IMG/VR virus record: IMGVR_UViG_3300045988_149737 | Length of the DNA: 64,000 nucleotides | From: a virus | Lineage: Duplodnaviria; Heunggongvirae; Uroviricota; Caudoviricetes | Strand: one strand, 5' to 3' | Shown: positions 1 to 64,000 of the stretch, piece by piece | Numbering within the stretch: the first letter of the stretch is position 1 | Layout of the letters: each line of letters starts with the position of its first letter | Notes under the pieces: model-generated | Told to the model about the DNA's origin: nothing | The model's input: the letters and a program-made list of their open reading frames with translations, nothing else | Database searches by the model: none | Translations under genes and position numbers: made by a program

Positions 1-303
1 TACCCAAAAACTGTCATTGAATCTATTAACGCCAAAGTAACGGCTAACCAGCGTACTCTGCAACGTCAGCAGGAAGTAGAACAACGTAAAGCTGAGGCGA
101 ATATGCTGCGTGAACAGGCTAATGGTGAAGCTGATGCTATCCGTGCTCGTGCGCAGGCAGAAGCAGATGCCATTCGTCTGCGCGGTGAAGCTCTGCGTCA
201 AAACCCGAACGTTATGGAACTGGAAGCCATCAATAAATGGAATGGCCAGTTACCGCAGTACATGACTCAAGGGGCTAACACTCCTTTCATTACAGTGAAA
301 TAA
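1..303 (+). CDS. SPFH/band-7 (prohibitin/HflK/C-like) protein, C-terminal fragment; 5' end lies outside the window
   Basis: Frame is open from nt 1 (YPKTVIESINAKVTANQRTLQRQQEVEQRKAEANMLREQANGEADAIRARAQ...); the coiled Ala/Glu/Arg-rich C-terminus resembles band-7 proteins; followed by a terminator. Confidence 0.5.
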   Translation, partial: YPKTVIESINAKVTANQRTLQRQQEVEQRKAEANMLREQANGEADAIRARAQAEADAIRLRGEALRQNPNVMELEAINKWNGQLPQYMTQGANTPFITVK

Positions 304-318
304 CTCCCCTAAAAAGTT

Positions 319-346
319 CAGGCGTCCAGTTGGACGCCTTTTTTAT
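319..346 (+). terminator. Rho-independent terminator (approximate bounds)
   Basis: GC hairpin aggcgtcca-gt-tggacgcct followed by a T-run directly after the stop at 303. Confidence 0.6.
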
Positions 347-365
347 CGCAATTATCTTATTAAGA

Positions 366-378
366 AAACAATTTGTTT
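366..378. promoter_or_regulatory. AAACAA-N-TTGTTT palindromic operator/promoter element upstream of ORF 395 (approximate bounds)
   Basis: aagaaaacaatttgtttaa about 20 nt upstream of the start; member of a dispersed motif family (see findings). Confidence 0.45.
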
Positions 379-394
379 AAAAGGATAAGAAAAC

Positions 395-820
395 ATGACA
401 GCTATTAAGAAACTCTACGATGCCGCAAACGTGGCTCTGGATGTTATTGATGATGAAGTAGCAAAAGGCTTTCCTGAACCTGATTGGGCGCATCAGCTAC
501 GAAACGCTATCGCAGAAATGACCCCACCAGATCCAACCCCCGACGAGACAGACTGGCAGCGATTCATCCGTATGTACGCTCAGGAAATAGGTCCAACGCC
601 AACGGCAGAGCAGGCAATGCTGCTGAAATACTTCAAAGAGGCGGGAGAGGATTTACCAATTGATGACTCAGCATATTGGTTCCACTGCGCATGGCGTAAG
701 TATGACGTGATATTCACACAAGGCATGGGAAGCAAAGATATGGTTGTGTGGCATCTACTCCATATAGACACAGCCGTTGACAGAGTTATTGAACAGTTTT
801 TCCCTAAACAAGAAGATTGA
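395..820 (+). CDS. hypothetical protein (141 aa)
   Basis: ORF preceded by conserved motif and an AAGGA-type RBS. Confidence 0.55.
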   Translation: MTAIKKLYDAANVALDVIDDEVAKGFPEPDWAHQLRNAIAEMTPPDPTPDETDWQRFIRMYAQEIGPTPTAEQAMLLKYFKEAGEDLPIDDSAYWFHCAWRKYDVIFTQGMGSKDMVVWHLLHIDTAVDRVIEQFFPKQED

Positions 821-875
821 TCGCCTATTCATAACTAACAAAATAAGTAAACACTAACCACAAAAGGAAAAACAC

Positions 876-1151
876 ATGAGAGTTTTAGTTCGAATCGTTA
901 CCAGCACTGTCTATGACGTGTTTCCGCTTTTTATGGTCAAAGCCGATGGCCTTAACGACGAAGAAACTGACGCGCTGATCCAGCGTATTCTCGTTGAATA
1001 TACAGGTCATGACGCTGATTCAGTGATGGTTGATGATGATGGTGTTTGTTGGCATAACGGCAACTGTTGGTACGTAGAAGAGACTCAACAAATCAGTGAT
1101 GAAGATGCCGCACATCTTGAGCGTATTTTAAGCATCAGCACTTTTGAGTGA
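876..1151 (+). CDS. hypothetical protein (91 aa)
   Basis: ORF preceded by conserved RBS context aaaggaaaaacacATG. Confidence 0.5.
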   Translation: MRVLVRIVTSTVYDVFPLFMVKADGLNDEETDALIQRILVEYTGHDADSVMVDDDGVCWHNGNCWYVEETQQISDEDAAHLERILSISTFE

Positions 1152-1366
1152 GTTTACAGTAAAATTTATATAAGTTAGTATCTACCTATCATGAAGATTT
1201 TTATTGAATACTTGTTACTCATCGTGTCAATAGCTTTTGTCATCGACTGCATTTTCACTGGTGTCATTCGTAAAGTCTTTTCCCCGGTGAACGACGTAGT
1301 CATAAACGCTTTGGCTATCGTGCTCGTATTTAATTCAGCATTTGATGTAATCAAAGAGGTGGCAGC

Positions 1367-1702
1367 ATGAAGGCCATCCCATTCGCGCTGTTGTTCCTTT
1401 CTTCGATCGTTGTGGCCGACACCACTGTTTATCAGTGTGAAATGTCTGTAGCCGACGTTAAGAATGGCGCTCTTACCGACGTCATAAAAGCACCATATGG
1501 AGCGATGGTCGTAGACAGCGGCGACCAGTTCTATGTTGTGCGTGACGATCGAGTGTTGTCATCCCCATATCTCACAAATCGTAATGGCAAATTAACCGGC
1601 GTCGGAGAAGACCACTTCGTATACAACAAATACAAGGGCTTCTATGGCGTTCACGCTTCTCAGCAAAGCTACCTTTTCGATGACTGCAAGGAGGTTGGAT
1701 AA
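1367..1702 (+). CDS. hypothetical secreted protein (111 aa) with N-terminal signal peptide
   Basis: N-terminus MKAIPFALLFLSSIVVADTT is hydrophobic and signal-peptide-like; RBS gaggtgg upstream. Confidence 0.5.
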   Translation: MKAIPFALLFLSSIVVADTTVYQCEMSVADVKNGALTDVIKAPYGAMVVDSGDQFYVVRDDRVLSSPYLTNRNGKLTGVGEDHFVYNKYKGFYGVHASQQSYLFDDCKEVG

Positions 1703-1914
1703 TGGCATTAACACTGGCAGGTCTGGAAATCGAGAAAACAAGCGGCTACTGGCGTGCTAAGGGTTTCAAGCAGCCTGGCATTCTTGAGCGTCTGGAACGT
1801 GAAGATGGGTATATCGTCCACCAGCGGCGTGAATGGCGTATGTACGATCCAGAAACAGGAAAACTGACTACAAAAGCCGGAACACTTTGGGGTCTGTTGA
1901 AGAAAATACACTAA
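1702..1914 (+). CDS. hypothetical protein (70 aa)
   Basis: ORF overlapping the previous stop (ATAATG coupling). Confidence 0.4.
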   Translation: MALTLAGLEIEKTSGYWRAKGFKQPGILERLEREDGYIVHQRREWRMYDPETGKLTTKAGTLWGLLKKIH

Positions 1915-1920
1915 TAGCAC

Positions 1921-2400
1921 CAACCACTGCGGTGAGTAGTCTGCTCACCGCATTCGTATCCAGCTCATTATCCACTGTAGTCAGTAACAAAACCTTCCTA
2001 CATATCTGCTAACCACTGTAGCGAGTAGACAGCCTTTCATTCGCATCAAACAACCACTATGGTGAGTATTGGAGTGAGATGTCCAGCGGGTATCCACTAT
2101 GGTGAGTAAGCCTTTGCTGTTTTCAGTGGATATCCACTCGCCACAGTGGATACGCTCAAAGATGAGGGCGACAACAACCACTATAGACAGTAAATTTTCC
2201 AAGATACCCAGTGACCACTAACCTCGCAGCCCTTGTTTCATCAGTGTTAGTGATCACTAACATTTAATTCAGTATTTGCATTCTACTGCCTACAGTGGTT
2301 ATCAACAGATAACGATACTCACTATAGTGGATAGCGAATTACAGATATAAGTAAGGCTCACTACAGTGGATAGTGAGCCTTACTACTAACTACAGTGGTT
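1921..2400. repeat. Iteron array downstream of repA (about 11 copies of the CCACTATAGTGGATA family, both orientations); incompatibility/control-locus-like
   Basis: Repeated ccactgcggtgagtag, ccactgtagtcagta, ccactatggtgagta, ctcactatagtggatag, ctacagtggtt at roughly 20-45 bp spacing. Confidence 0.6.
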
Positions 2401-2403
2401 GGG

Positions 2404-3459
2404 CTATTTGCGAGTCTTTGCCTTGCGCAACTCTTCGAGAAGCGCCAGTTCTTCTTTACTCAACATGACCATTTTGCCTTCTTTTTCGTCAGGCACAACG
2501 TCGATAATGTCATCTTGATTCTCATCTGGGAGGCTATATTCCGTCTCATCATTATCGATTTTTGTTGATATTTGTGCCTGGCGTAACTTTGGCCGCCTAT
2601 AGTGGATGACGAAGTAGACCGAGTTTCCGCGCTTAACTTCCGTGTAATCGAGATATCCTATCTCTCGCAGCTGTTCCATAGCCTTTCTTACCGTCGCATT
2701 CTGAGTAATAGTGCGACTTGTTAGATTAAGTCTGGCGCGTAAACGGGCTAGTGATATTGGTGCCGGATCAGGCGGCAAACTTTCAATAAAAGTATAAAGC
2801 GCCTGAGCGGATTCTTTTCTTGAGAGTTCGTTTATAGCCCGGAGTTGCAGAAGAACCTTTTTGTCGAACTGGTAGAGTTCGAAAATCTTGGGATCTGCTT
2901 TCAGTTCGACCGTATCGTGCTTGACACTATATTTTGCCGTTTGCACAAGATGCGTTACGTAAAACTCATCAGAGCCTTTGCTACGGAACGAGATGGTATT
3001 TGTGGCAATACGGCTTAGCGAACTGTCCAGGCGTTTGCGTAACTTCGCTGATGACCTGGCGGTCGGAATGCCACACAGCCTTACAAACTCAACGAACGGC
3101 AACGTGACAGTATCGCCAACGACCTTGTGTTTGGCAAACGCGTGGATTATTCCCACCCACGTTTTAAAGTCGTTATCCATATCAAGCCGAAGGCCAGAGA
3201 TCCTTATGTCTTCGTACCCTTCGGCTTTTGCCAGAGACAGCTGTTTGAGTTCAGCAGAGGCATCCATAGAGACCATTTGCCCCTTTCTTCCTCTGGATGT
3301 CGATTTCAGCGTCGGAACGAAGAGGCCCAGACGCATCAAAGCAACAGGCTGAACAGTGTTATTAGTGTTAGGAACCAACATAACAACTTCGCCTGTCTTT
3401 TTATCTGTTTCTGAAAATGCTTCAACGATCGCTATGTTTTTATTGCCGTTTTCGCTCAT
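2404..3459 (-). CDS. repA: Plasmid-type replication initiator (RepA/RepFIB-like, 351 aa)
   Basis: Sole large ORF flanked on both sides by iteron arrays, GATC clusters and an AT-rich stretch, which is the classic iteron-plasmid architecture; not checked by sequence search. Confidence 0.55.
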
Positions 3460-3499
3460 TCCAAATGTCTCTTGTTATTCGACGGCTTTGGTGGCCTTT

Positions 3500-3630
3500 G
3501 CTGATTACAGTGGATAGTAGCACTCATCACAGCGGTTATCCTACCGTCTATAGTGGTTTTTCTCCTCTCTATAGTGGTTGCTTTGCTCCCTATAGTGGAT
3601 TATTCGCTCTCTATAGTGGATATCGATCAT
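3500..3630. repeat. Origin iterons set 1 (about 6 copies of CTATAGTGGAT/T at about 21-bp spacing)
   Basis: ttacagtggata, tcacagcggttat, tctatagtggttt, tctatagtggttg, cctatagtggatt, tctatagtggata. Confidence 0.6.
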
Positions 3631-3893
3631 GTCTGAAGGCAGATGGCACAACGGTTTGAGGTGGGCGGGGATCTTATTGGGTCTTTATGGGTCTCTTTGG
3701 TTCTCTTTGTGATCTGAATTACTGGATCGGGCCTGTGGATAAAAATCAGAGGATTTCAAGAACAGGTAACTCTACTCTTCTGTGGATATTTAAGGACATA
3801 AGAATCATGACTAAGAGTAGAGTTTAAAATATATCTATGTATATCAGTATGTTAATGAAGAATTAAGTCATTAAGTTATCCATAAAAGACAAT

Positions 3894-4015
3894 GTGCTCT
3901 ACTCTCTACAGTGGATATATACAGCTCTCCAGAGTGGTTGTTTTACTCTTCATAGCGGTTATTCAGCTCTCTACAGAGGTTTCTTTGCTCTCCATAGTGG
4001 ATGGCAACACCCTTT
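3894..4015. repeat. Origin iterons set 2 (about 5 copies)
   Basis: ctacagtggatat, ccagagtggttg, tcatagcggtta, ctacagaggttt, ccatagtggatgg at about 22-bp spacing. Confidence 0.55.
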
Positions 4016-4039
4016 CAGACCAGTAACCGCAACGGCTAG

Positions 4040-4115
4040 AGGCGATCGGGGATCTCTTTGGATCTTCTATTTGATCTTACTTGGGATCTCTTATTTGGAT
4101 CTATCCAGTGGATAA
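4040..4115. repeat. GATC-rich direct repeats (GGATCTCTTTGG about 5 copies); likely Dam-methylation cluster of the origin
   Basis: ggatctctttggatcttctatttgatcttacttgggatctcttatttggatct; a related GGGTCTCTTTGG set lies near 3675-3720. Confidence 0.5.
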
Positions 4116-4202
4116 CTGGGATAAGTAAAACAGGCAAATGCAGATTAAGGTATGCCTAATGAGTTATCGTAGCATCGGCCAATAACTACTGAAAAAACGA
4201 TT

Positions 4203-4847
4203 ATGGATCTAAAACGCACGCGCTGGGTTCGTCGTCTTGAGGACGGCTCCTACACTATCGAATCAAATTCCAACCTGAATAAGCAGAAGTTACTTTGTGA
4301 TATCTGCGGTATAGCGGCGAAGTGCCCGATCTACGAAACCAGAATTAAACTTGATAAGGCTGGTGTGAACTTTCATTTGAATAGTTGTATCAGGTACGTT
4401 CCATTGCTCGCATTTCGTAAACCGATCATCGGATTGGATGCGCCCTACTTCAACACACTCCGTTCAGGAGTAACGTGGCGAGATCGTTTATCACCAGACA
4501 AACTGATTTGCCTTGTATCCGCAGATACAGGAAAAATCATTCGTTTTGGGAAAGTAGACAAGGTTTACTCAGGCCCAGTTGACGAGATGTTGCGGAAACA
4601 CAGCCGGTTTAATCACCTCTGCATGGGTGGTGAGAAAATCGAGAAGGTTGAAGAAGTGATCCGCAAATCCTACGGACACTTCCTGACCAAAGATAGCCTG
4701 CTCACTGCAATCTACATCAGACATGTAAAACGTGAGTTCGACCTTGAATACCATAGCGAAGAAGAACTGAACCTTGTCGATCCACGTCCTAAAGCTGGCG
4801 TCATAAGCATAAATGCAGCGCGTAAAAAGCCCACTGACGCGCTGTAA
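4203..4847 (+). CDS. hypothetical protein (214 aa) adjacent to the origin
   Basis: ORF only; no recognisable motif. Confidence 0.5.
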   Translation: MDLKRTRWVRRLEDGSYTIESNSNLNKQKLLCDICGIAAKCPIYETRIKLDKAGVNFHLNSCIRYVPLLAFRKPIIGLDAPYFNTLRSGVTWRDRLSPDKLICLVSADTGKIIRFGKVDKVYSGPVDEMLRKHSRFNHLCMGGEKIEKVEEVIRKSYGHFLTKDSLLTAIYIRHVKREFDLEYHSEEELNLVDPRPKAGVISINAARKKPTDAL

Positions 4848-5101
4848 CCCTCCAGATCGTATATTGGCGTAGATAGAATCTACGCCCCCTCAAAATAGCT
4901 CTCATAGCGTTCTACAGTGATCCTGTCTTATTTTTAGTCATACAGACAAGCAAAGTTGCGCCACGATAAATAGGTATATACTTACTTATAAATTTTGTAT
5001 ATTAAGGCGCTCGTTTCATTCCTAACATACCGTTATGCATAGTTGTTTACCTCCTCATTGCTCTTAGAATTTGTATCAAAATAACCACAAAGGAAAAACA
5101 C

Positions 5102-6187
5102 ATGACTTTGCCATACGGCGTCATTTCTGACTGCCACTACCACAAATGGGATGCGTTCTCCACGACGAACGCTGAGGGGCTTAACTCCAGACTTGAAATA
5201 CAGTTGGAAGCAACGAAAGAAGCAGCCATCGCCATGAAGAAGGCCGGTTGTAAGTACATGTTGGTTGCCGGTGATACATTTCACGTCCGAGGAACTGTGT
5301 CCCCTTCTGTTTTGCATTACGTAACTGAAACGTACAAGTGGATTATCAACGAGCTTGATCTGACAGTAGTAATGCTGGCCGGTAATCACGATCTTGAAAC
5401 CAACGATTCAGTATATAGCGCCAACGCAGCAGCATCGCTGAGTTCTATCGGCGTGGTAATCGTATGTGGCAAGCGCCCACACTCAATAAAAATTGGCGAT
5501 GTGACTGTCCACCTGATTAGCTGGCGTAACAATCATGCGGAGCTTATCAGCGATCTGAAAGCATTACGTAAGAGCGTAGAAGGTGATAATCATGACGTTG
5601 TTATCCATACATCCATTAACAAAGCCATTCCAACAATGCCTGACGTCGGTATCGATGCGCAGGAGTTAAAGGATATCGGCTTTCGTCTCGTGCTTAGTGG
5701 GCATTACCACAACCACAAAGAGGTCATTCCTGGAGTTATCAGTGTCGGTGCACTGACTCATCAAAATTGGGGAGATGTTGGATCTCTGGCTGGCTACATG
5801 ATCGTAAACCCGGACGGCAGTTTCAGTCACTACGAAACCAGTGCGCCTAAATTCATTAACCTGGAAGATGATGTTGCTGATGACCAAATTCGCGGCAACT
5901 ACGTGCGTTTCCGCGCCGTAATTGAGAACGATGAAGAAGGCATTAAGTACCAGAACATCCTCAAAACAATGGGTGCAAAAGGTGTCGTGTGCAACTTCAT
6001 CCGTAAGTCATCAATGATGGAAGGTACAGCCAGCACAACTGAAACCAGCAAAATCGATAGCCTGGGAGAGTCGGTATCTGCTTATTGCAAGATTGTCCAC
6101 GATACTGACGGCGGATTTGATCTGAGCAAATTGGATATTTTGTGTCAGGAAATCCTCACCGAAGCGGAGAGTTCGGAGGCTGTGTGA
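5102..6187 (+). CDS. sbcD: SbcD/Mre11-like nuclease (calcineurin-like phosphoesterase)
   Basis: Phosphoesterase motifs GDTFH, AGNHD and GHYHNH; immediately upstream of an SbcC-like ATPase. Confidence 0.8.
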   Translation: MTLPYGVISDCHYHKWDAFSTTNAEGLNSRLEIQLEATKEAAIAMKKAGCKYMLVAGDTFHVRGTVSPSVLHYVTETYKWIINELDLTVVMLAGNHDLETNDSVYSANAAASLSSIGVVIVCGKRPHSIKIGDVTVHLISWRNNHAELISDLKALRKSVEGDNHDVVIHTSINKAIPTMPDVGIDAQELKDIGFRLVLSGHYHNHKEVIPGVISVGALTHQNWGDVGSLAGYMIVNPDGSFSHYETSAPKFINLEDDVADDQIRGNYVRFRAVIENDEEGIKYQNILKTMGAKGVVCNFIRKSSMMEGTASTTETSKIDSLGESVSAYCKIVHDTDGGFDLSKLDILCQEILTEAESSEAV

Positions 6188-6416
6188 AGCAAAGTCGTTA
6201 TGGGAGCTTTCGAGACTTTGCCATCACGATGAAAAGACTTGAACGAGGCCAGACGGTGATGTTTCACAAGCCCTACCCGCCACAAGGAAATCCCGTAGCG
6301 TTTTATCTTGGAAGGTTAACAAGAAAAGGCGTATTGAGGCGCAGATCCTTCCCGGCGCATACGGAGTTCAGATTGAAAGAAGGCCAAAAGCTAACACGCG
6401 GTATCAGAGGTGTTAT

Positions 6417-8333
6417 ATGAAGTTTTTAAAGCTCCAGGTTGAGAATTTTATGGCTATCGCCAGCGCGGAGGTCGAGTTAGATCAGCGTGGTTTAGTGCTT
6501 ATTCAGGGTGTTAATAGTGATGATAGTTCCGCATCAAGTAATGGCTCTGGAAAGTCAACTCTAATGAATAGCCTGATGTGGTGTCTTTATGGCGAAACAG
6601 CTCATGGTGTGAAGGGTGACGATGTGTTGTCTACCGACCATGAAAAGAACTGTCGTGTTGCAGTAACCATCGAGGATGAAGGCAAGAGATACGCAATCAT
6701 TCGTCACCGTAAACATAAAGAGTTCAAAAATCGTCTTATCGTTCGTGGTGAAGATGGCGATATGACGAAAGGCAAAGATGCGCTGACGCAGGAGTTCGTC
6801 GAGCGTCTGATCGGTGCATCTAAAGAGGTTTTCATGGCTTCCATCTATGCGAGCCAAGAAGCTATGCCAGATTTACCTGGAATGTCCGACAAAAACCTCA
6901 AAACCATCGTAGAAGAAGCCGCTGGCGTTGACAGACTGACACGCGCCTACGCTATTGCTCGTGAGCGAGCTAATGCAGCTGCCGCACGTATGGATGTGGT
7001 TAAAACCAAATTGGAGTCGACAATCTCGACCATTGAGGCAACACAGTCAGAAATTGAGTCAGCGAAAGCCTCCTCTGAATCATGGGAGCAAGAGCGTTCT
7101 AAACGTTATGACGATGCCCTGGCTGGGCTGGCCAGTGCCGAAGTTGAGTTAACGGAAGTTGAACTTGAGATCCGCACTCTTCCCGAACAGATACGTGATA
7201 CCGAGAAGGCAATCGAAAATGAGCGCAAAAAGTTAGCCTCAAAAGAAGAACATGACGCCAAGTTGCTCAAAGTTCGTGGTGCGATAACTGATATTCGGGC
7301 AAGCATCAAAGCTACAGAAAATAGTCAGGCTGATGCAATGACCCGCGCGCGTAATTTTAAGACCAAAGCAGAAGAGGTTGGTACTAAAGTGGGATCACCA
7401 TGCCCTACTTGTGGCAAAGCCTACTGCGAAGAAGATCTATCAACGGTGAAGGAGAGTTTCATTGAACAAGCACGTCAGGAAATTGGTCAGGCTAAGACAC
7501 TTGCAGAGGCAATGGCTAAACACAAAACGAATCTTGAGAAAGCGTTAAGCATTGAGTCTGCCCTTGTTAAAACGACACCTGATGTAACGGCTATCATTGC
7601 CCGGATTGAAGAGCTTACGAAACAACTCTCATCTTTGCGTCATCGTGAGAAGGAGGTTGTTGCTATTGAGTCTCTTGTGACTCGTGCTCGTACTGAGGTC
7701 GATCGTATATCAAAAGAGATTAATCCGTTTATTGCTCTTATCGCCAGACACGAAGATAACCTGGTATCCAGTAAGTCTACCTTCAAGTCCTTAAAAGATG
7801 AGTTGAAGGCTATTCAGGAACAAACGTTGCTATTGGAAAAAGCTCGTCAGGTCTACTCTCCTGCCGGGGTGCGTTCTCATATTTTGACGTCTGTTACGCC
7901 TTTCCTGAATACACTCACAGCCGAATATCTCAATACGTTGTCTGACGGGAACATTACTGCTGAGTGGTCGACGATGGATGTCACTAAAAAAGGTGAGTAT
8001 CGCGACAAATTCAACATTAGTGTGCAGAAGAAAGGTTCAAGTAAGTCGTTCCAAACCCTCTCTGGTGGTGAGAAGCGGAAGGTTCGCATTGCGTGTTCTT
8101 TGGCATTGCAGGATCTGGTTAGTAACCGGGCGAGTAAAAACATCGATTTGTTTATCGGCGACGAAATTGACGATGCACTCGATACAGCCGGTCTTGAACG
8201 CCTCATGGGTATTCTGGAGTCCAAAGCTCGCGAGCGAGGTACTGTGCTGATTATCTCCCATAAAGAGATGAAGTCATGGTTCAGGGAAACTATTACGCTG
8301 GAAGTTAAAGAGGGGCGCAGCTATGTCGTTTAA
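6417..8333 (+). CDS. sbcC: SbcC/Rad50-like ATPase
   Basis: Walker A NGSGKST, long central coiled coil, ABC signature LSGGEKRK, Walker B DLFIGDEIDDALD. Confidence 0.8.
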   Translation: MKFLKLQVENFMAIASAEVELDQRGLVLIQGVNSDDSSASSNGSGKSTLMNSLMWCLYGETAHGVKGDDVLSTDHEKNCRVAVTIEDEGKRYAIIRHRKHKEFKNRLIVRGEDGDMTKGKDALTQEFVERLIGASKEVFMASIYASQEAMPDLPGMSDKNLKTIVEEAAGVDRLTRAYAIARERANAAAARMDVVKTKLESTISTIEATQSEIESAKASSESWEQERSKRYDDALAGLASAEVELTEVELEIRTLPEQIRDTEKAIENERKKLASKEEHDAKLLKVRGAITDIRASIKATENSQADAMTRARNFKTKAEEVGTKVGSPCPTCGKAYCEEDLSTVKESFIEQARQEIGQAKTLAEAMAKHKTNLEKALSIESALVKTTPDVTAIIARIEELTKQLSSLRHREKEVVAIESLVTRARTEVDRISKEINPFIALIARHEDNLVSSKSTFKSLKDELKAIQEQTLLLEKARQVYSPAGVRSHILTSVTPFLNTLTAEYLNTLSDGNITAEWSTMDVTKKGEYRDKFNISVQKKGSSKSFQTLSGGEKRKVRIACSLALQDLVSNRASKNIDLFIGDEIDDALDTAGLERLMGILESKARERGTVLIISHKEMKSWFRETITLEVKEGRSYVV

Positions 8334-9066
8334 ATTAAGCCGCTCGCAGTTTTTGCAGGTATTTGCAGTGATGCAGTCGATAAAACTGATCAATGGGCAT
8401 ACTTCCAATGGTGCGGCTCCACGTATTCTGTGGGGCAGCAACAATATTGACGGAGTACAATTCGCCGCGTTGCTTGGTCTAATATCCGAGACACCATTGA
8501 TGCAAAGTTTGAAATCACTACCACCTGGATGTATTGCGCCGATCCTGATTAATCCTTTTGTTGAGGGGGGATATCTTCCCAACGTCGGGCCTGGGTTTAT
8601 TGCATCCCATGAAACTGAAGATCTTAACATTAATAGCGAAGGGTTCTTTGGGGGAATGGGTGCGCATCACTGTATGGCTTTCACGAACCTTATTCGACTT
8701 GCCAATAAGCGGGTGGATAGTTTGGCATCGCCAGGTGATGCTTTTACTGGTTTCCTTATCCAAAGGAGGGATAAAAAGTACAGTGCGGACAAACTACAGT
8801 TTGTTGGTAAGTATGGGGAAATGGTGGAAATCGAACTTCAGCTCCCTCATGTTTTAGCAAACGATAGTGCAGACAGTCGGAGGCTGTTGGGCATCATGCG
8901 TCATTTCATAGCAAGTGGCGTTAAACATGCCGTAGATAAACGTGTCACGCAGGAAAATGAGTATTCAGACTTTGCAAACTATCCCCAACCAACGTTGCAA
9001 ACGGCAATAGTAACCAATTCGTTGGAGGCGAGATTATTGGAAAACCCTATATGGGGAACATGGTAA
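8323..9066 (+). CDS. hypothetical protein (247 aa)
   Basis: ORF translationally coupled to sbcC. Confidence 0.5.
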   Translation: MSFKLSRSQFLQVFAVMQSIKLINGHTSNGAAPRILWGSNNIDGVQFAALLGLISETPLMQSLKSLPPGCIAPILINPFVEGGYLPNVGPGFIASHETEDLNINSEGFFGGMGAHHCMAFTNLIRLANKRVDSLASPGDAFTGFLIQRRDKKYSADKLQFVGKYGEMVEIELQLPHVLANDSADSRRLLGIMRHFIASGVKHAVDKRVTQENEYSDFANYPQPTLQTAIVTNSLEARLLENPIWGTW

Positions 9067-9075
9067 GGAGACTAT

Positions 9076-9645
9076 ATGAGTAAAAAAATCAGCGTAGTTG
9101 GTGTTGATCCCTCAATGAGCAACTTTGGGCTTGCTGTGGGCACTTTAGACCTTGAAACGGACGAACTTGAGATTCACGGCCTTACTCTTGTTGAGACTAA
9201 AGCGGGGAGTAACAAAAAGACCGTTCGTGTGAACAGTGACGATCTGCGCCGTGCCAGTGAAATATGGCGTGTTGCGAAGCCAATCATTGATAAGGCAAAT
9301 ATGGTTTTTTGTGAGCTACCGGTTGGGAGCCAAAACTCTCGTTCGCAGACGTCTTACGGTATTTGCATCGGTGTACTTGCGTGCGTAGATAAGCCATTGA
9401 TCCAGGTTACTCCAAACGAAATTAAACATTTTATCGGCAATAAACTTACAACATCGAAAGAAGAGATTATCCAGTGGGCTACGAAAAAACACCCTAAAGC
9501 ACCGTGGCTGCGTCGTAAGCAATCTGGACAGGATGTTCTCGTGAACAAAAACGAACATTTGGCTGATGCGGTGGCTGCCATCCATACCGGTATGCAAACA
9601 GATCAGTTTCGCCAGGTGCGCGATGTTCTCAAGTCTCTCATTTGA
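9076..9645 (+). CDS. RuvC-like Holliday junction resolvase
   Basis: RNase H-fold motifs VVGVDPS...FGLAV, CELPVG, EHLADAVAA (D/E/D catalytic pattern). Confidence 0.6.
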   Translation: MSKKISVVGVDPSMSNFGLAVGTLDLETDELEIHGLTLVETKAGSNKKTVRVNSDDLRRASEIWRVAKPIIDKANMVFCELPVGSQNSRSQTSYGICIGVLACVDKPLIQVTPNEIKHFIGNKLTTSKEEIIQWATKKHPKAPWLRRKQSGQDVLVNKNEHLADAVAAIHTGMQTDQFRQVRDVLKSLI

Positions 9646-9718
9646 TCTCATTGATAGGTAAGTGCTTATCTATTAATATGGGCCACTAAATATAGTGGCC
9701 CTCTTTATTTGGTGATAC

Positions 9719-12034
9719 ATGATAAGCATCGTAAAACGTAACGGCCAAACAGAGCCGTTATCCGAAGATAAATACAACCGCGTCGTAATGTATGGCGTAG
9801 AAGACATTCGTGGCGTAAGCGCATCCGCTGTAGCAATGGGAGCTGCGGCCAGCATTTTTGATGGGATTACCACCAGCCAGTTGCATGAGGCTTTGGTTAA
9901 ATCTGCCGCTGATTTGATCTCACCAGAAGCACCAAATTACTCACAGGTGGCTGCCCGCCTGAACATTTTTAAAATTCGCAAAGATGCCTTCGGTCGTTAC
10001 GACTATCCGAACTTCTACCAACACATTGTCAAGAACGTTAACAAGGGCGTTTATGACAAGGATTTGCTGACACATTATTCATTTGAAGAGATCGAAGAAC
10101 TCGGCAATTACATTAAGCCTAAACGTGACGATCTTTTTGGCTATGCAGCTACGGTGCAATTGCAAAGCAAATACCTCGTTCAAAACCGCGTTACTGGTGA
10201 GATTCATGAGGGGCCGCAACATATCTATATGCTGGTAGGCATGTGTCTGTTCCAGAATTGGGAAGACGACTGCGCTGGCAAAACACGTATGGAGATGGTC
10301 AAAGGTTTCTATGACGTTACAAGTACGTTCAAACTGTCTCTGCCCACACCAATCATGGCCGGCGTCCGTACTCCAACCCGTCAGTTCTCCAGTTGTGTGC
10401 TGATTGAGTCTGGCGATAGTCTGAAAGGGATTAGTGCAGCTTCAGCCGCAATTATCGACTACGTTTCACGTCGTGCTGGAATTGGTATTGGTTTTGGCCG
10501 TATCCGTGCGCTGGGCAGCGAGATCCGCAATGGTGAAGCCACACATACCGGAGTTACTCCATTCCTGAAGCATTTCCAGACGGCTGTTAAATCTTGTTCG
10601 CAAGGTGGTGTTCGTGGTGGCGCAGCAACAGCGTTTTACCCGATCTGGCATCTTGAAGTTGAAAGTCTGCTGGTGGTGAAAAATAACCGTGGTATTGATG
10701 AAAACCGCGTTCGCCATCTTGATTACGGCGTCATGAGTAACCGTCTGATGTACCGTCGACTCGTCAGAAGCGAGAACATCACTCTGTTCAGCCCGCATGA
10801 TGTGCCTGATATGTACGAAGCCTTCTTCACAGACCAGGATCTGTTTGAAAAGCTGTACCATGAATACGAAGCCGATGATTCAATTCGCAAGAAGTCAGTA
10901 CCTGCCATTGAGCTGTTCTCATCTCTGATGCAGGAACGAGCGTCCACGGGCCGAATTTATATTGCGAACGTCGATCATATTAACGAGCATGGCGCTTTCA
11001 TTCCTGCTCTTGCACCTGTTCGCCAGTCAAACCTGTGCATGGAGATCACTCTACCCACTCGTCCACTGGCATTTACCGACGACCCGAACGGTGAGATCGC
11101 GCTTTGCACTTTATCCGCTTTTAACCTCGGAGCCATCCGTTCACTGGAGTCTCTTAAAGAGGTGGCGTTCTATGCCGTTGCTGCACTGGATTCGTTACTG
11201 GATTATCAAGACTATCCGATGGAGGCAGCCGAAGTGCCAGCCAAAGCTCGCCGTAGCCTGGGAATCGGTGTAACCAACTTTGCTTATTACCTGGCAAAGA
11301 ATGGCGTTCGTTATTCTGATACCGCTGGCAATAAACTGGTGCATGAAACGTTCGAAGCTATCCAGTATTACCTTCTTGATGCCAGCTGCCGACTTGCTGA
11401 AGCAAAAGGTGAGTGTGACTGGTTTGAGCAGACCAAGTACGCAATTGGTCAGTTGCCGATCGACCATTATCGTTCTTCATTAGACGAAAGTGGCGAAACC
11501 AACTTTGAGTTAAAGATGCCGTGGGAAGAACTGCGTGAACGTATTGCAAAATACGGTCTTCGCAACTCCACACTGACGGCACAAATGCCATGCGAGACTT
11601 CCAGCCAGATCACTAATTCCACCAACGGCATCGAGCCGCCTCGTGGCCCGGTGTCGGTGAAATCTTCTAAGGACGGCATCGTTAAGATGGTCGTGCCTGA
11701 GTTTGAAAAACTGAAGGAACAGTATGAATACCTGTGGGATATGCCGGACAACCGCGGCTATCTGACAAAGGTGGCGATCATCCAGAAGTTCTTTGACCAG
11801 GCTATTTCAGCCAATACCAACTATGACCCTTCTCGCTTTGAAGGCGATAAAGTCCCAATGATGACGCTACTGTCAGATTTGCTTCTCGCCTACAAGATGG
11901 GAGTTAAAACGCTTTACTACCACAACACCAGAGATGGTGCAGGAAAGCGTGATGACGACGAAGCGCAGAATCCACTTACGCAAGCTGTAGCCGTCGAGCC
12001 AGAAGATGAGTGCGACGGAGCCTGCAAAATCTGA
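9719..12034 (+). CDS. nrdA: Ribonucleoside-diphosphate reductase large subunit (class I)
   Basis: 771 aa; N-terminal ATP-cone-like region and long conserved stretches of class Ia alpha subunit; followed by an nrdB-like gene. Confidence 0.9.
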   Translation: MISIVKRNGQTEPLSEDKYNRVVMYGVEDIRGVSASAVAMGAAASIFDGITTSQLHEALVKSAADLISPEAPNYSQVAARLNIFKIRKDAFGRYDYPNFYQHIVKNVNKGVYDKDLLTHYSFEEIEELGNYIKPKRDDLFGYAATVQLQSKYLVQNRVTGEIHEGPQHIYMLVGMCLFQNWEDDCAGKTRMEMVKGFYDVTSTFKLSLPTPIMAGVRTPTRQFSSCVLIESGDSLKGISAASAAIIDYVSRRAGIGIGFGRIRALGSEIRNGEATHTGVTPFLKHFQTAVKSCSQGGVRGGAATAFYPIWHLEVESLLVVKNNRGIDENRVRHLDYGVMSNRLMYRRLVRSENITLFSPHDVPDMYEAFFTDQDLFEKLYHEYEADDSIRKKSVPAIELFSSLMQERASTGRIYIANVDHINEHGAFIPALAPVRQSNLCMEITLPTRPLAFTDDPNGEIALCTLSAFNLGAIRSLESLKEVAFYAVAALDSLLDYQDYPMEAAEVPAKARRSLGIGVTNFAYYLAKNGVRYSDTAGNKLVHETFEAIQYYLLDASCRLAEAKGECDWFEQTKYAIGQLPIDHYRSSLDESGETNFELKMPWEELRERIAKYGLRNSTLTAQMPCETSSQITNSTNGIEPPRGPVSVKSSKDGIVKMVVPEFEKLKEQYEYLWDMPDNRGYLTKVAIIQKFFDQAISANTNYDPSRFEGDKVPMMTLLSDLLLAYKMGVKTLYYHNTRDGAGKRDDDEAQNPLTQAVAVEPEDECDGACKI

Positions 12035-12134
12035 CATATGGTGGGGTATATCCCCACCTTATCTTTGATTTGTAAGCCTTGTTTAAACACATAAGATAAC
12101 AACTTGTTTAAACACATCAAAAAAGGAAAAACAC

Positions 12135-13277
12135 ATGTCATATTCAACGTTCCGTTTGGGTGCTAATGATGCAACCAAAGAGCCTATGTTCCTCGGACAA
12201 TCTGTCAACGTGGCACGTTACGATCAGCAAAAATACCGTGATTTTGAAAAGTTGATTGAACGTCAATTGTCTTTCTTCTGGCGGCCGGAAGAAGTTGATA
12301 TTTCGAGCGATCGTATCGACTTCAACACGAAGCTGCGAGACCACGAACGTCACATTTTTCTGAGCAATCTCCGTTATCAAACGTTACTCGATTCAGTTCA
12401 GGGACGTAGCCCAAATGCAACGCTGCTGCCGCTTATCTCTATTCCTGAACTGGAAACGTGGGTTGAAACATGGTCTTTCTCTGAGACTATCCATAGCCGC
12501 AGCTACACCCACATTATTCGTGGCATGGTGGACGATCCGAGCATTGTTTTTGACGGTATTGTTACGGATGAAGAAATCATCAACCGAGCGATCAGTATCT
12601 CTGCTGAATATGACAGGCTTTATGGGATGACCTGCGAGCGCCAGTCGTTAGGTGAGAAAGAGTTTGAACGTCTGTACGTAAATGAATATGGCTGGGAGCC
12701 ATACCCTTTGCATCGTCAGCTTTTCCGCACGTTGGTGTCCATTAATGCGCTTGAGGCGATCCGTTTCTATGTAAGTTTTGCATGTACGTTTGCCTTTGGC
12801 GAACGGAAGTTGCTTGAGGGTAACACCAAAATTATGCGCTTTATTGCCCGTGATGAAGCTCTGCATTGCGAAGGAACTGAACGCATGATCCGCTTCATGC
12901 GTACCGGTCGCGAAGGTTTATTGTGGAAAGAGATTGCTGCTGATGAAGAAAACGTCATTTACGACACCATGAAATCAGTCGCCGAACAAGAAATGAACTG
13001 GGCAGACTATCTCTTCAAAGACGGTTCGATGATTGGTTTAAACGCGGATATTCTGAAGACCTATGTAAAATACCGAACCAATCTGGCTATGAATCGTCTT
13101 GGCCTGAAGGCTTTATTTCCAGAAGTTACCACAGATCCGCTGGTCTGGATGAACAAGTGGTTGTTAACCGACACACTGCAAATTGCACCACAAGAGGCAG
13201 AGCAAAGCACATATCTGGTAGGTCAGATCGATTCTACCGTGGATAAGGCTTCTCTAAGCCAGTTTGCAGACCTGTAA
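12135..13277 (+). CDS. nrdB: Ribonucleoside-diphosphate reductase small subunit (class I)
   Basis: 380 aa, di-iron/tyrosyl radical family features; directly downstream of nrdA. Confidence 0.85.
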
Positions 13278-13354
13278 ACCGATACAAAGCATTATGTGGC
13301 CTGGCAACGCTGGGTCACAATGGATCACAAGAATTAAGAAGGAACAAAACTAGC

Positions 13355-14224
13355 ATGAACTTTACCAAACTGACTGACCACCTGAAACTTGCCACCGATC
13401 GACTCATTGGATTTAAGCCAGAACCATATGAGTTGCATGAAGGCCATGGTGTAGCCACTGAAAGTATTTACAAGATGGTCGATCAGTTTCATGAACTCTT
13501 CCAGCATCCGAGACGCGTTATGCCGACACCAGAGCTGCTTCGTCTCCGTGCAAGCCTGATTCATGAAGAAGCTGTAGTGGAAGGGATTCCAGCCGCAATG
13601 AATGGGGATATTGAGCAACTGCTGGATGCAATGGCCGACTTTTTATACGTTGGTGTTGGTACGATGGTCTCCATCAAAGGTGGTATTTCTACCGGCATGA
13701 CCTATTACACGCAGGAACAGAGCATTGATCGCTTTATGCAGACAATTTTTGTGCCCGGTAACACTGTTTTCGATGATATGGCAATGCCATTTCAGGAAGC
13801 TCGTGAGGCGTCATGTATGCTCGAAGAGCTGGCAGATAAACTTGAGAAGAAGGCTGTTAAGGATTCTGAGCTGATTCAGGAACTGCGCCGTGTAATGAAC
13901 AAAATCTATGTGGCGTGCATGATGACTTATCGACTGGCTGATTTCCTCGGTATCAATGTCGTCGAGCTGGTTGGCGAAATTCATCGGTCTAACATGACAA
14001 AATTATGGCCTGCTGATGTTGAGGAACGTCGCCAGGCTGTGGCCAACTGCAAATACGACTCTTCAGATCTGGGATTCCGCCATGCTGATGGCACCGATAA
14101 GATGATCGGTTTTCGAATTTCCGATGGAAAGATTCTGAAGTCTCCAACCTATAGTGATGTCGATTTATCCTCCTTTGTTGAGCAAGCTAAAGCCTCAGCA
14201 ATGTACGGAATGATCAAAAAATAA
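13355..14224 (+). CDS. hypothetical protein; possible all-alpha NTP pyrophosphohydrolase (MazG/dimeric-dUTPase-like)
   Basis: Real ORF in the nucleotide-metabolism cluster; EGHG...ELLRLRASLIHEEAVVEG and EQLLDAMADFLYV resemble MazG/HisE-type motifs (weak, by eye). Confidence 0.45.
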   Translation: MNFTKLTDHLKLATDRLIGFKPEPYELHEGHGVATESIYKMVDQFHELFQHPRRVMPTPELLRLRASLIHEEAVVEGIPAAMNGDIEQLLDAMADFLYVGVGTMVSIKGGISTGMTYYTQEQSIDRFMQTIFVPGNTVFDDMAMPFQEAREASCMLEELADKLEKKAVKDSELIQELRRVMNKIYVACMMTYRLADFLGINVVELVGEIHRSNMTKLWPADVEERRQAVANCKYDSSDLGFRHADGTDKMIGFRISDGKILKSPTYSDVDLSSFVEQAKASAMYGMIKK

Positions 14225-14394
14225 TTGTAGGTAGTTATCTATCTATGTATATTTAACATGCGTAATAAAACTCTGGAATGACTATTCGTTTTGGTGGCCT
14301 ATGGCCACCATTTTTTTATCTGTCTGGTCTTGTTCTCTCAATGAATGTAAACTCACATGATGAATAAGTAATTACTTATCTTTGTGAGGTTTTT

Positions 14395-15498
14395 GTGTCA
14401 CTACTTTTGAATCGAGAGCATACGAACGGTCAGGTAACAAACGCATCGTATGCAAAAGTTATTGAGACGGTGCTTAAAAGCGGCGTGCAGGCTGATGATC
14501 GCACAGGCACTGGTACTTTAAGCACCTGCTACGTTCCCTCTTATTACATGCTTACTGGTGGGACTGTGCCGCTTATTTCTGGAAAGGCGGTAAATCTTAA
14601 GCCACTGCTTGTCGAACTTGAGTGGTATCTGAAAGGCACGGGCAACATCCAATTTCTCAAGGATAACGGCGTTAAGATTTGGGATGCATGGGCCGATGAG
14701 AATGGCGATTTGGGGCCGGTTTACGGTAAGCAGTGGCGTCGATGGGAAGATACCCGCATCGTGAGCCATAGTGAATATCTGAGCAAGATCGCTACTTTCC
14801 GTGAACGCGGGTACAAAGTCGAGGGATACCTGGGTATCAGTGAAGATCGCGTAGTGCTGTCCCGTGAAATCGATCAGCTACAGCGTATTGTCGATACACT
14901 GCGCACGAACCCTACCGATCGTCGCATCATGCTTAACGCATGGAACGTAGGCGAGCTTGAGGATATGAAACTGCCACCTTGCCACTTTGTCTTCTCTTTG
15001 TGGAGTCGTGAGCTGGATTTTGAAACCCGTTTAACGATGGCAACTGACATTGGTCTTCAACACAGTCGCCTCGGTTACGAGTCTATCTACACCAAGATGC
15101 TATACGATCTGGAGGTGGACGGCAGTGTTACTGAAGCTGAACTGGATGAACTTGGAATCCCCAAACGCATCCTCAACTCCTGCCTCGTACAGCGTAGCGT
15201 AGACACTTTTGTTGGTATGCCATTCAATATTGCTGGCTATGGCATTCTCACTCATTTTCTCGCGAAGATTACGGGTCACATGGCCGGTGCATTTGTGCAT
15301 TTTGGCTTTGACGTGCATTTGTACAACAACCACATGGAAGGTGTGTGTGAGCTAATGAAACGACAGGCTCCAGAGCATTCAGATCCGGTCGTTATTTTCC
15401 CTCATGAATGGTCAGAGTTGGATGATTTCAAATGGGACGAGGTTTTAATTCTTGGCTATGACCCTCTATCGTGGATCAAGGTTCCAGTGGCGGTGTGA
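14395..15498 (+). CDS. thyA: Thymidylate synthase (ThyA family), atypically long, GTG start
   Basis: Motifs GPVYGKQWRRW, PPCHFVF (catalytic Cys), DTFVGMPFNIAGY; about 45-aa insertion after the catalytic Cys region. Confidence 0.8.
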   Translation: MSLLLNREHTNGQVTNASYAKVIETVLKSGVQADDRTGTGTLSTCYVPSYYMLTGGTVPLISGKAVNLKPLLVELEWYLKGTGNIQFLKDNGVKIWDAWADENGDLGPVYGKQWRRWEDTRIVSHSEYLSKIATFRERGYKVEGYLGISEDRVVLSREIDQLQRIVDTLRTNPTDRRIMLNAWNVGELEDMKLPPCHFVFSLWSRELDFETRLTMATDIGLQHSRLGYESIYTKMLYDLEVDGSVTEAELDELGIPKRILNSCLVQRSVDTFVGMPFNIAGYGILTHFLAKITGHMAGAFVHFGFDVHLYNNHMEGVCELMKRQAPEHSDPVVIFPHEWSELDDFKWDEVLILGYDPLSWIKVPVAV

Positions 15499-15499
15499 T

Positions 15500-15913
15500 A
15501 TGGCAAGAGGTATGTATGTCTTATGCGAAATTGAAGGTGTGCTGGCAAATGCCAGCCATCGTAAATCAGTATCTGACGCGGATGCAGGCCAGCTCATTGC
15601 CGGTGATGAACTCATTTTCCCCACTAGCCGTATGTTGCGTGGTTTTGCTCGCTCAGGGGCTGAAGTGGTGCTTATCAGTAGCCGCTCTGAAACTCTTGAA
15701 GCGCCCACTAAACGATGGCTGAAAGATTTTGGCGTTGATTACGACTGGCTTTATCTCGTACCGAATGGCACCAGTTATGAGAAGCATATTAAGCGCACAT
15801 TAGCGGAGCATAAAGGCGATCTGCTTATCGCTGCGCTGGTGCACGATCCTCGACTCCGTGCCGCTTTAGCCGACTCTCACCATCGACCGGTCATCTATGA
15901 GGTGAGCAAATGA
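15500..15913 (+). CDS. hypothetical protein, HAD-phosphatase-like with non-canonical motif I
   Basis: Start moved to the ATG just after the thyA stop; VLCEIEGVL resembles the HAD DxDGT/V motif with Asp replaced. Confidence 0.4.
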   Translation: MARGMYVLCEIEGVLANASHRKSVSDADAGQLIAGDELIFPTSRMLRGFARSGAEVVLISSRSETLEAPTKRWLKDFGVDYDWLYLVPNGTSYEKHIKRTLAEHKGDLLIAALVHDPRLRAALADSHHRPVIYEVSK

Positions 15914-16386
15914 AGATGATCGCTGCTGTTGGCCGTAACTATGAGATCGGCATAGCGAATGAACTCCCCTGGCGTTGTTCTACCGATCTGAAGCTATTTA
16001 AGAGACTCACCAAAAACGCCACTGTCGTTATGGGGCGTAAAACGATGGAAAGTCTCAAACGCCCTCTTCCAGAGCGTCATAACCTCGTTTTGACGCGCTC
16101 TCATGGCTTTGTACCAAATGGATTCTACCCTGCTGGTGTGGATGATGTGTTGCGATTACCAGAGCCTGTGTGGGTGATTGGCGGGGAACAAATTTACTCG
16201 CTATTCATGCCGCATGTTGAAGAGATTTGGCTCTCCCACATCGGCGTTGATGTACCAAACGCCGATGCATTCTTCCCGGCAAGCATGATGCGTAACTTAG
16301 GCTTTGTGCCTGTTGAAACAGCTTATACCCAACGAGCCAGCGAGGAAGAGCCTGGCTTTTCGCAGATCGTATACAGAAGGTCGTAA
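15910..16386 (+). CDS. folA: Dihydrofolate reductase
   Basis: MIAAVGRNYEIG...LPW...VVMGRKT...IGGEQIY, typical type I DHFR pattern. Confidence 0.85.
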   Translation: MKMIAAVGRNYEIGIANELPWRCSTDLKLFKRLTKNATVVMGRKTMESLKRPLPERHNLVLTRSHGFVPNGFYPAGVDDVLRLPEPVWVIGGEQIYSLFMPHVEEIWLSHIGVDVPNADAFFPASMMRNLGFVPVETAYTQRASEEEPGFSQIVYRRS

Positions 16387-17030
16387 TGGATTACCGGATT
16401 GGGATCACTGGTGCTCAGGGCAGTGGGAAAACAACCCTGGCTAAATATATCGACAAACATTACGGAATCCCTTACGTGGATGCTGGTGTCGGAAGTTTGA
16501 TGAGCCGCCTCGGTGTTCGAGTAGGTGATTCTATGCCTCTATATGAGCGGCTTCAGATTCAAATGGAAATAGCAAAGCATATAGAGCTACTTACGCGTGG
16601 TGTTGAAGGCTTTGTTATCGATCGCACACCTGCTGATGTTATGGCCTACACGTTGGATTTGGTCGGCCATACCAATGAAGATCGGTGTATTGAGTTAGCC
16701 CTCGATATCGAAAAGTTTTGCCACAAAACTGCTATTTCAAACTTTAACGCCATTGCTGGCTTACGCCCGGGAGTCGCTCTCTCAGAGCGAGATTACTTGC
16801 GATCACAACGAGCATCATTAGACCGTCTGTATGTCGCTCGTATTGATGCGTTGATGTGCGGGGAACTGACAAAAATTCACCTGCATCCGCAAAGGGGAGA
16901 TCTGCAAACCTTCGTCGTTTCCAACCGATATCGCACAGTTGAAGCAAGAGCCAGATCAGTAATGAGAATGCTCGATAACGCGGTAGAAAAGATAGAAAAC
17001 CTCTTCTGTGGCCGAGTGACCGTTCATTAG
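16386..17030 (+). CDS. P-loop NTPase, putative (deoxy)nucleotide kinase
   Basis: Walker A GITGAQGSGKTT; located in the nucleotide-metabolism cluster. Confidence 0.5.
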   Translation: MDYRIGITGAQGSGKTTLAKYIDKHYGIPYVDAGVGSLMSRLGVRVGDSMPLYERLQIQMEIAKHIELLTRGVEGFVIDRTPADVMAYTLDLVGHTNEDRCIELALDIEKFCHKTAISNFNAIAGLRPGVALSERDYLRSQRASLDRLYVARIDALMCGELTKIHLHPQRGDLQTFVVSNRYRTVEARARSVMRMLDNAVEKIENLFCGRVTVH

Positions 17031-17091
17031 AAATTGTTCGCCTCTTCGACATTGCGACAATAAAACTCTCAAAATGGGTTAAGGATAAAAA

Positions 17092-17511
17092 ATGTTTAGT
17101 GAAATGTTGCTTGAAGATGAACTGGATCGGAAAACAACAGAGGCTTTGATTCGTGTAGCGGACGAACATTCCCGGTCGCTTATGAGCGATCGAGAGGCTC
17201 GTCTGGCTATTCGTGCCATATTCGAAACTGTGCAGGGGCTTGTTGGCGCACAAGTAGGTGAAGCCATTAACATCGCCATGTCTCAGTTCAGTGAAGACAG
17301 TAAAAAGCCTCTGTTTCCTATGCATTTGATGCTGGCTGGTGGCACGGTGCTTTATATCTCTGTTTGTCTGGATAGCAACCAAATCAACATTCTCAACACG
17401 GCGTCAGGTAAGTGGAAAGATCCGGTTGTCTGTGAAACCAGTGAAGAAACTTTGAAAAAAGCGGCTCAATTTGTACGTAGCGCACTACTTAAGGGCGCTA
17501 AGAAGTTGTAA
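17092..17511 (+). CDS. hypothetical protein (139 aa)
   Basis: ORF with RBS. Confidence 0.5.
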   Translation: MFSEMLLEDELDRKTTEALIRVADEHSRSLMSDREARLAIRAIFETVQGLVGAQVGEAINIAMSQFSEDSKKPLFPMHLMLAGGTVLYISVCLDSNQINILNTASGKWKDPVVCETSEETLKKAAQFVRSALLKGAKKL

Positions 17512-17520
17512 GGAGTTCTG

Positions 17521-18078
17521 ATGACAACGATTGTTGCAGGCATCGATATCGAGTCTACGGGACTGGATTTCCTTGCTGGTCATAAAATTATTGAAATCGC
17601 AATTACCCGCTATGAACTGGAGACACAGAGACATATTGATAGTCTGGAGATGCGTTTTAACCCTCGCAGAAACATAGATCCGAAAGCTCAAGCCGTTCAT
17701 GGCATTTCATTGGAACAGCTCGCAGCTGAACCTTTGTTGTCAAATCATGCCAGCGAAATTGGCGCTTATATGGGGGCATGTAGTGCGTGGATTGCTCATA
17801 ACGGCGAAGCGTTTGATATACCATTTATTCGACACGAGTTTTCAGGGTATGGAGTAAGACTGCCAGACGTTCCTGTTATAGATACTATGTTATCGGGATT
17901 GTGGGCCACAGAAGACGGTAAACGTCCACGCCTTGAAGAGTTGGCCTTCTCTCTTGGCTTTATATACGATCATGCCAAAGCACATAGTGCCTTATATGAC
18001 ACAAAATTAATGATGCAATGCTTCTTTAAGGCACGTAATAAGTACGGATTTTTTAAATTACCCTCTGAAATTGTGTAA
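17521..18078 (+). CDS. DnaQ-like 3'-5' exonuclease (DEDDh family)
   Basis: Exo I GIDIESTGL, Exo II AHNGEAFDIPF, Exo III HSALYD. Confidence 0.7.
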   Translation: MTTIVAGIDIESTGLDFLAGHKIIEIAITRYELETQRHIDSLEMRFNPRRNIDPKAQAVHGISLEQLAAEPLLSNHASEIGAYMGACSAWIAHNGEAFDIPFIRHEFSGYGVRLPDVPVIDTMLSGLWATEDGKRPRLEELAFSLGFIYDHAKAHSALYDTKLMMQCFFKARNKYGFFKLPSEIV

Positions 18079-18082
18079 AACA

Positions 18083-18122
18083 AAAGCCTACTTTAAAAAG
18101 TTTAAAGTAGGCTTTCTTTTAA
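18083..18122 (+). terminator. Rho-independent terminator
   Basis: agcctacttta...taaagtaggct hairpin followed by a T-run. Confidence 0.6.
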
Positions 18123-18236
18123 AGAACAGTCGCCTTTCAATCATTTCCTGCCTGTATTTAATACTTTTCCGCCTGATAGGTTTAGTCAAAATGTAGCCAT
18201 CGAAACGCAAATGTAACCAAACAGAAGGAGACTTAC

Positions 18237-19046
18237 ATGAGTTCGGTTGAAAATGTAATGACAAATGATGATCTGGACGAGCTGACAGCCATGTTGCAAT
18301 CACTTGATGAACCAGTAAAAAAAGCTGCACAGGTTGAAAATACTGATGATATTGACGATCTGCTGCTCGGCCTAGATGCTGGCGTAGCCATGAGTTCTGA
18401 TGATGTTGCCGAAGAACTGTTCAATGAAGAAAAAGCAGGTGATTTCAGCTCTGCTTTAAATGAGTTGGAGTTAGCGCATGAGCCTATAAACGTAATTAAC
18501 GCTGAAAGTGTTGAAGCTGCCGAAAACGAGCCAGAACAATTGGGATTTATTGAGGTTGAAGAGTGTGTTGAGGTTAATGATGAATTAAAAGTTCAACAGT
18601 CAAATGATAGCAATACAAATAAAAAAGCTCGTACTGCAAGAGGTCCTCGTTTTACTTTAAGTGATAAAGATGATTCGTTTTTCAATAAAGCGGGCTTAGA
18701 AAAAGATATTTTCTTAGACGCTTACGATAACGCGCCTGTCAAAGCAAAGGATAAGATATTAAACCTTCTTAATTGGTTTAGCGGAGGTCCAGATATTAGT
18801 GTTTACACGGTAATTTCCATGAGACACCTTCTCACAGAAAAGAAGGCTACAAGTAATAGTATTAAGATTGCTTTAATGAGCAATCCAGAAAAACCGTATC
18901 CGCTTAACACTGCGTCAACTCAGGCTGGGCAAATGATGGCTGTATTTCCAGCGACAAGAATTGCTGTTAGAGACGGTGGAAATCTAACATTGAACGAAGA
19001 ATCACCGATCGTTAAGAAGTTTGTCGCGGAGTACACTATTGGATGA
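18237..19046 (+). CDS. hypothetical protein with highly acidic N-terminal half
   Basis: N-terminal roughly 120 aa very rich in Asp/Glu. Confidence 0.5.
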   Translation: MSSVENVMTNDDLDELTAMLQSLDEPVKKAAQVENTDDIDDLLLGLDAGVAMSSDDVAEELFNEEKAGDFSSALNELELAHEPINVINAESVEAAENEPEQLGFIEVEECVEVNDELKVQQSNDSNTNKKARTARGPRFTLSDKDDSFFNKAGLEKDIFLDAYDNAPVKAKDKILNLLNWFSGGPDISVYTVISMRHLLTEKKATSNSIKIALMSNPEKPYPLNTASTQAGQMMAVFPATRIAVRDGGNLTLNEESPIVKKFVAEYTIG

Positions 19047-19229
19047 CGTTCCCCTACTGAAAATAAAGCCCATAGAGAGCTTTATATTGCTGGGTAAGCC
19101 AATCACATACCCAGCACCACAAAAACGCGCCAGAGAGCTTCTCGTTTGCATTTCTGGCGCGTTTTATTTGATTGCCAGACATAAAATCAAATGCAAAAAT
19201 AGGTAATCACTTACCTATCGAGAAAGAAG

Positions 19230-19823
19230 ATGATTGCAGCCGAAAAAATCAAACAGCGAAAGCGCGACAACTCTCTTCGTGACCTCTGGAGAACACCTGA
19301 CTGGCTGTTTTCTGCCATTCAACGTTATCTTGGGGTGACATTTGATGTTGACGTTGCCTGCAACAAGGACAATGCAAAGCTGCCTAATTTCATAGGCGTT
19401 GAGCGTGATGCTTTGAAATCTGAATGGGGACAGCCAGGTACAATTGCCTTCCTCAATCCCCCCTACTCCAAAATCTCCCCCTGGATTGATGCGGCTATAC
19501 GTGAGCAGGCTCGCGGAGTTACAACAGTGATGCTAATTCCTCAATCCCTAGATACAAAGTGGTATGAGCGTGCAACAGAGTGTGCGAATGAGACGATTAT
19601 TCTGTCTGGTGGCCGCGTAGCGTTTGTCGAGCCTGACGTCAATCTGGGTCAGGTAGAAGTAAACATCAACCCAGGTGGCAGTATGCTCGTTGTTTTTCGA
19701 GGATTCTGTCAGGACGCTGGGCACTCTATAAGCAAGATCCCTTTGGACGTCATGAAAAGTCTGGGAGGGTATGATCCTGCGAATGTGATCAGGAAAAAAA
19801 GACCATCAAAGAAGGCTGCTTAG
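19230..19823 (+). CDS. dam: DNA N6-adenine methyltransferase (phage Dam family)
   Basis: N-terminal WRTPDWLF, catalytic NPPYS motif, size about 200 aa typical of phage Dam. Confidence 0.75.
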   Translation: MIAAEKIKQRKRDNSLRDLWRTPDWLFSAIQRYLGVTFDVDVACNKDNAKLPNFIGVERDALKSEWGQPGTIAFLNPPYSKISPWIDAAIREQARGVTTVMLIPQSLDTKWYERATECANETIILSGGRVAFVEPDVNLGQVEVNINPGGSMLVVFRGFCQDAGHSISKIPLDVMKSLGGYDPANVIRKKRPSKKAA

Positions 19824-19844
19824 TTTGTTCTGGCGTCTGTAATT

Positions 19845-19903
19845 AGCCTGCTTCTGTATATATAAATAACTACATATTAATTATTAATATACGGAAGCAG
19901 GCT
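19845..19903. other. Long AT-loop palindrome (copy 1 of 2), probable bidirectional terminator or protein-binding site
   Basis: agcctgcttctgtatatat...atatacggaagcaggct; nearly identical element at about 49540-49594. Confidence 0.5.
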
Positions 19904-20008
19904 GTTTTGTATCAGAGACTCCAGACCTGAACATCACTACAGAATCCACTAGAACCCCTTCCCAGACGCTTTAAAATCGATTTTATGAATCACTTTAAGG
20001 AAACTAAC

Positions 20009-20239
20009 ATGTCATACCCGACTAATGTCGTTGCGCTCGTAGAGAGCGATTTTCTGGCCCAGGCCCGTGAAATGATGAAAGATCGCGAGCAGGCTTTCAA
20101 CTTGTACGAATGGGCAATTAAGTGCTTGCATCTTGGGGAGCATCGCGAACTTGTTGAACAGCTTTTAGGTGAGTTGATTAACGAGGTGTTTGCCTTGAAT
20201 GTTCAACTACATGGTCGAGAAAATAATCAATCGAAATGA
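20009..20239 (+). CDS. hypothetical protein (76 aa)
   Basis: Start chosen at internal ATG with aaggaaactaac RBS. Confidence 0.4.
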   Translation: MSYPTNVVALVESDFLAQAREMMKDREQAFNLYEWAIKCLHLGEHRELVEQLLGELINEVFALNVQLHGRENNQSK

Positions 20240-20824
20240 TAGATAAGTACAAACTATTCATAAAGTGAATTGTAAGTGCTAAGATCTGATAGTTTCCAGT
20301 CGTAGACTGGAGACTCGACCTGATGGGTGGGGGATAGCGTCACTGGCGTCAGGTTTAAAAAAGCTCACTACCAGCGTAGAACCGGCACCGTTTAGGGGTT
20401 GGGGAAGGGGGAACCAAAGTGGGCAGAGAGAAGGGTCACTTTATGATTGTCGAGTCTGGAGTGTTTAGAGAGGTTGAATCCAGTGCTCCCCTTCATAAAG
20501 TGTGGGAAGATCTCGGTTCTGGGGTGCTGTCATCCATAACTTCCCAAGTCTAAGCTGGCAGTAGACTTAGGCCATAACTTTTCAGGTTATGAAACGACCA
20601 GGTTGGTGAGGGATTTTTATACTCACCTCCCTGGGAGAGTATTACCTGAAAAGACAACCTCTCACTTCGTTCGAGGTGAACTTCACTCACTTCGTTCGTT
20701 CAGTTCAGGTTTATAAAAACCTGTTCTGGGAAGTAATTTGTTTATTTTAATAATTATTAACACGCACGCGTGTGCGCACGCGCGAGGAAAAAAAATCGGC
20801 GCGGCGCTTGATTCAGGAGTTTAT

Positions 20825-21418
20825 ATGACGACGAAGACACCAGCCCGATCGCAAGCAAAAACTCGCAAAAAAGCCAAAAACAAAAATTCTCCCCGCACCA
20901 ATTACACAACGCCTGTCGTAGAGTTCAATCCCCAGCTTAAAACCGTGAAAATCTTCAGTGATGGATCTTGCCTTAAAAATCCGGGTGGCCCGGGCGGTTA
21001 CGGTATCGTTCTTCAGTATCGTGGAGAGGAACGCGAGTTCTCAGATGGTTTTCATAGCACCACCAATAACCGCATGGAGATGATGGGGGCACTTATCGGG
21101 CTGGAGCGTTTGAAATATCCATGCAACGTTATTTTACACTCTGATAGCCAGTATCTGAAAAACGGCATGACACTGTGGATGAAATGGTGGAAACGCAATG
21201 GATGGATGACTTCTGACAAAAAACCGGTAAAGAATGTTGATCTGTGGAAGCGTCTGGATGAGGCTGCAAGTCGACATAATGTTCGCTGGAAGTGGGTTAA
21301 AGGTCACGCCGGGCATCGTGAAAATGAAATATGTGATCGACTCGCGAAGATCGCAGCTTTTTCCGCAGCAGATATGCCTCACAAGAAAGATATTGGTTTT
21401 GTTTACAACAAACGGTAG
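20825..21418 (+). CDS. rnhA: Ribonuclease HI with basic N-terminal extension
   Basis: [49 protein letters not shown] align with canonical RNase HI motifs; start moved to ATG with caggag RBS. Confidence 0.85.
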
Positions 21419-21563
21419 GTAAGTGTTTACCTATCATTTTAAATCATGTATCTTATCGGCGTCAGGATGACAATGTGTCGGTAAGACACAGTTCCAGGAT
21501 GGAACGAGAAAGGCGGCTGGCGATTGCCAGCCGCAACTCTTTCTGACACTGGATGGAGTCCAC

Positions 21564-22058
21564 ATGGCACGTCAAACCTATTTCACTTCTGCAACTAAAC
21601 GTCCTCGTTCACTACGTCAAATTTTGGCCGAATTATTTAGTGGTCGTGTTCTGTCACGTCTTGATGAACTGGAGACTACCGTTCGGTTGCTGAATGAACG
21701 TTTAGATAAGCAAGCGTCAGTTGTTGCGAACGTGGGGGCGATTGTTACCTCTGGTTCTTCACACCAAGCGAAAAATGCACGGCCTTTAGTGAAGGAGAAA
21801 AACAACAAGGACAGTTCGAATGGAAAATTTTCAAAGAAAGAGGCTGAAACCAATGGCCTACGTTCTCATTATAGTTTCACTGGCGACGGTAGCCGTTCCA
21901 GCCGGCCAGAGCCTTTTGATGCCGGGTTCACCCATCACCACACCTCCGTCGACGACAATTACCACCACTCCAGTAGAGCGACCTGTCACTCTGGATGGGA
22001 TGACGGTGGATGCGATACCTCAAGTTCATCCAGTTACTCAGGATCATGCTGTGACTAA
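21564..22058 (+). CDS. hypothetical protein (164 aa), low-complexity C-terminus
   Basis: Coiled-coil-like N-terminus; C-terminal Ser/His/Cys-rich tail; an alternative-frame ORF (21820-22071) overlaps it. Confidence 0.3.
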   Translation: MARQTYFTSATKRPRSLRQILAELFSGRVLSRLDELETTVRLLNERLDKQASVVANVGAIVTSGSSHQAKNARPLVKEKNNKDSSNGKFSKKEAETNGLRSHYSFTGDGSRSSRPEPFDAGFTHHHTSVDDNYHHSSRATCHSGWDDGGCDTSSSSSYSGSCCD

Positions 22059-22067
22059 GGCGGTTGT

Positions 22068-22256
22068 ATGAACTGGTTTTCAAATAACTTTGGAAAAATT
22101 TGGCTGGCAATTCTGGCCCTCATGGCCGCCGGTTGGGTATCGAACATTGTAAAACTCGTTTGCTCTGGTGATCTCCAGTTTCAGGCTGGTATGACCTTGG
22201 CTCGTGTTGTTGGGATTTTTGTTTTTCCGGTCGGTTCGGTACTTGGTTATTTCTGA
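22068..22256 (+). CDS. small membrane protein (62 aa)
   Basis: Two hydrophobic segments (IWLAILALMAAGWV, VVGIFVFPVGSVLGYF). Confidence 0.4.
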   Translation: MNWFSNNFGKIWLAILALMAAGWVSNIVKLVCSGDLQFQAGMTLARVVGIFVFPVGSVLGYF

Positions 22257-22310
22257 CGGTTGTTAGTGCATATGCATTGACCGTCTTTTCGTAAGCAATT
22301 CATGTAACTA

Positions 22311-22326
22311 GAAAACAACTTGTTTT
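22311..22326. promoter_or_regulatory. AAACAA-N-TTGTTT element upstream of the TerB-like gene (approximate)
   Basis: tagaaaacaacttgtttta followed by aaaaggaaagcacATG. Confidence 0.45.
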
Positions 22327-22349
22327 AACAAATAACAAAAGGAAAGCAC

Positions 22350-22775
22350 ATGTTAGGTTTATTCAAAAAGAAAACTCGTAAAGCTGTTATCGAGGTCAAA
22401 AAAATGGAGAACCGAGATGCGGTTGAAGCCACCGTGTGGGGCGCGTACATGATCTCCTATGCCGATGGCACATGCGACGCAAAGGAAATTTCCATTCTTG
22501 AGAAAACAATTGCAGCTCTGCCTGCGTTTTCTCCGTTTGCTGGTGAGATTGCCCAAATGAGCGCCAATATCCGTGCTCAATACGAAGCCTCACCGCGCCG
22601 CGCTAATGCCCAGGCTTTACGTGAGCTGGCTGATGTGGCCGGGACTAATGATGCAGTAGATGTACTGTGTCTGTGCCTTGATATTGCCGACCAAGACGGT
22701 ATTGGCGAACAAGAAGAGCTGGCCCTGAAAAAGATCGCACAGGCGCTTCAGTTGTCACTGGATGCTTATCTCTAA
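22350..22775 (+). CDS. TerB-like domain protein (tellurite-resistance TerB / DjlA N-domain fold)
   Basis: Two repeats of the A-DG-x-D/E-x-E-x-L pattern (YADGTCDAKEISILEK and IADQDGIGEQEELALKKIAQ). Confidence 0.4.
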   Translation: MLGLFKKKTRKAVIEVKKMENRDAVEATVWGAYMISYADGTCDAKEISILEKTIAALPAFSPFAGEIAQMSANIRAQYEASPRRANAQALRELADVAGTNDAVDVLCLCLDIADQDGIGEQEELALKKIAQALQLSLDAYL

Positions 22776-22776
22776 T

Positions 22777-22935
22777 GCTTGAGAGATTCCGGCTTGTGAC
22801 CGTCATTGCTCTTCTGGTGATGGCGGTGTTGGTGGATTTTACGGGAAAGATGATGTCTGTCATTTCTGATGGCGTCCTCATTGGTCTGGCGATCTACTTC
22901 GCTTATCCGCTAGTCCGTAAAGCAACGTGTTAATG
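22777..22935 (+). CDS. small membrane protein (52 aa), below the ORF-track size cutoff
   Basis: ATG 1 nt after the TerB-like stop; MLERFRLVTVIALLVMAVLVDF...GVLIGLAIYFAY hydrophobic; followed by a terminator hairpin caagggccaaatggcccttg. Confidence 0.35.
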
Positions 22936-23039
22936 ACAAGGGCCAAATGGCCCTTGTGTTTCGTTGACCGAAATAGAGAGTTTGCACCTTTACGTTTAGC
23001 TTGCTCCCCTTTTATGCCACATCACAATAAAGCCAATAA

Positions 23040-23054
23040 GAAAACAACTTGTTT
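23040..23054. promoter_or_regulatory. AAACAA-N-TTGTTT element (approximate)
   Basis: aagaaaacaacttgtttaag upstream of ORF 23073. Confidence 0.45.
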
Positions 23055-23072
23055 AAGCATTAGGAAAAACAC

Positions 23073-23642
23073 ATGTGCAAGAAATGCAAAGCGATAGCTG
23101 ATGAACAAAACGCCTTATTCGAAGAAATGGATGCTAATGAACTGGTCAAAATGTTAGCCATTCTTCGAGGAATAGAAGACGTTTCCATATTTGAGAGAGT
23201 GGTTACAGCACTTAATTTTGAGTCCACCTTTGAAGAGCCAACTCAGGTTGTAGCTTTAGCACATCATTTCGGTGTTCATTATCTTGCTGAAAAAGAGCGC
23301 GCTGATAAGTTGCAGGCGACTTTGGATATGGTGAGCGAGACTCAACGAACTGATGACACTAACAAGAGTGAGGCGATTATTGCCAGCAAAGATCGTGAAA
23401 TTGCTGGGCTTAAATCCTCTCTAACGATGTTGATGTCTGCGTTCAATCTTATGTCTTCTCAGGCGGGTTATAAAATGCCATCACTAAACAGCGATGATCC
23501 GATGGCCGTTCGTCAGCTTTTGGGAGCAATGGCCGACCAACTCGACGACACAAAGAGTCGGCTTGAAGACATGATGCGTGAGTTAAGCCATCGACATAAC
23601 CTCGCAACACAGCCACACAAAGCCTTTCAAAGCTCTAATTGA
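23073..23642 (+). CDS. hypothetical protein (189 aa)
   Basis: ORF with conserved upstream motif and RBS. Confidence 0.55.
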   Translation: MCKKCKAIADEQNALFEEMDANELVKMLAILRGIEDVSIFERVVTALNFESTFEEPTQVVALAHHFGVHYLAEKERADKLQATLDMVSETQRTDDTNKSEAIIASKDREIAGLKSSLTMLMSAFNLMSSQAGYKMPSLNSDDPMAVRQLLGAMADQLDDTKSRLEDMMRELSHRHNLATQPHKAFQSSN

Positions 23643-23697
23643 TCTGATATGGCCGCATGATCGGCCATATTGTGTTGATAAAAAACAAGGATGAAAA

Positions 23698-23979
23698 ATG
23701 GCATACGGTACAGGGATTTACAACAATAAAGGAATTAACGTTACTGGCTTCCTTACTCCTATTTTTTTTCTTGATCGATTTACTGCGTCATCAGGCTCTA
23801 AGACGTACTCCAATCCGCCACCGGGTAAATCGCTACATGCCGTGTGGTCATTGATGCCTCTTAACAACGACAACTACATTAATTTACCTGTTCCAACAGT
23901 TACTATTAATGGAAATACGGTTAGTTGGTCAAATTTATATACGGGGCTTGGTTCTTACATATACACATACTGGGGATAA
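23698..23979 (+). CDS. hypothetical protein (93 aa), low-GC island
   Basis: AT-rich codon usage distinct from neighbours; Asn/Tyr/Gly-rich. Confidence 0.4.
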   Translation: MAYGTGIYNNKGINVTGFLTPIFFLDRFTASSGSKTYSNPPPGKSLHAVWSLMPLNNDNYINLPVPTVTINGNTVSWSNLYTGLGSYIYTYWG

Positions 23980-23981
23980 TT

Positions 23982-24596
23982 ATGTTCGGGATGTCAATTA
24001 CTCAATCAGATGGAAGTTTGTGGATGAGTCCAGAATTTACTCCGCAAAATCTGATTAATAAAGGGACAATGTCTACATCTAAAGGTTCTGTTTTTCAAAC
24101 ATCAATCCCATCAAACAAATCATGCTTTTTCTTCATAAAAAGCAGTAATAAGGCGAACATGATGTTTATTCATGAGCATAGTAACGGATACAATGCTCTC
24201 AGATTGCATCAGGTAAATGGTAGCCCCGGAACAATAACAGTTTATGCTTTTTCTGATATGGTGTTACCACATTCTGGCTATGGCATTGCCATGTATAACA
24301 GCGCAGGCGCAATGGTGTATCACGGTGAGATGATGCCCCTTGATGCGAAACTTATCACTATTTCTGACCCTCAATTTACAATAGATATGGGGTATCCATG
24401 TGCGGTAATGCCTGCTATGGTTGGGGTATATAACTATAGACGAACCGATTACGACAGACCTGTCTATGTAACAATGACAGGTGCAACTGGAAACCAAGTA
24501 TATAACGGTCAATGGTATTCCGGTAATGTCACATGGGATATTAAGAAGATTTATACAAACAAAATTCTGGTGATAAATACCTCCAAGTATGATTAG
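23982..24596 (+). CDS. hypothetical protein (about 204 aa), low-GC island
   Basis: Start moved to ATG with gggg RBS right after the previous stop; AT-rich. Confidence 0.45.
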   Translation: MFGMSITQSDGSLWMSPEFTPQNLINKGTMSTSKGSVFQTSIPSNKSCFFFIKSSNKANMMFIHEHSNGYNALRLHQVNGSPGTITVYAFSDMVLPHSGYGIAMYNSAGAMVYHGEMMPLDAKLITISDPQFTIDMGYPCAVMPAMVGVYNYRRTDYDRPVYVTMTGATGNQVYNGQWYSGNVTWDIKKIYTNKILVINTSKYD

Positions 24597-24699
24597 CCAA
24601 TGCCTTTATTTGAAGGATTGCCTGTTTATTTCTATTTAGTACCTTTTCATTTTTGAAATAATTGCACCATTAAACAAATCACTTCTTAATGGTGCAATT

Positions 24700-26385
24700 A
24701 TGAATACAGCCCTTTCCATCATCGACGATGCCAACTCAAACACTGCTATCGACTATCGGCAGGAAATGAACGTCATCCACGAAATTGTGGCCGAGTGCGA
24801 GAAAGAGATCGCCTTCATGTATCAGGTACACGACTTCGTTTATGGCGACGAACGCCACAACATGATTAATCGCCTGCTGAGACTAAACCATCGACCAGAT
24901 GAAGATCGCTCGCGTTTAAATCGAGGTTGGTTGGATAAAGTCGATCTGGAATGGGTGAAACAGAATATTTGGGCCGAGTACTGGAGGAAGGTCACGGACA
25001 TGACTAACGTTTTGCTGATCATGCCAGCTTCCCGTCGAGATGAGTGGCGCGAGCAGTTTATAGAGGGCAAACAGGAAGTCATCAAAACTGACAGAACCGG
25101 CTACCAGATGAAGGTTAAAGAGTTCGTTGGTGTACCGGAGTTCAAAGCAGAAACGGTCATACCCACGATGCTTAATTTGCTGAATGACAGGCACAAATAT
25201 CTCTCTGAGCGCGTGTATGGCTTGTTTAAGGCGCTGAGTCCTGCGCACAAGACAAATAAGACAAACGGTTTCAGCGAACGTCTGATAATCGCTGACTGCA
25301 TTTCTGATTTCTGGCGGGACAGCGTTAGTGTGAACTATCGCAAAGAGGACTATATCGACGATCTGCGTGTCTTGCTTCATTTCTTCGCGCACAAAGAATT
25401 TATTACCATCAACCGCACTGCTGAGGTGCTATCAGCTGCGTATCGGGCAAACGACTGCCAGACCGGTGACTGGATGAACGTCGATGGAAATCTGATGCGC
25501 GTGAAGATGTTCAAGAACGGCAACGTTCACTTTGAAATACATCCTGACGTGGCCTGGAAGTTGAATGAGGTGCTGGCTTACAGTATGCCTGCTGCAATCC
25601 CCGCGCCATGTCGCACCGCGCCAAAAACACGGGCACCAAAGCAGTTCGGGTTAATCCAGAAGACGATCTCCGTGCCGGTTCGCACTGCGCTTCGTGACGG
25701 GCGATTGAGCAAAGACAAAGGCGTATGGTACTTCTCTGATTCAGCTCTCCAGAAGTCGCAGGTGGAAGAGCTTGAGCGCACACTGAGCTTCATTGGCGGC
25801 GTGCAGGAGAAAAAGCACTGGCAGTTCCCGTATGACATCGTCCATACGCTAAATACGATTGTGGCTACCGGTTTAATACCGGATACAAAATCACACCAGT
25901 TCTACCCTACCCCACGCTTGATTGCTGAGTACGTTGCCAGAGCCACTGAATTGAAGCCTGGTGAGAAGCTGCTGGAGCCTCAAGCCGGACGTGGGGATCT
26001 TCTGGCCTATATTAACGCCGATCTGGAAGATGTTACCTGCATAGAAATCGCACCTCTCTTCGCTGATATCCTGCGTGGAAAAGGGTATACGAACACGATT
26101 TGCTGCGACTTCATAAAGTGGTCTGAGGACAACGTAGGTTATCAGTTCGACAAAATCGTTATGAACCCGCCGTATTCGCTTGGTCGTCATAGAGAGCACA
26201 CGCTGGCTGCGCTGGGGCATCTGAAAGTCGGCGGGCGTCTTGTAGCAGTATTGCCGGGCACTGCGCCAATACTGGACTGGATGACGATGGATAATTACGT
26301 TTATGCCAGAGGGAAGTCGTTTACCAACGAGTTTGAAGACACAGGGATCACAGTCAGCGTATACGTTTTCAAACGCGTTAAATGA
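24700..26385 (+). CDS. Two-domain DNA methyltransferase: N-terminal domain of unknown function (about 400 aa) fused to a gamma-class N6-adenine/N4-cytosine methyltransferase domain
   Basis: C-terminal motifs FYPTP (motif X), LLEPQAGRGDLL (SAM-binding motif I), IVMNPPYS (motif IV). Confidence 0.7.
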   Translation: MNTALSIIDDANSNTAIDYRQEMNVIHEIVAECEKEIAFMYQVHDFVYGDERHNMINRLLRLNHRPDEDRSRLNRGWLDKVDLEWVKQNIWAEYWRKVTDMTNVLLIMPASRRDEWREQFIEGKQEVIKTDRTGYQMKVKEFVGVPEFKAETVIPTMLNLLNDRHKYLSERVYGLFKALSPAHKTNKTNGFSERLIIADCISDFWRDSVSVNYRKEDYIDDLRVLLHFFAHKEFITINRTAEVLSAAYRANDCQTGDWMNVDGNLMRVKMFKNGNVHFEIHPDVAWKLNEVLAYSMPAAIPAPCRTAPKTRAPKQFGLIQKTISVPVRTALRDGRLSKDKGVWYFSDSALQKSQVEELERTLSFIGGVQEKKHWQFPYDIVHTLNTIVATGLIPDTKSHQFYPTPRLIAEYVARATELKPGEKLLEPQAGRGDLLAYINADLEDVTCIEIAPLFADILRGKGYTNTICCDFIKWSEDNVGYQFDKIVMNPPYSLGRHREHTLAALGHLKVGGRLVAVLPGTAPILDWMTMDNYVYARGKSFTNEFEDTGITVSVYVFKRVK

Positions 26386-26446
26386 TAGGTAAATACTTAC
26401 CTAATTTGTGTAAGAATGTAGTTACTAAACGATAAGAGAAAAACAC

Positions 26447-27151
26447 ATGAACAACCTCCAGTTAGAGCATTTTAACGTCACAGGCCATTCTGATTTTCCT
26501 TTCAAGTTTACATTGAAAGGTTATGCAGAGGATGCGGTAGGCCAGATCATTATTGATAAAGGCATCGTTAAGTTTGAGGGGGATTTTGATGAATCCGCGA
26601 AAACATTCATAGACTTCGTTGCCAAACGTTGGAGCGAGCAATGGAAAAACCTGGAAAAGCGCGCCAATGAGTTTGATCGGTTCATGGATGCAATGGATAC
26701 AGCAAAAGAGGCTCTTGATGCCGGGACTCCGTTAGATCTGGAGTCACTTTTCAACGGCGAAGTGGCCTCTGCGATGTTTGCCACCATGTTCGCGGGTGAG
26801 TTCGTCCGCAGCGGTGCCAAAAACTACCTTGAGCTGGATTACAACGTCCCTGCAATTGGCGATTTCGTCGTTACCATCCAACGCAAAGAAGGTAAGACGC
26901 CAGGTGAACGCGTCGCAGAGCTTGAGGCCGTTGTGGATCAGCGTAACGGAGAGTGTGACCGTTTGATCAACGAGCTTCATGCACTTCGGGAAGAAAGAAT
27001 ATGCGCGGGTAGTAATACACGTAATGCAGCGGATATCTACTTCCAGTTAGTTGAGGAATGCCAGATTCCACCAGGTGGCTCTCTTGTCGATTACGTAAGA
27101 CATTTAATGGCGGAAGTTAGCTCCAGCCATAAAGATGGTGAGGTGCGCTGA
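26447..27151 (+). CDS. hypothetical protein (234 aa)
   Basis: ORF with conserved RBS context gagaaaaacacATG. Confidence 0.55.
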   Translation: MNNLQLEHFNVTGHSDFPFKFTLKGYAEDAVGQIIIDKGIVKFEGDFDESAKTFIDFVAKRWSEQWKNLEKRANEFDRFMDAMDTAKEALDAGTPLDLESLFNGEVASAMFATMFAGEFVRSGAKNYLELDYNVPAIGDFVVTIQRKEGKTPGERVAELEAVVDQRNGECDRLINELHALREERICAGSNTRNAADIYFQLVEECQIPPGGSLVDYVRHLMAEVSSSHKDGEVR

Positions 27152-27531
27152 TGTTTGGCATTGACGCACAGCGTATAGCCGCTTTTGCAAAAAGCCCTCT
27201 TGATAATCCCTTGTCTCGTAGTGAGCAAATGGAGTTGGCAAGGCTTTTTCTTCACATTCAAAAACAGGCAGACATTTTCAATAACATGCCTAATCAACCT
27301 ATTCTGGATGGTCACATCCAGATGGTCATTAACAGTCATGAGAAAGGCTGGGCTGCAATCGTCCCCAGCACAATTACATACAAGTTGGCGAAAGAGGTTC
27401 AAGAGTTTCGAAAAGCCAGTGTCGAATCTGAGTCTACCAAAGCCGCAATAAACACTCTTATTCGCATGGGATTCACATGGAACGGTGGAGCCTACTGGCA
27501 AGCACCTCACCCCATTTTATCCGGCAATTAG
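27151..27531 (+). CDS. hypothetical protein (126 aa)
   Basis: Translationally coupled ORF; terminator hairpin aaggccataagttgtggcctt downstream. Confidence 0.5.
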   Translation: MFGIDAQRIAAFAKSPLDNPLSRSEQMELARLFLHIQKQADIFNNMPNQPILDGHIQMVINSHEKGWAAIVPSTITYKLAKEVQEFRKASVESESTKAAINTLIRMGFTWNGGAYWQAPHPILSGN

Positions 27532-27650
27532 ACGCTACAAATCCTTCTGCGTGAATAAATAAAGGCCATAAGTTGTGGCCTTAAATAAATTGTTTTCTGC
27601 CTTTTCTTATTTGTGAAAATAACCACAACTAGAAAACAACGGAGTTAAGA

Positions 27651-28292
27651 ATGTCTAGTATTTCCGAAGCACATATGTTCGCCGCTGGCGCTCATGGTGG
27701 CGTTGGTCAGAAAAGAAAATATACCGGCGAAAACTACATCAACCACCCGGTTGCTGTCCGAGAGATTGTTGCATTGCATGACGGAACCGTGGAGATGCAA
27801 ATCGCGGCGCTTCTGCATGATGTGGTCGAAGACACCCATGTAACCATAGAGATGGTTCGTGATCACTTCGGTGAGCGCGTAGCTGAAATGGTTCAGGCTC
27901 TGACCAACATTGCAAGGCCAGAAGACGGCAATCGAATACAGCGTTTCATCATCAATGTCCGGGAGCTGGAGCAAAATCTCGACATGCAGACGCGCATGAT
28001 CAAGCTGGCTGACCTGCTCGACAATACCTCTTCTATCGTGAGTCGCGATCCTGAGTTTTCAGCTATCTACCTTGCAGAGAAAGAGCTGATGCTGGACGTA
28101 CTTTTTAACGGGAAGGAGATTGGTGCCAACGCTGATGTTGTCGAGTACATGGAGAGGATAGGTATAGAACACCCGTTGTTATTAAGCGCAAAGGCGAAAG
28201 TCACTGAAGGTATTGCGCTTCTGAAACCGGTACACATCAAACGTTATGAAAAACACAAATCGCTGATCTGGAGCGCGTGGGAGGCTGCATGA
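27651..28292 (+). CDS. RelA/SpoT-homologue HD-domain hydrolase (small alarmone hydrolase, SAH/Mesh1-like)
   Basis: Hallmark RSH hydrolase motifs YINHPVAV and AALLHDVVEDT; 213 aa, no synthetase domain. Confidence 0.75.
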   Translation: MSSISEAHMFAAGAHGGVGQKRKYTGENYINHPVAVREIVALHDGTVEMQIAALLHDVVEDTHVTIEMVRDHFGERVAEMVQALTNIARPEDGNRIQRFIINVRELEQNLDMQTRMIKLADLLDNTSSIVSRDPEFSAIYLAEKELMLDVLFNGKEIGANADVVEYMERIGIEHPLLLSAKAKVTEGIALLKPVHIKRYEKHKSLIWSAWEAA

Positions 28293-28831
28293 AGGTCGAA
28301 AAAATAGATGTTCTTTCCTTTGTGCTGACGGATCTGGAACGCCTCGATCCGGTTCGAGTGATGATTGAAAACTACGAACCTGGTAAGGGAAGAATCACCA
28401 TCACCTGCTACGGAAAAGCGTGGACTGCGGCTTGGTTTGCTATGGGCGGTGATGATGTGCAGACGTTCATTAAGCGAGTTAGCAACGATTATCTAATCGA
28501 CAATTTCGACCCTCAACTGCTAAGCACGGTCGACGATGACAACGATGCAAATCTGCTTTTCGTAAAGTCAGAAATCATAAAGTTACGAAGAGAGAGAGAA
28601 ATAGACGCCGTACTGGCTCGCGAAATGTGGGACGAGGCGGAAAACGCCGATGACGTAAAAGAAAGCTGCTGTTGTTTCGGCGTCGGTAACAAACTGCTGA
28701 ATCTCTTTGGTGATGATCCGTGGTATGCCGACTGGCCAACGGTACCAAACCCGAAATACCAGTATCTGGAACGCATTGTGAACGCGGTACGTGAAGGGCT
28801 GAAAGAGTTAGATAAGTTAGAGGCATCGTAA
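28277..28831 (+). CDS. hypothetical protein (184 aa)
   Basis: ORF overlapping the hydrolase stop. Confidence 0.5.
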   Translation: MGGCMKVEKIDVLSFVLTDLERLDPVRVMIENYEPGKGRITITCYGKAWTAAWFAMGGDDVQTFIKRVSNDYLIDNFDPQLLSTVDDDNDANLLFVKSEIIKLRREREIDAVLAREMWDEAENADDVKESCCCFGVGNKLLNLFGDDPWYADWPTVPNPKYQYLERIVNAVREGLKELDKLEAS

Positions 28832-29274
28832 TGAGAGAGAAAATCAAGAACCCGGTCGTCGTATTGTATAAACGGGAAACCAGCGATTCTTATGCGGTAT
28901 CCATCACTGATGGAAGCCAGAACATGCACGATGGTCTGCTAATGGCCTCCGTATCTCCTGATGATTCTGACTACCCTTTCGCCACTTTCGCTATGGTTGG
29001 TTACTACATGGCTGCCGAAATTGAGAAGTTGCGTGTTGAGCTGGAGACCGTTAAACAGCGGGAAAAGGATCTGTTTATGGAAAATGTTCGACTTAAGTCA
29101 GGTATAGCAGGTCTGATACACCTCGGTATTCGATATGCGGATGTCGAAGTCATGAAAATAGCTGGAGATGCCCAGCTTTCTACTCCCTGTACTGACAGCA
29201 TCATAAACAGTATTGCATCAGGCGTTTTCACCAAAGAGGGTCAGCATGATGAGAACAGTAGAAGTTCGCGCTGA
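28831..29274 (+). CDS. hypothetical protein (147 aa)
   Basis: ORF, coupled. Confidence 0.45.
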   Translation: MREKIKNPVVVLYKRETSDSYAVSITDGSQNMHDGLLMASVSPDDSDYPFATFAMVGYYMAAEIEKLRVELETVKQREKDLFMENVRLKSGIAGLIHLGIRYADVEVMKIAGDAQLSTPCTDSIINSIASGVFTKEGQHDENSRSSR

Positions 29275-29434
29275 AGATGTAATCCCAGGTGATGTGGTCA
29301 TAACATCTAAAGGCAAACGATGTGCGGTTAAATCTTTCTGGATGGAAGGTGACAAAGTGACTCTGTTCGGTACAGATGGTTCCGAAACGGATTATGACTA
29401 CGACGAATTGCTTGTTGTTGAGAGAGCTGCCTAA
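29246..29434 (+). CDS. hypothetical small protein (62 aa)
   Basis: Start chosen at internal ATG; overlaps previous ORF. Confidence 0.35.
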   Translation: MMRTVEVRAEDVIPGDVVITSKGKRCAVKSFWMEGDKVTLFGTDGSETDYDYDELLVVERAA

Positions 29435-30087
29435 TGACCACCGTTAACAATAAGAAATGCTACCCAAGCGAGAAATATCTTAATGAGCTGATCACCAACA
29501 TTGAGTTTGCTGCAAGGGCACCAGTTGAAGTCGTGAGAGCGATTGCAGCAGAGCTACAGAAGCACCGTAAGGCCTATGCCAATACAGCCGCATCTAAGGA
29601 TGGTTGGATAAGCTGTAGTGAGCGAATGCCTGTAATTGGCGAGCTAAATTGGAGAACTAGTTTTCCTTTACTGGTTACGTGTGAGATCGGCGTTATACCT
29701 GCTTATTACGGCTTTGTGAGCGTTAATGGTGATAGGCATTATGGCTTTATGGAGAGTCTTAAATACGGAGACGATAACGGCAACCATCCTCAAACTAATG
29801 AATATGGTCTGATTAGCAATGTCACACACTGGATGCCACTACCAGAACGCCGCAGGAGTCGAACAGTGAATAATGCAGAGTTATTTCAGAAAATATCGGC
29901 TCTCGCGACTGAATGCCACGCTATAGCATCTGAGCTTGATGTTGGCGATGAACGAACCGAGATGTTCGAAATATACAGTGTGCTGCGCAATCTCTGTCGG
30001 CGTGGCTACGCCACTCAAGTAGGGCGAATGACTAACCCACTACTCTCATCCTGTGATGAGGATGATTCGGATGAGGATGACGAATGA
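29434..30087 (+). CDS. hypothetical protein (217 aa) with acidic C-terminal tail
   Basis: ORF; C-terminus DEDDSDEDDE. Confidence 0.5.
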   Translation: MTTVNNKKCYPSEKYLNELITNIEFAARAPVEVVRAIAAELQKHRKAYANTAASKDGWISCSERMPVIGELNWRTSFPLLVTCEIGVIPAYYGFVSVNGDRHYGFMESLKYGDDNGNHPQTNEYGLISNVTHWMPLPERRRSRTVNNAELFQKISALATECHAIASELDVGDERTEMFEIYSVLRNLCRRGYATQVGRMTNPLLSSCDEDDSDEDDE

Positions 30088-30749
30088 TGCATAAATCAGT
30101 AGCCGGTGAGTTTCAGAAGGAAGTCGATAATACTACCGTTCTATTGGACGATATTTTAAGCATTCTCGCGCTTCTTGAGGCTGGCGATTGGTCAGAACAT
30201 TGCACTAAAACAGAGCTAGGCGGTCGGCTTGAAAGAGAGATTACACGACTTATTGGTGATGCGCAGGAAGCTACAGTCACTAGTTATGAGTTAATCGCTG
30301 AAGCCTGGCGTTTGATGGATGGACAAGATCCTAAAACCAGCGATTGGCATAGCAAGGCTTCGAAGTATTTAAATTCCGATAGGGTAGAAAAAGTTGATGA
30401 TGTGAAACCGAAGCCAGTAGACCACGGTTTCCGCGATAACTGCGAATGCTCTAGTTGCCAGACCACGGCCCGTATTTGTTCTGAATTGACAGATAAGTCC
30501 AGCCTAATCTACGAAGTTAATGTAGGCGGTAATACATGGGTCGAATGCACAAGAGCTGCATACGTAAGAGCAAAAGACAAGGGTGAATTAACCAGAGTTG
30601 TTACCAATCACCCAAATAATGAGCTTAAAGATCACCAGATTCGAGAACTGGTGAACGAGTTGAGAGATATTGCGGTTCAGTACCACGGAACGCAGCAATT
30701 GCGGGAGAAGATTGCCAGAGCAGTGAACAACTCAGTCCGTAAAAAATAA
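30084..30749 (+). CDS. hypothetical protein (221 aa)
   Basis: ORF, coupled; hairpin aggccccatgctcttgatggggcct after the stop. Confidence 0.5.
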   Translation: MMHKSVAGEFQKEVDNTTVLLDDILSILALLEAGDWSEHCTKTELGGRLEREITRLIGDAQEATVTSYELIAEAWRLMDGQDPKTSDWHSKASKYLNSDRVEKVDDVKPKPVDHGFRDNCECSSCQTTARICSELTDKSSLIYEVNVGGNTWVECTRAAYVRAKDKGELTRVVTNHPNNELKDHQIRELVNELRDIAVQYHGTQQLREKIARAVNNSVRKK

Positions 30750-31516
30750 GCAATAGTACGATAAAGAGGCCCCATGCTCTTGATGGGGCCTGTAGCAACT
30801 AGCGTTATGGACGCTGGTTTACGTACTCAATGATCGCTTTGATAATCGCGAACATCGGCGGCACGATTTTGAACAGTAAGTTAACCATAACAGGCCTCAC
30901 TTAGTTTTATCGCGCCTAGCTGCAAATACCTTTGGGCTTGCCTTTGCAGTTGCAATATCTGTAGTCGCCAGATACTTACGGCACGATTTCGAGTTAAGGT
31001 AAGGTTTTAGAGTCACCAAAAACCTGGACTTAAATCTTCTTTGAGAACAACGATGTTTAGTAAATGGTCATTATTACCTGGTATGACCACTCAACGCTTC
31101 TTGATGAATCCAGTACATTCGGTTAATCTTAATTCAGTCGCCAGATACTTATGGCTCAGGAACAGAGACGCAAACTCTGTTTCCTTTTAAAAAGCCCAGC
31201 CTAGTCAACTGGGCTTTTTAACGTCTGTTTTTTAACCCAACACACCCTCAATACTGCAACATCAGTGTCTTGCAACCTAAGATAGTGTCTGTAGGTTCTT
31301 CATGCAAGTGCATAACTCAGTGGATAACTCATGAAGGAAAAAGTAGCTTCCGCGCAATTTAGACCAGACAAGGTCTTCGCAAAAGTCAACGGAAAGAGAA
31401 AAATTTGTTAAAAATAACGTTTGTTGGAATTGTATATATTTATGCCTTTCAATAGTTAGCATCTTATTAACATCTTTTTTAAGAGATAGAGTTCAAAAAT
31501 ATATAGCTTCAACATA

Positions 31517-31536
31517 TACTGTATGTATATACAGTG
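31517..31536. promoter_or_regulatory. LexA (SOS) box
   Basis: tactgtatgtatatacagtg matches CTGT-N8-ACAG, 17 nt upstream of the umuD'-like ATG. Confidence 0.7.
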
Positions 31537-31552
31537 TTAAGAGGCGAGTATT

Positions 31553-31942
31553 ATGGGCTTCCCTTCTCCTGCGGCGGATTATGCTGAGAGCCGTATTTCT
31601 CTTGATCAGCAGATAATTAGACATCCTTCAGCGACCTACTTCATGAGGGCAGCTGATAGTCATCATCGTGAGGGAATATTACAGGGTGCATTGCTGGTGG
31701 TCGATTCCTCACTTACCCCGGTTGATGGTTCTCTGCTTGTATGCGCTCTGGATGGGGAATATCGCGTAAAAAGATACCGGAAGTATCCACGTCAGCATCT
31801 GGAGGATTTAAGAACCGGTAAGAAGGAAGCATTGCCAAAGGATGACGATGGATGCACGGGCAGCAATGCCGTGTTTGGTGTGATCACTCACATTATCAAC
31901 GACGCAAGAAGTGGCGAGTTTGATGATTGTCCCGTGATGTAG
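31553..31942 (+). CDS. umuD: UmuD'-like S24 peptidase-family protein lacking the N-terminal pro-segment
   Basis: Begins MGFPSPAADY, matching the UmuD region immediately after its Cys24-Gly25 autocleavage site; conserved Ser (AADSH) and Lys (RVKRYRK) at catalytic positions; in-frame stop 15 nt upstream excludes a longer N-terminus. Confidence 0.7.
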   Translation: MGFPSPAADYAESRISLDQQIIRHPSATYFMRAADSHHREGILQGALLVVDSSLTPVDGSLLVCALDGEYRVKRYRKYPRQHLEDLRTGKKEALPKDDDGCTGSNAVFGVITHIINDARSGEFDDCPVM

Positions 31943-31951
31943 GAGAACTGA

Positions 31952-31979
31952 TTAGGCGGTGCATTGCACCGCCTTTTTA
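31952..31979. terminator. Bidirectional terminator shared by umuD'-like and apbC
   Basis: aggcggtgcattgcaccgcct hairpin followed by ttttt. Confidence 0.55.
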
Positions 31980-33080
31980 TCACACTGCGCGGAATGCGAT
32001 TTCGCCAGGTATTACTTCACCTTGCCAATACATTTGGGCAGCAACGCGATCTGCGAGGTCACGATAAATAGCCGTAAATTCGCTATCTGGACGACTAATA
32101 ACGGTTGGTGTTCCGTTATCCAGATCTTCACGAAGTGAGATATGAAGTGGCATTTGGCCTAACAACAGCGTGTTGTATTTCTCGGCCAGTTTCTGTGCGC
32201 CACCAGTGCCAAAAATTGGCTCGTGATGACCGCAGTTACTGCAAATATGCACACTCATGTTTTCGACGATACCCAGTACCGGCACTTCGACTTTTTCGAA
32301 CATCACAATGCCTTTCTTCGCATCGATCAGCGCGATGTCTTGCGGCGTAGTTACCACAACCGCACCAGTTACAGGAATGTTCTGCGCCAGCGTCAACTGA
32401 ATATCACCAGTGCCCGGCGGCATATCGAGAACGAGATAGTCCAGATCAGGCCACAGTGTTTCTTGCAACATTTGCATCAACGCCTTGCTCGCCATAGGGC
32501 CACGCCACACCATCGCGTTGTCGTCAGTGACCAGATAACCAATTGAATTGGTTGCCAGGCCATGAGACATAATAGGTGCCATGTGAGTACCGTCTGGTGA
32601 GGTTGGACGTTGGTTTTCCGCGCCCAGCATGGTTGGAATTGATGGCCCGTAGATATCGGCATCAAGAATGCCAACTTTCGCACCTTCAGCGGCTAACGCC
32701 AGCGCAAGGTTTACCGCCGTGGAAGATTTACCTACCCCACCCTTGCCTGAGCTGACGGCGATAATGTTCTTAACGCCATTAATGCCTGGTTGGTTTTTAA
32801 CGCGCTTCAGCGTGGCAATGTTGTGAGACAGCTTCCAGTCGATAGCCTTTGCACCAGTGATACGGAGCAGATCACCACTACATTGCTCTTTCAGGTCTTC
32901 AAAAGGCTTATTCCACACGAAAGGCATGATTAGTTCGACATGCAGTGTGTCATCCATCAACGCAACATGGTGTAACGCTTTAAGCGTAGTCAGGTTGTGT
33001 TTCAGGGTTGGGTGCTGAAAATTAGCCAGCGTACCGGCTACCATTGCTCTCAGGGCATCCGGCGATTTGGACTCGCTCAT
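31980..33080 (-). CDS. apbC: Fe-S cluster carrier ATPase ApbC/Mrp
   Basis: Full-length match by eye to enterobacterial ApbC/Mrp (deviant Walker A SGKGGVGKS, CxxC motif ICSNCGH). Confidence 0.9.
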   Translation of the reverse strand: MSESKSPDALRAMVAGTLANFQHPTLKHNLTTLKALHHVALMDDTLHVELIMPFVWNKPFEDLKEQCSGDLLRITGAKAIDWKLSHNIATLKRVKNQPGINGVKNIIAVSSGKGGVGKSSTAVNLALALAAEGAKVGILDADIYGPSIPTMLGAENQRPTSPDGTHMAPIMSHGLATNSIGYLVTDDNAMVWRGPMASKALMQMLQETLWPDLDYLVLDMPPGTGDIQLTLAQNIPVTGAVVVTTPQDIALIDAKKGIVMFEKVEVPVLGIVENMSVHICSNCGHHEPIFGTGGAQKLAEKYNTLLLGQMPLHISLREDLDNGTPTVISRPDSEFTAIYRDLADRVAAQMYWQGEVIPGEIAFRAV

Positions 33081-33237
33081 CCCGTCTCCTTTATTTTAAT
33101 TTGCGCAATTGTCGCCTTGTAGTGTACTCCAGCTACGACATTTAATCATTTATGAGAAATGCTGTTATCACATGGCAGACATAAGGCCATTTTGTTACTA
33201 TCAAGCCCCTTTTCACTACAAAGAAGTAATGCCTACT

Positions 33238-35271
33238 ATGACCCAAGTCGCGAAGAAAATTCTGGTGACGTGCGCGCTGCCGTACGCTAACGGCTCAATC
33301 CACCTCGGCCATATGCTGGAGCACATCCAGGCTGATGTCTGGGTTCGTTACCAGCGAATGCGCGGCCACGAGGTTAATTTCATCTGTGCCGACGATGCCC
33401 ACGGTACGCCGATCATGCTGAAAGCACAGCAGCTTGGTATCACACCGGAGCAGATGATTGGCGAAATGAGTCAGGAACACCAGACTGATTTCGCAGGCTT
33501 TAACATCAGCTATGACAACTATCACTCGACGCACAGCGAAGAGAACCGTCAGTTGTCTGAGCTTATCTATACTCGCCTGAAAGAGAACGGTTTTATTAAA
33601 AACCGCACTATCTCTCAGTTGTACGACCCGGAAAAAGGCATGTTCCTGCCGGATCGTTTTGTAAAAGGCACCTGCCCGAAATGTAAAGCGCCAGATCAAT
33701 ACGGCGATAACTGTGAAGTCTGCGGCGCAACATATAGCCCGACTGAATTGATCGAGCCGAAATCGGTGGTTTCTGGCGCTACCCCGGTAATGCGTGATTC
33801 CGAACACTTCTTCTTTGATCTGCCTTCTTTCAGCGAAATGCTGCAGGCATGGACCCGCAGCGGCGCGTTGCAGGAGCAGGTGGCGAACAAAATGCAGGAA
33901 TGGTTTGAATCCGGCCTGCAACAGTGGGATATCTCCCGCGATGCGCCTTACTTCGGTTTTGAAATTCCGAACGCGCCGGGCAAATATTTCTACGTCTGGC
34001 TGGACGCGCCGATTGGCTACATGGGTTCCTTCAAGAATCTGTGCGACAAGCGCGGCGATACCACCAGCTTCGATGAATACTGGAAGAAAGACTCCACCGC
34101 CGAGCTGTACCACTTCATCGGTAAAGATATTGTTTACTTCCACAGCCTGTTCTGGCCTGCCATGCTGGAAGGCAGCAACTTCCGCAAGCCGACCAACCTG
34201 TTTGTTCATGGCTATGTGACGGTGAACGGCGCGAAGATGTCCAAGTCTCGCGGCACGTTCATTAAAGCCAGCACCTGGCTGAATCATTTTGACGCTGATA
34301 GCTTGCGCTACTACTACACCGCGAAACTCTCTTCGCGCATCGATGATATCGACCTGAACCTGGAAGATTTCGTTCAGCGCGTGAATGCCGATATCGTCAA
34401 CAAAGTGGTTAACCTGGCCTCCCGTAATGCAGGCTTTATCAACAAGCGTTTTGACGGCGTGCTGGCAAGCGAACTGGCTGACCCTGAACTGTACAAAACC
34501 TTTACCGATGCCGCTGAAGTGATTGGCGAAGCATGGGAAAGCCGCGAATTTGGTAAAGCTATCCGTGAAATCATGGCATTGGCTGACCTGGCTAACCGCT
34601 ATGTCGATGAACAGGCTCCGTGGGTGGTGGCGAAGCAGGAAGGTCGCGATGCCGATCTGCAAGCGATTTGCTCTATGGGCATTAACCTGTTCCGCGTGCT
34701 GATGACGTACCTGAAACCGGTACTGCCGAAACTGACTGAACGTGCGGAAGCGTTCCTGAATACGGAACTGACCTGGGATGGTATCCAGCAACCGCTGCTG
34801 GCACATAAAGTGAATCCGTTCAAAGCACTGTATAACCGCATCGACATGAAGCAGGTTGAAGCACTGGTGGAAGCATCCAAAGAAGAAGTGAAAGCCACCG
34901 CCGCGCCAGTTACTGGCCCGCTGGCTGATGATCCGATTCAGGAAACCATCACCTTTGACGACTTCGCCAAAGTTGACCTGCGTGTGGCACTGATTGAAAA
35001 CGCGGAGTTTGTTGAAGGCTCTGACAAACTGCTGCGTCTGACACTGGATCTCGGTGGTGAAAAGCGTAATGTCTTCTCCGGCATCCGTTCTGCTTATCCA
35101 GACCCACAGGCACTGATTGGTCGTCACACCATTATGGTGGCTAACCTGGCTCCGCGTAAAATGCGCTTCGGTATCTCCGAAGGCATGGTGATGGCTGCTG
35201 GCCCTGGCGGAAAAGACATCTTCCTGTTAAGCCCGGATGCCGGTGCTAAACCAGGCCACCAAGTTAAGTAA
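33238..35271 (+). CDS. metG: Methionine--tRNA ligase
   Basis: 677 aa from [26 protein letters not shown] (HIGH motif), KMSKS motif present, zinc-binding CPKC...CEVC; start moved from upstream ATG to canonical MTQ. Confidence 0.9.
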
Positions 35272-35290
35272 CTAAACAATCATTCTTCAC

Positions 35291-35318
35291 AATGCCCGGC
35301 AACACGCTGGGCATTTTC
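35291..35318 (+). terminator. Rho-independent terminator after metG
   Basis: atgcccggcaacacgctgggcat followed by tttcat. Confidence 0.5.
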
Positions 35319-35424
35319 ATATAGACACAATCCCTCCTGATTTACACAATCCCTAAAACAATTTGTTTTCTACCTTTTGTTGATTGAGATAATAAGCCAC
35401 ATAAGAAAACAAATTGTTTAGGAG

Positions 35425-35673
35425 ATGAAGATGTTTGGAACAGCAAAAGAAATCATCGAGAAACTGAAAAACTATCCAGAAGACGAACCCTTACTCATGG
35501 TTATGTGGCACAAAGAAGATATTGCTGAAGTAAGGACAGATCTCACTGATGAACAATGCGTACAGGTGATGCAAAAAATCAGACAATGCCATAACGCTGA
35601 TGTCGGCGTTAATTGGGAGGTTATATCCACTACGGCGAATGAGTTGTTTCCAAACGGGGAGAGGGGATGTTAA
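35425..35673 (+). CDS. hypothetical small early protein (82 aa)
   Basis: Preceded by two AAACAA-N-TTGTTT elements and a ggag RBS. Confidence 0.5.
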   Translation: MKMFGTAKEIIEKLKNYPEDEPLLMVMWHKEDIAEVRTDLTDEQCVQVMQKIRQCHNADVGVNWEVISTTANELFPNGERGC

Positions 35674-35966
35674 ATATTACTCAATCCTACCAGGTGGCAT
35701 TGATCAGTTCATCTCATACATCAGAGGAAGATGCTCGCCGATTCATGATCGCAAGCAATGAGCTGGATTGGGTTTCACAAATTGAGTACGGTTGCATAGT
35801 TCACGCCGGGTTACAGGACGATGACTGGAAAGATAACTTGCGTCGATATGGTATATCCGAGGGCGCGATTTCGAACATTCAGAAGGTACTTGATGTAGGC
35901 TTTGACTCTGTACATTTTGATTGTGGCGCACCGGTCGTTGAAGGGCTTGAGTGCTGGAACTGGTAA
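35667..35966 (+). CDS. hypothetical protein (99 aa)
   Basis: Overlapping coupled ORF. Confidence 0.45.
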   Translation: MLNITQSYQVALISSSHTSEEDARRFMIASNELDWVSQIEYGCIVHAGLQDDDWKDNLRRYGISEGAISNIQKVLDVGFDSVHFDCGAPVVEGLECWNW

Positions 35967-36104
35967 ATCTGAAAACATATTCAAACCGTTGATAATGGCG
36001 GTCACAATTTGATTCTTTTCTATAAGAATCCGTTGATCGCCACTACCCCCATTCCATACCCGCAATCACATCCTTAAATTTCAATAAGTTATAGTTGTTT
36101 ATAC

Positions 36105-36985
36105 AATCAAGAAAACAACTGAATAACAGATCAACGAAACATCAACGCTTTCACCCGATTTGGTCTAAAAAATTGACGTTTTCACACATCACTGCTTATA
36201 CCCGTAATCCCACGCAGCAGATAGCGCCACAGCGTCCAAATTTCACCACAGACGACCCAACACACTACCAACAAAAACACACGCTCAAAATCGCTCTCGT
36301 TGCGTTACACAACCATATAAACAACTTATTTTCAGGCATAACAAAACAACTAAATAACACATGTGCCATTACCAAAAACAACCAACCTCTTTATGGCAGG
36401 CTACCGAAAAGACCCACCTCTTCTTCCCAGGCTACCGGACAACCAACCTAACTTTCACAGGCAATCCGAAAACATTCATACGCGCGATACCCACGACACG
36501 CCATTCCCCAAACAGCGAAGAAACACCAGAATCACTGAAACCCCAACGAAGCCTGTAACCGCAAGGATTCTCTCAATCCCAAAAGACACGAAACAGAACA
36601 ATCACGGGAAACGCCATTACCCAATACACGAATAACTACAAAAGCCTTTCACACACTCCAGACAAACAACTCAAACACAATAACGAAAGGAATCGCCCAC
36701 CTGCCATTACTCCATACACGGAGAAGAACAATCACCAAAACGACGAGAACACCCCATAGAAGAACCACTGCAAAACGAACGAAACCACATACACCGACAG
36801 AGAGAACAACACACCCAATTCACCAACAGAAATAGTCGCCGTATAGAACATTCTGGAAGGAGTGAGCATTAACGCCTATAGAGAGGTTGAAACAGATAAA
36901 ACACGAAGAAAACACAACATGTATAGCGAAGAAGCCAGGTATGTATAAGTGGGGAGGGAAGGAGGGGTGTCGCCTCCTTTTTCGT
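36105..36985 (+). ncRNA. Candidate long A+C-rich, G-poor non-coding RNA
   Basis: About 780 nt where the + strand is roughly 75-80 percent A+C (by eye); promoter-like motif at about 36070-36115 upstream and a terminator hairpin aaggaggggtgtcgcctcc plus ttttt at about 36950-36985; no minus-strand ORFs. Confidence 0.25.
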
Positions 36986-37039
36986 ATTTATTCAACTCCT
37001 GATTTTATCCCCCGTAACACCCCTACGGTCAGCCTTCGG

Positions 37040-37190
37040 TCCATACAGGGAAAAGGCTGCATCCCGCTACAGAAACGGCTGGGTTGCCTTCGGGGAACGG
37101 CTGGAGGTTTTCAGGGAAACGGTCGAGTTGCCTGTGTGGATTTCGGGAAAAGGCTCGATGCCGGTTCAGGAACGGCGGCGTACCGGTATA
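37040..37190. repeat. Array of about 6 direct repeats, consensus CAGGGAAACGGCT, at about 22-bp spacing
   Basis: cagggaaaaggctg, cagaaacggctg, cggggaacggctg, cagggaaacggtcg, cgggaaaaggctcg, caggaacggcgg. Confidence 0.5.
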
Positions 37191-37559
37191 GCGTGAGGGA
37201 GAGTTGCGGCTACCCACCTGTAATGTGCGGGAAGAAGAGAGGCGCTAACGTGCAGGCGAACTTACTTACCGCTGGATTCCCTCTGAATGCCCAACTACAG
37301 CGTAATTGTGCCAGACAGCCAACGGGTCACAATCGATTTCAGTAGGTTTTCGGGGAGAGGATTATTCTGCCCACCAGCCACTTTCGGCCACCAAATCAGA
37401 ATAATGTAAAAAGTGTACTCGGTACTGAACCTGAAAACTCACTGCCAAAACAACATTCACCGGAATAAAATCCTTTTTCGCCTTTGCGTTATTGCGATAA
37501 TAACGCCAACAAGAAAACAACATATTTAGACGTTGTAGAAACGAAGTGAGGATGAAGAG

Positions 37560-37778
37560 ATGATTAAGATGCCTGTGACGGTTGAGGTGTGGGGCGTGGA
37601 TTCCCTGGCTGAGTGTCTGGATGCAGTGGGGCCGGAGTTGTACCGCAAGTTGTGGTCGTTCGTCCCGGCAGAAGGGGAATCGCCCAAAGGGAAGGATATC
37701 TGGCACCTGCTGAGTGAAGATGAAAAGCGGGAGCTGGTGGGCGCGGTACACAGCGAGTTCCCGGACGACGAAGATTAA
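37560..37778 (+). CDS. hypothetical small early protein (72 aa)
   Basis: gagg RBS; followed by terminator aggccaccagcacggtggct plus tttt. Confidence 0.5.
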   Translation: MIKMPVTVEVWGVDSLAECLDAVGPELYRKLWSFVPAEGESPKGKDIWHLLSEDEKRELVGAVHSEFPDDED

Positions 37779-37917
37779 GAGTGAGGCCACCAGCACGGTG
37801 GCTTTTGTCGCTATTAACCTCCGGGGCAGCGCAGCACCGTAACGATATACTTTGTGGCCGTTTTCTTACTGGTATTGTTTACGCAATTCAGAAAACATGT
37901 TGTTTAAGGATTGCTTT

Positions 37918-38247
37918 ATGTTTGCAAATATCGACATCAACCAAATCAAGAAATTAACTCAAAAAGAGTTTGATCAGTTTTATGAGTTAGAAGGTTGGTC
38001 TTCCACTCTGATCAATTCGCGGTGGGTGCTTGAGCTGATGACTCGTGATGACGCACCTGCTTTGATGATTTGCGACATGGGTGAAGATGCTGACTTTATG
38101 GATATGAGCGAATTTTGTGTGGACACATACAACCGCAGCCAGAAGTACTACTTCACATGCGATAGCGAAAATGACGTGATTTCTAAGGTCTATCTTCACC
38201 TCGTCCAGCATTGGGACGTTCAGGAGTTTCTTGAGGTATTCGCGTAA
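37918..38247 (+). CDS. hypothetical small early protein (109 aa)
   Basis: Start moved downstream of the promoter motif; terminator aagccagcattgctggctt follows. Confidence 0.5.
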   Translation: MFANIDINQIKKLTQKEFDQFYELEGWSSTLINSRWVLELMTRDDAPALMICDMGEDADFMDMSEFCVDTYNRSQKYYFTCDSENDVISKVYLHLVQHWDVQEFLEVFA

Positions 38248-38375
38248 TCCCAACCAAAGCCAGCATTGCTGGCTTAACTTAATCTGTAGCCGCAGGGAAG
38301 AACCTGCATATCGCTCATGCGCCTGATCAATATGCTTTGTAGCCGTTTTCTTACTGGTATTATTTACGCCATTGA

Positions 38376-38391
38376 GAAAACAAGTTGTTTA
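38376..38391. promoter_or_regulatory. AAACAA-N-TTGTTT element (approximate)
   Basis: gagaaaacaagttgtttacgg about 12 nt upstream of the ATG at 38402. Confidence 0.45.
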
Positions 38392-38401
38392 CGGAGTTGT
38401 G

Positions 38402-38713
38402 ATGAAAAGTTCATTGGTTCTTGGTCTGGACAAAGACCAGAAGAGAAAAGAGAAGCCTGCACTGGTTGCTCAACTAACTTTGCTGGACATCGTTGCCAAT
38501 GGAACATCTATTCGTCTGTTCCGTGAAACAGCGGTGTCTTTCGATAAAAACACCTTTACTCGTTATGTAATGAATGTTCGCCGCCAGCGTGGAAAAGGCT
38601 GGATGGCGTTTCAAAGAATGTGGCCGGAACATCAGCTCGAACTGGCCTTGATGGAAGTTAACCGCGTGGCCCAGCAAGAGATTCAGAGAGCATCAGTGAT
38701 GGCAATAGCCTGA
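38402..38713 (+). CDS. hypothetical small early protein (103 aa)
   Basis: ATG downstream of motif. Confidence 0.5.
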   Translation: MKSSLVLGLDKDQKRKEKPALVAQLTLLDIVANGTSIRLFRETAVSFDKNTFTRYVMNVRRQRGKGWMAFQRMWPEHQLELALMEVNRVAQQEIQRASVMAIA

Positions 38714-38747
38714 TAATGTGCAAGTGGTAATTAGTCGACAGTACGAC

Positions 38748-38778
38748 AGCCCCGCCATCCTTACGGGGCTTTTTTGTT
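38748..38778 (+). terminator. Rho-independent terminator
   Basis: agccccgccatccttacggggct followed by tttttgtttt. Confidence 0.6.
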
Positions 38779-38839
38779 TTGTAAGTACATACTTACGATC
38801 ATAGAATATAAAAATAACCAATACACTACGGAGAGTGAA

Positions 38840-39235
38840 ATGACCGTTAAACGCGAAAAACTGACAGTTGATGTTTACTATGCCTCTGAAACCGCCGAAG
38901 GTAAGAATGTGGCAAAAATCACCGTTGTTACGTACAACACCGAAACTGGTGCCGAAGTACAGGCCAGTACGATCGTGCGTAAAGGTGATGCCTCCGGCGG
39001 CGAGTACGCGACTCAATACCAGTCCATTCTCGATGCAACTGACCCGCTGCTGCTGAAAATCGAGAACTACTTCCGCCAGGTTGATGAAGAGGTGTTTGAA
39101 ACCATGATGAATATGGTTAATTCCGTATTCGCCTCCAGCCTGAACACCAGCACCACCTGGATTGGCCAGTACGGTCTGCGTATTACCTCCGGCATTCCTG
39201 CTGATACCTTAATCCCTGAAAGCGTATTCGCTTAA
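38840..39235 (+). CDS. hypothetical protein (131 aa)
   Basis: Start at ATG with ggagagtg RBS, downstream of the terminator; terminator aatggcgcgtaaaccgcgccatttt follows. Confidence 0.5.
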   Translation: MTVKREKLTVDVYYASETAEGKNVAKITVVTYNTETGAEVQASTIVRKGDASGGEYATQYQSILDATDPLLLKIENYFRQVDEEVFETMMNMVNSVFASSLNTSTTWIGQYGLRITSGIPADTLIPESVFA

Positions 39236-39352
39236 TCCTCTTTAAATGGCGCGTAAACCGCGCCATTTTCTTATGCCCGATAATAATTTGTTTTCTGCCT
39301 TATCTGATTTGTGAAAATGATTTCACTGAAGCAACTTAATAAGGAAACCATC

Positions 39353-39727
39353 ATGGGACTTGATATCTACATCGAGACGCAGCCAAAAAACGATCTGAAT
39401 AATGAGGCATCCAGAAAGCGGGTTGCTCACTTCCGTAAGTTCAATGCGCTCGTTGGGTGGATGGAGCGCAACGTAGGTGAAGTCGAAAATTGTGAGCTTT
39501 TAGAATTAACGATGAATGACATTTGTTTTCTGAAGGCTCATTTGATGCACATAAACGAAAGCAATTGCGAAGAGTACTTGCCTACTCGGGAAGGTTTTTT
39601 CTTCGGCAGTCAGGAGTACGATGAAGGTTACTGGCATGATGTGGGGGAGTTGAAAGAGCTTGTGGAAGATCTGATTAAGAACCACGACTTTCACAATAAC
39701 AGACTGACCTTCTGCGCCTGGTGGTAA
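39353..39727 (+). CDS. hypothetical protein (124 aa)
   Basis: aaggaaacc RBS; preceded by TTTTCTGCC...GTGAAAAT promoter-like motif. Confidence 0.5.
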   Translation: MGLDIYIETQPKNDLNNEASRKRVAHFRKFNALVGWMERNVGEVENCELLELTMNDICFLKAHLMHINESNCEEYLPTREGFFFGSQEYDEGYWHDVGELKELVEDLIKNHDFHNNRLTFCAWW

Positions 39728-39729
39728 AT

Positions 39730-39873
39730 ATGGGCGATTTCAAGAAACGCCTGAAGGAAAGAGCCGAGATGGCCAGAAAGCAAAACGCCTCTTCTGTCAT
39801 CAGATACGCAAGGCAGTTTAGTCGCAACAACAAATCAGTTGAGGAAAAGATCCTTAGCGTAATCGAGCGATAA
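39730..39873 (+). CDS. hypothetical small basic protein (47 aa), below the ORF-track cutoff
   Basis: ATG 3 nt after the previous stop; MGDFKKRLKERAEMARKQ...; terminator agaccaccagcattggtggtct follows. Confidence 0.3.
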   Translation: MGDFKKRLKERAEMARKQNASSVIRYARQFSRNNKSVEEKILSVIER

Positions 39874-40028
39874 TTATTAAGACCACCAGCATTGGTGGTC
39901 TTAAATGACTTTTAATAACCGAAGGTTAATTTTAAACCTGGCTATCAACTTCCAGAACCTTTCTTGTGTATTCAGCCTGAATTAACTTCTTTTCTGCCTT
40001 ATCTACACTGCGATAATTACACCAACAA

Positions 40029-40044
40029 GAAAACAACATGTTTA
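40029..40044. promoter_or_regulatory. AAACAA-N-(A)TGTTT element (approximate)
   Basis: caagaaaacaacatgtttacgc upstream of ORF 40057. Confidence 0.4.
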
Positions 40045-40056
40045 CGCAGTGAGGAT

Positions 40057-40344
40057 ATGCACATGACTGATTTCACCATTACCCCAAAAGCACAAAATGT
40101 ATTCCTTGAATCATGGCTGGACTTGCCGGAAACAGAACAGCAAGAAATGGATCATGTGGAATATGACGAGCAGGTAAGCACGCGATTCTTCCACTTTGAG
40201 GGCTGCGTTTACGATATTGCCGACTTCATGAGAGATGACCGCTTCCCTGGATGGCACGCAAGCTATCCACTTAACGCCTTCGCCATGCTGATGATCCGTG
40301 TGGGTGATTCAGGGGATACCATCGACATCGGTCTGCTCCACTAA
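40057..40344 (+). CDS. hypothetical small early protein (95 aa)
   Basis: gtgaggat RBS; terminator aggccaccagcattggtggcct follows, near-identical to the one at about 39880. Confidence 0.5.
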   Translation: MHMTDFTITPKAQNVFLESWLDLPETEQQEMDHVEYDEQVSTRFFHFEGCVYDIADFMRDDRFPGWHASYPLNAFAMLMIRVGDSGDTIDIGLLH

Positions 40345-40548
40345 AGACTAAGGCCACCAGCATTGGTGGCCTTAAATGACCATCTTGTTTCCCGCAGGCT
40401 AAAAACACCAACCTCTTACCTCCAGGCAACCGACAAACCCACCTGTTCCCGTCCGGCTACCGCAACTTTCCACTTTGACGCCTTATTCGTACAACGATAA
40501 TTAACACCAACAAGAAAACAATTTGTTATTTACGATAAGGAATTAATC

Positions 40549-41031
40549 ATGAATTTTATCGCTACTGTAAACGCACCCGCACATGGCAATATCGCTGTAA
40601 CGTTCTCTGACATTGAAAAACGAGTACTTGGTGCATGGCGCGACAATGAGACGGTAGAACTGTCAGAACAAGAAAAATGCATTATTGCACGCGACATCAT
40701 TGGCAATCGTCGTTACTCGCGGGTATTTGAGAAAGCATATGTGGTAAATTCTGGATTCGGAACGTTCGTCTTCCCGGTACGCTCCGGGCGATTCTGCCAG
40801 TCCAAGCTGATTGAGTTCGCTACGCAGATTTCTGTCTGGATTAAAACTCAATCGTCGTTCAAATTTTCCGACGATGAAGCAGTATCGCAGGGGATGCGGA
40901 TCGCCAACAATGCGATTAAATGCAAAAATATTACGTATACCGCTGGCGTTGACACATGGAAACTGTTTTGCGCTAACTTTATGCTGAATGTATACGCAAG
41001 CAACCGCATCCACATCCTTGATGGCGTGTAA
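40549..41031 (+). CDS. hypothetical protein (160 aa)
   Basis: Preceded by caagaaaacaatttgtt motif. Confidence 0.5.
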   Translation: MNFIATVNAPAHGNIAVTFSDIEKRVLGAWRDNETVELSEQEKCIIARDIIGNRRYSRVFEKAYVVNSGFGTFVFPVRSGRFCQSKLIEFATQISVWIKTQSSFKFSDDEAVSQGMRIANNAIKCKNITYTAGVDTWKLFCANFMLNVYASNRIHILDGV

Positions 41032-41039
41032 CTGAGAAG

Positions 41040-41170
41040 AGGGCCAGAAACGGCCCTTTCTCTATAGCCACCAGCTGCCGCAGGGAAATTTTCAGAAACG
41101 GCGAGGAACGCATTCATGAGCCGACGGGGAACGGCCAGGATTTTTTCGGGAAACGGCTGCATTCGCCTTT
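41040..41170. repeat. Second array of GGGAAACGG-type direct repeats (about 5 units)
   Basis: cagaaacggcc, cagggaaatttt, cagaaacggcg, cggggaacggcc, cgggaaacggctg. Confidence 0.45.
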
Positions 41171-41539
41171 ATATAGAAAAAACATCGGGAAGCTGGTGGA
41201 ATCCAACCAGCGGTTGTCGGACAGGTGAGCGGGGAAAATTATGATGACTTTCGTCGCCTGAGACATCCAGATTTCTTTCGTAGCGTAATCACATATGTGA
41301 TTAAGTGGTGTGATTATGTGAAAAATCACGCGCACATAATACGCGAGCGGATACGGAACAAAACAAAATGCCGATCCGCGCCGACAATTAAACGCGGATC
41401 ATAAAGCAAGAATAAAAGCCAATGATTAACCATACACCATAGCGCAATATAACGCGTTTTAAGCGCGTTAATGTGTTGAGTAATGGGTATGTACTGGTAA
41501 GGATATAAAAGCGCGTCTGTGGCGTTATTTTGGCGCTTA

Positions 41540-41650
41540 TTTTATGTTGTTGGAGTGAGTCAAAGACAATAAAAAAGCGCCATCATTGGCGCGTTATGGT
41601 GGAAGTATTAGAAACGAAAAAAGCGCCCATAGTGGGCGCTAGATTTTATT
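41540..41650. terminator. Cluster of three A-tract/hairpin/T-tract terminators at a convergent transcription boundary
   Basis: agcgcgtctgtggcgtt, agcgccatcattggcgcg, agcgcccatagtgggcgct each flanked by A and T runs; a fourth copy near 41881-41915. Confidence 0.5.
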
Positions 41651-41876
41651 TATGTAAACTGATTTCAAATCCCATTTCTACAAACGCTTTTAACATTAAA
41701 AATATATCAGCGTCATTCACGTCTGCTTTTTTTCGCTCCTGGTCGCTCAATAAGTCAATTTTGCGCGTCGTTTCATCGATAAACTCGACTGCGCGCCCAG
41801 CGTAACCAGCGATCCCAGCGATGCGATTAACAAAATATTCATTGCGCACGTTAACGCCAGAGATAAGAATAAACAT
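41646..41876 (-). CDS. hypothetical protein (76 aa), low-GC
   Basis: Flanked on both sides by near-identical hairpins aaagcgcccatagtgggcgc. Confidence 0.4.
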   Translation of the reverse strand: MFILISGVNVRNEYFVNRIAGIAGYAGRAVEFIDETTRKIDLLSDQERKKADVNDADIFLMLKAFVEMGFEISLHK

Positions 41877-41923
41877 GATTAAGCTCCTTAAAAGCGCCCA
41901 TAGTGGGCGCCAGATTCCATTAA

Positions 41924-42574
41924 TTACGCTTTGAAAGCATCAGCCAGATAGTTATAGAAATCATTTTTAATAAAGCGATATTGCTGCGTACCAGCTTTTG
42001 CGCTTCCCATTCCTTTGACTTTCTCAACAAGTCCAAGACGTTCGCAAAGATTGATAAGCTGGTTGGCTTGAGTGTATCCTGCGTCTAATTTTATTTCGTT
42101 GGCTTTTTTCGCTTCATTCATTAAATCGAAAACAGCGCCATTTGTGAACGTCTCGATCTCGTCGTTAATCATATCGATTAATGCGAATACACGAGATCCG
42201 GACATATCAGCGACGGAATAAACACACTTTCCAGCTTTAATGGATTTAACCAGATAAACCAGTTTTTCCAGAGAGTAACTATTAGCCATTGCATCACGGA
42301 AAAATACTTCTGGCGCTTGTTTGCTTGCTTTGATCGCATAGTAGAAAACAGAGCACAATTTTTCGTCTTCTACAGCGTTTACAACGTTGTTGATGAAGTA
42401 AGCAAGTTTAGTGGTCGCAGCTTGCATATTTGCTTTATCTGCTTTGGTGTGCGTACCATTTTTATAATGTTCGTTATATGTTTGAGTTGCCAGATCTGCT
42501 TTTTCGCGCAGTTCATCGGATACAATGGAAGCAGCTTCAACGATGGATTTTTTAGAAATGATAATGTTAGCCAT
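41924..42574 (-). CDS. hypothetical protein (216 aa), low-GC
   Basis: ORF with AT-rich upstream region. Confidence 0.5.
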   Translation of the reverse strand: MANIIISKKSIVEAASIVSDELREKADLATQTYNEHYKNGTHTKADKANMQAATTKLAYFINNVVNAVEDEKLCSVFYYAIKASKQAPEVFFRDAMANSYSLEKLVYLVKSIKAGKCVYSVADMSGSRVFALIDMINDEIETFTNGAVFDLMNEAKKANEIKLDAGYTQANQLINLCERLGLVEKVKGMGSAKAGTQQYRFIKNDFYNYLADAFKA

Positions 42575-42857
42575 GATAATTTTTCCTTATGTAAATTTAA
42601 AATTTATTGTCGTTAGCGTCTTCGCTTTCGACGAGTTCAATTATCGATATGCGAAAAAAGATTGCAAGTGTTTTTTTAAAATTTTTTGCAGGGATGAAAG
42701 TCCTAGAAATAAAAGCGAGATCGTCGAAGGTGTTCCCTAAATAAATAATCGATTCCGGCTTTAGACCTTATATATATTTAGGTTATTTGATTTATAGATA
42801 TAAAGAAGTGATGTGAAAAATAATAACCGGACTTAGCCGGTTATTAACCTTATAGAT

Positions 42858-43166
42858 TTATTGAACAGACTCTACAGCCTTACGATTGGTGTCAAATAGC
42901 GCATCAACGAACTGTGCCGATGACTCGCTAGATTCGCAATCCAACATTGCCCGTTCTTCATTTGCCACTTTCTTACACAGTTCCACACTCTCACCTATCG
43001 CTTTTCCTGCTTTTACGGCTGCCGAAAATTGATACATGCAAACTGATACATTCTGAGACGTTGAGCACACGTCATTCATCAGCGACTGAATGACAGGCTT
43101 ATAGTCCATTGCATTTGCCGCAACTGAGCAAAGTAAAAATAATGGTGGTAACAATATCGATTTCAT
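42858..43166 (-). CDS. small secreted protein (102 aa) with signal peptide
   Basis: MKSILLPPLFLLCSVAANA-MDYK signal peptide with AxA cleavage site. Confidence 0.45.
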   Translation of the reverse strand: MKSILLPPLFLLCSVAANAMDYKPVIQSLMNDVCSTSQNVSVCMYQFSAAVKAGKAIGESVELCKKVANEERAMLDCESSESSAQFVDALFDTNRKAVESVQ

Positions 43167-43169
43167 AAC

Positions 43170-43772
43170 TCAAAAAGGCAAAATTCGTTCAACCCAATCG
43201 AACAAAACAACTATTTTTCTACCGTTCTCGACACGTAGTGTAACCTGACAAGCATCTGCGCCTGCTGACACCCCCTCAATTTCACGGCCATCCGCCATGT
43301 ACACCCTTATAGATTTGTTTGCTTTGTAGGCTTGGTTGCAAATTGCAAAAAAATCGCGGCGTGATGGCCGATTATCGACATAATCAGGGTGAACTGTTAG
43401 TCGACCTTTGAAATCGTGAGCGATACTGTCAACCACACCTGATTCAATTGTACTAATGCGTTCAAGTGGGAGCCTTATACGATTTTCTTTGTCAAAAGGG
43501 GCTGGGCAAAGGTCAACTTTGTTACGAGATGGCATGAGGCCATAAACGTACATGCAAAACGCCTGGCCATCTTCGAGAGTGACCCTTACAGGAATTTGTT
43601 CTCTGCGCCAGAACATCAGTAGTTTTTCAACGTTAGTGTAATCTCGCGGCCAGAGTTCAGCTTGGATACCGTAGGTAATATCTTTGGTTGTCATGTCATC
43701 ACAGAGTTGTTGGCAGAATGTCGATGTCACCAGAATTGCTGGTGAACACCCTGAACGCTTTTGTGTCTCCAT
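43170..43772 (-). CDS. hypothetical protein (200 aa, start uncertain; an internal Met would give 174 aa ending at 43694)
   Basis: The track start overlaps the upstream lipoprotein gene by about 70 nt. Confidence 0.45.
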   Translation of the reverse strand: METQKRSGCSPAILVTSTFCQQLCDDMTTKDITYGIQAELWPRDYTNVEKLLMFWRREQIPVRVTLEDGQAFCMYVYGLMPSRNKVDLCPAPFDKENRIRLPLERISTIESGVVDSIAHDFKGRLTVHPDYVDNRPSRRDFFAICNQAYKANKSIRVYMADGREIEGVSAGADACQVTLRVENGRKIVVLFDWVERILPF

Positions 43773-44121
43773 TCTTCAGAGTCGTTTCTCGCTCTTGACG
43801 AGCGGGGTTTAGAGCACATAAACCTGCACCTTCAAGAGATGCACCCACAATTAATTCTCCGGCATTTAAATGAAAAGTCGCTTTTTCGCCTGTAGCCAGT
43901 TTTGCGACAGTTTCGCCATTGATGAAAATGGAAGCATCACATCCAGCTCCTACAAAACCTGTGTCTCTCATTACCACCAACGTAGCTGGCGCTGCGCTTT
44001 GATACTTGAACACTTTGGCCTGCGGTGCTGGTTTGGCGTCATGGATTGATATTGGACGTGATTGGCACGCGGTAAGCATCAACACTGGTAACGTTAGTAG
44101 AGGGAGAAGCGAGTGTTTCAT
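43699..44121 (-). CDS. lipoprotein (about 140 aa)
   Basis: Start chosen at MKHSLLPLLTLPVLMLTAC, a typical lipobox (L-T-A-C). Confidence 0.55.
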   Translation of the reverse strand: MKHSLLPLLTLPVLMLTACQSRPISIHDAKPAPQAKVFKYQSAAPATLVVMRDTGFVGAGCDASIFINGETVAKLATGEKATFHLNAGELIVGASLEGAGLCALNPARQERETTLKNGDTKAFRVFTSNSGDIDILPTTL

Positions 44122-44189
44122 GTTAGTTTTAGAACAGAAAGTGAACAGTATGGGAGACTTCATCTTTGTCTCCCTAATTGATAGCGTGA

Positions 44190-44468
44190 TTATTTTAATC
44201 TGCTTAATAGCGTTTCGAGATCTTCCTTTGTCATATTAGAGTTCTCATAGATACGCATGATTTTCTCACGAGTCTTAGCGGAAGCCCCGACAGAAGATAT
44301 AACCTTGTCAAAGTCGGCCATTGTCAATTGTTCCAGAATGGTATTTATGACTTCAGCCTTAGACATTTTGATATTTTTTTCTTTTAGTTTCACTTGAAAC
44401 TTTCCAAGTTTGTCATTGGCCTTATCAGACAATGCTACCTGACAGTAAGTTGTTTTCTTTTCACTCAT
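44190..44468 (-). CDS. hypothetical protein (92 aa), possible ribbon-helix-helix DNA-binding protein
   Basis: Coupled downstream of the helicase; N-terminal beta-strand-like TTYCQVALSDKANDKL. Confidence 0.4.
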   Translation of the reverse strand: MSEKKTTYCQVALSDKANDKLGKFQVKLKEKNIKMSKAEVINTILEQLTMADFDKVISSVGASAKTREKIMRIYENSNMTKEDLETLLSRLK

Positions 44469-44470
44469 AA

Positions 44471-46030
44471 CTAATCTCGTTTCAGAACTCCAAAATCGAA
44501 TGCTCCATCAATAGGCAATACACCTTCTGCAAAGCCAGGTGTGGTGTCGATGATGTGTTTTCGCTCATAAGAGTGAGACAACAGGTATTTGTTGCTAATG
44601 TCAATGAAATCAGTGATAAAACACACGTTTGCCTGATTTTTTTTTGCTCGTAAGCCACGACCGACACGCTGTCTCATTTCAACTTCTGCTTTCCCACCAC
44701 CAGCAAGAATGACCGCACCAACGCTTGGCACATCAACACCGACATCCAGAATAGTCGAGCCTATTAAAACATCTATTTCACCAGACGCTAAACTATTCAG
44801 CTTTGCTTGCCTTGTCGTCTGGTTAGATTCCCCATAGATGAAATCAACTTTAAGACCTGACTCCTTCATCATCTCCATCAGGATTTGCCCGTGGCGTTTA
44901 AGACGAACCAGAGTCATGCAGTTGAGTGAATGTTGCTTATAAAGCAATGCCTCGCGCACTATGGCCTCGTTACGTCCCAAATTATACACGATCCCCAACT
45001 GATAAGCCTTTTGGTAGGCGGTGCTCATACCAACTCTAAAATTGAGGTGTTTGTTGGCAAGTTCGGCCTTGATTCTGGCCTCGTCTGGCTTGTAGGCAAC
45101 TTTATGATAAAGGAAGTACGGCTTTGCCAGAATGCCTCGATCAATCAGGTACTTTTCTGTGACTTTAATTTCAATTCGCCCGGCCACCGCCATCAGGCGC
45201 ATGTTGGCTTCCGTCGAATCCTTCATGAACGGCGTGGCTGTAAGCGCCAGACGATAGTCTGCGTTCACACATAATCTGGCGATGTCATAGAAATTTGAGC
45301 CTGAAGACTCATGCGCCTCTTCCAGAATAAGAAGAGAGACACTTGAAAGGAAGCGTTTCACCAACTCCCGACGTTTGAGGTGGTAGCTTTTCTTATCTGG
45401 TGTTGCATCGCGTGGTGGTTCTTCGAGGAAACTTGCAAGAGTTTGAACTGTAGCGACGTTGATATGTCGTGATACCTGGAACTCACCCGAGCCAATGACT
45501 CCAACCTTTTGGTCTTTTAACCACGGTTCGCCATTTTCGGCGCGGTAGTCGATGGATCTCTGGAAGTTTTCGGCCATTTGAAACATCAGAACAGAGCGGG
45601 TTGTTAAAAATAATGTCATTCGACCGATACGTGCAGCTGCTTTGCAGGCAACGTTAGATTTCCCGCCACCAGTAGCGATCTGCGCAATCATCATTCCCTC
45701 TCGAACCAGTGTTTCCACAGTCTGATCCTGATACGCATAATCAGGATTGTATGGGAATGGGTTAACCGCTGGATTTGGTTTACCAAGCGCCGGGGCTTTG
45801 TCTTTGCGGATATGAACACATTTGATGCCCGCCTTGTTCAAGTTCGCCGCTACAGGCTTGGCAAAGCCAGCAGGGAACGAGTTTTTACTCCAGTTGAACA
45901 TCGTGCTTGTGCCCTTCCAGTCGCCAGTCTCGACTTCGTAGCTCAACATTTGCTGCACCAGTTGCTTTACCTTGTCATCTGCGCCAGAAATAAGCGCATT
46001 TACTGCGTTAGATACAATCCGAACAGTCAT
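44471..46030 (-). CDS. Superfamily 2 DNA helicase (DExH-box)
   Basis: Walker A ATGGGKS, motif II LILEEAHE, later helicase-C-like region. Confidence 0.7.
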   Translation of the reverse strand: MTVRIVSNAVNALISGADDKVKQLVQQMLSYEVETGDWKGTSTMFNWSKNSFPAGFAKPVAANLNKAGIKCVHIRKDKAPALGKPNPAVNPFPYNPDYAYQDQTVETLVREGMMIAQIATGGGKSNVACKAAARIGRMTLFLTTRSVLMFQMAENFQRSIDYRAENGEPWLKDQKVGVIGSGEFQVSRHINVATVQTLASFLEEPPRDATPDKKSYHLKRRELVKRFLSSVSLLILEEAHESSGSNFYDIARLCVNADYRLALTATPFMKDSTEANMRLMAVAGRIEIKVTEKYLIDRGILAKPYFLYHKVAYKPDEARIKAELANKHLNFRVGMSTAYQKAYQLGIVYNLGRNEAIVREALLYKQHSLNCMTLVRLKRHGQILMEMMKESGLKVDFIYGESNQTTRQAKLNSLASGEIDVLIGSTILDVGVDVPSVGAVILAGGGKAEVEMRQRVGRGLRAKKNQANVCFITDFIDISNKYLLSHSYERKHIIDTTPGFAEGVLPIDGAFDFGVLKRD

Positions 46031-46094
46031 AAACCTCTTTCCTTAGTGCCTTTTGTATGTTATTTGGCTATTATAATAAGTAAGTGATTACTTA

Positions 46095-46793
46095 GTGGAT
46101 TGTAGCAATAAAATGGATGTAAAAATCACGATTTTGCAGGTTGATGTTGCCAACCTTCGCCCGAATACCTGGAACACCAATTCGGTTGGTGCGCAGAATT
46201 TTGAAAAACTGAAAGGTTCTATCGAAAAATTGGGCTTTTTTAAGCCAATTTTGGCTCGTGAACTTGAAGATGGATTTTTTGAAATCCTCGGCGGCGAACA
46301 TCGCTGGCGTGCCGCTATTGAGCAAGGAATTTCAACGGTTCCGGTGCTTTCTGTGGGCAAAATTAGCGATGTCGTAGCTAAACAGATGTCACTGGTGGAC
46401 AACGAGCGATACGGTGAAGACGACCAAATCGCATTGCAACGCTTCATTGAAGAAATTCAGTCAGAACTTGACTATCAACTGTCTGAAATCGCCCCGTATG
46501 ACGACGAAATCTCGATGGTTTTAGCAAAAGAGGCTGCAATCGACCTTGAAGCACTGGAGGCGTTGTCTCGTGGTAGTGATGAGCCTGTCGATACCGACAA
46601 ACGAGAGAAAACCGAACGTGTGGGTGCGGAACATCAGACCATGCGCTTCAAAGTAACTTTCGATGCGTCAGATCGTGTTGCAGAAACCATAAAAAACATC
46701 ATCAAAGAGCAGGCTATTAACACCGGTAATGAAATGGAGAACGCTGGTGAGGCTCTGGTGTGGCTGGTCGACTACTACAAGGAGCGTATGTAA
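46095..46793 (+). CDS. ParB-like N-terminal domain (ParB/Srx nuclease-type) protein, GTG start
   Basis: LRPNTWNTN and ILGGEHRWRAAIEQGISTVPV match the ParB N-domain pattern. Confidence 0.6.
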   Translation: MDCSNKMDVKITILQVDVANLRPNTWNTNSVGAQNFEKLKGSIEKLGFFKPILARELEDGFFEILGGEHRWRAAIEQGISTVPVLSVGKISDVVAKQMSLVDNERYGEDDQIALQRFIEEIQSELDYQLSEIAPYDDEISMVLAKEAAIDLEALEALSRGSDEPVDTDKREKTERVGAEHQTMRFKVTFDASDRVAETIKNIIKEQAINTGNEMENAGEALVWLVDYYKERM

Positions 46794-47461
46794 TGACCAA
46801 AAAGTTTGAAATCGTATATCGCGACCCGGCAGATCTTATTCCCTATGAGATGAATGCCAAAAAGCATGATGAACAGCAGATCAGAGATCTGGCCGCAGCC
46901 ATTAAAAAGCGCGGATTTGACCAGCCAATTACGGTCGATAAGAACGACGTAATTATTACTGGCCACGGCCGCCGTGAGGCTGCAATTTTTGCTGGACTTG
47001 AGCGTGTACCGGTTATTGTTCGTGATGATCTGAGTGATGACGAGGTACGTGCAAAGCGCCTTGAAGATAACCGACTTGCCAGCATTGATTACGATGCAAT
47101 TAAGCTACAGAAAGAGCTTGAGTCGCTTGTTCTGGACGATATCGAGGTTTTCGGCTTTGAAGAGCGTGAGTTGAATGTTCTTGTTGGCAGTATGACAGAA
47201 GAAATGGACACCGACTCGCTAGTTATCGATCTTGGCGAAGAAACTAAACGACAGAAGGATGAACACACCGAGATCAGTCGCGAAGTTGCAGCGGAAGAAG
47301 TACGTGTTGTCGACGTATTGGGCTTTAAAACGCTTCCTGCTGGCTCTGCCATTGTTGTTGGTGATTTGCTTGCCCACATGGAAGAAATGACGGGAGAAAG
47401 CGGGGTAGACGCATTTGTGGCATATGCGGAGAAGATCTCTTCCGGGGAGATGGCTGCATGA
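46793..47461 (+). CDS. Second ParB-like N-terminal domain protein
   Basis: ITGHGRREAAIFAGLERVPVIV; start moved to the ATG overlapping the previous stop (TAATG). Confidence 0.6.
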   Translation: MTKKFEIVYRDPADLIPYEMNAKKHDEQQIRDLAAAIKKRGFDQPITVDKNDVIITGHGRREAAIFAGLERVPVIVRDDLSDDEVRAKRLEDNRLASIDYDAIKLQKELESLVLDDIEVFGFEERELNVLVGSMTEEMDTDSLVIDLGEETKRQKDEHTEISREVAAEEVRVVDVLGFKTLPAGSAIVVGDLLAHMEEMTGESGVDAFVAYAEKISSGEMAA

Positions 47462-48096
47462 GCAAATACATCATCAACGTATCGTTTCAGACTCGCGTAA
47501 ATAAAACCACGCGCACGCTGGAAATCGCCGAGTCGTTCGGGCTTGGTCTGGACGAAAAAGAGTGGGCGCTTTACGACAATCTGGAGCTGGAAGTAAAGCA
47601 GGGCGATGTGGTGTACATCACCGGCCAATCCGGTTCAGGTAAATCCGTTGTGTTGCGCGAGCTGCAACGCCAGATGAAGGATGAAGGGCTTTCTGTAGCT
47701 TCTATTGATGACTTTACCTTCGATAATGAGGTTAACGTCATTGATCAACTGGGCAAAACTACCAGTGATGCGCTTGGGTTGTTATCTATGGCCGGATTGA
47801 ATGACGCCTATCTCTTTGTGCGTAAGCCATCCGAGATGTCTGACGGCCAGAAATACCGTCTCAAGATCGCCAAGCTGATCGAGTCCGGCGCGAAAGTCTG
47901 GGCTGCCGACGAATTTGGCGCTGTTCTCGACCGTGTAACCGCCCAGGTTGTGGCGTCGAACCTCCAGCGTGCCGCCCGTAAGGTTGGTGCGACGGTAATG
48001 GTGGCGACGACCCACGAAGACCTGAAGAACGCGCTGCGCCCGGATATGCAGATCACCAAGCACTACAAAGAACGCGTGAAGGTGGAATATGCCTGA
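47458..48096 (+). CDS. Small ABC-type ATPase
   Basis: Walker A GQSGSGKS, signature-like MSDGQKYR, Walker B VWAADE, H-loop TTHE. Confidence 0.6.
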   Translation: MSKYIINVSFQTRVNKTTRTLEIAESFGLGLDEKEWALYDNLELEVKQGDVVYITGQSGSGKSVVLRELQRQMKDEGLSVASIDDFTFDNEVNVIDQLGKTTSDALGLLSMAGLNDAYLFVRKPSEMSDGQKYRLKIAKLIESGAKVWAADEFGAVLDRVTAQVVASNLQRAARKVGATVMVATTHEDLKNALRPDMQITKHYKERVKVEYA

Positions 48097-48343
48097 TTTG
48101 AAGATCGTAGAGCTGAAGCCATCGAAAGAGGCTGACAACAACAACGTTGAAGTCATCCGCCTGCTGGAAGAAGCACTCCAGTACGCCAGAGAAGGCAAAA
48201 GCCAGAGCCTGGCACTGCTGATGATCAACAACGACGGCAGTGTGCTGGATTGCTGGCATAACGGTGGGCGTCCATACGTCATGGTTGGGGCGATGGAATC
48301 GCTTCGCCTGGACTTCATCAATGCCAATATCGAGCGTAGGTGA
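48089..48343 (+). CDS. hypothetical protein (84 aa)
   Basis: Coupled ORF. Confidence 0.4.
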   Translation: MPDLKIVELKPSKEADNNNVEVIRLLEEALQYAREGKSQSLALLMINNDGSVLDCWHNGGRPYVMVGAMESLRLDFINANIERR

Positions 48344-49239
48344 TCGACATGACAGGCATCATCATCAAACGCTACCGCCCGGAAGAGTTCCCGCGTCATC
48401 TGGACTTTCTGGAGCGTATGACCGTTACCAAAGGCACGGTTGAAGACTGGCACGCGCTGAAGTCGCTGCACTACAAGACGGATGGTAAGCCGTTCGCGCC
48501 AACGTATTATCGCTGCGAACTGGACGACCGGCTGGTGGGCGTAGTGGTTATGGCTTACCCGAAACTGCTGCTGGCGCCTCGCCATCGCATGTTTCCTAAG
48601 CTGAAGCCAACCACCAATACCACCGTGGCCAACCAGTATTGGGGCCGGTACGTGAACAACAACTTTGCCGTGATCAGCCGTTCCGTTGTTGACACTCAGT
48701 ACCGCGGTGTCGGCGTCTCCTATCGAATGATTAACCTGGTTAGCAGGATGCACGACCGGCCAATCATCGAGATCCAGTCGTCGATGAGCAAATACAACCC
48801 GTTCGCCATGAAAGCAGGGTTCCAGTTCATCCGTCCGGAGCGTCCGAAGAGCTATGAGAGTGCGTTGCGCGTCTTCCAGCGTCATTTCCGTTCTGACCCT
48901 GGCGACAACGAAGCGATCGTCAAAGAGCTGTTCGCCATGAGTGAGTCTCGCCGTCGTCGTGCGCTGCGTGATCTGGTCGCTGACTACCACAAGAACAGTT
49001 CCCTGGCCAAAGCCGGGCGTAATCGTGGCACGACGATTCAGGACATTGCCGACAGCCTGGTGGACGAGGCCAGCATTGTGAAGCTGCTCAAGGACATTCA
49101 CAACCTGAGCTTTACGTCTCCGTTGTATGGTGTGTACCGAAACCCTGACTTTGGTCGTCGACTGCCTGACACGCTGCCACTGCTGGCATTCGACAAACAA
49201 CCTTTGGATAAACCGTTAGAAATTGCTTTACCGGCATAA
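48340..49239 (+). CDS. hypothetical protein (299 aa); weak GNAT-like motif
   Basis: Coupled ORF; QYRGVGVSYRMINLV loosely resembles the GNAT acetyl-CoA-binding motif. Confidence 0.45.
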   Translation: MIDMTGIIIKRYRPEEFPRHLDFLERMTVTKGTVEDWHALKSLHYKTDGKPFAPTYYRCELDDRLVGVVVMAYPKLLLAPRHRMFPKLKPTTNTTVANQYWGRYVNNNFAVISRSVVDTQYRGVGVSYRMINLVSRMHDRPIIEIQSSMSKYNPFAMKAGFQFIRPERPKSYESALRVFQRHFRSDPGDNEAIVKELFAMSESRRRRALRDLVADYHKNSSLAKAGRNRGTTIQDIADSLVDEASIVKLLKDIHNLSFTSPLYGVYRNPDFGRRLPDTLPLLAFDKQPLDKPLEIALPA

Positions 49240-49248
49240 GGATTTGCC

Positions 49249-49515
49249 ATGACGTTAACCGATAAACAAAAGGACATCATCAAAACGCTCAATCTAGGTT
49301 ATGAGCGAGGTCATCTACTTGATCTGGACGAATTGCTTGAAGTTTTGCCGTACAAGACAACAAAGCAAAGTATCCAGTTCTCAATTCGCGCTCTGATAAA
49401 AAAGGGGCTGGTGGAGAAAGGGCATACGCGCCAACGCATTGACAATCGCTATCACCGCCGAACTCTTGGGTTAACCACTTTAGGTCGAGCCAAAGCGAAG
49501 TTACTGGTGATGTAA
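49249..49515 (+). CDS. hypothetical protein (88 aa), possible winged-helix DNA-binding protein
   Basis: Small basic ORF followed by a large palindrome. Confidence 0.4.
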   Translation: MTLTDKQKDIIKTLNLGYERGHLLDLDELLEVLPYKTTKQSIQFSIRALIKKGLVEKGHTRQRIDNRYHRRTLGLTTLGRAKAKLLVM

Positions 49516-49539
49516 TCGGTCTGGGAGCTTATTTAAAGA

Positions 49540-49594
49540 CCTGCTTCTGTATATATAAATAATAAGTAACTTATTAAATATATACGGAAGCAGG
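49540..49594. other. Long AT-loop palindrome (copy 2 of 2), nested in a larger inverted repeat (about 49519-49616)
   Basis: cctgcttctgtatatataaat...atatatacggaagcagg; outer arms ggtctggg / cccagacc. Confidence 0.5.
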
Positions 49595-49657
49595 CTTAAT
49601 AAGACATGCCCAGACCTAATTAAACACCCCAGAAAACAAGTTGGTTAGCAGATGCAG

Positions 49658-49670
49658 TAAACAAGTTGTT
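49658..49670. promoter_or_regulatory. AAACAA-N-TTGTTT element upstream of the packaging/structural operon (approximate)
   Basis: gtaaacaagttgttttag, with a partial second site agaaaacaagttgg about 25 nt upstream. Confidence 0.4.
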
Positions 49671-49711
49671 TTAGAGCGCATGGACGCGCTCTGTGTGTTT
49701 TAGAGGGATCT

Positions 49712-50344
49712 ATGACGGTCGAAAAAGACGAGGTAAAAACTCGCCTGACACCAGCGGAGTGGGCCGAAGCTGAAGCCAAATGGACGTCAGGCGAATATAC
49801 ACTCTCAAAGCTGGAGGAAGAGTACGGCATTCGTCGTGAAACACTCTCCAGACATTTCAAAAAGCGAGGATTAGAGAAAGGCGCGGACTCTGTTGGGAAG
49901 ATGGTTCGTGAGTCTCTTAAATCTGACGCAGAGCTTCGCGCTAAAGCCCGTGCGGAAAAGATAGAAGAACGTCGTACACGTTATGACGGCTGGGCGTATG
50001 CGTTGGGGCAGATGGTGATGGTCGAAGTCACTACGGCCAAACGTGAGGGTAAGCCTTTAGGGGCGATTGAGGATTCTCTCAAGAGCTTACAGAGAGCAAG
50101 TAATACCCTTGCAAAATGCTTTGAAGTTTCGTCCAAAGCATTGGGCATGGATCATGCGGAAAATGACGAGGAAGAAATTCCGAACCTGGTATTTGGTGAG
50201 CTTACGCCTTCCCAGGTGGCGAAATTACGTCAGGAAGACGACGAGCCTGAAATCATCGATGACGAATTGCTTGAGACGTTGGAAGAAGAAGCTCTAAGCG
50301 AATTTGATGCGACAGATGATGGAAGTGAAGGGGAGGACGAATAA
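49712..50344 (+). CDS. putative terminase small subunit
   Basis: Immediately upstream of and overlapping the large terminase gene; N-terminal HTH-like region, very acidic C-terminus. Confidence 0.45.
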   Translation: MTVEKDEVKTRLTPAEWAEAEAKWTSGEYTLSKLEEEYGIRRETLSRHFKKRGLEKGADSVGKMVRESLKSDAELRAKARAEKIEERRTRYDGWAYALGQMVMVEVTTAKREGKPLGAIEDSLKSLQRASNTLAKCFEVSSKALGMDHAENDEEEIPNLVFGELTPSQVAKLRQEDDEPEIIDDELLETLEEEALSEFDATDDGSEGEDE

Positions 50345-51600
50345 TGGCAATCCCGTCCTCGCTCAGTCTTGTGCAACTGCATTCTGGACAGATGAAAGTC
50401 TTCCAGTCTCCGCATCGATTTAAAGTTGTTTGTGCTGGTCGACGCTGGGGAAAATCCCGGTTGTCGATCTCCACTATTATTCGTGCGGCGGCAAAGAAAA
50501 AAAAGCAAAGGGTCTGGTATGTCGCTCCTACTTACCAGATGGCTCGCCAGATTTTGTGGGACGATCTACAGGAAGTTCTGCCTCGTAAGTGGGTTAGGAA
50601 AAAGAACGACACCACGATGACAATCGTGTTGAAGAACGGTTCGGAGATCGCTCTCAAAGGTGCTGATAAGCCTGACACTCTGCGCGGCGTAGCGTTGCAT
50701 TTTGTAGTGCTTGATGAATTTCAGGATATGAAGGCTGACACCTGGTACAAGGTGTTACGACCTACTCTTTCATCGACACGCGGCGGTGCACTGATCATTG
50801 GTACGCCAAAAGGCTTCTCGGAATTTCACAAACTGTGGACTATAGGCCAGAACGTAGAGCTGCAAAGAAAGGGACAGTGGAAGAGCTGGCAGTTTGTAAC
50901 TGCCGATTCTCCGTTTGTGCCTACGGCGGAAATTGAAGCTGCTAAGAACGATATGGATCCTAAATCGTTCGCTCAGGAGTACCTGGCGAGCTTTGAGAAC
51001 ATGTCCGGGCGCGTTTACTACCCGTTCGATCGTAACGTGCATGTAAAACCGCTTCAGTTCAACCCTCGGTTGCCTATATGGGTAGGGCAGGACTTCAACA
51101 TTGACCCGATGTCTTCCGTAATTTTGCAACCTCAGCCAAATGGTGAGCTATGGGCAATTGATGAATTGGTGCTCTTTTCCTCTAACACGGCAGAAGTTTG
51201 TGATGAGCTTGAGAGACGCTTCTGGCGCTGGAAATCACAGATAACGGTATTTCCAGATCCGGCAGGTGCTTATCGCCAACATGCTCGCGGGGAGTCTGAC
51301 GTCGACATATTCAAAGAGAAGGGATTCTTACGTGTCGATTATTCGAAAAAGCACCCGCCAATTGCGGATCGTGTTAATGCTGTTAACCGAATGCTGATGA
51401 CTGCATCTGGAGATATCCGGCTGTATATCGATCCGAAGTGCAAGCATTTGATTGATTCACTGGAAAAAGTCATCTACAAGCCTGGAACACGAGATATGGA
51501 TAAGACAGGTGGCATTGAGCATAGTGCAGACGCATTGGGCTATCCAGTACATCGTAGGTATCCAGTCAAAAACCGTGTTATTCTTGGTGGTTCTCGATAG
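50344..51600 (+). CDS. Terminase large subunit
   Basis: Walker A-like VVCAGRRWGKS, Walker B VVLDEFQD; size and position before the portal gene. Confidence 0.8.
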   Translation: MAIPSSLSLVQLHSGQMKVFQSPHRFKVVCAGRRWGKSRLSISTIIRAAAKKKKQRVWYVAPTYQMARQILWDDLQEVLPRKWVRKKNDTTMTIVLKNGSEIALKGADKPDTLRGVALHFVVLDEFQDMKADTWYKVLRPTLSSTRGGALIIGTPKGFSEFHKLWTIGQNVELQRKGQWKSWQFVTADSPFVPTAEIEAAKNDMDPKSFAQEYLASFENMSGRVYYPFDRNVHVKPLQFNPRLPIWVGQDFNIDPMSSVILQPQPNGELWAIDELVLFSSNTAEVCDELERRFWRWKSQITVFPDPAGAYRQHARGESDVDIFKEKGFLRVDYSKKHPPIADRVNAVNRMLMTASGDIRLYIDPKCKHLIDSLEKVIYKPGTRDMDKTGGIEHSADALGYPVHRRYPVKNRVILGGSR

Positions 51601-51626
51601 GTAAGTAATTATCTAAGGTTATTCAA

Positions 51627-53201
51627 ATGGAATTGAACGACAAACAAATTAAGGATCTGGTGGCGCGACGCCACCCGGAATACGAAAAGAAAAAAGAACA
51701 TTGGGACTTCCTCGCCAGCACTTACGCTGGCGGGCGTGGTTGGTTTACAGACAATATCTTTCGTTACTTTAAAGAGGGAGATCAGGAGTTTAAGGAGCGA
51801 GTTGAGCGTGCTTATCGCTTCAACCACACTCGTGAGGTGGTAAACCTCATCAACAAATATCTCTTTAAAGAAGACATTCATAGAAATATCGAAGAGGCAC
51901 CAGAGCAGATCCGCAATTTCTGGAAACGTGCGACTCGCCAGAATGCCTCTATTGACTCATTTATGGCCGCTATTGATTTGCAGTCGTCTATTTACGGTCG
52001 CATATGGGTTGTTGTCGATAGCACGATGAGTGGTGATGTTGAGTCAGTAGCTGACGAGAAAAAGAAAGATGCTCGCGCCTACGCCTACTGGATTTCACCT
52101 CAGCAAATGCTGGATGTGGCATGGGACGACGACGGGAATATGTTGTGGGCGTTAATTGTGGAAGTCGCTCGTGATGACGAAGATCCTTTTACTTCTACAG
52201 GTCAGGAATACCAACGTTATCGTCTGTGGACACAAAACGAGTGGTATCTGTTCCGTGAGGAAGTGAAGAAGGGCGCTGGTGGAGCAGGTCGCCGTCAGGC
52301 AAAAGTTATTTTAGAGGACAGCGGCGCGCATAATCTCGGCGTAGTTCCTGTGTTTCCTGTTGATTGTATTGGAGAAAGTGAATCACCGTATTTCAGCCCA
52401 TCGTTGATCGATGATATCGCTTATCTTGATCGTGCGGTTGCAAACTATCTGTCAAACCTTGATGCCATTATTCAGGATCAGACATTTAGCCAGTTGGCTA
52501 TACCGGTACAGTCGCTTTTACCTGGTGATGAAAACCACACTAAAGTGCTTGAAATGGGCACAAAGCGAGTCTTCACCTACGATTCTGAAGGTGGAAACCA
52601 GCCGTTTTATCTGTCACCAGACCCGAAACAAGCTCAGATGATCATCACTACGATTAAGACGGTGATTAACGAAATCTACCATTCAGTTGGTGTAGCTGGT
52701 GAGCGAACGAAGCAGGACAACGCACAGGGAATCGATAATTCATCTGGTGCCGCAAAAATGTATGACTTCCAGCGTGTAAATAGCTTGCTTGTCACAAAAG
52801 CAGAGCGTCTGGAAAGGGCTGAACGCCAAATCATGCTACTGGTTGCGAAATGGATGGGGGTAGATCTGAACGAAGACCACTCTTTAATTGCGTATCCAGA
52901 AAGTTTCGATATTCGTGGCCTTACTGATGAATTTTCTGTTGCCGAGAAACTGTCATTACTTCAGGCACCGGACTCTGTACGTCGTCACCAGATGGAAATG
53001 CTTATTGAGAAGATTTTCCCGAACATTACTGAGGCGATGAAAAAGGAATTTGATAAAGATCTCTTGAATTTTCCGCCAAAAAATGATCTAAATACCCTTG
53101 AAAATAAGTCAGTACTTACTTATGATCGTGGTGCAGCCCAAGAAAGCGGGCAAGATCAACCCCGAGGGAATGGGGACTCATCTACTCAAGAGAACGAGTG
53201 A
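51627..53201 (+). CDS. Portal protein (putative)
   Basis: 524-aa ORF directly after the terminase, acidic C-terminus; assignment by position and size. Confidence 0.6.
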   Translation: MELNDKQIKDLVARRHPEYEKKKEHWDFLASTYAGGRGWFTDNIFRYFKEGDQEFKERVERAYRFNHTREVVNLINKYLFKEDIHRNIEEAPEQIRNFWKRATRQNASIDSFMAAIDLQSSIYGRIWVVVDSTMSGDVESVADEKKKDARAYAYWISPQQMLDVAWDDDGNMLWALIVEVARDDEDPFTSTGQEYQRYRLWTQNEWYLFREEVKKGAGGAGRRQAKVILEDSGAHNLGVVPVFPVDCIGESESPYFSPSLIDDIAYLDRAVANYLSNLDAIIQDQTFSQLAIPVQSLLPGDENHTKVLEMGTKRVFTYDSEGGNQPFYLSPDPKQAQMIITTIKTVINEIYHSVGVAGERTKQDNAQGIDNSSGAAKMYDFQRVNSLLVTKAERLERAERQIMLLVAKWMGVDLNEDHSLIAYPESFDIRGLTDEFSVAEKLSLLQAPDSVRRHQMEMLIEKIFPNITEAMKKEFDKDLLNFPPKNDLNTLENKSVLTYDRGAAQESGQDQPRGNGDSSTQENE

Positions 53202-53222
53202 TAAGTAACAAAGGGAATTTTT

Positions 53223-54110
53223 ATGAAACTGTGGCAAATGCTTTTGGCCCGTCGTGGTCTGATGGATGTTGCTGAAGCGCATGAGCGTGGGGGCGCTGGC
53301 GGTGTAGCTGCTGATAATGAGCAGAGTACACAAGATCCTGACAAGCAGGGTGAACAAAAAGAGCAGCCGAAGGGTGATGACGAATACGCTGGCATGACTC
53401 ATGAAGAGTTACTGGTCGAACTTCGCAAAACCAAGAAAGCTGGTGCTGAACTGCTGAAAGAGAACATGAAGCGCAAAGAGAAAGAGCGCACATTGGCCGA
53501 TCAGCTTGCTCAGTACGGTGATATCGACCCGGCGCGTGCTCGCCAGCTTTTAGAAGCTGAACAGGCCGCAGAAAACGCACGTCGTGAGGCGGAGCAAGCT
53601 GAACTGGAGCGTCGTGGTGAGTTCGATGCTGTTAAAAAACAGATGATCGAAGCACACCAGGCAGAGCTGGCACAGCGTGACGAACGTTATGCAGCACTGG
53701 AAAGTGAAAACGCATCACTGAAATCTCAATTAGTCGAGATGACCGTGGGCGCTTCCTTCAGTAACTCTCTCTTCCTACGTGACAAAGTTCTAATGACTCC
53801 GGCAAAAGCCCGCGTGATCTACGGTTCTCATTTTGAAGTGGGTGAAGACGGTAGCGTAGTGGGTTATGACAAACCGGCAGGTCATAAAGAACGAGCTGTT
53901 CTGGTTGACGGTGAAGGTAAGCCGTTGCCGTTTGAATCCGCGATTGAACGCATTGTGCGGGCAGATCCGGAAGCTGACGCATTGATGCGTAGCGAAGCCA
54001 AGCAGGGTGTAGGCTCACATTCCAAATCGACCTACACAATATCCCAACCGAAGAACAAGTCGACTATGGATAAGTTGGCCTCCGGTCTGGGGAAAATTGG
54101 ACTTAAGTAA
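53223..54110 (+). CDS. Scaffolding protein (putative)
   Basis: Central coiled-coil segment; between portal and capsid genes. Confidence 0.5.
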   Translation: MKLWQMLLARRGLMDVAEAHERGGAGGVAADNEQSTQDPDKQGEQKEQPKGDDEYAGMTHEELLVELRKTKKAGAELLKENMKRKEKERTLADQLAQYGDIDPARARQLLEAEQAAENARREAEQAELERRGEFDAVKKQMIEAHQAELAQRDERYAALESENASLKSQLVEMTVGASFSNSLFLRDKVLMTPAKARVIYGSHFEVGEDGSVVGYDKPAGHKERAVLVDGEGKPLPFESAIERIVRADPEADALMRSEAKQGVGSHSKSTYTISQPKNKSTMDKLASGLGKIGLK

Positions 54111-54135
54111 CATCTAAATCAAAGGGAATTGATAG

Positions 54136-55011
54136 ATGCCATTACTGCGTGAAGAAGCTGAAAAGCTGTCTAACAACGAACTTGAACAGGGTGTGATCGA
54201 AACTATCATCGATCGCGATGACCTGTTTGCCATCCTGCCTTTTATGAAAATTAATTCAAAGGCATATCTGTACAACCGTGAAAAAACGCTGAGTGAAGCT
54301 ACCTTCATCGACGTTAACGACACCATCACTGAAGGTGCAGCAACCTTCGAAGAATGCGTTGCGAAACTGCGTATTCTGGCTGGTGACGTAGACGTTGATA
54401 AATTCCTGGCAACCACTATGGCCGACACCAATAACCAGTTGGCTATTCAGGTTCGTCAGAAAGTTAAAGGTCTGGCTCGTGCGTTCCGTCGCAACCTGAT
54501 TTTGGGTGACTCCAGCTCCAACACCAAAGCGTTCGACGGCATTCCACGCCTGATGCACACAGATCAGAAGATCGACATCGCAGGTGCATCTATGACTTTC
54601 TCTATGTTCGACGAACTGGTCGATGCGGTGAAAGATCTTGGTGCTGACTGCATCATGATGCGTTCAGAGCACCTGCGTGCTTACCGTGCGCTGCTGCGTA
54701 CAGTAAACGTAGGCCCGTCTGAAATCATGATGGAGAACTTCGGTCGTCCGATGCTGTGTCATAACGGCGTTCCGTTCATCATCAACGACTTCATCCCGAC
54801 CGATTCTGGCAAAGCAAGCATCTACTGCCTGCATCTGTCAGAAGAGAACGGCGTTACTGGTCTGTATGGCGGCGACAACGCAGGTATCGTTGTTGAAAAC
54901 ATTGGTACTGTACAGAACAAAGACGCAGTACGTACCCGTGTGAAGTGGTACTGCTCTCTGGCGAATAAGCACGATAAGGCTATCGCTGCACTGACCAATG
55001 TAAAAATTTAA
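54136..55011 (+). CDS. Major capsid protein (putative)
   Basis: 291-aa ORF after the scaffold gene with a strong RBS; assignment by synteny. Confidence 0.55.
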   Translation: MPLLREEAEKLSNNELEQGVIETIIDRDDLFAILPFMKINSKAYLYNREKTLSEATFIDVNDTITEGAATFEECVAKLRILAGDVDVDKFLATTMADTNNQLAIQVRQKVKGLARAFRRNLILGDSSSNTKAFDGIPRLMHTDQKIDIAGASMTFSMFDELVDAVKDLGADCIMMRSEHLRAYRALLRTVNVGPSEIMMENFGRPMLCHNGVPFIINDFIPTDSGKASIYCLHLSEENGVTGLYGGDNAGIVVENIGTVQNKDAVRTRVKWYCSLANKHDKAIAALTNVKI

Positions 55012-55084
55012 TCAGTGAAGTAGATAAGTAATTATCTATGTTAAAGGGTGGGCTATACGCCCACCCTTTTTGTAGGAGCGAGAA

Positions 55085-56005
55085 ATGCCAGAACAAAAGA
55101 TGAAGATTACGGAAGAGGCATTTTCGGATTTTACGGGGCATATGTGCCGTGCCGGATTTACCAATTCTATCTCCGATGAACCTTTAACCGAGCGACAACA
55201 AAGTCAGCTATCTGCTTGTTTGCAGGCGGTTCCCTTCTCCCAATCCGTAGACATAACCCCGGCTTCACCGTCAGTTTTGGTTGGGAAAACTGTTCAACTT
55301 AGTGCAGGTATTACTATGGGTAAGAGTGCCAGTTCATTCACCTGGAAGTCAGCCAATGATCAAATTGCAACCGTCAACGGCACTGGATTAGTAACTGGCG
55401 TAGCACCAGGCAAAGTGAAAATTACCGCAACTGATCAGGAAACCCAGCTTTCCGCGTCAGTGGAAGTCACCGTAAATCCGGTAGCCGTTCAATCCGTAAC
55501 GGTAACGCCAGACTCAACCTCTGTTGAGAAAGGGAAATCAGTCAGTCTGAAAGCGAATGTTCAGCCGTCAAATGCGACGAATAAGGCAGTTACTTGGTCT
55601 TCCAAAAATGAAGACAAGGCAACGGTAGACCAGAGCGGGAACGTTACTGGTGTAGAAGTTGGCACTGCGACGATTGAGATCGTTTCCCAAGATGGCAGCA
55701 AAAAGGCAACTGCAACGGTGGAAGTAACTGCGCCTGTTGTGGCTGTTACTGGTGTCGAAATCGACCCAAATAGCACAACCGTTGAGGCAAACAAAACTGT
55801 TCAGCTGACCGCAAATGTCGAGCCGGCAGGAGCCACAAATAAAACCGTTACTTGGGAATCCAAAAATACCGAGTTTGCAACGGTTGACAGCGAAACCGGT
55901 GTTGTAACTGGTGTTGCGGCTGGTACTGCCACAATCGAGGTTACTACCCAAGATGGTAGCCACAAAGCGACAGCAACTGTAGAAGTTACTGCCGCACAGG
56001 AATAA
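55085..56005 (+). CDS. Ig-like (Big_2-type) domain protein, probable capsid decoration protein
   Basis: Three tandem repeats of about 75 aa each ending ...ATATVEVTA. Confidence 0.6.
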   Translation: MPEQKMKITEEAFSDFTGHMCRAGFTNSISDEPLTERQQSQLSACLQAVPFSQSVDITPASPSVLVGKTVQLSAGITMGKSASSFTWKSANDQIATVNGTGLVTGVAPGKVKITATDQETQLSASVEVTVNPVAVQSVTVTPDSTSVEKGKSVSLKANVQPSNATNKAVTWSSKNEDKATVDQSGNVTGVEVGTATIEIVSQDGSKKATATVEVTAPVVAVTGVEIDPNSTTVEANKTVQLTANVEPAGATNKTVTWESKNTEFATVDSETGVVTGVAAGTATIEVTTQDGSHKATATVEVTAAQE

Positions 56006-56049
56006 CCGATATTGGGCGGCTTTCGCCGCCTAAGTGGAGAGAAAGCGTT

Positions 56050-56484
56050 ATGAAACCAGCAAAAATTGTTTTATTAGAACCGCAATTTTCCGGTTATTCG
56101 GGAATGCTGTGTGGCGTTCATTTCGAGAACGGGGTATCCGTAGCGGAGTTGCCTTTTATCGATCAGCAGAGGATTTGTGCTTCAATGCGAGCGTCAACAG
56201 TAGAGGGCAAAAATGTTTCTCCGTCTGCTGCATACAGTGATCGTGGTGAATTGACCGCAGACATGATTACCGAGCCAACAGCGCCTGACATTGTGCCAAT
56301 GAAACGTGGGACACCAGATGAACCGGCCAAACAGATTCAGACTTTCACACGAGAAGAGTTGGAGTCAATTGCAGACAATGAAGGCATTGCCGGTCTACGT
56401 GTGATTGGTAATCAGGTTGGTGTCAAAGCGAAAGGAATTGTCGAGATGATTGAAGGCATCCTGAAAGCACAAGGCGGTGAGTAA
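56050..56484 (+). CDS. hypothetical structural protein (144 aa)
   Basis: ORF in late operon. Confidence 0.4.
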   Translation: MKPAKIVLLEPQFSGYSGMLCGVHFENGVSVAELPFIDQQRICASMRASTVEGKNVSPSAAYSDRGELTADMITEPTAPDIVPMKRGTPDEPAKQIQTFTREELESIADNEGIAGLRVIGNQVGVKAKGIVEMIEGILKAQGGE

Positions 56485-57317
56485 TGGCGCAGATCGACTC
56501 GTATCGTAGCGGTGAAGCTGTTTCCCTTTCATTTGCCTTCAACGTGCTGGATATCGAATCTGCTACCTACACAGTAAAGGACAGCACCGGGGCTATTCTC
56601 GTTGATGGCGAGCCGCTAGAAATTACCAGCGGTCAAATGTCGATTCCGGTTGTCGTGTCGGCTGAATATAACCAGCTCTCTGAGAAAGAACGCGATCTGC
56701 GGTACGTCATTGTGAAGGCTGTTGCATCGGGTCTGACGCATGAAGAGCGGCAAATGTATGTTCTGCTGAATAGTTTTGAACTGTCGATACCAGAACAGTC
56801 GTTTGCAACTGTCGCTGATGCTCAAATGCAGGCGATCGATATGCTGAATGGGGACACTTTGCTGTCGGATGGTGAAGGCTTAATGCGCAAGCGTCTCATT
56901 GAGGCTACCAGACGTATTAAAACTTTACCGTTCTCAATCCGCAAAATTCTACGTATCGACTTTGACCGATACGATCGCCCTCAAAATATGCTGAATGTGT
57001 ATGACATTCCGTGGGGAGCAGACGGAGCGTACCGGCATGATTTAGTCGATTGGGAAAAGATGACGCAGGAGAAGTTTGAAGAGTTACCTGACTACTTCAA
57101 AGAAGCGTTGATGCTTGCCGTTGTCAACGAAGCGTGTGAGATCGCAAATGGCAATGATGTAGCCTCAGCACGAGAGGATGGCATTTTGTCAGAGTCCATC
57201 GGTGAAACAACCAACATGTACCGTACCGGTAAAGCTGCAAACGTGCATGTGGCTCGTAGTACCTGGCGCTTGCTGGTCAGTTACATTAACAACCGTATGA
57301 TTGTTCGCCGTGCGTAA
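56484..57317 (+). CDS. hypothetical structural protein (277 aa), possible head-tail connector component
   Basis: ORF in late operon between capsid and tail genes. Confidence 0.4.
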   Translation: MAQIDSYRSGEAVSLSFAFNVLDIESATYTVKDSTGAILVDGEPLEITSGQMSIPVVVSAEYNQLSEKERDLRYVIVKAVASGLTHEERQMYVLLNSFELSIPEQSFATVADAQMQAIDMLNGDTLLSDGEGLMRKRLIEATRRIKTLPFSIRKILRIDFDRYDRPQNMLNVYDIPWGADGAYRHDLVDWEKMTQEKFEELPDYFKEALMLAVVNEACEIANGNDVASAREDGILSESIGETTNMYRTGKAANVHVARSTWRLLVSYINNRMIVRRA

Positions 57318-57396
57318 CGCCAGTCGCATTATTTACTTTTGGTCTAAAGGGTTTTTGGCCAGTAATGAGAGCGACCGACAACAACAGGGAGAGAGC

Positions 57397-57741
57397 ATGA
57401 ATATTTCATGGCAAACAGAAATTGCGATCTACCGCTTTGGCGCAAAGAACGTTTACGGTGAGGCGCAATTACAATTCGTCAGGAAGACGAATGTCGGCGT
57501 GGTTAAGTTCGAACAGAGTAATGAGAAATCGTCAGTTCGTGCTGATAGCTCTGGTAGTCGTGGTAAGGCGAGTCTGGAGCTGTTTGATGCTGTGTTAGTT
57601 GTCCCTTTAGAAGCGGCTGTACAACTTGATGATGTGCTGATCCTTGAAGGTCAAAAATTAAAGGTGTCCAGTGTTCATCGCCGCTGGGGGCTACGAGGAA
57701 GACCTGGGCATCTTGAAGTGGGGGCGAATATATGGGTCTGA
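57397..57741 (+). CDS. hypothetical structural protein (114 aa)
   Basis: Start moved to internal ATG with gggagagagc RBS. Confidence 0.4.
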   Translation: MNISWQTEIAIYRFGAKNVYGEAQLQFVRKTNVGVVKFEQSNEKSSVRADSSGSRGKASLELFDAVLVVPLEAAVQLDDVLILEGQKLKVSSVHRRWGLRGRPGHLEVGANIWV

Positions 57742-58205
57742 AATACGATGCGCATCAGTTCAAACGTGCGGGGAATAGACTCAACAACAGCCAGAAAGCA
57801 TTTAAGCGATATCTTATTCGGGACATGGAAAAGCTGGCGCGTTTGGTTGAGCGTCTCAGCCGTGCAATGGCTCCGCTGGAAACCGGATCTCTGGAGACAG
57901 CTATCTTTGCCAGGGTGATTAAAGAAGGTTATTCAGGGCTGCGCATTGAGCTTTCTGTGTCTGGAGCAAAACCACGTCAGGGGCATCCGGGCGTAGAAGT
58001 AGGTGACTATGCTAAGTACATGGAGCTGGGTAAATACCGACTCGGTTATCTTTCTCGAATGAAGAACGTGACAAACCCACCAATTGCCGGTGTTAAACCC
58101 CGTGTTGGGCCACACTTTCTGGAAAGAGCGGTGGAAATTAGCGAGAAGCAGTTCTCAGAAGCGATTCTTGAGGCTGCCAGAAAAGCCGGTTTTACGAGAG
58201 GTTAA
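57732..58205 (+). CDS. hypothetical structural protein (157 aa)
   Basis: Coupled ORF. Confidence 0.4.
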   Translation: MGLKYDAHQFKRAGNRLNNSQKAFKRYLIRDMEKLARLVERLSRAMAPLETGSLETAIFARVIKEGYSGLRIELSVSGAKPRQGHPGVEVGDYAKYMELGKYRLGYLSRMKNVTNPPIAGVKPRVGPHFLERAVEISEKQFSEAILEAARKAGFTRG

Positions 58206-58206
58206 T

Positions 58207-58590
58207 GTGTTTATTGAAGCGTTTGCAAGTTTGATGCAGAAGGCAAAGATTGGCACGGTCGGGACTGATATTTTCTGTCACTACTTGCCTGCCAATGTGA
58301 AATCTGGCGTCCTGCTTATTAACCCAAATACCGGTATCAGCATCGATCATGAGCTACAGGGCTTTTACCACGAATCATTCACAATAATTGTGCGTGGTTC
58401 GTCAATTACTACGACGGTTGAGAAAGCCAATAAAATCATTGAGATGTTTCCAGTAGAGGAAACGGAATCTGGTGGTGTTTATTTTCGACTGGTACGACCG
58501 ATGGCGATGCCAATCATTTATCCCAAAAATGATGGAGCATTAATAGAAGCAGGCATTCCAGTTGAATTTGCTGGCTATTTATTGAATTAA
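58207..58590 (+). CDS. hypothetical structural protein (about 127 aa), possible tail terminator; GTG start uncertain
   Basis: gagagg RBS upstream of the GTG just after the previous stop. Confidence 0.35.
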   Translation: MFIEAFASLMQKAKIGTVGTDIFCHYLPANVKSGVLLINPNTGISIDHELQGFYHESFTIIVRGSSITTTVEKANKIIEMFPVEETESGGVYFRLVRPMAMPIIYPKNDGALIEAGIPVEFAGYLLN

Positions 58591-58664
58591 GTTAATCGGT
58601 AAGTATATACTTACTGTTAGCGCAATGAATGCGTAGAATTAACGGAAAAAGGAGTTTTCCATCA

Positions 58665-59411
58665 ATGTCTAATACCCATGTAAAAAACATCAAACTTGGT
58701 GCCTGTAAGGTGTCGTTTGGTGGTGTGGATTTGGGTTACACCAAAGGTGGTGTTCAGGTTGAAGTAGCCACTGAAACGCTGAAAGTCACCGTCGATCAGT
58801 TGGGGCAGACCGTAATTTCCGAATTAGTTCAGGGGCGCAACATTACCATCACCGCGCCTCTGGCTGAGTCTGTACTCCAAAACATGGTTGACCTGATGCC
58901 TGGTTCTACTCTGAGCGAAGATGACAACTCTGTCACGATCACATCTGCACAGGGCGTTAACCTGATTGATGTGGCGAAGGAGCTGGTTCTGACTCCGCAG
59001 GACACCACCGACTATGTGTTGACCATCCCGAAAGCGGCAACCGCGGGCAACTTCACTATGACCTACCAGTCTGATGATGTTCGTGTGTTCTCTGTTCAGT
59101 TCAGCGCATACCCGGATGATGAAGGCGTTCTGGGCAAAATGAGCGGCCCTAAACCGGTAAAAACCGTGTCGATCAAACCGGAATCTCCAAATGTAAAAGC
59201 AGGGGAGACTGTGCAACTGACAGCCGAAATCACTCCAGCTGATGCCGCAGACAAAACCGGTGTTTGGGAATCCGAAGACCAGGAAAAGGCCACGGTAGAT
59301 CAAACGGGTCTGGTACGTGGTGTGGCGCAGGGTTCTACAAATATCTCCTTCACCAGCAATAGCGGTGGTAAGAAGGCAACGAAGTCAGTAACGATTAACC
59401 CCGCAGATTAA
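58665..59411 (+). CDS. Major tail protein with C-terminal Ig-like (Big_2-type) domain
   Basis: Start at ATG with aaaaaggag RBS; C-terminal about 80 aa resembles the Ig-like repeats of the decoration protein; lies upstream of the chaperone and tape measure genes. Confidence 0.6.
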   Translation: MSNTHVKNIKLGACKVSFGGVDLGYTKGGVQVEVATETLKVTVDQLGQTVISELVQGRNITITAPLAESVLQNMVDLMPGSTLSEDDNSVTITSAQGVNLIDVAKELVLTPQDTTDYVLTIPKAATAGNFTMTYQSDDVRVFSVQFSAYPDDEGVLGKMSGPKPVKTVSIKPESPNVKAGETVQLTAEITPADAADKTGVWESEDQEKATVDQTGLVRGVAQGSTNISFTSNSGGKKATKSVTINPAD

Positions 59412-59466
59412 TCAGTAATTAAGCAGAGGCTCAGGATGGGCCTCTCTTTTAAAAGGATTTTAACCA

Positions 59467-59784
59467 ATGACCAAATTACTCGATCTAGATTCCATTCTGC
59501 CTCCGAAGAAAAGCATCAAATTTGGCGGTCAGGAATATCCCATCGTTGAAATGACGGTAGGTCTGTTCGTTTCCATCAAGCAGATGGAAGGCAAAGATCT
59601 CATGAACATGTCTCCTGTTGAGCAAGTGACAGCTTATGCAGATCTGGTTCGTAAGGTTATCCCTTCAGTGCCTGATGAAGTTCTTGAAAAACTGACTGTT
59701 CCGCAACTCCAGCAGATCTTCACCTTCGCTATGGAAGTGATTGATGAAGAAAACGAAAAAGCGGCTGGCGAAGGGGCAAAGTAA
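59467..59784 (+). CDS. Tail assembly chaperone (gpG-like)
   Basis: Small acidic ORF between the major tail and tape measure genes. Confidence 0.5.
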   Translation: MTKLLDLDSILPPKKSIKFGGQEYPIVEMTVGLFVSIKQMEGKDLMNMSPVEQVTAYADLVRKVIPSVPDEVLEKLTVPQLQQIFTFAMEVIDEENEKAAGEGAK

Positions 59785-59864
59785 TTTCCCGCGATGAATC
59801 CGGGACAAGGACCGTCTCAATAGATCTCGGATTCTATTTCAGTCGTGTAGTTGCTCACTACGCC

Positions 59865-60134
59865 GTGTCGCCATTAGAGCTACTGAACGTTCCTCTCACG
59901 ATGTTCTGGATGCTCAGTCGCAATATAGACCGTCTGCGTGCGGAAGAGGATGTCCGCAACTTACAAGTCGCTCGTGCGTCCCAGGCGGATGGCGAGGCTG
60001 TGAAGGCGTTCATGGAGGGTTTGCAACTCAGGATTGGAAGACCAGTCGTAACAGATAAAGTCTACGATCCAAGCCAGGATAAGGCAGACCCTGACGCCAA
60101 AGAGCAACTGATGCAAATATTTGGCAGAGGATGA
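59865..60134 (+). CDS. Possible -1 frameshift extension of the tail chaperone (gpT-like) or separate small ORF
   Basis: The -1 frame is open from about 59748 across the chaperone stop; no canonical slippery heptamer seen. Confidence 0.3.
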   Translation: MSPLELLNVPLTMFWMLSRNIDRLRAEEDVRNLQVARASQADGEAVKAFMEGLQLRIGRPVVTDKVYDPSQDKADPDAKEQLMQIFGRG

Positions 60135-60141
60135 CAAGGGA

Positions 60142-63100
60142 ATGTCACAAAACGTAGAGTTTATCCTGTCGCTGGAAGACAAACAGTTTACAGCGTCAAT
60201 CGATCGTGCGGGGAAACTGCTTACTCGATTTGGTGAGCAGGTAACAAAGCCTGCTCAAAAAATCCAAACCTTTGAACGCTCTTTGGGTTCGGTCGCCCGT
60301 ATCATTGGCGTTCTGGAAAGCAAGCTCGATTCTACGGCAGATAAACTACAGGATGTAGCTGCCGGTTTTGAGCTTGCTTCAGATGCTACGCGTAAAATGC
60401 GTGGCAACATCACCAGCCTCAATTCTGGTCTTAAATCCCTGATTGAGCGCGTCGATACGACAACTTCTTCAGTAGATAAACTCACCGCGTCATTACGTAA
60501 AGTGCAATCAGAGCTAAATGATTTCTCTGATTGGGCGACCTATGCAAGCAAAAGCGCAAGCCGCTTTGGTACGGAGGTCAAAGAAGCCTCTGCGTCCGTG
60601 AGTGGCATGAATACGCGCCTTAATACCACGACGAAGCGACTCAGTAATTGGGGTGTCACAACGAGTCAGGCTGCCGAGGGACTGAAAAAGGTTCGTGAGC
60701 AGATGGACGAAGTTATCGGACGTCAGCAACTGATTAGCAAGCCGGTACGCGTTCGTACATCTGGAAGTGGCGATGGTGGTAGCGGGCGGCGTAGCGGCGC
60801 TTCTGGCCATAGCGGTAAAAGTAACGAAGGAGGTATGTTCTCTGGCCTTCGTGGCAACATTTTCCTGCTTGGCGAGATCGGAGATGCAGCCAGAACGGTT
60901 ACTGACATCATGTTTGGGTGGCAGAAGCCTATTGTTGAAGCTGCGGCCGAAATGGAACGTATGCGGGTGATGCTTCGAGGGTTGAATAAGGAGAAGTCCA
61001 ACCCGGGCCAGGCTGCCGCTGATGATATGAAGTACATCGTAGACATGGCGCAAAATGCGCCGTTCGCGATGCAGGCGTTAACAGATTCCTTCGTGAAGTT
61101 TCGTTCTGCTGGCTTAGATCCAACCGATGGTTCTCTGAAGGCGCTGGTGGACTCCGTTGCTCGTTTTGGTGGTGATAGTGAGCTGTTGAAACGTGCGGCT
61201 GTGGCCGTTCAGCAGATGTCCGGTAAGGGCGTTGTGTCAATGGAAGAGCTACGTCAGCAATTAGGTGAAGCCGTTCCTAACGCGATGCAGGCAATGGCAG
61301 ACGCCGCAGGCATCACTATGGGGGAACTGACTAAAGCCGTTGCCAGCGGTACGGTTGAGGCAAAACAGGCGTTGTCTCTGATGTTTGTTGGTCTGCGTGC
61401 GGAGAATGAGAACGCAGCGAAAGACATGATGCAAACCTACACAGGTGCGCTGGCGCAACTTCAGACGTCATTCACGTTATTTGCTGATCGGGTTGGTCAG
61501 GCCGGATATCTGGATTCTCTATCGAAGGGGATGAAAGAACTGGCTTCAATCATGAATAGCGCCGAAGGGATTTCGTTTGCCAATTCTTTAGGCTCGGGGT
61601 TAACGACGGCAATCGATGGGTTGCGTCAGCTTGCTCAATGGTTAGCAAAGAACCAAGAGCTGGTAATTAATCTCGGTAAGGTCGTGGCCGCGATGGTTGC
61701 GTTCAAACTGATGCGAGCAGGGATCATGGGGGTAGTTGGCGCAGGCAGCCAGATGGTTAGCACCTTTGCCACGATGGCGACCGCCATACAGACTCCATTT
61801 AACCTCGGCGCTACAGCAGTAACCCGATTCAATCGTGCGGCACGTATGGGGCTGGCTCCGATCCCCTCTCTTATTTTCGCCATCCGTGGGGCGATTACGG
61901 GGCTTAAAGGCGCTTTTGCTGGATTAACGGCGTTCATTGCAGCAAACCCTATAGGGGCAGCATTTACAGTTGCCACTGTAGCTGTTGCTGGCCTAATCAC
62001 GTACATGACCATGCTCCGCAGCGAAACTTCAAAGGTCGTTGACGAGATTAGGAAAATACCAGAGGCGATGACGGCGGCCAAACGTGCACAAATGGCCGAC
62101 CGCGCAGAAAAGCTCGAAAAGCAGATTCTTGCTGATCAACGAGCATTAAAAACTGGTGAGGGTGTTAATTACGTATCTAACTCTGCCGGTGTTATTACTC
62201 ACAAAGAGTCGAAGGCTGACATCGAAGCACGCCTGAAAAAAAATCAGGAGGAGTATCAAAAGATAACCGGCACGATAGCTCTTGGTGACGGCGCTGTAGC
62301 AAAGCGTTTGGCTAAAGAGGCTGCCGAATCTCAGATTGAGAAAATTCGAGCGGAAAACCAGGTTTTCGCGGCAACATTCGTGAAAGCCCGGCAGGAGGCT
62401 CTGGATAAGATCCAGAAAATCAATGATGACGGTTCACTTTCAGATGACGAAAAGAACAAGCTATTGGCACCGTTACGTGAAACGGTAAACAAAAGCTATC
62501 TGGAGCCTGCGCAAAAACTGGTTGATTCACTTTCTTCTCGTAAGAATGCGACAGAGAAGCAAATTGCGACTCTTAATGATCAGCTTGAAAAAGCCAAAAA
62601 GGATGGAAATACCGAGCAGATCCAGAAACTGCAAGGCAGTATTCGTGGTTATCAGGAGCATTTGGAAGCCGTTGCTCAGGAGCTGACTCAGGCAGAGTTC
62701 GAGAGAGATAACGCGGCCAAAACTGGTAAGGGCGTAATGTCAAACCAGGGGACTGTTCTTGGGTTAGGTACAACTGATAAAGCTGCTCAGAAGGCGTTGG
62801 CGCAATATATGCGAAACCAGATGGATTCTGCGACTTATCAGCGTACTTTGCCTGACGGCACTCCGATGATGGACTTCGAAGGTAAGCCGATTATTGGGCC
62901 TAAACAACTCAAGACGCAGCTTAATTTGCAGAAAGCATCCAGTGCCAGCTCTCTGGAGAAAATGAGCGATGAAGAGCGTGCCGCAGCCATTGCCGCACTT
63001 ACTAAAGCTCGTGAACAGGATGCAGCAGCTGCCGAGAAAGCAGCCCAACGATCAGCTAACGCCTCGCAGCGTGCGGCCAAGAAGGAACAGGCAGCGCAAC

Positions 63101-64000
63101 AGAAACTGGCAGCCGGATACCAGAAGGCTCTGGACAAAGCTGATCAGCTTATGGGGCAAATGGGTGAAAGCTCTAAGGCTACGGTATCGTTTGATCAGTC
63201 TCTTCGCGATACAACGAAATCGCTGACAGATTTGGCTAATGCGGTACCTAACGAGTTCATCACTCAAGAGATGATCGACAAGGCGAAAAAACGTCTTGAA
63301 GACCTCAAAAATGCGACACCTGAATATCGCGAGATGTTTAATCGCCGCAATGTTGAGCAGATGATCTCCACTTGGGCACCGGAGGCGGATTCCATTGTTA
63401 GTGCTGGCTATACGCCGTCTCGCGAAGAGAAAGTTGCTGATTTCGAAGACACCTACAACCGCAATCTCAAAGCGTTGATAGAACTTCGTGATAAGGCGTC
63501 TGATCCTAAAGTTGTGGCGCTTTATACAAAGAAAATCAATCAACTGATTGCTGCTGGCAATACCGCGCTTATTAAAGAGACGGGGACTGCGACGCAGAAG
63601 TTGGCACTGGAATACGAAAATCTGGCAGAGCAGATCGAAAGCACCTGGACTGATTTGTTTAGTGGCTTAACTGATGTCCTGACTGATTTCGTTATTAACG
63701 GGAAGATGAGCTTCTCCAGCCTATCTCAGTCCATTTTGAAAGATATCACCAATATGGTCGTGAAGTCGCAGATCACGCTGCCTCTAATGAACATGTTGGG
63801 GATGGGAACCACCGCAGCTGGTAGTTCACAGAGTGGTAATTTGCTCACCGGGGTTGCTTCCGCAGTTGCCAATCAAGGTGTGCGCATAAGCAACACTGTT
63901 AATGGCGACAAGTCGGTAGGAGAAGCCACGAAGGAGACGTCCAGTTCGGTAACTGGATTGGGGCAAACGACACAGCAGACCACCAGCGCAATTGGCACAG
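60142..64000 (+). CDS. Tail tape measure protein, 3' end outside the window
   Basis: Uninterrupted + frame from the ATG at about 60142 to the window end (over 1280 codons), Ala/Gln/Lys-rich coiled-coil with central hydrophobic segments; absent from the ORF track only because it has no stop. Confidence 0.75.
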   Translation, partial: MSQNVEFILSLEDKQFTASIDRAGKLLTRFGEQVTKPAQKIQTFERSLGSVARIIGVLESKLDSTADKLQDVAAGFELASDATRKMRGNITSLNSGLKSLIERVDTTTSSVDKLTASLRKVQSELNDFSDWATYASKSASRFGTEVKEASASVSGMNTRLNTTTKRLSNWGVTTSQAAEGLKKVREQMDEVIGRQQLISKPVRVRTSGSGDGGSGRRSGASGHSGKSNEGGMFSGLRGNIFLLGEIGDAARTVTDIMFGWQKPIVEAAAEMERMRVMLRGLNKEKSNPGQAAADDMKYIVDMAQNAPFAMQALTDSFVKFRSAGLDPTDGSLKALVDSVARFGGDSELLKRAAVAVQQMSGKGVVSMEELRQQLGEAVPNAMQAMADAAGITMGELTKAVASGTVEAKQALSLMFVGLRAENENAAKDMMQTYTGALAQLQTSFTLFADRVGQAGYLDSLSKGMKELASIMNSAEGISFANSLGSGLTTAIDGLRQLAQWLAKNQELVINLGKVVAAMVAFKLMRAGIMGVVGAGSQMVSTFATMATAIQTPFNLGATAVTRFNRAARMGLAPIPSLIFAIRGAITGLKGAFAGLTAFIAANPIGAAFTVATVAVAGLITYMTMLRSETSKVVDEIRKIPEAMTAAKRAQMADRAEKLEKQILADQRALKTGEGVNYVSNSAGVITHKESKADIEARLKKNQEEYQKITGTIALGDGAVAKRLAKEAAESQIEKIRAENQVFAATFVKARQEALDKIQKINDDGSLSDDEKNKLLAPLRETVNKSYLEPAQKLVDSLSSRKNATEKQIATLNDQLEKAKKDGNTEQIQKLQGSIRGYQEHLEAVAQELTQAEFERDNAAKTGKGVMSNQGTVLGLGTTDKAAQKALAQYMRNQMDSATYQRTLPDGTPMMDFEGKPIIGPKQLKTQLNLQKASSASSLEKMSDEERAAAIAALTKAREQDAAAAEKAAQRSANASQRAAKKEQAAQQKLAAGYQKALDKADQLMGQMGESSKATVSFDQSLRDTTKSLTDLANAVPNEFITQEMIDKAKKRLEDLKNATPEYREMFNRRNVEQMISTWAPEADSIVSAGYTPSREEKVADFEDTYNRNLKALIELRDKASDPKVVALYTKKINQLIAAGNTALIKETGTATQKLALEYENLAEQIESTWTDLFSGLTDVLTDFVINGKMSFSSLSQSILKDITNMVVKSQITLPLMNMLGMGTTAAGSSQSGNLLTGVASAVANQGVRISNTVNGDKSVGEATKETSSSVTGLGQTTQQTTSAIGT

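Follow-up and report, generated by a model that had tools for sequence, protein, structure and literature searches.

Why a tailed-phage sequence should carry a divergent pair of bacterial housekeeping genes, and what the element would gain from them, is the question raised by the locus described here. The window is a 64,000-nucleotide stretch of DNA (IMG/VR record IMGVR_UViG_3300045988_149737), in which a first-pass annotation had marked positions 31943–35330 as a host segment with apbC and metG between phage modules, and had considered a genuine capture, a cointegrate junction, and an assembly chimera. Our preferred explanation, to which we assign a probability of roughly 80%, is that the genes are anciently captured, selected cargo in the accessory slot of an SSU5-like phage-plasmid, with metG recombining with the chromosome and the benefit arising through antibiotic survival. 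Phage-plasmid metG cargo as such is real, ordinary for this clade, and already known; the expectation that a phage with its own Met-tRNA ligase would be notable therefore holds in that the gene is borne here, but not as to novelty, because phage-plasmid-borne metG has already been published. What is added here are the differing histories of apbC and metG, the strong selection on both, and a proposed explanation of plasmid metG variability by gene conversion with the host chromosome. Anatomy, junctions, recurrence, intactness, selection, mosaic origin, and conversion tracts were derived from the present analysis, and the literature supplied what is said on expression and copy number, on the making of virions, and on the tolerance phenotype.

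Both open reading frames were recovered as the first-pass annotation had described them, with equivalog-level NCBIfam scores (Table 1). The 3.4-kb cassette, with intact and divergent apbC and metG, is bounded on one side by the humD stop codon and on the other by the operator/promoter of the following phage operon. Homology to the cassette-less sister plasmid pTB212 ends with the humD stop codon at 31942 and restarts at 35342, which places the earlier segment limits within 11 bp of the junctions; the slot of pTB212 holds a DUF4145 gene instead. Homology to the mrp-metG locus of Escherichia coli K-12 extends over 31984–35271 at 87.8% identity. The GC content of the cassette was 51.0%, compared with 46.3% in the rest of the window, and no transposon- or integrase-like feature was found flanking it. 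This cassette allele had no identical database copy, the best match being 97.8%.

Table 1. Coordinates of the features at the apbC-metG cassette and its flanks.
Feature	Position	Strand	Basis
LexA (SOS) box TACTGTATGTATATACAGT, upstream of humD	31517..31535		palindromic, both strands matched
humD (UmuD-like S24 peptidase), last backbone gene ahead of cassette	31553..31942	+	NCBIfam
captured apbC-metG cassette in cargo slot	31943..35341		pTB212 comparison, recurrence, GC
GC-rich hairpin then T-run, just past apbC stop codon	31954..31974	+	terminator scan, folding
apbC/mrp, iron-sulfur cluster carrier, intact, 366 aa	31980..33080	-	translation, NCBIfam
short K-12-allele tract within apbC	32471..32562		seven consecutive informative sites
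divergent intergenic (promoter) region	33081..33237		sister-plasmid conservation
metG, methionine-tRNA ligase (class I), intact, 677 aa	33238..35271	+	translation, NCBIfam
terminator-like hairpin 3' of metG, 10-bp stem then UUUUCAU	35291..35315	+	folding
backbone restart: 23-nt inverted-repeat pair with two AAACAA-N-TTGTTT palindromes	35349..35426		motif matches 35356, 35407

The gene preceding the cassette scored 220 bits against the NCBIfam HumD equivalog (cut-off 120) and was 86–87% identical to humD of P1, P7, and SJ46; the LexA box upstream of it matched exactly on the plus strand and with one mismatch on the minus strand, against a chance expectation of 0.07. Stable hairpins are present at both ends of the cassette, with fold energies of −18.6 kcal/mol (z −5.3) on the left and −16.9 kcal/mol (z −5.2) on the right. 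These had been called native terminators, which holds only in part: neither showed detectable homology to the chromosomal flanks, and the T-run of the left one is on the plus strand, so that it faces humD and is oriented to terminate that gene rather than apbC. The phage motif families reported on both flanks were borne out by the counts, with 7 occurrences of AAACAANTTGTTT versus 0.02 expected (both sides of the cassette, zero inside) and 5 of TAGGTAAGT versus 0.16 expected (both sides). ORF 35425–35673 lies directly downstream of the inverted-repeat pair at the backbone restart. As a candidate iteron in the downstream non-coding region, CTGCCATTAC was rejected, its 7 matches versus 3.4 expected being no clear enrichment.

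The intergenic region was 99–100% conserved in most sister plasmids and 95.5% in the Escherichia marmotae plasmid, with 67% identity to K-12 and 76% to Citrobacter. A promoter consensus scan of the cassette gave counts not above the shuffled expectation and no convincing intergenic candidate. The tRNA scan of the window returned zero tRNAs, so no cognate tRNA-Met lies beside metG, and Rfam returned zero family matches across the whole window.

The cassette was found in approximately 200 of 208 matching PLSDB plasmids (about 190 at 95–98% identity), in 203 of 5426 complete E. coli genomes (~4%), and in four phage records, namely Cyrano, CMS-2020a (two records), and PhiR41_1. Exact matches to the left-junction 30-mer were present in 24 IMG/VR contigs, and the cassette-specific intergenic sequence in 16 metagenome contigs, each in phage-plasmid context. 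All flanks examined showed the same left junction after humD, and the long contigs had the same backbone downstream; carriers include Cyrano/pLF82, the pECOH89-type plasmid p7.2.1, and Shigella sonnei plasmids. These shared junctions support a genuine captured housekeeping segment. The pair is enterobacterial, but "host" was an imprecise word for it, since apbC matches no sampled Escherichia chromosome. PhiR41_1 was deposited as a phage with K-12 as host.

Positions 49.6–64 kb of the window were 81.4% identical to SSU5 positions 1–14474 (terminase, portal, capsid, and tape measure) and 98.3% identical to Cyrano. We assign the window to an SSU5-like phage-plasmid from the clade of Escherichia and Shigella that comprises Cyrano/pLF82, pECOH89-type, and S. 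sonnei plasmids; the close relatives are all circular plasmids of 105–114 kb, typed IncFIB or rep_cluster_488, whereas the window covers only 64 kb. Cyrano, which is pLF82 of the AIEC strain LF82, has the same backbone, the same humD-apbC-metG order, and a 97.0% identical cassette; its small downstream genes are slightly different, and its apbC is annotated as "septum site-determining protein MinD", a misannotation, because MinD models scored far below their cut-offs. The S. sonnei PLSDB plasmids carry the cassette at the same site with 95.6–96.9% identity. The family prototypes SSU5 and Salmonella Typhi pHCM2 have a structural module ~81% identical to that of the window and also the non-coding element downstream of the slot, but no apbC-metG cassette was detected in them and they were absent from the cassette matches. 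The slot was also considered as a defence hotspot and rejected, the DUF4145 cargo of pTB212 having matched the defence library at only 21.5 bits (PD-T7-4), which is too weak.

The two genes differ in their apparent origin. ApbC retains the deviant Walker A P-loop GKGGVGKS and the C-terminal cluster-binding motif CSNC (CxxC), and scored 756 bits over residues 2–366 against the NCBIfam ApbC equivalog NF008669 (cut-off 348). At the nucleotide level, apbC was ~82% identical to E. coli and to Citrobacter alike, with a dS of ~1.6 to Escherichia, Citrobacter, and Salmonella alike and of 1.5–2.8 across all genera, and its GC3 was 0.51, compared with at least 0.60 in every chromosomal ortholog. No candidate donor chromosome exceeded 82.3% identity among the best 80 loci (one genome per species), and a metagenome scan with the cassette-specific intergenic 22-mer returned phage-plasmid contexts only and zero chromosomal sources. 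Judged by these distances, apbC is not derived from any sampled Escherichia chromosome, and its capture is old. The arrangement is that of the chromosomal mrp(apbC)-metG locus of Enterobacteriaceae, likewise a divergent pair with protein lengths within 3 residues; however, the chromosomal flanking genes, yehE and yehF/DUF4132, are missing from the cassette. The cassette ApbC is also 3 residues shorter at its start than the chromosomal protein and carries clade-specific N-terminal substitutions, W44L among them. The short tract in which apbC carries the K-12 allele (permutation p = 0.0002) is probably a gene-conversion patch in this copy.

We propose that the accessory-gene slot between humD and the next phage operon is occupied in this clade by an old enterobacterial apbC-metG capture, complete with an intergenic promoter region of its own and a hairpin at each end. 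The lysogen would thereby gain a second MetRS, predicted from its motifs to be catalytically intact, and a second ApbC, both at plasmid copy number. Its continuing similarity to the host gene would let metG recombine repeatedly with the resident chromosomal copy, yielding mosaic and variable phage-plasmid alleles, and an antibiotic-surviving subpopulation would favour carriage of the element.

Published data on relatives bear on several of these steps. Cyrano makes virions, with a qPCR signal 32-fold over contamination and a 39-fold induction by ciprofloxacin, and is present at 5.5 copies per cell (PMC9928086). Its apbC (CYRAN_99) was expressed in the lysogen at 9-fold over the prophage background and was called a moron, whereas its metG (CYRAN_100) reached ~16 units against a background of ~10 (~1.6-fold) in LF82 in stationary-phase LB and was not called a moron (PMC9928086); CYRAN_100 reads that also fit its 94%-identical chromosomal counterpart may have dropped out of the count. 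The moron features in our window were the slot position, the flanking hairpins, and the absence from SSU5 and pTB212, with no confident match in the promoter scan. Perturbation of metG is a known route to persistence (PMC11004401). A phage-plasmid metG has been tied to antimicrobial survival in S. sonnei, according to the summary in PMC12452169, which cites the pWPMR2 study (Tam et al. 2024, medRxiv 10.1101/2024.10.27.24316207); expression of the auxiliary metG is reported to give rise to an antibiotic-surviving subpopulation that is prone to evolve resistance to cephalosporins. The pWPMR2-type plasmids constitute clade K (bioRxiv 10.1101/2025.09.12.675607); pWPMR2, compared by description, and its S. 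sonnei and E. coli relatives are likewise SSU5-supergroup phage-plasmids with a second, variable metG. A literature search on SSU5 combined with methionyl-tRNA synthetase gave no match. Counted against the best explanation were the reliance on other papers' summaries for the phenotype, the low CYRAN_100 signal, the promoter scan without a confident match, and the freedom of this MetRS from classical tolerance lesions. We infer that the allele in this window would share the reported tolerance phenotype; it does not have the G134C, A410T, and D565E changes of the Australian S. sonnei MetRS. Because metG phage-plasmids have been linked with the survival of antibiotics and with the rise of resistant Shigella lineages, recognition of the cassette is a clinically relevant annotation. 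The ancient, base-composition-ameliorated, and near-invariant ApbC appears to have been overlooked in published work.

The cassette might instead serve the lytic cycle, with the element's own MetRS, together with ApbC, boosting Met-tRNA charging and translation during virion production; such a helper role has been proposed for the aminoacyl-tRNA synthetases of large phages and giant viruses. This would suit both the position in the early/accessory region beside the SOS-controlled humD and the fact that the element is a working, ciprofloxacin-induced phage in the case of Cyrano (PMC9928086). However, a strong hairpin separates the cassette from humD transcription and a divergent promoter region lies within the cassette itself, and the Cyrano data point the other way: apbC was expressed in the lysogen (PMC9928086), and in the later columns of the S1 table (LF82; column conditions not identified) the humD values rose strongly and those of metG did not rise with them. 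Moreover, SSU5, pHCM2, and the Klebsiella relatives lack the cassette and yet go through the same life cycle. We therefore regard a lytic function as unlikely and retain captured cargo selected in the lysogen as the preferred reading.

The divergence among phage-plasmid copies indicates how the genes fare on the element. The dN/dS values were 0–0.045 at a dS of 0.12–0.36, and ApbC showed zero amino-acid changes among most sister copies although dS was 0.12–0.2; one and the same ApbC, WP_000004356.1, appears in the annotations of 7 plasmids that are 2–4% apart in DNA sequence. Compared with the chromosomal copies, the dN/dS of apbC was 0.02. These values argue for strong purifying selection on both apbC and metG while on the element, suggesting that the genes are used and are not junk. 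A neutral hitch-hiker, that is, a chunk of chromosome acquired by illegitimate recombination and not yet decayed, would explain why nothing transposon- or integrase-like is found at the flanks and why the sister plasmid's slot holds unrelated cargo, but it is very improbable in view of these large dS and small dN/dS values. In addition, the GC3 of apbC has shifted to a phage-like value while the protein is still intact, only one fragmented metG was found among the full-length phage-plasmid matches listed (an assembly that also has apbC indels), and a conversion artefact could not account for the dN/dS of apbC.

The chromosomal apbC-metG locus was found at 5428 places across the 5426 complete E. 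coli genomes (5425 with at least 80% coverage), and plasmids added 221 places. The chromosomal copy, whose intactness the first-pass annotation had suggested checking, was thus retained in all 5426 genomes, and the phage-plasmid copy is always an extra one. An intact plasmid copy of an essential gene such as metG could in principle permit the loss or crippling of the chromosomal gene and so render the element indispensable; given the universal presence of the full chromosomal locus, we reject such a replacement as highly improbable.

MetRS carries HLGH, KMSKS, the zinc knuckle CPKC...CEVC, the C-terminal tRNA-binding domain, and the ETIT segment, and scored 1019 bits against the NCBIfam MetRS model NF001100 (cut-off 587) and 163 bits against the C-terminal domain model TIGR00399. 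The program ORF starting at TTG 33109 is an upstream extension of metG. The protein was 98.5% identical to that of K-12, with 10 amino-acid differences, none within the catalytic motifs and most of them ancestral enterobacterial states. It has no classical tolerance lesions, ETIT 569–572 and G263/S264 being intact, and we have no explanation at hand for how an additional near-wild-type MetRS would produce persistence. Mobile second copies of aminoacyl-tRNA synthetases are often resistance determinants, and the cassette MetRS shares its mobility with MupA/MupB IleRS and with the synthetases of giant phages and viruses, which would accord with a drug- or toxin-insensitive enzyme like the plasmid-borne, mupirocin-resistant MupA. 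Nevertheless, it is a near-identical host ortholog rather than a divergent paralog: its substitutions lie outside HIGH/KMSKS and the zinc knuckle, it scores as an ordinary MetG equivalog, and the MupA/MupB models reached 33 bits against a cut-off of 1900, which makes insensitivity scarcely credible.

As for an assembly chimera or cointegrate junction, the cassette's GC content is unlike that of its flanks, a repeat shared with the chromosome may mislead assemblers, and one IMG/VR locus (L105) that resembles tandem plasmid-type and chromosomal-type cassettes consists of pieces joined by single Ns (a scaffold or storage join), but the junctions recur in independently assembled complete plasmids, phage records, and metagenome contigs that number in the hundreds, which rules this out for practical purposes, and the cassette is not contaminating host reads, because no E. 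coli chromosome resembles it in apbC or in the intergenic region.

In contrast to apbC, metG was 93% identical to E. coli (dS 0.35; dN/dS 0.02) with an Escherichia-like GC3 of 0.62. Among the best 80 loci (one genome per species), the closest chromosomal copies were 93.1–93.2% identical and are labelled Escherichia sp. E1V33 and Enterobacter hormaechei B56. The locus labelled E. hormaechei B56 tracks E. coli K-12 in sequence. The cassette is thus a mosaic, in which apbC is equidistant from the genera and has drifted to phage base composition, whereas metG is Escherichia-like. Three metG tracts were identified, each with a permutation p of 0.0003. In p7.2.1, 33720–34900 was 99.66% identical to the Ec-U1 chromosomal allele versus 94.1% to the unconverted phage-plasmid allele; in the Escherichia albertii 2014C plasmid, 33600–34070 was 99.36% identical to the ST131-type allele; and in the S. 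sonnei AUS plasmid, 33560–34010 was 98.9% identical to K-12. Long tracts in sister copies, each with 99% identity to a specific chromosomal allele of E. coli, indicate recurrent gene conversion of metG. The converted tracts match lineages other than the present host (an Ec-U1-type tract in an ST131 plasmid and an ST131-type tract in an E. albertii plasmid), which supports movement of the plasmids after conversion.

It is possible, though we hold it as doubtful, that the phage-plasmid acts as a shuttle, trading sequence with the essential chromosomal metG, perhaps in both directions, before passing from one Escherichia lineage to another, and that the ApbC cargo is at least as important as MetRS; such a shuttle would distribute metG alleles among E. 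coli, Shigella, E. albertii, and E. marmotae. The tracts also suggest that homologous phage-plasmid cargo could stay host-like and carry alleles of essential genes between lineages. Runs of plasmid-type allele were found in the E1V33 and O157 chromosomes (p = 0.006–0.007); these could hint at transfer from plasmid to chromosome, and shared ancestral polymorphism is an equally possible source.

The segment between humD and the next phage operon (the cassette, 31943-35341) carried two intact, divergently transcribed genes, apbC and metG, as the first-pass annotation had read; the ORFs, translations and scores against the curated cut-offs of NCBIfam equivalog models agreed (ApbC, 756 bits against 348; MetRS, 1019 bits against 587). 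The mechanical ORF list began metG at a TTG (33109), whereas the conserved start is the ATG at 33238. MetRS kept the HLGH and KMSKS motifs, the zinc knuckle CPKC...CEVC and the C-terminal tRNA-binding domain, and its ETIT segment and G263/S264, alteration of which gives the classical tolerance mutants (PMC11004401), were unaltered. ApbC retained the P-loop GKGGVGKS and the CxxC motif. A 610-codon open frame antisense to metG had nothing to support it as a gene and most likely arises from the codon composition of metG. In the record of Escherichia phage Cyrano (OV696614.1), apbC is labelled 'Septum site-determining protein MinD' (CYRAN_99; 6979-8079 of the fetched locus L001), a name also used in the list of LF82 morons; by NCBIfam the product is ApbC (756 bits), with MinD models far under their cut-offs.

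Positions (in the window) and properties of features in and around the cassette
Feature	Position	Strand	Description
LexA box	31517-31535		canonical; precedes humD
humD	31553-31942		HumD 220 bits, cut-off 120 (NCBIfam)
Left hairpin	31954-31974		strong; T-run in humD direction
apbC/mrp	31980-33080	-	intact; translation 366 aa
Probable converted patch, window apbC	32471-32562		short; 7 sites, p = 0.0002
metG	33238-35271	+	intact; translation 677 aa
Antisense frame	33295-35127	-	opposite metG
metG tract, S. sonnei AUSMDU00010534	33560-34010		27/101 chromosomal alleles; 98.9% to K-12, 93.8% to unconverted plasmid allele
metG tract, E. albertii 2014C-4015	33600-34070		24/101; 99.36% to ST131-type allele, 91.9% to unconverted plasmid allele
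metG tract, p7.2.1 (from ST131)	33720-34900		53/101; 99.66% to strain Ec-U1, 94.1% to unconverted plasmid allele
Inverted-repeat pair	35349-35371 / 35404-35426		23 nt
ORF	35425-35673		immediately downstream of the pair
Gene-free stretch	35980-36900		about 900 nt
Conserved core	36690-36860		about 170 nt
AAACAA-N-TTGTTT	366, 22313, 23042, 35356, 35407, 38378, 49659		13-nt palindrome
TAGGTAAGT	9655, 19209, 21416, 26395, 51598	both

Over its right-hand 14 kb the window was 98.3% identical to Cyrano and 81.4% identical to the module of Salmonella phage SSU5 that runs from terminase to tape measure. Numerous plasmids of 105-114 kb from E. coli, Shigella and E. albertii matched the 24 kb around the cassette at 96-98%; NC_023916.1 of E. 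coli H89 and the ST131 plasmid p7.2.1 are two of them. Cyrano and plasmid pLF82 of strain LF82 are the same element, with records of 108,379 bp each; it is an SSU5-like phage-plasmid present at 5.5 copies per cell, induced 39-fold by ciprofloxacin and produced as virions (32-fold over contamination by qPCR) (PMC9928086).

Of 5426 complete E. coli genomes, 203 carried the cassette, as did about 200 PLSDB plasmids (identity 95-99% in 188) and four phage records, including PhiR41_1 (listed host K-12 MG1655). The exact 30-nt left junction occurred in 24 IMG/VR contigs and a cassette-specific intergenic 22-mer in 16 metagenome contigs, all 16 in phage-plasmid context; the left junction after humD was the same in every copy whose flank was examined. 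Compared with E. coli, apbC was 82% identical and the intergenic region 67%, resembling no E. coli chromosome, and these two parts therefore cannot represent contaminating host reads. Recurrence in the same context supports a genuine captured host segment, one of three origins initially proposed. The other two were refuted: an assembly chimera is excluded by recurrence of the junction in independent records together with the non-E. coli-like sequence, and a cointegrate junction by recurrence across plasmids, phage records, IMG/VR and metagenome contigs. Within the Escherichia/Shigella clade of SSU5-like phage-plasmids, the cassette is a standard cargo and has been described before. In one IMG/VR record (L105, IMGVR_UViG_2671181056_000013), plasmid-type and chromosomal-type apbC-metG pieces lay side by side with single N characters between them, probably a scaffold or storage join due to the metG repeat; plasmid-chromosome recombination could in principle give this arrangement.

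Plasmid-borne metG was reported by Tam et al. (medRxiv 10.1101/2024.10.27.24316207), and its expression, as summarised in PMC12452169, is reported to give a subpopulation predisposed to acquiring third-generation cephalosporin resistance. A 2025 preprint put this element, pWPMR2, in the SSU5 supergroup and reported that a considerable share of S. sonnei isolates carry it, as do E. coli of CC131, CC23 and CC73 (bioRxiv 10.1101/2025.09.12.675607). The presence of the cassette on phage-plasmids is already known, and what the present analysis adds is limited to the mosaic origin of the cassette, selection acting on apbC and a gene-conversion mechanism.

The cassette-less sister plasmid pTB212 (NZ_CP033252.1) matched the window as far as 31942, where humD stops, and from 35342 onward. 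This bears out the limits first drawn (31943-35330) essentially exactly, and the site behaves like a slot for accessory genes placed between two transcription units of the phage. The pTB212 slot held an unrelated 744-nt DUF4145 gene (fetched locus L084, 4576-5319) with only a weak match (21.5 bits) to PD-T7-4, a candidate defence family. K-12 homology (31984-35271, 87.8%) comprised both coding regions and the spacer and nothing beyond, and GC content was 51.0% in the cassette versus 46.3% in the remaining window. A fold and terminator scan gave stable hairpins at both ends, where native terminators had been annotated, but their nativeness is not demonstrable because chromosomal homology stops short of both. 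The humD segment shared 86-87% identity with the humD genes of P1, P7 and SJ46, which are unrelated phage-plasmids, and humD is therefore itself a module common to several phage-plasmid families. In the E. marmotae plasmid NZ_CP146383.1 (166 kb; fetched locus L089, 3279-4751), an intact der, the housekeeping gene of a 490-aa ribosome-biogenesis GTPase, adjoined apbC in the position of humD; the slot can therefore gather further translation-related host genes.

The histories of apbC and metG were discordant. At the nucleotide level, apbC was about 82% identical to E. coli and Citrobacter werkmanii and about 80% to Salmonella and Kluyvera; the values for metG were 93-96% (E. coli), 87-88% (Citrobacter spp.) and 86-87% (Salmonella, Kluyvera). 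ApbC protein was 94-95% identical to Escherichia, Salmonella and Citrobacter alike, and MetRS was 98.5-99% identical to Escherichia and 95-96% to Salmonella and Citrobacter. The dS of apbC was 1.5-2.8 to every genus (E. coli versus Salmonella, 1.34) and that of metG was 0.35 to E. coli (K-12 versus Escherichia sp. E1V33, 0.28). The shift was located at the metG start, with 67% identity to K-12 in the intergenic region and 3 differing sites in the first 120 nt of metG. GC3 of apbC was 0.505-0.536 in all phage-plasmid copies versus 0.60-0.78 in every chromosomal ortholog examined, and that of metG (0.60-0.62) was the Escherichia value. Read most simply, the cassette would be an old capture from a lineage, as yet unsampled, close to the Escherichia-Salmonella-Citrobacter group, after which apbC would have drifted slowly toward phage base composition and metG would have been overwritten by, or replaced from, Escherichia sequence.

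We scored the 101 metG sites that separate the majority allele of phage-plasmids from that of five E. coli chromosomes. In some plasmids, chromosomal alleles formed long unbroken runs (permutation p = 0.0003 for each of p7.2.1, E. albertii 2014C-4015 and S. sonnei AUSMDU00010534), and gene conversion explains the reported variability of plasmid metG. The p7.2.1 tract was only 94.8% identical to the chromosome of ST131, its present host lineage; the tracts show that plasmids changed lineage after conversion. In the window, metG was almost purely of plasmid type (9/101 chromosomal alleles), and apbC contained a short, probably converted patch. In the E1V33 and O157 chromosomes, stretches of plasmid-type alleles (p = 0.006-0.007) hint at plasmid-to-chromosome transfer and could equally be ancestral polymorphism.

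With regard to function, a role as lytic helper is weakened, since the hairpin insulates the cassette from humD, which is SOS-regulated, the family prototypes SSU5 and pHCM2 lack the cassette, unlike the window, and LF82 humD climbed strongly in the later columns (conditions not identified) of the S1-table entry for Cyrano without a parallel rise of metG (PMC9928086). An inhibitor-insensitive MetRS is argued against by the differences from K-12, 10 residues of which none is catalytic and most are ancestral. A neutral hitch-hiker fails because both genes are under purifying selection: dN/dS was about 0.02 for each against chromosomal orthologs and 0-0.045 among phage-plasmid copies (dS 0.12-0.36), and one ApbC protein (WP_000004356.1) occurred in seven plasmids of E. 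coli, S. sonnei, E. albertii and E. marmotae with apbC DNA differing by 2-4%. These patterns argue that both genes are in use on the element. Among the full-length phage-plasmid rows listed, metG was fragmented only once, in an assembly that also showed apbC indels, which suggests sequencing error. Replacement of an essential chromosomal gene is excluded, since all 5426 genomes kept the chromosomal locus (5428 places on chromosomes and a further 221 on plasmids), so that in E. coli the plasmid copies always come in addition to it.

The published moron/tolerance model was therefore adopted, with two reservations. In stationary-phase LB, LF82 apbC was clearly expressed (about 92 units, 9-fold over background) and metG was near background (about 16 versus about 10) (PMC9928086), a figure that read-mapping ambiguity may have lowered. 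Established persistence routes are metG lesions and lowered metG expression (PMC11004401), and no tested feature explains how an extra near-wild-type MetRS would generate persisters.

Both motif families noticed on the cassette flanks were real, far above chance, present to either side of the cassette and absent from it: AAACAANTTGTTT (AAACAA-N-TTGTTT) occurred 7 times versus 0.02 expected, and TAGGTAAGT 5 times versus 0.16. Two copies of the former lie within the inverted-repeat pair immediately upstream of an ORF, and the palindrome looks like a putative operator of a phage-plasmid regulator. The gene-free stretch beyond was strongly strand-skewed (GC skew -0.32, AT skew +0.34), with an A+C-rich + strand. 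A DNA-level site (origin, pac or protein-binding array) seems likelier here than a structured RNA, because the stretch had no Rfam match and its base composition cannot self-pair. Conservation of its core among distant SSU5-like plasmids (pHCM2, Cronobacter pCS1, Enterobacter, Citrobacter) was about 90%, compared with about 80% for the coding backbone, and at the corresponding place all of these plasmids had a gap in annotation of about 1.4 kb.

Follow-up and report, generated by a model that had tools for sequence, protein, structure and literature searches.

A long A+C-rich non-coding element at the cargo boundary of SSU5/pHCM2-type phage-plasmids, possibly a cis-acting zone for Rho loading and termination

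The window, by which we mean the whole 64,000-nucleotide stretch of viral DNA analyzed here, is an SSU5/pHCM2-type phage-plasmid with a host-like metG as cargo, and exactly at the junction where its cargo genes are exchanged lies a 0.85-kb core element that codes for no protein; this element and a further 0.3 kb of repeats beside it are unannotated in hundreds of records. Most of the element is a tract whose + strand is rich in A and C and poor in G and T, and the conservation of this composition over sequence, on the strand co-oriented with all neighboring genes, points to a function exerted as a single strand. The best explanation we can offer, which we hold tentatively and at less than even confidence, is that the tract may be a cis-acting, untranslated zone of Rho loading and termination that would shield the early genes and the repeat array against the variable cargo region upstream. 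Composition, lack of structure and of coding capacity, conservation, location at the cargo boundary and the fall of sense RNA there in a near-identical lysogen are observed; Rho as the factor, insulation as the selected function and the role of the conserved internal repeats are inferred from them. The coordinates of all features are collected in Table 1.

Table 1. Features of the non-coding element and its surroundings (positions in the window)
Feature	Position	Strand	Evidence
Two-tier inverted repeat/hairpin, left edge of the conserved non-coding element	35993..36043	+	
C-rich, G-poor lead-in with weak promoter-like motif	36044..36108	+	
A+C-rich, G- and T-poor non-coding tract	36109..36860	+	composition, folding, no conserved ORF
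Most conserved block: AAGAAAACAA..AATAACA, two TCAACG repeats, GATTTGGTCT, TTGACG-N18-TATACC	36109..36205	+	
AA(G/C)AAAACAAnTnAATAACA, second copy, 231 nt past the first	36340..36359	+	
Dispersed 28-nt motif GCCATTAC(C/T)(C/T)CA(A/T)A(C/T)ACGGAGAAGAACA	36365, 36500, 36613, 36703 (span 36365..36731)	+	
Three tandem 31-nt units (ACCnACCTCTT-N5-CAGGCTACCG-N4)	36376..36467	+	
G-rich/pyrimidine-rich hairpin followed by TTTTT, intrinsic-terminator-like	36952..36985	+	
Invariant block ATTCAA..TTTTATCCCCCGTAAC	36990..37020	.	alignments
Repeat cluster 1: six direct repeats (c/t)(a/c)GGGAAA(A/C)GGCTGG	37040..37185	.	
Repeat cluster 2: same repeat type, 3' of the terminator hairpin of the last + strand early gene	41075..41160	.	
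Near-invariant blocks	36021-36040, 36101-36200, 36260-36360, 36381-36400, the GCCATTAC motifs, 36681-36840, 36941-37020		

Positions 36000-37300 were up to 97.9% identical to E. coli plasmids of ~100-120 kb, 97.8% identical to phage Cyrano (pLF82) and 66.7% identical to Salmonella phage SSU5, and ~72% identical to Klebsiella phage-plasmids over part of the query. In the RefSeq annotation of the near-identical pEC332_01, nucleotide-metabolism genes, HumD, apbC and metG lie on the upstream side of the tract, and a gene-free gap of ~1.5 kb separates the metG side from small hypothetical genes. The latter share the downstream side with helicase, ParB-like, terminase, portal and capsid genes, and repA, dnaE and a gene for a DnaB-like helicase are found elsewhere in the plasmid. 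Homology between lineages starts at ~35983, and the genes upstream of this point vary among the lineages (metG/DUF5983, a coiled-coil protein, GIY-YIG, DUF4145, SulP and others); the element therefore forms the inner border of the region in which cargo is exchanged. One gene was present or absent exactly at the cargo junction even between the window and its 97%-identical relatives. The element and the genes downstream of it are syntenic across lineages, and the adjacent upstream gene reads into the tract in 8 of the 11 lineages and points away from it in the other three.

Searches of PLSDB returned the element in 838 plasmids of six or more enterobacterial genera (Klebsiella, Escherichia, Enterobacter, Salmonella, Citrobacter, Cronobacter and others), and these copies almost never carry a gene annotation. 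It was also found in Kluyvera and Buttiauxella contigs. Among complete E. coli records, 243 contained the element, 237 the terminase and portal genes, and 238 the adjacent early-gene block. Because the count of the element in E. coli is about that of the terminase and portal genes, we consider it a core element of these phage-plasmids. Matches in large Klebsiella IncFIB/IncHI1B plasmids were truncated fragments beside IS remnants and not independent occurrences, and Y. pestis pMT1 was uninformative as a natural loss of the tract because its homology to the window begins only at 39990.

Windowed base composition and skew confirmed the strand-asymmetric, A/C-rich and G-poor tract of the preliminary description. 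Between 36105 and 36860, A, C, G and T make up 0.401, 0.312, 0.131 and 0.156 of the + strand, compared with averages of 0.278, 0.219, 0.246 and 0.257 for the whole window. In 750-nt segments, A+C averaged 0.497 (sd 0.029), and the segment at 36101 stood out with the maximum of 0.719 (z = 7.5); the second-ranking value was 0.559, and the tract is the sole such stretch in 64 kb. GC skew was -0.42 to -0.49 and AT skew +0.30 to +0.60 between 36100 and 36800, with the skew setting in near 36020 and ending near 36860. The C/G ratio, which is ~2.4 over ~800 nt, exceeded 1.5 in 99% and 2 in 78% of the 78-nt segments within the tract. It stayed above 1.3 without a break for ~900 nt from 35966, a run five times longer than any other in the window (the runner-up extends over 160 nt).

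Folding calculations gave -0.124 kcal/mol per nt for the + strand RNA of the tract, compared with a mean of -0.287 (sd 0.032) for 338 segments from both strands, making it the least structured 750 nt among them (+5.1 sd); the - strand of the tract has an ordinary folding energy. The consensus fold of ten lineages amounted to just -34.8 kcal/mol over 906 columns. As an alphabet of A and C belongs to the few that permit neither Watson-Crick nor wobble pairs, such an RNA would be unfoldable and yet supply YC dinucleotides, which are what Rho binds at rut sites and which occur about every 7 nt in the + strand of the tract. By the features used to recognize rut sites in a sequence, i.e. C-rich and G-poor RNA over at least ~70-80 nt, little structure and no translation, the tract qualifies throughout, and the earlier suggestion that it would be an ideal substrate for Rho loading therefore holds at the level of sequence.

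Syntenic A/C-rich tracts, for which the preliminary description proposed to search related phages, were found there, with length and composition kept. The tracts are 65-75% identical between lineages, 807-869 nt long in 10 of the 11, and have an A+C content of 0.64-0.70. Even at the columns that differ between lineages, A+C was 0.59-0.69, which argues that the composition itself is maintained. Exchanges between A and C form the largest class of differences, and the ratio of transitions to transversions is ~1. Conservation is patchy, with 65-85% invariant columns among six lineages in the most conserved block, and the tract of one Salmonella plasmid carries an insertion of ~200 nt.

The view that the tract holds no credible ORF was borne out as well. 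None of the + strand ORFs of 118, 90 and 65 aa was conserved among the homologues, and the lineages of Klebsiella, SSU5 and Citrobacter have a broken version of the first, which is the longest. In each of the eleven homologues, all six frames contained 4-15 stops, and the indels between homologues were not multiples of three; a protein-coding gene, for which there was not one conserved frame, was thus ruled out. PGAP annotated no genes at the tract in RefSeq plasmids, and Rfam gave no match at E <= 1 across 30000-45000. The motifs of Hfq ((ARN)n), CsrA (GGA/ANGGA) and MazF (ACA) were not enriched beyond composition in three lineages (GGA in the tract, 7 observed versus 6.7 expected), and a decoy for any of these three proteins was ruled out by these counts.

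The internal repeats noticed at the outset were recovered: CAGGCTACCG was found at two sites, 36397 and 36428, and ACCAACCT in two copies, and all of these are parts of the three tandem 31-nt units. A second copy of the 31-nt module lies at 40385-40470, 5' of the promoter of the gene at 40549. The 28-nt motif, also written GCCATTACCCAATACACGGAGAAGAACA, has 3-4 copies in the tract, and GCCATTAC was observed 3 times here against 0.01 expected and 5 times in SSU5 against 0.02. The 20-nt AAGAAAACAAnTnAATAACA motif occurs twice, 231 nt apart, and the spacing of the two AA(G/C)AAAACAAnTnAATAACA copies is 231-232 nt in three lineages; the second of these copies is preceded by an operator-like palindrome, AAACAAnTTGTTTT, intact in SSU5 and degenerate here. 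CGTTGA-type repeats number five within 200 bp. The AAGAAAACAA..AATAACA of the most conserved block is the leader motif of the early-gene cassettes and is common to early-gene promoters. The internal repeats may be leftovers of protein-binding modules of the early cassettes, or such modules that are still active.

To follow transcription across the element, we used the strand-specific RNA-seq data of E. coli LF82, which include Cyrano (PMC9928086, S1 Table); Cyrano is a 97.8%-identical relative of the window but has a different upstream gene. The values of the S1 Table are gene-level counts given as log2(fpkm+5) for ten lysogen samples from five conditions (PMC9928086). CYRAN_102, which is co-oriented with the tract and ends 111 bp upstream of it, gave 45-587 fpkm, and CYRAN_103, which covers the first 357 nt of the tract, gave 0, 0, 1.5, 2.5, 2.2, 2.0, 5.2, 7.4, 14.3 and 2.2 fpkm. 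CYRAN_104, which covers the 3' hairpin and repeat cluster 1, gave ~1-20 fpkm, and CYRAN_105, the next early gene downstream, ~180-220 fpkm in macrophages at 1 h (all values from PMC9928086). Thus, in lysogens the 1.3-kb non-coding region is an interval nearly silent on the sense strand, with an active unit on either side. Where the neighboring early genes are induced, namely in the macrophage samples, sense RNA of CYRAN_103 rose from 0 to 5-14 fpkm, and it lay 15-40 times below the next early gene upon induction of that gene. The drop in RNA precedes the annotated start of CYRAN_103, and the loss could therefore be caused by the upstream hairpin, a protein roadblock or fast decay of an unstructured RNA. 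A decoy RNA that titrates Rho, as had been hypothesized, needs abundance, and this idea gains no support from lysogens, in which the tract gave 0-14 fpkm while its flanks reached 587 and ~220 fpkm; a decoy made in lytic growth alone would be less likely than an action in cis. Overall, the Cyrano pattern fits better with Rho acting in cis, in termination or insulation, than with a trans-acting sponge.

The tract is bracketed by discrete elements, as the preliminary description had it. The left hairpin, with outer stems TGGCGGTCA/TTGATCGCCA and inner stems GATTCTT/AAGAATC around TTCTAT, has a folding energy of -19.1 kcal/mol (z = -4.7), lacks a U-run and is directly followed by C-rich sequence. 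It is present in 9 of the 11 lineages, and in the other two its 5' arm has been lost to the cargo junction. Within the lead-in, TTCAAT-N16-TACAAT at 36080-36107 agrees with 8 of 12 consensus positions, which is below the threshold of the promoter scan, and represents a degenerate copy of the repeated early promoter/operator module of the phage. Before at least 10 + strand genes, this module consists of an extended -10 (TGnGATAAT), then AACACCAAC, and then AAGAAAACAA-N1-3-TTGTTTA, a palindromic operator-like site. The candidate -10, TACAAT, belongs to the E. coli lineage only and is not kept in SSU5 or Klebsiella. The promoter scan found no sigma-70-like site at the 5' end of the tract in SSU5 or pJN2-26, and the G-rich strand of the tract likewise yielded no promoter. 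The promoter-like early motif reported upstream of the tract is thus a degenerate copy of the early module, but a weak one whose -10 is not conserved.

At the other end, the 3' hairpin, which with its T5 run was placed at 36956-36985, has an energy of -18.5 kcal/mol on the + strand versus -9.7 on the - strand, and its stem shows 2-3 compensatory pairs and several G.U pairs (alignment A3). Hairpin and U-run are also found in Klebsiella pJN2-26; the hairpin of SSU5 lacks the U-run and was no better than shuffled sequence (z = +0.26). The GC hairpin and T5 run described as a terminator are strong in the E. coli lineage only and weak in SSU5. As to the proposed discrete transcription unit, the bracketing stands, but the promoter is weak and unconserved.

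Under the tentative Rho explanation, a polymerase leaving the variable cargo region would yield a long, naked A/C RNA, free of base pairs and ribosomes, onto which Rho could load. Rho would then free the polymerase before it enters the array of phased repeats and the early-gene cassettes, which are repressed, with the left hairpin as the putative stop point for exonuclease trimming of the terminated RNA and the U-run hairpin as a possible back-up intrinsic terminator. Several of the results above argue for such a zone: the exceptional C/G run; a + strand RNA that is the least structured of all and has a weak consensus fold over ten lineages; the absence of translation and of a conserved ORF; A+C richness that is kept at variable columns, together with a nearly constant length in 10 of the 11 lineages; and the frequency of the tract among complete E. 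coli records, which matches that of the terminase and portal genes. The position at the cargo boundary, with the upstream gene reading into the tract in most lineages, the collapse of RNA from CYRAN_102 to CYRAN_103 with near-zero steady-state RNA in lysogens, the conserved hairpin without a U-run before the tract, and the + strand-favored hairpin at its end are also consistent with it. However, ~100 nt suffices for a Rho terminator, which leaves the conserved length of 850 nt unexplained, and neither the conserved 28-nt and 31-nt repeats nor the invariant blocks are needed by Rho. The RNA drop before CYRAN_103 could have the other causes named above, and the adjacent upstream gene faces away in 3 of the 11 lineages. 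The downstream early genes have terminators and promoters of their own, and extra insulation is not obviously required. Moreover, the strong strand asymmetry would serve a function as single-stranded DNA equally well.

Such a function at the level of DNA is a serious competitor, although we consider it less likely than the Rho explanation. The element could be an origin of lytic replication or a large protein-binding platform, to which the palindrome and the CGTTGA/TCAACG and GGGAAAMGG repeats would belong, and its A+C strand, predicted to be free of structure, might be used as single-stranded DNA for the loading of a helicase or primosome or as the displaced strand of an R-loop. The origin or packaging structure that the preliminary description listed as an alternative is favored to some degree by the phased direct repeats that follow directly on the downstream side. 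The six direct repeats of cluster 1 follow each other at 21-22 bp intervals (spacings of 22, 22, 21, 30 and 22 bp); the corresponding spacings in Klebsiella are 40-42, 21, 21 and 22 bp, which indicates that helical phase is kept across indels. Cluster 2 lies 4 kb off and is conserved in SSU5 and Klebsiella, and the two clusters flank the block of small early genes. No conserved RNA structure was found for the GGGAAAMGG repeats of cluster 1 (covariation term, just -1.71 kcal/mol). Also in favor of a DNA element are the highly significant palindrome, the invariant TTTTATCCCCCGTAAC block and the density of CGTTGA-type repeats, and the silence of 1.3 kb between active flanks is as expected of a protected origin or binding site. 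The phage, in addition, encodes replication functions of its own (DnaE, a DnaB-like helicase, ligase and RNase HI). The TTTTATCCCCCGTAAC block contains a 7/9 match to the DnaA box consensus, TTATCCACA, and this match is the sole DnaA-box-like site of the region. Comparison by eye with the consensus sequences of an ops/RfaH element, a lambda-type boxA and an IHF site gave only partial matches.

However, the tract is not AT-rich (56% A+T versus 53% for the window), no initiator gene adjoins it, and the proteins encoded next to it are all of unknown function in Pfam and PHROGs. The GGGAAAMGG repeats are unrelated to the iterons that flank repA at the plasmid origin (ATCCACTATAGAGAG), and a RepA iteron array or copy-control locus of the plasmid was rejected for this reason. 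Cumulative GC skew over the full 113.8-kb plasmid tracks gene orientation, which makes it uninformative as to an origin, and has no turning point here, and the 3' hairpin folds far better as + strand RNA.

We regard it as unlikely that the tract is the template of a trans-acting ncRNA of ~0.9 kb, made on induction, that would sequester Rho or another ssRNA-binding host factor, to which the 28-nt and 31-nt repeats might offer binding sites. Its layout does mimic the gene cassettes of the phage (weak promoter, A/C-rich payload and terminator), with the AAGAAAACAA leader motif as in at least 10 early genes and a + strand hairpin with U5 at the end, and a length that is kept, together with motifs that recur significantly, would be in keeping with several binding sites. 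The rise of sense RNA in the macrophage samples would fit, and the idea was not preempted in a 2025 review on Rho, from which the words decoy, sponge and titrate are absent. However, the promoter matches at 8 of 12 positions and its -10 is destroyed in the SSU5 and Klebsiella lineages, and the terminator is not significant in SSU5. RNA of the tract was at or near zero in the ten lysogen samples and remained far below the induced next early gene, the Hfq, CsrA and MazF motifs occur at the level expected from composition, and Rho would terminate an untranslated, rut-rich RNA before its 3' hairpin is reached. A more specific version, in which a structure-free A+C RNA of ~0.9 kb, made on induction, would trap Rho or another ssRNA-binding host protein and so relieve the phage genome of Rho-dependent silencing during lytic growth, as an RNA counterpart of the P4 Psu protein, strikes us as improbable.

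There is also little to recommend a non-functional relic, i.e. decayed early-cassette parts and degenerate tandem repeats in a single orientation whose skew would merely follow from the composition of the repeats or from strand-biased mutation: the degenerate promoter/operator copies, the 31-nt module found also 5' of the 40549 promoter, an overall identity between lineages of 65-70%, which the more divergent neighboring genes equal, and the insertion tolerated in a Salmonella plasmid would agree with it, but the element is kept at conserved length in essentially every family member, in six or more genera and despite genome-size pressure, its invariant blocks and its A+C richness at variable columns persist, and the predominance of exchanges between A and C, with a transition/transversion ratio of ~1, would not be expected from C-to-T/A-to-G deamination bias alone.

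Clinical E. coli, Klebsiella, Enterobacter and Salmonella commonly contain SSU5/pHCM2-type phage-plasmids, which are carriers of resistance genes; the relative used here has blaCTX-M-55 and dfrA51. Rho-dependent insulation, if that is the role of the element, would account for the ability of these phage-plasmids to take up arbitrary cargo without transcription leaking into the lytic genes, and the element would then be by far the longest dedicated rut region known to us. Should it prove to be an origin or a decoy RNA instead, the lytic program of the family would gain a part that has been missing. Literature searches for the SSU5/pHCM2 origin, ncRNA and Rho decoys returned nothing relevant and no mention of the element.

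Among known systems, type III toxin-antitoxin arrays and phage pseudo-ToxI likewise have a promoter, degenerate repeats, a terminator and no ORF; however, no toxin gene follows the tract, its repeats are dispersed and degenerate instead of forming a regular tandem array, and its RNA is predicted to be unstructured and not a pseudoknot. The CsrB/CsrC and RsmY/Z sponges resemble the element in being non-coding, with repeated short motifs and a terminator, and the adjacent repeats here contain GGA. In contrast to these sponges, the tract has no Rfam match and no GGA enrichment, it gives ~0-20 fpkm in lysogens, and the GGA repeats have the spacing of DNA iterons and no conserved stems; a CsrB/Rsm-type sponge was accordingly rejected, on the family model, GGA in loops and abundance. 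R-loop origins (ColE1 RNA II, T4 oriF/oriG, and HCMV oriLyt with RNA4.9) share a GC-skewed non-coding region near candidate origin repeats, but their RNA is G-rich, whereas the strand co-oriented with the neighbors gives a C-rich RNA here. Iteron origins (P1 oriR/incA, RepFIB and lambda ori) likewise combine 5-6 direct repeats at 21-22 bp with an adjoining asymmetric non-coding region and a second repeat cluster nearby. Phased direct repeats are thus common to both. However, where such origins have a short AT-rich unwinding element, the asymmetric region here is 800 bp of A+C, the 7/9 match is all that resembles a DnaA box, and no cognate initiator gene lies next to it; the element does not qualify as a classical iteron origin.

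The closest likeness in terms of the tentative Rho explanation is to rut sites and Rho terminators (lambda tR1 and the rho, mgtA/corA and chiP leaders, which are long and untranslated), which are also untranslated, C-rich, G-poor and unstructured at the level of RNA and lie downstream of a translated gene. The loss of RNA signal across the element in the gene-level counts of Cyrano would agree with this likeness, but decay or a roadblock would give an equal picture. Known rut regions measure roughly 70-150 nt; in contrast, the tract extends continuously over ~800-900 nt, is conserved in length, is depleted of U and contains conserved internal repeats. The trimmed 3' ends of Rho-terminated RNAs usually lie at a stable upstream hairpin, like the one that precedes the tract here.

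The conserved hairpin at the left edge of the non-coding element, a two-tier palindrome at 35993-36043, has its 5' arm replaced by unrelated sequence in two lineages, represented by pJN2-26 (L003) and pCY-CTX (L012), which places the junction with the cargo within the hairpin. This arrangement hints that recombination may take place at the palindrome. As for the host-like cargo itself, metG of the window is a full-length methionyl-tRNA synthetase gene, and apbC expression in lysogens of the 97.8% identical phage-plasmid Cyrano was ~9-fold over background.

Coordinates of the features described (window positions unless another record is named)
Feature	Position	Strand	Remark
Host-like cargo, apbC and metG	31980-35271	apbC -, metG +	immediately upstream of the element
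Replacement of hairpin 5' arm	L003 ~3830-3900; L012 ~1400-1470
Truncated element copies	L007 5870-6625; L008 5870-6620		in Klebsiella, on large plasmids (IncFIB/IncHI1B) of 158-453 kb
Frameshifted RNase HI gene	L006 (pEC332_01) 7119-7782		window ~20738-21418
Chi sites, examples	37371, 37787, 39883, 40354, 41068	-
Chi sites, examples	37733, 41192	+
Chi-bearing terminator hairpins	39877-39904, 40348-40375
GGGAAA(A/C)GGCTGG cluster 1	37040-37185		conserved direct repeats, 21-22 bp phasing
GGGAAA(A/C)GGCTGG cluster 2	41075-41160		conserved direct repeats, 21-22 bp phasing
Non-coding region	41200-41920		~0.7 kb; + strand genes give way to - strand genes
Promoter/operator module	362, 12093, 22309, 23038, 27630, 35403, 37511, 38374, 40027, 40512	+

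Copies of the element are also found in other records. The truncated copies L007 and L008 retain the upstream hairpin and ~650 nt of the A+C-rich tract before an IS-transposase remnant cuts them off, with type I restriction-modification or IS genes as neighbors. The whole tract, together with a 99%-identical copy of the gene at 40549, is present in a contig labelled "MAG: Bacillota bacterium" (L018, JAEWTL010000044.1), which is probably a mis-binned enterobacterial phage-plasmid. Of the RefSeq relatives, pEC332_01 is the closest; its annotation marks the phage-encoded RNase HI gene as frameshifted, and dfrA51, blaCTX-M-55, and an insertion of IS91 are found on this plasmid as well.

The whole window contains 19 copies of Chi (GCTGGTGG), compared with 1.3 expected from shuffling, and seven of these fall within the 3.8 kb adjoining the tract, two of them inside near-identical terminator hairpins of the form TTAAG(G/A)CCACCAGCATTGGTGG(C/T)CTTAA. 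Clusters of GGGAAA(A/C)GGCTGG repeats, each directly preceded by a + strand hairpin, bound the block of small early genes on both sides; these repeats are not related to the RepA iterons beside repA at the plasmid origin. The non-coding region at the strand switch holds several strong, partly bidirectional terminator-like hairpins (41329-41401, 41513-41640) and gave a weak, sub-threshold match to Rfam RF02901, scoring 20 bits where the gathering cutoff is 97.

Many + strand genes are preceded by a common promoter/operator module, repeated along the window, in which the U-run of the preceding terminator is followed by an extended -10 (TGnGATAAT), AACACCAAC, AAGAAAACAA-N1-3-TTGTTTA, the SD, and ATG. 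The AAGAAAACAA-N1-3-TTGTTTA part is palindromic, and AAGAAAACAA occurs 34 times in the window with at most one mismatch (9.6 expected). The AAGAAAACAA palindrome looks like a dispersed operator for a single regulator, resembling the C1 operators of phage P1.

Follow-up and report, generated by a model that had tools for sequence, protein, structure and literature searches.

Phage P4 carries two clusters of a short word, an octamer, a few kb apart, and one protein, alpha, is thought to bind both. In the iteron plasmids (P1 oriR/incA, F ori2/incC, pSC101, RK2 and R6K) repeats in the same orientation recur at about 22 bp. A further arrangement is that used by the P2-type C repressor and by the AraC/XylS and LytTR regulators, which act on asymmetric direct repeats lying 21-22 bp apart centre to centre, with a dimer on one face of the helix. 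Here we describe two arrays of one short word that flank a block of small genes in a 64-kb stretch of viral DNA (hereafter the window). The nearest relative of the window is Escherichia phage Cyrano (OV696614), an SSU5-like phage-plasmid of E. coli LF82, to which the region from 36.5 to 41.5 kb is 97.5% identical; the window corresponds to about 58.3-108.4 kb of the Cyrano genome, followed by about 1-14 kb. SSU5, pHCM2 and the Klebsiella phage-plasmids are more distant kin of this region. We found no mention of the arrays in the literature searched.

Array 1 (37046-37178, + strand) consists of six same-strand copies of yCrGGrAAMGGCtg, located at 37046-59, 37068-81, 37090-103, 37112-25, 37143-56 and 37165-78, with start-to-start steps of 22, 22, 22, 31 and 22 bp. 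The original prediction, made from the letters of the window, had proposed about six copies at about 22 bp between 37040 and 37190, and this holds. It had also placed a second array of about five copies at 41040-41170. Array 2 (41043-41159) is indeed there, with four + strand copies at 41043-56, 41091-104, 41124-37 and 41146-59, separated by steps of 48, 33 and 22 bp, and with one or two additional degenerate copies (at 41081, CAGGGAAAT, and at 41103, GAGGAACGC), so the predicted count was generous, and array 2 is also less evenly spaced than had been described. The core word of both arrays is GGRAAMGGC, of 9-10 bp. Counted over the whole window with up to one mismatch, the exact 9-mer shows no enrichment (16 matches, 10.8 expected). 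The related pattern RRAAMGGY, counted per 150 nt, reaches 6 at array 1 and 4 at array 2, compared with a maximum of 1-3 in 300 local-composition shuffles of the whole window, and the clustering of the motif copies far exceeds chance. On the + strand of the 64 kb, PWM scores of at least 12 bits are found at the two arrays only, a result that is circular within the window because the PWM was trained on the same ten copies. In the Cyrano genome (108 kb), clusters and PWM scores of at least 13.5 bits occur only at the two arrays, and two further, isolated matches score 12.4-12.6 bits; no comparable cluster was found elsewhere, either in the window or in this genome. GGGNAANGGC is present seven times in the window, against 1.5 expected, and always between 36500 and 41157.

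The arrays are non-coding. An ORF at 36887-37345 overlaps array 1 and is annotated in Cyrano as the hypothetical gene CYRAN_104. This ORF crosses the intrinsic terminator at 36956-36982; it has no Pfam match, and the Arg-, Gly- and Cys-rich protein that it would encode seems implausible. The 22-bp period is not divisible by three, the longest open stretch over array 1 shifts in frame and length among 41 distinct relatives, and in the twelve RefSeq plasmids inspected PGAP placed no gene over the arrays. Moreover, PhiR41_1 has a clean deletion of exactly one 22-bp unit in array 1. A coding origin of the repeats was rejected because the frame is not conserved, the period is 22 bp, the ORF contains a terminator and PGAP calls no CDS. 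The location of the repeats within a conserved coding gene, which had been named as the finding that would speak against the prediction, was therefore checked with a negative outcome, given the changing frame in the 41 relatives, the lack of a PGAP gene and the 22-bp unit deletion. Published phage annotations include spurious gene calls over the arrays, for example CYRAN_104 and SSU5_109, which identification of the binder would also correct.

The 500 bp around array 1 have matches in 715 plasmid records, whose hosts are Klebsiella, Escherichia, Enterobacter, Salmonella, Citrobacter, Cronobacter and other genera; nearly all of these plasmids are non-mobilizable, and most measure about 100-115 kb. 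In every element examined both arrays were present at the same place and on the same strand. Position and orientation are kept in SSU5, in pHCM2 and in the Enterobacter, Citrobacter, Klebsiella, Cronobacter and AnCo3 elements, which bears out the predicted position of the arrays on either side of the small-gene block. Spacing too is kept in most relatives, as 22/22/(22)/31/22 in array 1, sometimes with an extra 28, and as 45-49/33-34/22 in array 2. Among 72 distinct array sequences, a few of which belong to an unrelated prophage family considered below, adjacent copies are spaced by 22 bp in 111 cases, by 33/34 bp in 38, by 31 bp in 20, by 44 bp in 16 and by 48 bp in 14. The number of copies in array 1 ranges from 2 (AnCo3, a Serratia element) to 7 (pHCM2), changing stepwise by 22 bp, and the Klebsiella and Cronobacter elements are 9 bp shorter in array 1. 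A scan of genome contigs for the 22-bp pair gave, among the matches listed, mostly unrelated sequences (from high-GC Streptomyces, Prevotella and others) and a few from Kluyvera.

Purifying selection specific to the motif acts on both arrays. Conservation is higher in the cores than in the spacers of array 1 (0.83 vs 0.68; Mann-Whitney p = 1.5e-5), and likewise in array 2 (0.97 vs 0.82; Mann-Whitney p = 2e-4), and the terminal pair of array 2, GGGAAACGGCCAGG...TTTTCGGGAAACGGC, 22 bp apart, is nearly invariant among 58 distinct sequences. The most divergent element that we found, K. quasipneumoniae L139, encodes neighbouring proteins only 28-54% identical to those of the window. This element preserves the word GRAAACGGC as it is, with spacings of 24/10/26 and 14/22 bp, and its spacers cannot be aligned. 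Since L139 retains the word without the 22-bp phase, the word is more constrained than the phase.

Both arrays lie in transcriptionally quiet, gene-free gaps directly downstream of + strand terminators. The one at 36956-36982 (+), 64 nt ahead of array 1 and conserved in the array 1 alignment, ends an A+C-rich, G-poor unit of 850 bp (36090-36940, +). The other is a conserved terminator-like hairpin (41034-41062, +) directly 3' of ORF 40549-41031, whose loop and 3' arm hold the first copy of array 2 (41043-56). On the right side of array 2, the genes of the minus strand have terminators of their own and stop short of the array. The A+C-rich unit (A 40%, C 30%, G 14%, T 16%; GC skew about -0.44) is gene-free in PGAP-annotated relatives; in Cyrano a hypothetical CDS, CYRAN_103, is called there. 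It carries 4-6 copies of GCCATTACyCcATACACGGAGAAGAAC, has a conserved promoter-like leader at its start and the terminator at its end, and gave lysogen RNA-seq signal near zero. One possibility is that this unit gives a long non-coding RNA lacking structure, another that it is a rut-like element; it may be part of the same non-coding locus as array 1. To its left is a variable cargo region, in which the ORF at 33109-35271 corresponds to a gene that carries the annotation methionyl-tRNA synthetase in Cyrano and related plasmids; this ORF adjoins a gene for a MinD/Mrp-like ATPase.

Seven or eight small genes, all monocistronic and none with a known function, make up the block between the arrays (37560-41031, +). 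They are assigned to PHROG families 6757, 7645, 5125, 2473, 7971, 1845 and 1641, and every gene comes with a repeated promoter-like cassette and a hairpin terminator. Where relatives have the block in its smallest form, all that remains are the homologues of 38402-38713, which encodes a 103-aa protein, and of 40549-41031. The latter encodes a 160-aa protein with a confident predicted fold (pLDDT 88.7), for which no structural neighbour was found. An integron/attC origin of the block was considered and dropped, and the paper checked on this point was not about SSU5. The palindrome GAAAACAAnnTGTTT occurs at 366, 22313, 23042, 35356, 35407, 37893, 38378, 40031 and 49659; in the cases checked it stands just 5' of + strand start codons, including that of the small terminase ORF at 49712, and within the block it is embedded in the repeated promoter-like cassette of 55-77 nt. 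This motif has the look of a promoter or operator used throughout the element.

Three genes follow on the right of array 2, one of them of 76 aa. Adjoining the array is a gene (41924-42574, -; CYRAN_113 in Cyrano) whose 216-aa product is conserved, is predicted to have a winged-helix domain at its C terminus, and is found alongside the arrays in every element examined. This protein shows no similarity to the Rep, O or alpha families, it had no significant match in a viral fold library, and its TubR match is no better than its ArsR or MarR matches. In the gene-free gap on the right of array 2, TGTGATTA/AATCACA is repeated four times at 41288-41330, the palindrome AATCACATATGTGATT among these copies, and minus-strand terminator-like hairpins (41345-41329 and 41401-41372) stand beside them; these repeats may be an operator or a small-RNA locus. 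The structural genes begin at about 49.7 kb. At the other end of the window lies repA (2407-3459, -), 99.7% identical to Cyrano RepA, with 21-bp iterons directly upstream (3547-3623 and 3895-4000) and 12/24-bp repeats at 4050-4102. Together, repA and its iterons (2407-4102) are probably the origin of the prophage-plasmid, and the repeats there are unrelated in sequence to the GGRAAMGGC arrays.

What do the arrays do? The likeliest reading, to which we give about even chances, is that they are phased protein-binding sites on double-stranded DNA, iteron-like in kind. A sequence-specific DNA-binding protein would use one of its subunits or domains for each copy of GGRAAMGGC. With about two helical turns between them, the copies face the same side of the helix, and a cooperative filament or oligomer could therefore assemble on them, as at plasmid and phage iterons. 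The same protein might then bridge the two same-orientation arrays, which are 1.5-4 kb apart, in a manner comparable to P4 ori/crr, P1 oriR/incA and F ori2/incC. Cooperative binding to phased sites had been part of the original prediction, and it fits the direct repeats, the conservation of the cores, the 22-bp steps, the quiet gaps and a layout that recurs in more than 700 plasmids; we infer the binding from these features, and the phasing part of the claim does not extend to the divergent relative, which lacks the 22-bp phase. A candidate for the binder, put forward by inference, is the winged-helix protein at 41924-42574. A conserved host factor is the other candidate, because the word is unchanged where the neighbouring proteins are only 28-54% identical.

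As to the output of this binding, the likeliest role is that of the phage-plasmid's vegetative (lytic) origin or of the locus controlling it, and array 2 would be the main site. Chi sites are relevant here. The window has 19 copies of Chi (GCTGGTGG), compared with 1.3 expected; seven are between 37.3 and 41.2 kb, several of them in terminator hairpins (39877-39904 and 40348-40375). Array 2 is bracketed by an inverted pair, one member just upstream of its main copies (41068-41075, -) and the other just downstream of the array (41192-41199, +), and therefore RecBCD coming from either side meets an active Chi. The pair is kept in 47 of the 58 distinct relatives, although its downstream member is not always at the same position. 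On the Cyrano map, taken as a circle, + and minus Chi are best separated by a split exactly at array 2 (Fisher p = 0.015), with the polarity running in the sense seen at E. coli oriC. The pHCM2 optimum is 3-6 kb from array 2 (p = 0.07), and the Cronobacter element has no clear Chi polarity (p = 0.28). The polarity signal, post hoc and moderately supported, is suggestive only. Cumulative GC skew rises monotonically with transcription and gives no origin signal. By eye, an A/T-rich stretch of about 18 bp follows array 2 (41163-41180), and array 1 includes one 7/9 DnaA-box-like site, which is not conserved.

On account of the bipartite layout, the Chi bracket and the use of this sequence type in other phages, we give vegetative replication or its control a small edge over a boundary or silencing role, as a provisional assignment. 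A bolder and rather doubtful proposal is that the 1.5-kb gene-free locus (A+C-rich unit, terminator and array 1), array 2 and the Chi bracket together make up a bipartite vegetative origin of the SSU5/pHCM2-type phage-plasmids. Such an origin would lack the classical DnaA-box/AT-rich module, would be fired by a novel winged-helix protein or a host protein, and would be coupled through Chi to the T4-like recombination machinery that the element has (UvsX/UvsY/UvsW, gp32, SbcCD).

The strongest competitor starts from the same DNA-binding step and assigns it another output, and it is a nearly equal alternative to the replication role: a repressor or architectural protein encoded by the element and bound at the arrays would loop or insulate the small-gene block, so that in the prophage-plasmid state the block stays silent or is shielded from transcription next to it. 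Models for this are the looping between lambda OL and OR and the binding of the P2 C repressor to direct repeats 22 bp apart. The arrays stand exactly at both borders of the block, whose monocistronic genes have their own cassettes and terminators, and they stay fixed while the content of the block differs among relatives. Lysogens express the block genes variably and the array region is silent, and a sigma-70-like site (41218-41245) is located about 60 nt downstream of array 2. However, neither array overlaps a promoter-like element, array 1 ending about 260 bp before the nearest one; the block promoters already have the palindrome GAAAACAAnnTGTTT; and several block genes are on in lysogens, so the block is not simply silenced. 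Looping would also leave the Chi bracket of array 2 unexplained. We regard a regulatory boundary as possible, if on balance unlikely.

The remaining readings are less likely. The first is that the arrays act as RNA, in which case + strand transcripts, arising by read-through or in the lytic cycle and containing 4-7 copies of GGRAAMGGC, would titrate an RNA-binding protein, either host CsrA or the element's own Sm-like FljA-family (PF03614) protein encoded 2 kb away. Every copy is on the strand of the flanking + genes, GGA is present in 7 of the 10 copies, and the word does not change from host to host, which a reader conserved among hosts, CsrA for instance, would predict. Against this, Rfam gave no match in the window at the gathering threshold, and in the region 36400-41800 it gave nothing relevant, Csr/Rsm families included, at E up to 5. 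The folding energies of the arrays, on either strand, are no better than those of shuffles (z = -0.09, +1.3 and -0.96), and RNAalifold on 41 and 58 distinct sequences recovered the terminator hairpins only, with no conserved array structure. The GGA words are not displayed in hairpin loops, three of the ten copies have none, and the GGA-less form of one array 2 copy, TTCAGAAACGG, is kept in most relatives; besides, the conserved word reaches through AAMGGC, beyond what CsrA reads. Both arrays are 3' of intrinsic terminators, and no promoter-like site was found directly ahead of either. In published RNA-seq data from LF82 in the lysogenic state (five conditions with two replicates each, 10 samples), values over array 1 were 2.6-4.7 in log2(FPKM+5), near the floor of 2.32, and the block genes reached 7-8, which excludes an abundant sponge RNA in lysogens; an abundant sponge RNA outside lysogeny is unsupported. 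An RNA role would also leave the dominant 22-bp and helical-multiple spacings unexplained. The suggestion that the repeated GGA motifs form a CsrA sponge of the CsrB/RsmZ type, made in the original prediction, is not supported by the Rfam, structural and transcriptional results, the terminators or the GGA-less copies, and an RNA function of any kind seems improbable.

The other proposed reader, the FljA-family protein, merits separate mention. FljA binds the fliC mRNA leader. The gene at 43170-43772 (-) encodes a full-length member of the family (Pfam PF03614, repressor of phase-1 flagellin, E = 2.5e-84), a strong match close to the arrays. This protein also gives a weak Hfq-like signal and is conserved in SSU5-like elements; its Cyrano counterpart, CYRAN_114, is expressed in LF82 lysogens. 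Judged from its family membership, the phage-plasmid may repress host flagellin synthesis. Array 2 shares a 12-mer, TGAGCCGACGGG, with the E. coli fliC leader, a point in favour of the RNA reading; yet this 12-mer is confined to the E. coli lineage (19 of the 58 sequences), and the best PWM score in the leader is 0.8 bits, that is, no match, so the arrays were rejected as a fliC-leader mimic for the FljA-like protein. ACCCAATAC is common to the fliC leader and the upstream A+C-rich repeats, and a chance 11-mer match to the leader occurs elsewhere in the window. An RNA-RNA pairing between GGGAAACGGC and GCCAUUACCC was rejected as well, the 10-bp duplex having two internal mismatches.

A second type of DNA-handling site was also considered, namely a pac site for the small terminase or a partition centromere for ParA/ParB-like proteins. 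The terminase genes are about 8.5-12.5 kb away (from 49712 onward), and we found no published data on the SSU5 termini. As for a centromere, no par operon lies beside the arrays: ParA is about 40 kb off in Cyrano, the two ParB_N genes (46095-47461) are 5 kb off in a different operon, and the TubR match of the winged-helix protein does not stand out from those to ArsR and MarR. Either identity is distinctly improbable. Finally, that the arrays are functionless, inherited relics of slipped-strand duplication of a 22-bp unit would account for the unit-length steps in copy number and for the restriction of all carriers to one element family, and is nevertheless highly improbable, given the significantly higher conservation of the cores than of the spacers, the recurrence of one word in two separate arrays, its survival where the flanking proteins are 28-54% identical and the spacers unalignable, and the almost invariant terminal pair of array 2 in 58 distinct sequences.

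Phage-plasmids of the SSU5/pHCM2 type are common in clinical Enterobacteriaceae and can carry resistance genes. Apart from the RepA origin, no non-coding words of the element are better conserved than those of the arrays, which stand at the borders of its variable block. Knowing the protein that binds them would offer a way into the switch from plasmid to lytic replication or into the control of the accessory block.

How do the arrays compare with the described systems? With CsrB, CsrC and RsmZ they have in common several purine-rich GGA words within 100-150 nt, and they differ from them in having no covariance-model match, loop display, promoter of their own or lysogen expression, and in their three GGA-less copies out of ten. 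Like the sites of the P2 C repressor and of the AraC/XylS and LytTR regulators, they are asymmetric direct repeats at about 22 bp; those sites, in contrast, are pairs that overlap a promoter, whereas here up to seven copies stand at a distance from promoters, and none of these regulator families was detected in the neighbourhood of the arrays.

A scan of viral contigs for GGAAACGG-N14-GGAAACGG returned the SSU5-like loci and the unrelated prophage family mentioned above (contigs L021, L025, L027, L028, L030, L045, L052, L054, L056, L062, L063, L088 and L115). Members of this family have 4-6 copies with the GGAAACGG core and a 22-bp period inside an ORF of 320-367 aa that has no Pfam match; the iterons, ccgaatGGAAACGGctcaagag, are followed by a GATC/AT-rich stretch and then by the DnaA-box-like ctgtggataac. 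Judged by its sequence layout, this is apparently a lambda-O-like arrangement with the origin inside the gene. These lambda-O-type origins (L021, L028, L088 and others) thus resemble the arrays in core and period, but their repeats are part of a dyad, ATTCGGCT-N4-AGCCGAAT, lie within a gene and have origin flanks, whereas the arrays of the window are asymmetric and intergenic and are not flanked by the GATC/AT-rich stretch and DnaA box. Homology to a lambda-O-like initiator was rejected, the prophage ORF having no homologue in Cyrano, and the resemblance is one of analogy and not of homology because the family was found by searching for the same pattern.

With P4 ori/crr the arrays share the layout of two clusters of one short word a few kb apart, although there is no alpha-like primase-helicase near them and the sequences are unrelated. 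Compared with the iterons, their core is shorter (9-10 bp instead of 17-22 bp), neither an adjacent AT-rich unwinding element nor a conserved DnaA box is seen at the arrays, and no Rep_3-type initiator is encoded between or beside them, RepA and its own iterons being 33 kb away. The likeness to the iteron plasmids nonetheless goes beyond the common orientation and the recurrence at about 22 bp: one word is repeated in two arrays flanking a gene block, copy number varies by whole units, and array 1, like an iteron-type origin, has at least three direct repeats of its word spaced by about two turns of the helix. The arrays are therefore best filed, provisionally, as a new addition to the iteron-like class of repeats.

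Follow-up and report, generated by a model that had tools for sequence, protein, structure and literature searches.

The stretch of six minus-strand ORFs at 41646 to 44468 of the window (the whole 64,000-nucleotide DNA that was analysed) is, on balance, best explained as a whole as the downstream end of a conserved operon expressed in lysogeny, followed by two genes under separate control. Rather than being a foreign island, it is mostly conserved backbone of an SSU5-like (SSU5-type) phage-plasmid, largely ordinary in content, and the original prediction, which read it as a defence island, should be downgraded. The proposed first unit would run from a helicase gene through p92, a slot A, an FljA-family protein and a slot B to a terminator, and the second would comprise p216 and p76 with their own conserved promoter and operator-like region. 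All six ORFs were confirmed, lying as described directly 3′ of the helicase gene (44471-46030) and bounded on the other side by a terminator cluster (41329..41653). The features of the region are the following:

44471..46030, minus strand: DEAD/DEAH (UvsW-like) helicase, first gene of the transcription unit (Pfam ResIII/DEAD/Helicase_C)
44190..44468, minus strand: p92, 92-aa conserved backbone protein, AT-rich (phrog_1466, full length)
43699..44163, minus strand: slot A cargo, lipoprotein precursor (phrog_890 'lipoprotein', E 1e-51)
43170..43694, minus strand: FljA-family protein, 174 aa, with two tandem Hfq/Sm-like domains; conserved backbone gene
42858..43166, minus strand: slot B cargo, 102-aa secreted protein with signal peptide MKSILLPPLFLLCSVAANA (phrog_9536)
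42821..42846, minus strand: intrinsic terminator ending the helicase-p92-cargo-FljA unit; 10-bp stem, then TTTTT
42575..42820, minus strand: AT-rich conserved control region of the p216 gene, with a promoter-like element and a hairpin
41924..42574, minus strand: p216, conserved backbone protein (phrog_1513, full length)
41890..41924, minus strand: GC-rich hairpin copy 1 between p216 and p76, followed only by TTTT and the p76 Shine-Dalgarno sequence
41646..41876, minus strand: p76, 76-aa semi-conserved protein (phrog_1585)
41329..41653, minus strand: terminator cluster formed by hairpin copy 2 and three terminator-like hairpins

Conserved backbone of SSU5-type phage-plasmids

The window showed ~98% identity to ~108-kb E. 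coli IncFIB plasmids. The helicase, p92, FljA-like and p216 genes, and usually p76, formed a syntenic backbone in elements of Escherichia, Salmonella, Klebsiella, Enterobacter and Y. pestis (pMT1). The backbone order was shared with SSU5, Cyrano (pLF82), S. Typhi pHCM2 and pMT1, the common arrangement being ParB-ParB followed by helicase, p92, slot A, FljA-like gene, slot B, p216 and p76. Moreover, comparison with relatives showed purifying selection on all six minus-strand ORFs (median dN/dS from 0.07 to 0.26). SSU5-type phage-plasmids are common in clinical Enterobacteriaceae, and the group, which includes pMT1 and pHCM2, is almost unstudied with regard to its regulation.

The helicase presented 90-100% identity in relatives (dN/dS 0.02), and its stop codon lies 2 nt from the start of p92, which is translationally coupled to it. 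The p92 protein appeared in all relatives (52-100% identity; dN/dS 0.07). Its earlier description as a possible RHH protein came from a pattern seen by eye and gained no supporting match in Pfam, NCBIfam or the PDB: no RHH family was found at E ≤ 0.1 in Pfam or NCBIfam, and the PDB sequence search returned designed helical proteins only. Furthermore, none of the six proteins matched an NCBIfam entry above threshold, and the PADLOC defence scan gave no match for five of them, the two weak ones for p92 (E 0.006-0.008) being taken as chance, while the helicase showed only generic helicase similarities in that scan. The Rfam, tRNA and tandem-repeat scans returned no matches.

Two transcription units and their expression in a relative

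The claim of a single island gave way to two transcription units, separated by a strong terminator after the 102-aa gene (42846..42821), conserved at 90% or more in 76 unique relatives, and by a conserved promoter-like region before p216. The latter included the promoter-like sequence TTGCAA-16-GATAAT at 42667..42640 and the hairpin or palindrome GTCGAAAGCGAAGACGCTAACGAC in the putative p216 5′UTR. The fold of this leader hairpin had a z-score of only -1.6 against shuffled sequences, which is marginal, so its structure is not established, and the leader was too conserved for a covariation test. On the other side of p216, the duplicated hairpin reported to flank p76 was recovered as a 35-nt repeat with the core GGCGCCCACTATGGGCGC, whose copies at 41890-41924 and 41619-41653 are 89% identical. 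The second hairpin copy (41640..41622) is followed by TTTTTT, and further terminator-like hairpins were located at 41592..41577, 41401..41372 and 41345..41329. Overall, the terminator scan yielded 15 terminator-like sites, compared to 5.3 expected.

Expression data were taken from the lysogen transcriptome of one relative, Cyrano, whose slot A content differs from that of the window (PMC9928086, S1 Table). In Cyrano lysogens, log2 values of 7-10 were reached by the helicase, p92, the FljA-like gene and the slot lipoprotein, CYRAN_117 (the p92 homologue) being 12x above background, and values of 2.3-5.7 (2.3-3.9 in LB and medium) were found for the p216 and p76 homologues, with CYRAN_113 (p216) near background and CYRAN_112 (p76) at background (PMC9928086). 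For comparison, the structural genes of Cyrano lay at ~3-4 log2 and its TA genes at log2 6-11, the latter exceeding background 9-60x (PMC9928086).

These values bear on p216 and p76, which had been proposed to form a toxin-antitoxin or abortive-infection pair. The p216 protein was present in all relatives (54-98% identity; dN/dS 0.07) without any family, defence or PDB match, while p76 occurred as alleles of at least 86% or of 49% identity or was missing or unrecognizable (dN/dS 0.26), its PDB search giving nothing meaningful. Neither protein matched Pfam, NCBIfam or PADLOC, and a TA or abortive-infection module would need the reverse of the background expression seen for the homologues in lysogens. 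We infer that in this element p216 and p76 would be shut off in lysogeny and would probably serve a lytic-cycle or induction-phase function instead.

An FljA-family protein with two Sm-like domains

The ORF taken to encode a 200-aa protein (43170-43772) overlaps the lipoprotein gene and had to be shortened, as the PGAP, Pfam and PHROG alignments agree on an ATG start at 43694, 4 nt after the lipoprotein stop, which gives 174 aa. The protein matched Pfam Flag1_repress (PF03614) with an E-value of 2.5e-84 and 281.7 bits (cut-off 24) over profile positions 1-170 of 170, and aligned collinearly over its full length with named Salmonella FljA (36% identity, E 1e-37). It has the same length as FljA of Salmonella enterica and shares the signature motifs conserved at both ends, namely DI(S/T)YG..AE.WPRDY at the N-terminus and PSRRD(F/Y)F.IC...FDWV.RI at the C-terminus. 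The family is small: among 1.84 billion representatives it formed only 26 clusters at 50% identity, and membership in it had gone unnoticed in the original prediction.

In the structure model, the whole chain was made up of two Sm-like barrels, with an N-terminal helix followed by a five-stranded bent beta-sheet as in the Sm/Hfq-like fold, and without an HTH or other DNA-binding domain. The best structural matches were to Hfq; in contrast to Hfq and bacterial Sm-like RNA chaperones, two Sm domains are fused in each chain rather than single-domain subunits forming a ring. The repeat was visible only in the structure, as BLASTP detected no sequence repeat between the two halves. A Foldseek search of the model against viral structures found single-domain Sm-like phage proteins and no two-domain match, and the PDB sequence and profile search with the FljA-like profile gave nothing meaningful. 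Since canonical FljA aligns with the window protein over both modelled domains, it probably shares the two-domain fold. The literature search found no paper connecting FljA with the Sm/Hfq fold, nor any connecting SSU5, phage-plasmids or pMT1 with fljA.

However, the window protein belongs to a subfamily distinct from canonical FljA. Unlike fljA, its gene is linked to neither a flagellin gene nor an invertase, and it belongs to the syntenic core of a phage-plasmid lineage that includes elements of non-flagellate hosts. A total of 835 plasmid records carried it (345 from Klebsiella and 62 from Yersinia), 826 of them at full length. Location on a mobile element is shared with fljA(z66) of plasmid pBSSB1, whose product is 98% identical to the E. 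coli phase-1 flagellin repressor (AB128916.1).

Possible targets of the FljA-like protein

The FljA-family protein of the window would be a small RNA-binding regulator with two Hfq/Sm-like domains that, by analogy with FljA, most likely attaches to the 5′ leader of one particular mRNA and prevents it from being translated. FljA-type proteins are described as blocking the translation of fliC mRNA and so as acting post-transcriptionally (PMC2652032). Host flagellin is one target to be weighed: binding to the host fliC leader would stop flagellin synthesis and leave the lysogen less flagellated, which could exclude flagellotropic phages, cut TLR5 detection or save energy, and the region, with its lipoprotein and periplasmic protein, would act as a lysogenic-conversion cassette that remodels the surface. 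Full-length family membership with both terminal motifs conserved is consistent with this, as are the transcription of the homologue in lysogens, the many flagellated carrier hosts (Escherichia, Salmonella, Enterobacter and Citrobacter), the activity of FljA homologues across genera and the conversion of motile E. coli to non-motile by plasmid-borne fljA (PMC2652032). Nevertheless, flagellin shut-off is considered unlikely. The identity of 36% to canonical FljA compares with a reported 67% between the z66/E. coli and LT2 repressors (PMC2652032). No flagellin gene was found in the 64-kb window, in 87 related loci or in the Cyrano gene list, and the FljA-like gene is neither next to nor co-transcribed with fljB, flkA or fljB-z66, its upstream neighbours being the lipoprotein, p92 and helicase genes. 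Klebsiella and Y. pestis are non-motile, yet the gene is intact in their 345 and 62 plasmids, respectively, shows purifying selection in pooled comparisons and retains its synteny in a Klebsiella clade as divergent as 36% identity. Moreover, LF82, the carrier of Cyrano, transcribes a copy 78% identical to the window protein, yet it produces flagellin and its motility is described as 'very active' (PMC5961443). On this indirect evidence, with the gene retained by plasmids whose hosts lack flagella and with LF82 motile, the target is probably not, or not only, host fliC. Together with the lack of an accompanying flagellin gene, this makes one of the element's own mRNAs, or a non-fliC host mRNA, a more likely main target than host flagellin. 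The motility of LF82 could instead stem from small amounts of the protein or from a variant fliC leader that escapes it, and Klebsiella elements could keep the gene because it becomes useful once they move into motile hosts. When the E. coli fliC leader was used as query, the matches in the window were at chance level (E of 0.3 or higher), and no candidate operator for the FljA-like protein was found. If host flagellin were repressed in motile hosts, carriers would differ in motility, in H-antigen expression and in how susceptible they are to flagellotropic phages.

A role as a DNA-binding or ligand-sensing transcription factor, in line with the PGAP label 'transcriptional regulator', appears very improbable. 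Such a protein might be a WYL-like Sm-fold sensor acting at the adjacent conserved p216 promoter, which would agree with the annotation as regulator or repressor by both PGAP and PHROG and with the constant position of the gene directly upstream of the p216 control region. However, the chain consists entirely of the two Sm-like barrels, its closest structural matches are Hfq itself, and the characterized family members act post-transcriptionally (PMC2652032). A speculative possibility, put forward with considerable doubt, is that the FljA family was founded by the phage-plasmid protein, a tandem-Sm translational repressor that SSU5-type elements would direct at one of their own transcripts (e.g. 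the neighbouring, lysogeny-silent p216/p76 unit with its conserved leader hairpin) to help hold lysogeny or time induction, and that the FljA of Salmonella and E. coli is a domesticated copy retargeted to fliC. A core lysogeny-expressed Sm-like RNA-binding protein akin to the flagellar phase-variation repressor would provide a handle on post-transcriptional control in SSU5-type elements and would bear on the origin of FljA.

Envelope proteins in two variable slots

The lipoprotein gene starts at 44163 (with a GGGAG Shine-Dalgarno sequence) or at 44121. The lipobox noted in its product (L-T-A-C) can be read from the sequence as LPVLMLTAC followed by Q, and an invariant Cys and a conserved lipobox in 13 of 13 aligned homologues agree with the SPase II criterion. 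Under the Lol sorting rule, the residue at position +2 is the basis for localization, and the Gln found there predicts sorting to the outer membrane, the site of phage receptors; the mature part has two conserved Cys. The homologues were mostly found on ~110-kb phage-plasmid contigs, and the gene was present in 38 of 83 loci (dN/dS 0.11). The match to DUF2846 (PF11008) was partial and fell below the cut-off (17.8 vs. 34.3 bits, E 0.0035), and the PDB search with the lipoprotein profile gave nothing meaningful. The AF2 model, from a shallow 13-sequence alignment, was all-beta with a pLDDT of 50, too poor for fold comparison.

The 102-aa protein in slot B has the signal peptide noted earlier, which ends in A-N-A and is followed by a mature part of ~83 aa with four Cys (dN/dS 0.23), and no match in Pfam, NCBIfam, PADLOC or the PDB. 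It was present in 24 of 83 loci, a 99-aa four-Cys secreted analogue took its place in eight, and elsewhere it was absent. Over the 83 loci, both genes were found in 19, only the lipoprotein in 19, only the secreted protein in 5 and neither in 40; the pairing is not obligate. Lipoproteins of the same family (78-81% identity) occur in SSU5 and pMT1, which lack the 102-aa protein present in the window, while slot A of Cyrano holds, unlike that of the window, a 199-aa protein together with a 266-aa lipoprotein in the opposite orientation. The alternatives found in the slots of relatives were a 266-aa lipoprotein, a 119-aa secreted protein and the 99-aa four-Cys secreted protein. Variability of the island among relatives, suggested as a check, was observed for the lipoprotein and 102-aa genes in the two swap slots, but the remaining genes were mainly syntenic backbone.

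Slots A and B are exchange sites for small accessory genes. Their cargo in the window would be produced by the lysogen and, most plausibly, alter its envelope, either in lysogenic conversion or in exclusion. The slot-containing operon of Cyrano and its different slot A lipoprotein gene are transcribed in lysogens (PMC9928086). Variable envelope genes in a lysogen-expressed operon are the usual signature of lysogenic-conversion or exclusion morons, and such a candidate role fits the present case. An envelope lipoprotein and a periplasmic protein are indeed encoded on a temperate-phage element, as first proposed, and neither proved to be a lysis or structural protein. The fuller proposal, in which both proteins mediate superinfection exclusion or receptor masking (like T5 Llp or Cor) and p216 and p76 form an abortive-infection or TA pair, is nonetheless judged quite unlikely. 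In its favour, both genes occupy variable slots in which lipoprotein or secreted-protein genes recur, the operon is expressed in Cyrano lysogens and the +2 Gln predicts outer-membrane localization. However, neither envelope protein showed exclusion or defence homology in PHROGs (only phrog_890 'lipoprotein' and phrog_9536 'unknown') or PADLOC, and no structural evidence pointed to such a role; the two genes assort independently, with pMT1 and SSU5 carrying the lipoprotein alone; and p216 is universal backbone lacking toxin or antitoxin domains and nearly silent in lysogens, unlike the true TA genes of Cyrano. The likeness to T5 Llp, Cor (phi80/N15/HK022) and lambda Bor is one of gene class only, with no sequence similarity detected to the PHROG or PADLOC exclusion families: a small lipoprotein, predicted to reach the outer membrane, on a temperate element and in an operon expressed in lysogens of a relative, as with the exclusion lipoproteins and the Bor class. 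In comparison, Llp and Cor are smaller than the mature part of the window lipoprotein (~120 aa, predicted all-beta). The two envelope-protein swap slots provide a defined place to seek lysogenic-conversion or exclusion functions.

Base composition of the region

The G+C content over the 2,823-nt stretch (0.408) was the lowest of any window of the same length in the 64 kb, whose mean was 0.465. The original description as AT-rich was therefore accurate, but an island of foreign composition was not supported, since four of the six genes, which are the AT-rich ones, are syntenic backbone. Low G+C content was also considered as a mark of the horizontally acquired part and rejected, because the AT-rich genes are the conserved ones. 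In particular, the low values were found in p92 (0.358), p216 (0.390), p76 (0.398) and the 283-nt intergenic region (0.304), all conserved backbone, while the lipoprotein (0.475), FljA-like (0.448) and 102-aa (0.427) genes had ordinary values.

Element identity and gene order

The region was 97-98.6% identical to non-mobilizable IncFIB plasmids of E. coli of ~108 kb, and it matched Salmonella phage SSU5 (80% identity over 57% of the region length), the E. coli phage-plasmid Cyrano and Klebsiella phage-plasmids. These matches identify the window as an SSU5-type phage-plasmid. Moreover, over a hundred sequenced plasmids carry nearly identical DNA, labelled as hypothetical proteins or transcriptional regulators.

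Annotated contexts, together with 87 related loci surveyed by tblastn, gave one conserved gene order, with ParB-ParB next to helicase - p92 - (slot A) - FljA-like - (slot B) - p216 - p76. The helicase, p92 and p216 were found in every locus spanning their positions, while the FljA-like gene appeared in 85 of the 87 p216-bearing loci (the two exceptions being partial loci) and, slot B aside, always directly upstream of p216. The same order was shared by pMT1 of Y. pestis CO92 and by a distant clade of K. pneumoniae in which the FljA-like protein is only 36% identical. Slots A and B were the only variable positions. The lipoprotein of the window fills slot A in 38 of 83 loci; the other contents are proteins of 199 aa (cytoplasmic), 204 aa and 119 aa (with a signal peptide), and a 266-aa lipoprotein in the opposite orientation. 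In slot B, 24 loci had the 102-aa secreted protein and 8 a 99-aa secreted analogue with four Cys, the slot being otherwise empty. The p76 alleles were at least 86% identical, 49% identical, or missing or unrecognisable. By this comparison, four of the six genes are backbone and two exchangeable cargo.

A locus on an E. coli chromosome (L088, CP125919.1, 385158-397682; 5.2-Mb contig) had an FljA-like gene 52% identical, with p92-sized and p76-sized neighbours, which points to chromosomal integration of an SSU5-like element that may survive only as a remnant. For an SSU5-like locus (L087, JAEWTL010000044.1) and an SSU5-like protein (P0079), the sources given are a 'Bacillota bacterium' MAG and Gemella morbillorum, most likely because enterobacterial phage-plasmid DNA was misbinned or present as a contaminant. 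Furthermore, SSU5_119, the 67-aa protein at the p76 position in SSU5 (L001, 4123-4326), is annotated as 'MIT family metal ion transporter (CorA)', almost certainly a mis-annotation.

Gene anatomy and composition

The ORF list confirmed six minus-strand ORFs directly downstream of the helicase:

44471-46030, minus strand, DEAD/DEAH helicase, 519 aa (ORF list)
44190-44468, minus strand, p92
43699-44163, minus strand, lipoprotein (slot A)
43170-43694, minus strand, FljA-like protein
42858-43166, minus strand, 102-aa secreted protein (slot B)
42846-42821, minus strand, strong terminator between the two transcription units (terminator scan)
41924-42574, minus strand, p216
41646-41876, minus strand, p76

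All six are real genes, since each of the six proteins matched a full-length PHROG family and the dN/dS, taken as the median over 18-70 unique homologous coding sequences, was low (p92 and p216, 0.07; lipoprotein and FljA-like, 0.11; 102-aa protein, 0.23; p76, 0.26). The lipobox (LPVLMLTAC/Q) and the signal peptide of the 102-aa protein (…CSVAANA/MDYK) are both legible in the sequence, as was claimed. The gene given as encoding 200 aa is real, but its length had been over-extended, the true ATG lying at 43694, 4 nt past the lipoprotein stop codon, for a protein of 174 aa. The duplicated hairpin was recovered as a 35-nt direct repeat (41890-41924 and 41619-41653, 89% identical) with a GGCGCCCACTATGGGCGC stem-loop, followed by three further terminator-like hairpins. 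Overall, 15 terminator-like sites were found in the region by scan, versus 5.3 expected.

The 2,823-nt stretch had indeed a low G+C content (0.408), the minimum among same-length windows in the 64 kb (mean 0.465), but this was carried by p92 (0.358), p216 (0.390), p76 (0.398) and the intergenic region (0.304), while the lipoprotein (0.475), FljA-like (0.448) and 102-aa (0.427) genes were ordinary. The idea of a foreign island is therefore reversed, as the AT-rich genes are backbone and the cargo genes have ordinary G+C content. Moreover, the stretch is not a single island, being split by the terminator and a 283-nt AT-rich region into two transcription units: unit 1, running from the helicase through slot B to the terminator, and unit 2, comprising p216 and p76.

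Expression in Cyrano lysogens

Expression values were taken from the LF82 transcriptomes, which include all Cyrano genes (PMC9928086, S1 Table).

Expression of the Cyrano homologues in log2 FPKM (scale floor 2.32), in the order overnight LB, 1 h medium, 6 h medium, 1 h macrophages and 6 h macrophages (PMC9928086)
Helicase, CYRAN_118: 5.5, 7.5, 7.8, 8.3, 7.3
p92 homologue, CYRAN_117: 6.8, 9.0, 9.9, 8.9, 8.7
Slot A lipoprotein, CYRAN_115: 4.8, 8.0, 9.2, 9.3, 8.7
FljA-like, CYRAN_114: 4.2, 7.2, 7.0, 8.1, 8.0
p216 homologue, CYRAN_113: 2.5, 2.8, 3.1, 3.7, 5.6
p76 homologue, CYRAN_112: 2.3, 3.1, 3.5, 4.4, 4.6

For reference, Cyrano structural genes showed ~3-4 log2 FPKM and bona fide TA genes 9-60x background, while the p92 homologue was listed as a moron (12x background) and the FljA-like gene was expressed at a level comparable to RepA (PMC9928086). 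In the Cyrano data, unit 1 was on and unit 2 off in lysogeny, which matches the two-unit anatomy. The suggestion of a toxin-antitoxin or abortive-infection module for p216 and p76 is unlikely, because unit 2 is off in lysogeny and neither protein has toxin, antitoxin or defence similarity.

Relative to overnight LB, values for CYRAN_114, CYRAN_115 and CYRAN_117 (L003, the Cyrano locus) were 4-20x higher when the bacteria were growing or inside macrophages, so the operon seems to be under the control of growth phase or conditions.

Envelope proteins in the slots

The lipoprotein family was found mostly on phage-plasmid contigs of ~110 kb, its homologues having an invariant lipobox Cys and a +2 residue other than Asp; two more Cys are conserved within the mature protein. 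From the +2 residue, sorting to the outer membrane is predicted by the Lol rule. The match to DUF2846 was under threshold, the AF2 model (all-beta, pLDDT 50) was too poor for use, and a PDB sequence search returned no relative. It is a lipoprotein but a member of none of DUF2846, Llp and Cor. A classical signal peptide and four Cys are present in the 102-aa protein, which had no match in Pfam, NCBIfam, PADLOC or PDB searches. Both genes co-occurred in 19 loci, with the lipoprotein alone in 19, the secreted protein alone in 5 and neither in 40; they assort independently.

Slots A and B were both recurrently filled by lipoprotein or secreted-protein genes and, because the operon is also expressed in lysogens, the cargo is consistent with lysogenic-conversion or exclusion morons. 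The proposed envelope exclusion system survives as a hypothesis at the level of the class, although neither homology nor structure lends it positive support.

The FljA-family protein

The 174-aa protein, whose family the original prediction had missed, scored 281.7 bits (cut-off 24; E 2.5e-84) over the whole profile of Pfam Flag1_repress (PF03614, 'repressor of phase-1 flagellin') and also matched phrog_1444. An exhaustive HMMER search over 1.84 billion representatives returned only 26 family clusters, which indicates a very small family. Among these is P0124, which bears the name 'phase 1 flagellin gene repressor FljA [Salmonella enterica]' and to which the 174-aa protein is collinear over its full length (36% identity, E 1e-37), with the common motifs DI(S/T)YG..AE.WPRDY and PSRRD(F/Y)F.IC…FDWV.RI. 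By sequence it belongs to the FljA family, with no linkage to flagellin; by context, unlike FljA, it counts among the core genes of SSU5-type phage-plasmids.

By fold, the protein is tandem Sm/Hfq-like, in keeping with the post-transcriptional action described for FljA-type repressors, which stop translation of fliC mRNA; fljA(z66) on a plasmid turns motile E. coli non-motile (PMC2652032). A literature search found no paper connecting FljA with an Sm fold, and none connecting fljA with SSU5, phage-plasmids or pMT1. Among database labels, SSU5 has 'putative repressor of phase 1 flagellin', and an S. Typhi contig of ~107 kb, which we take to be pHCM2, has 'repressor of fliC'; according to these annotations, the homology was already noticed long ago.

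Taken together, the region is read, with moderate probability, as the tail of a conserved operon expressed in lysogeny, which would encode an FljA-family regulator that binds RNA, with an accessory-gene slot on either side, and would be followed by the lysogeny-silent unit of p216 and p76. The anatomy and the family assignments carry high confidence, targets and functions low confidence; p92, p216, p76 and the 102-aa protein belong to families without assigned function. The original observation was largely correct and its interpretation partly supported, envelope genes as cargo being plausible, unlike the island and TA/Abi readings.

Repression of host flagellin as the main role of the protein is unlikely on four indirect lines of evidence, while partial or conditional repression in motile hosts is possible. 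By tblastn, the gene was found in 835 plasmid records (826 full length); Klebsiella and Yersinia (pMT1), both of them non-motile hosts, account for 345 and 62 of these. Further host genera were Escherichia, Enterobacter, Salmonella, Citrobacter and Cronobacter, and the dN/dS, pooled across hosts from 55 unique copies, was 0.11. A flagellin gene never adjoins the FljA-like gene, and no FliC homologue was found in the window, the 87 related loci or Cyrano's complete gene list. In E. coli LF82, the Cyrano copy is 78% identical and transcribed, yet the strain 'showed very active motility' and makes flagellin (PMC5961443). Moreover, the identity to canonical FljA (36%) is low compared with the 67% reported between the z66/E. 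coli and LT2 repressors (PMC2652032). In a search for an operator, the E. coli fliC leader gave no significant match in the window. A flagellin-repressor-like Sm protein is thus conserved on elements of non-flagellate hosts.

Intergenic region upstream of p216

The 283-nt intergenic region had many columns at least 90% identical across 76 unique relatives, a level of conservation close to that of the coding sequence on either side, and its alignment contained the following:

within 42575-42857, minus strand, terminator, promoter-like TTGCAA-16-GATAAT and hairpin/palindrome (conserved alignment)

The palindrome, in the putative p216 leader, reads GTCGAAAGCG AAGA CGCTAACGAC (GTCG-AA-AGCG-AAGA-CGCT-AA-CGAC) and can form a hairpin, whose fold was only marginally better than shuffles (z -1.6); conservation is so high that no covariation remains. 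It is no more than a candidate target, operator or leader element.

Other features of the window

An ORF-free stretch of ~800 nt was observed within 36090-37350 (plus strand), with an extreme composition of 40% A, 30% C, 14% G and 16% T, scattered AACAAC-type repeats and degenerate 31-nt tandem units at 36376-36467 (plus strand). After the stretch, at 37048-37181 (plus strand), there were four G-rich motifs of the type GGGAA(A/C)(A)GG(C/T)(T/C), e.g. GGGAAAAGGCT and GGAAACGGTC. In NZ_CP061531.1, PGAP left most of the corresponding stretch (equivalent to window ~36363-37919) without an annotated CDS, and Rfam, tRNA and TRF scans gave no match; possible readings of the ORF-free stretch are a non-coding RNA, an iteron-like origin and a centromere-like site. 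Finally, 33109-35271 (plus strand) contained a full-length methionyl-tRNA synthetase gene, a homologue of Cyrano CYRAN_100, whose ORF is listed from an upstream TTG, the true start being probably an internal Met.
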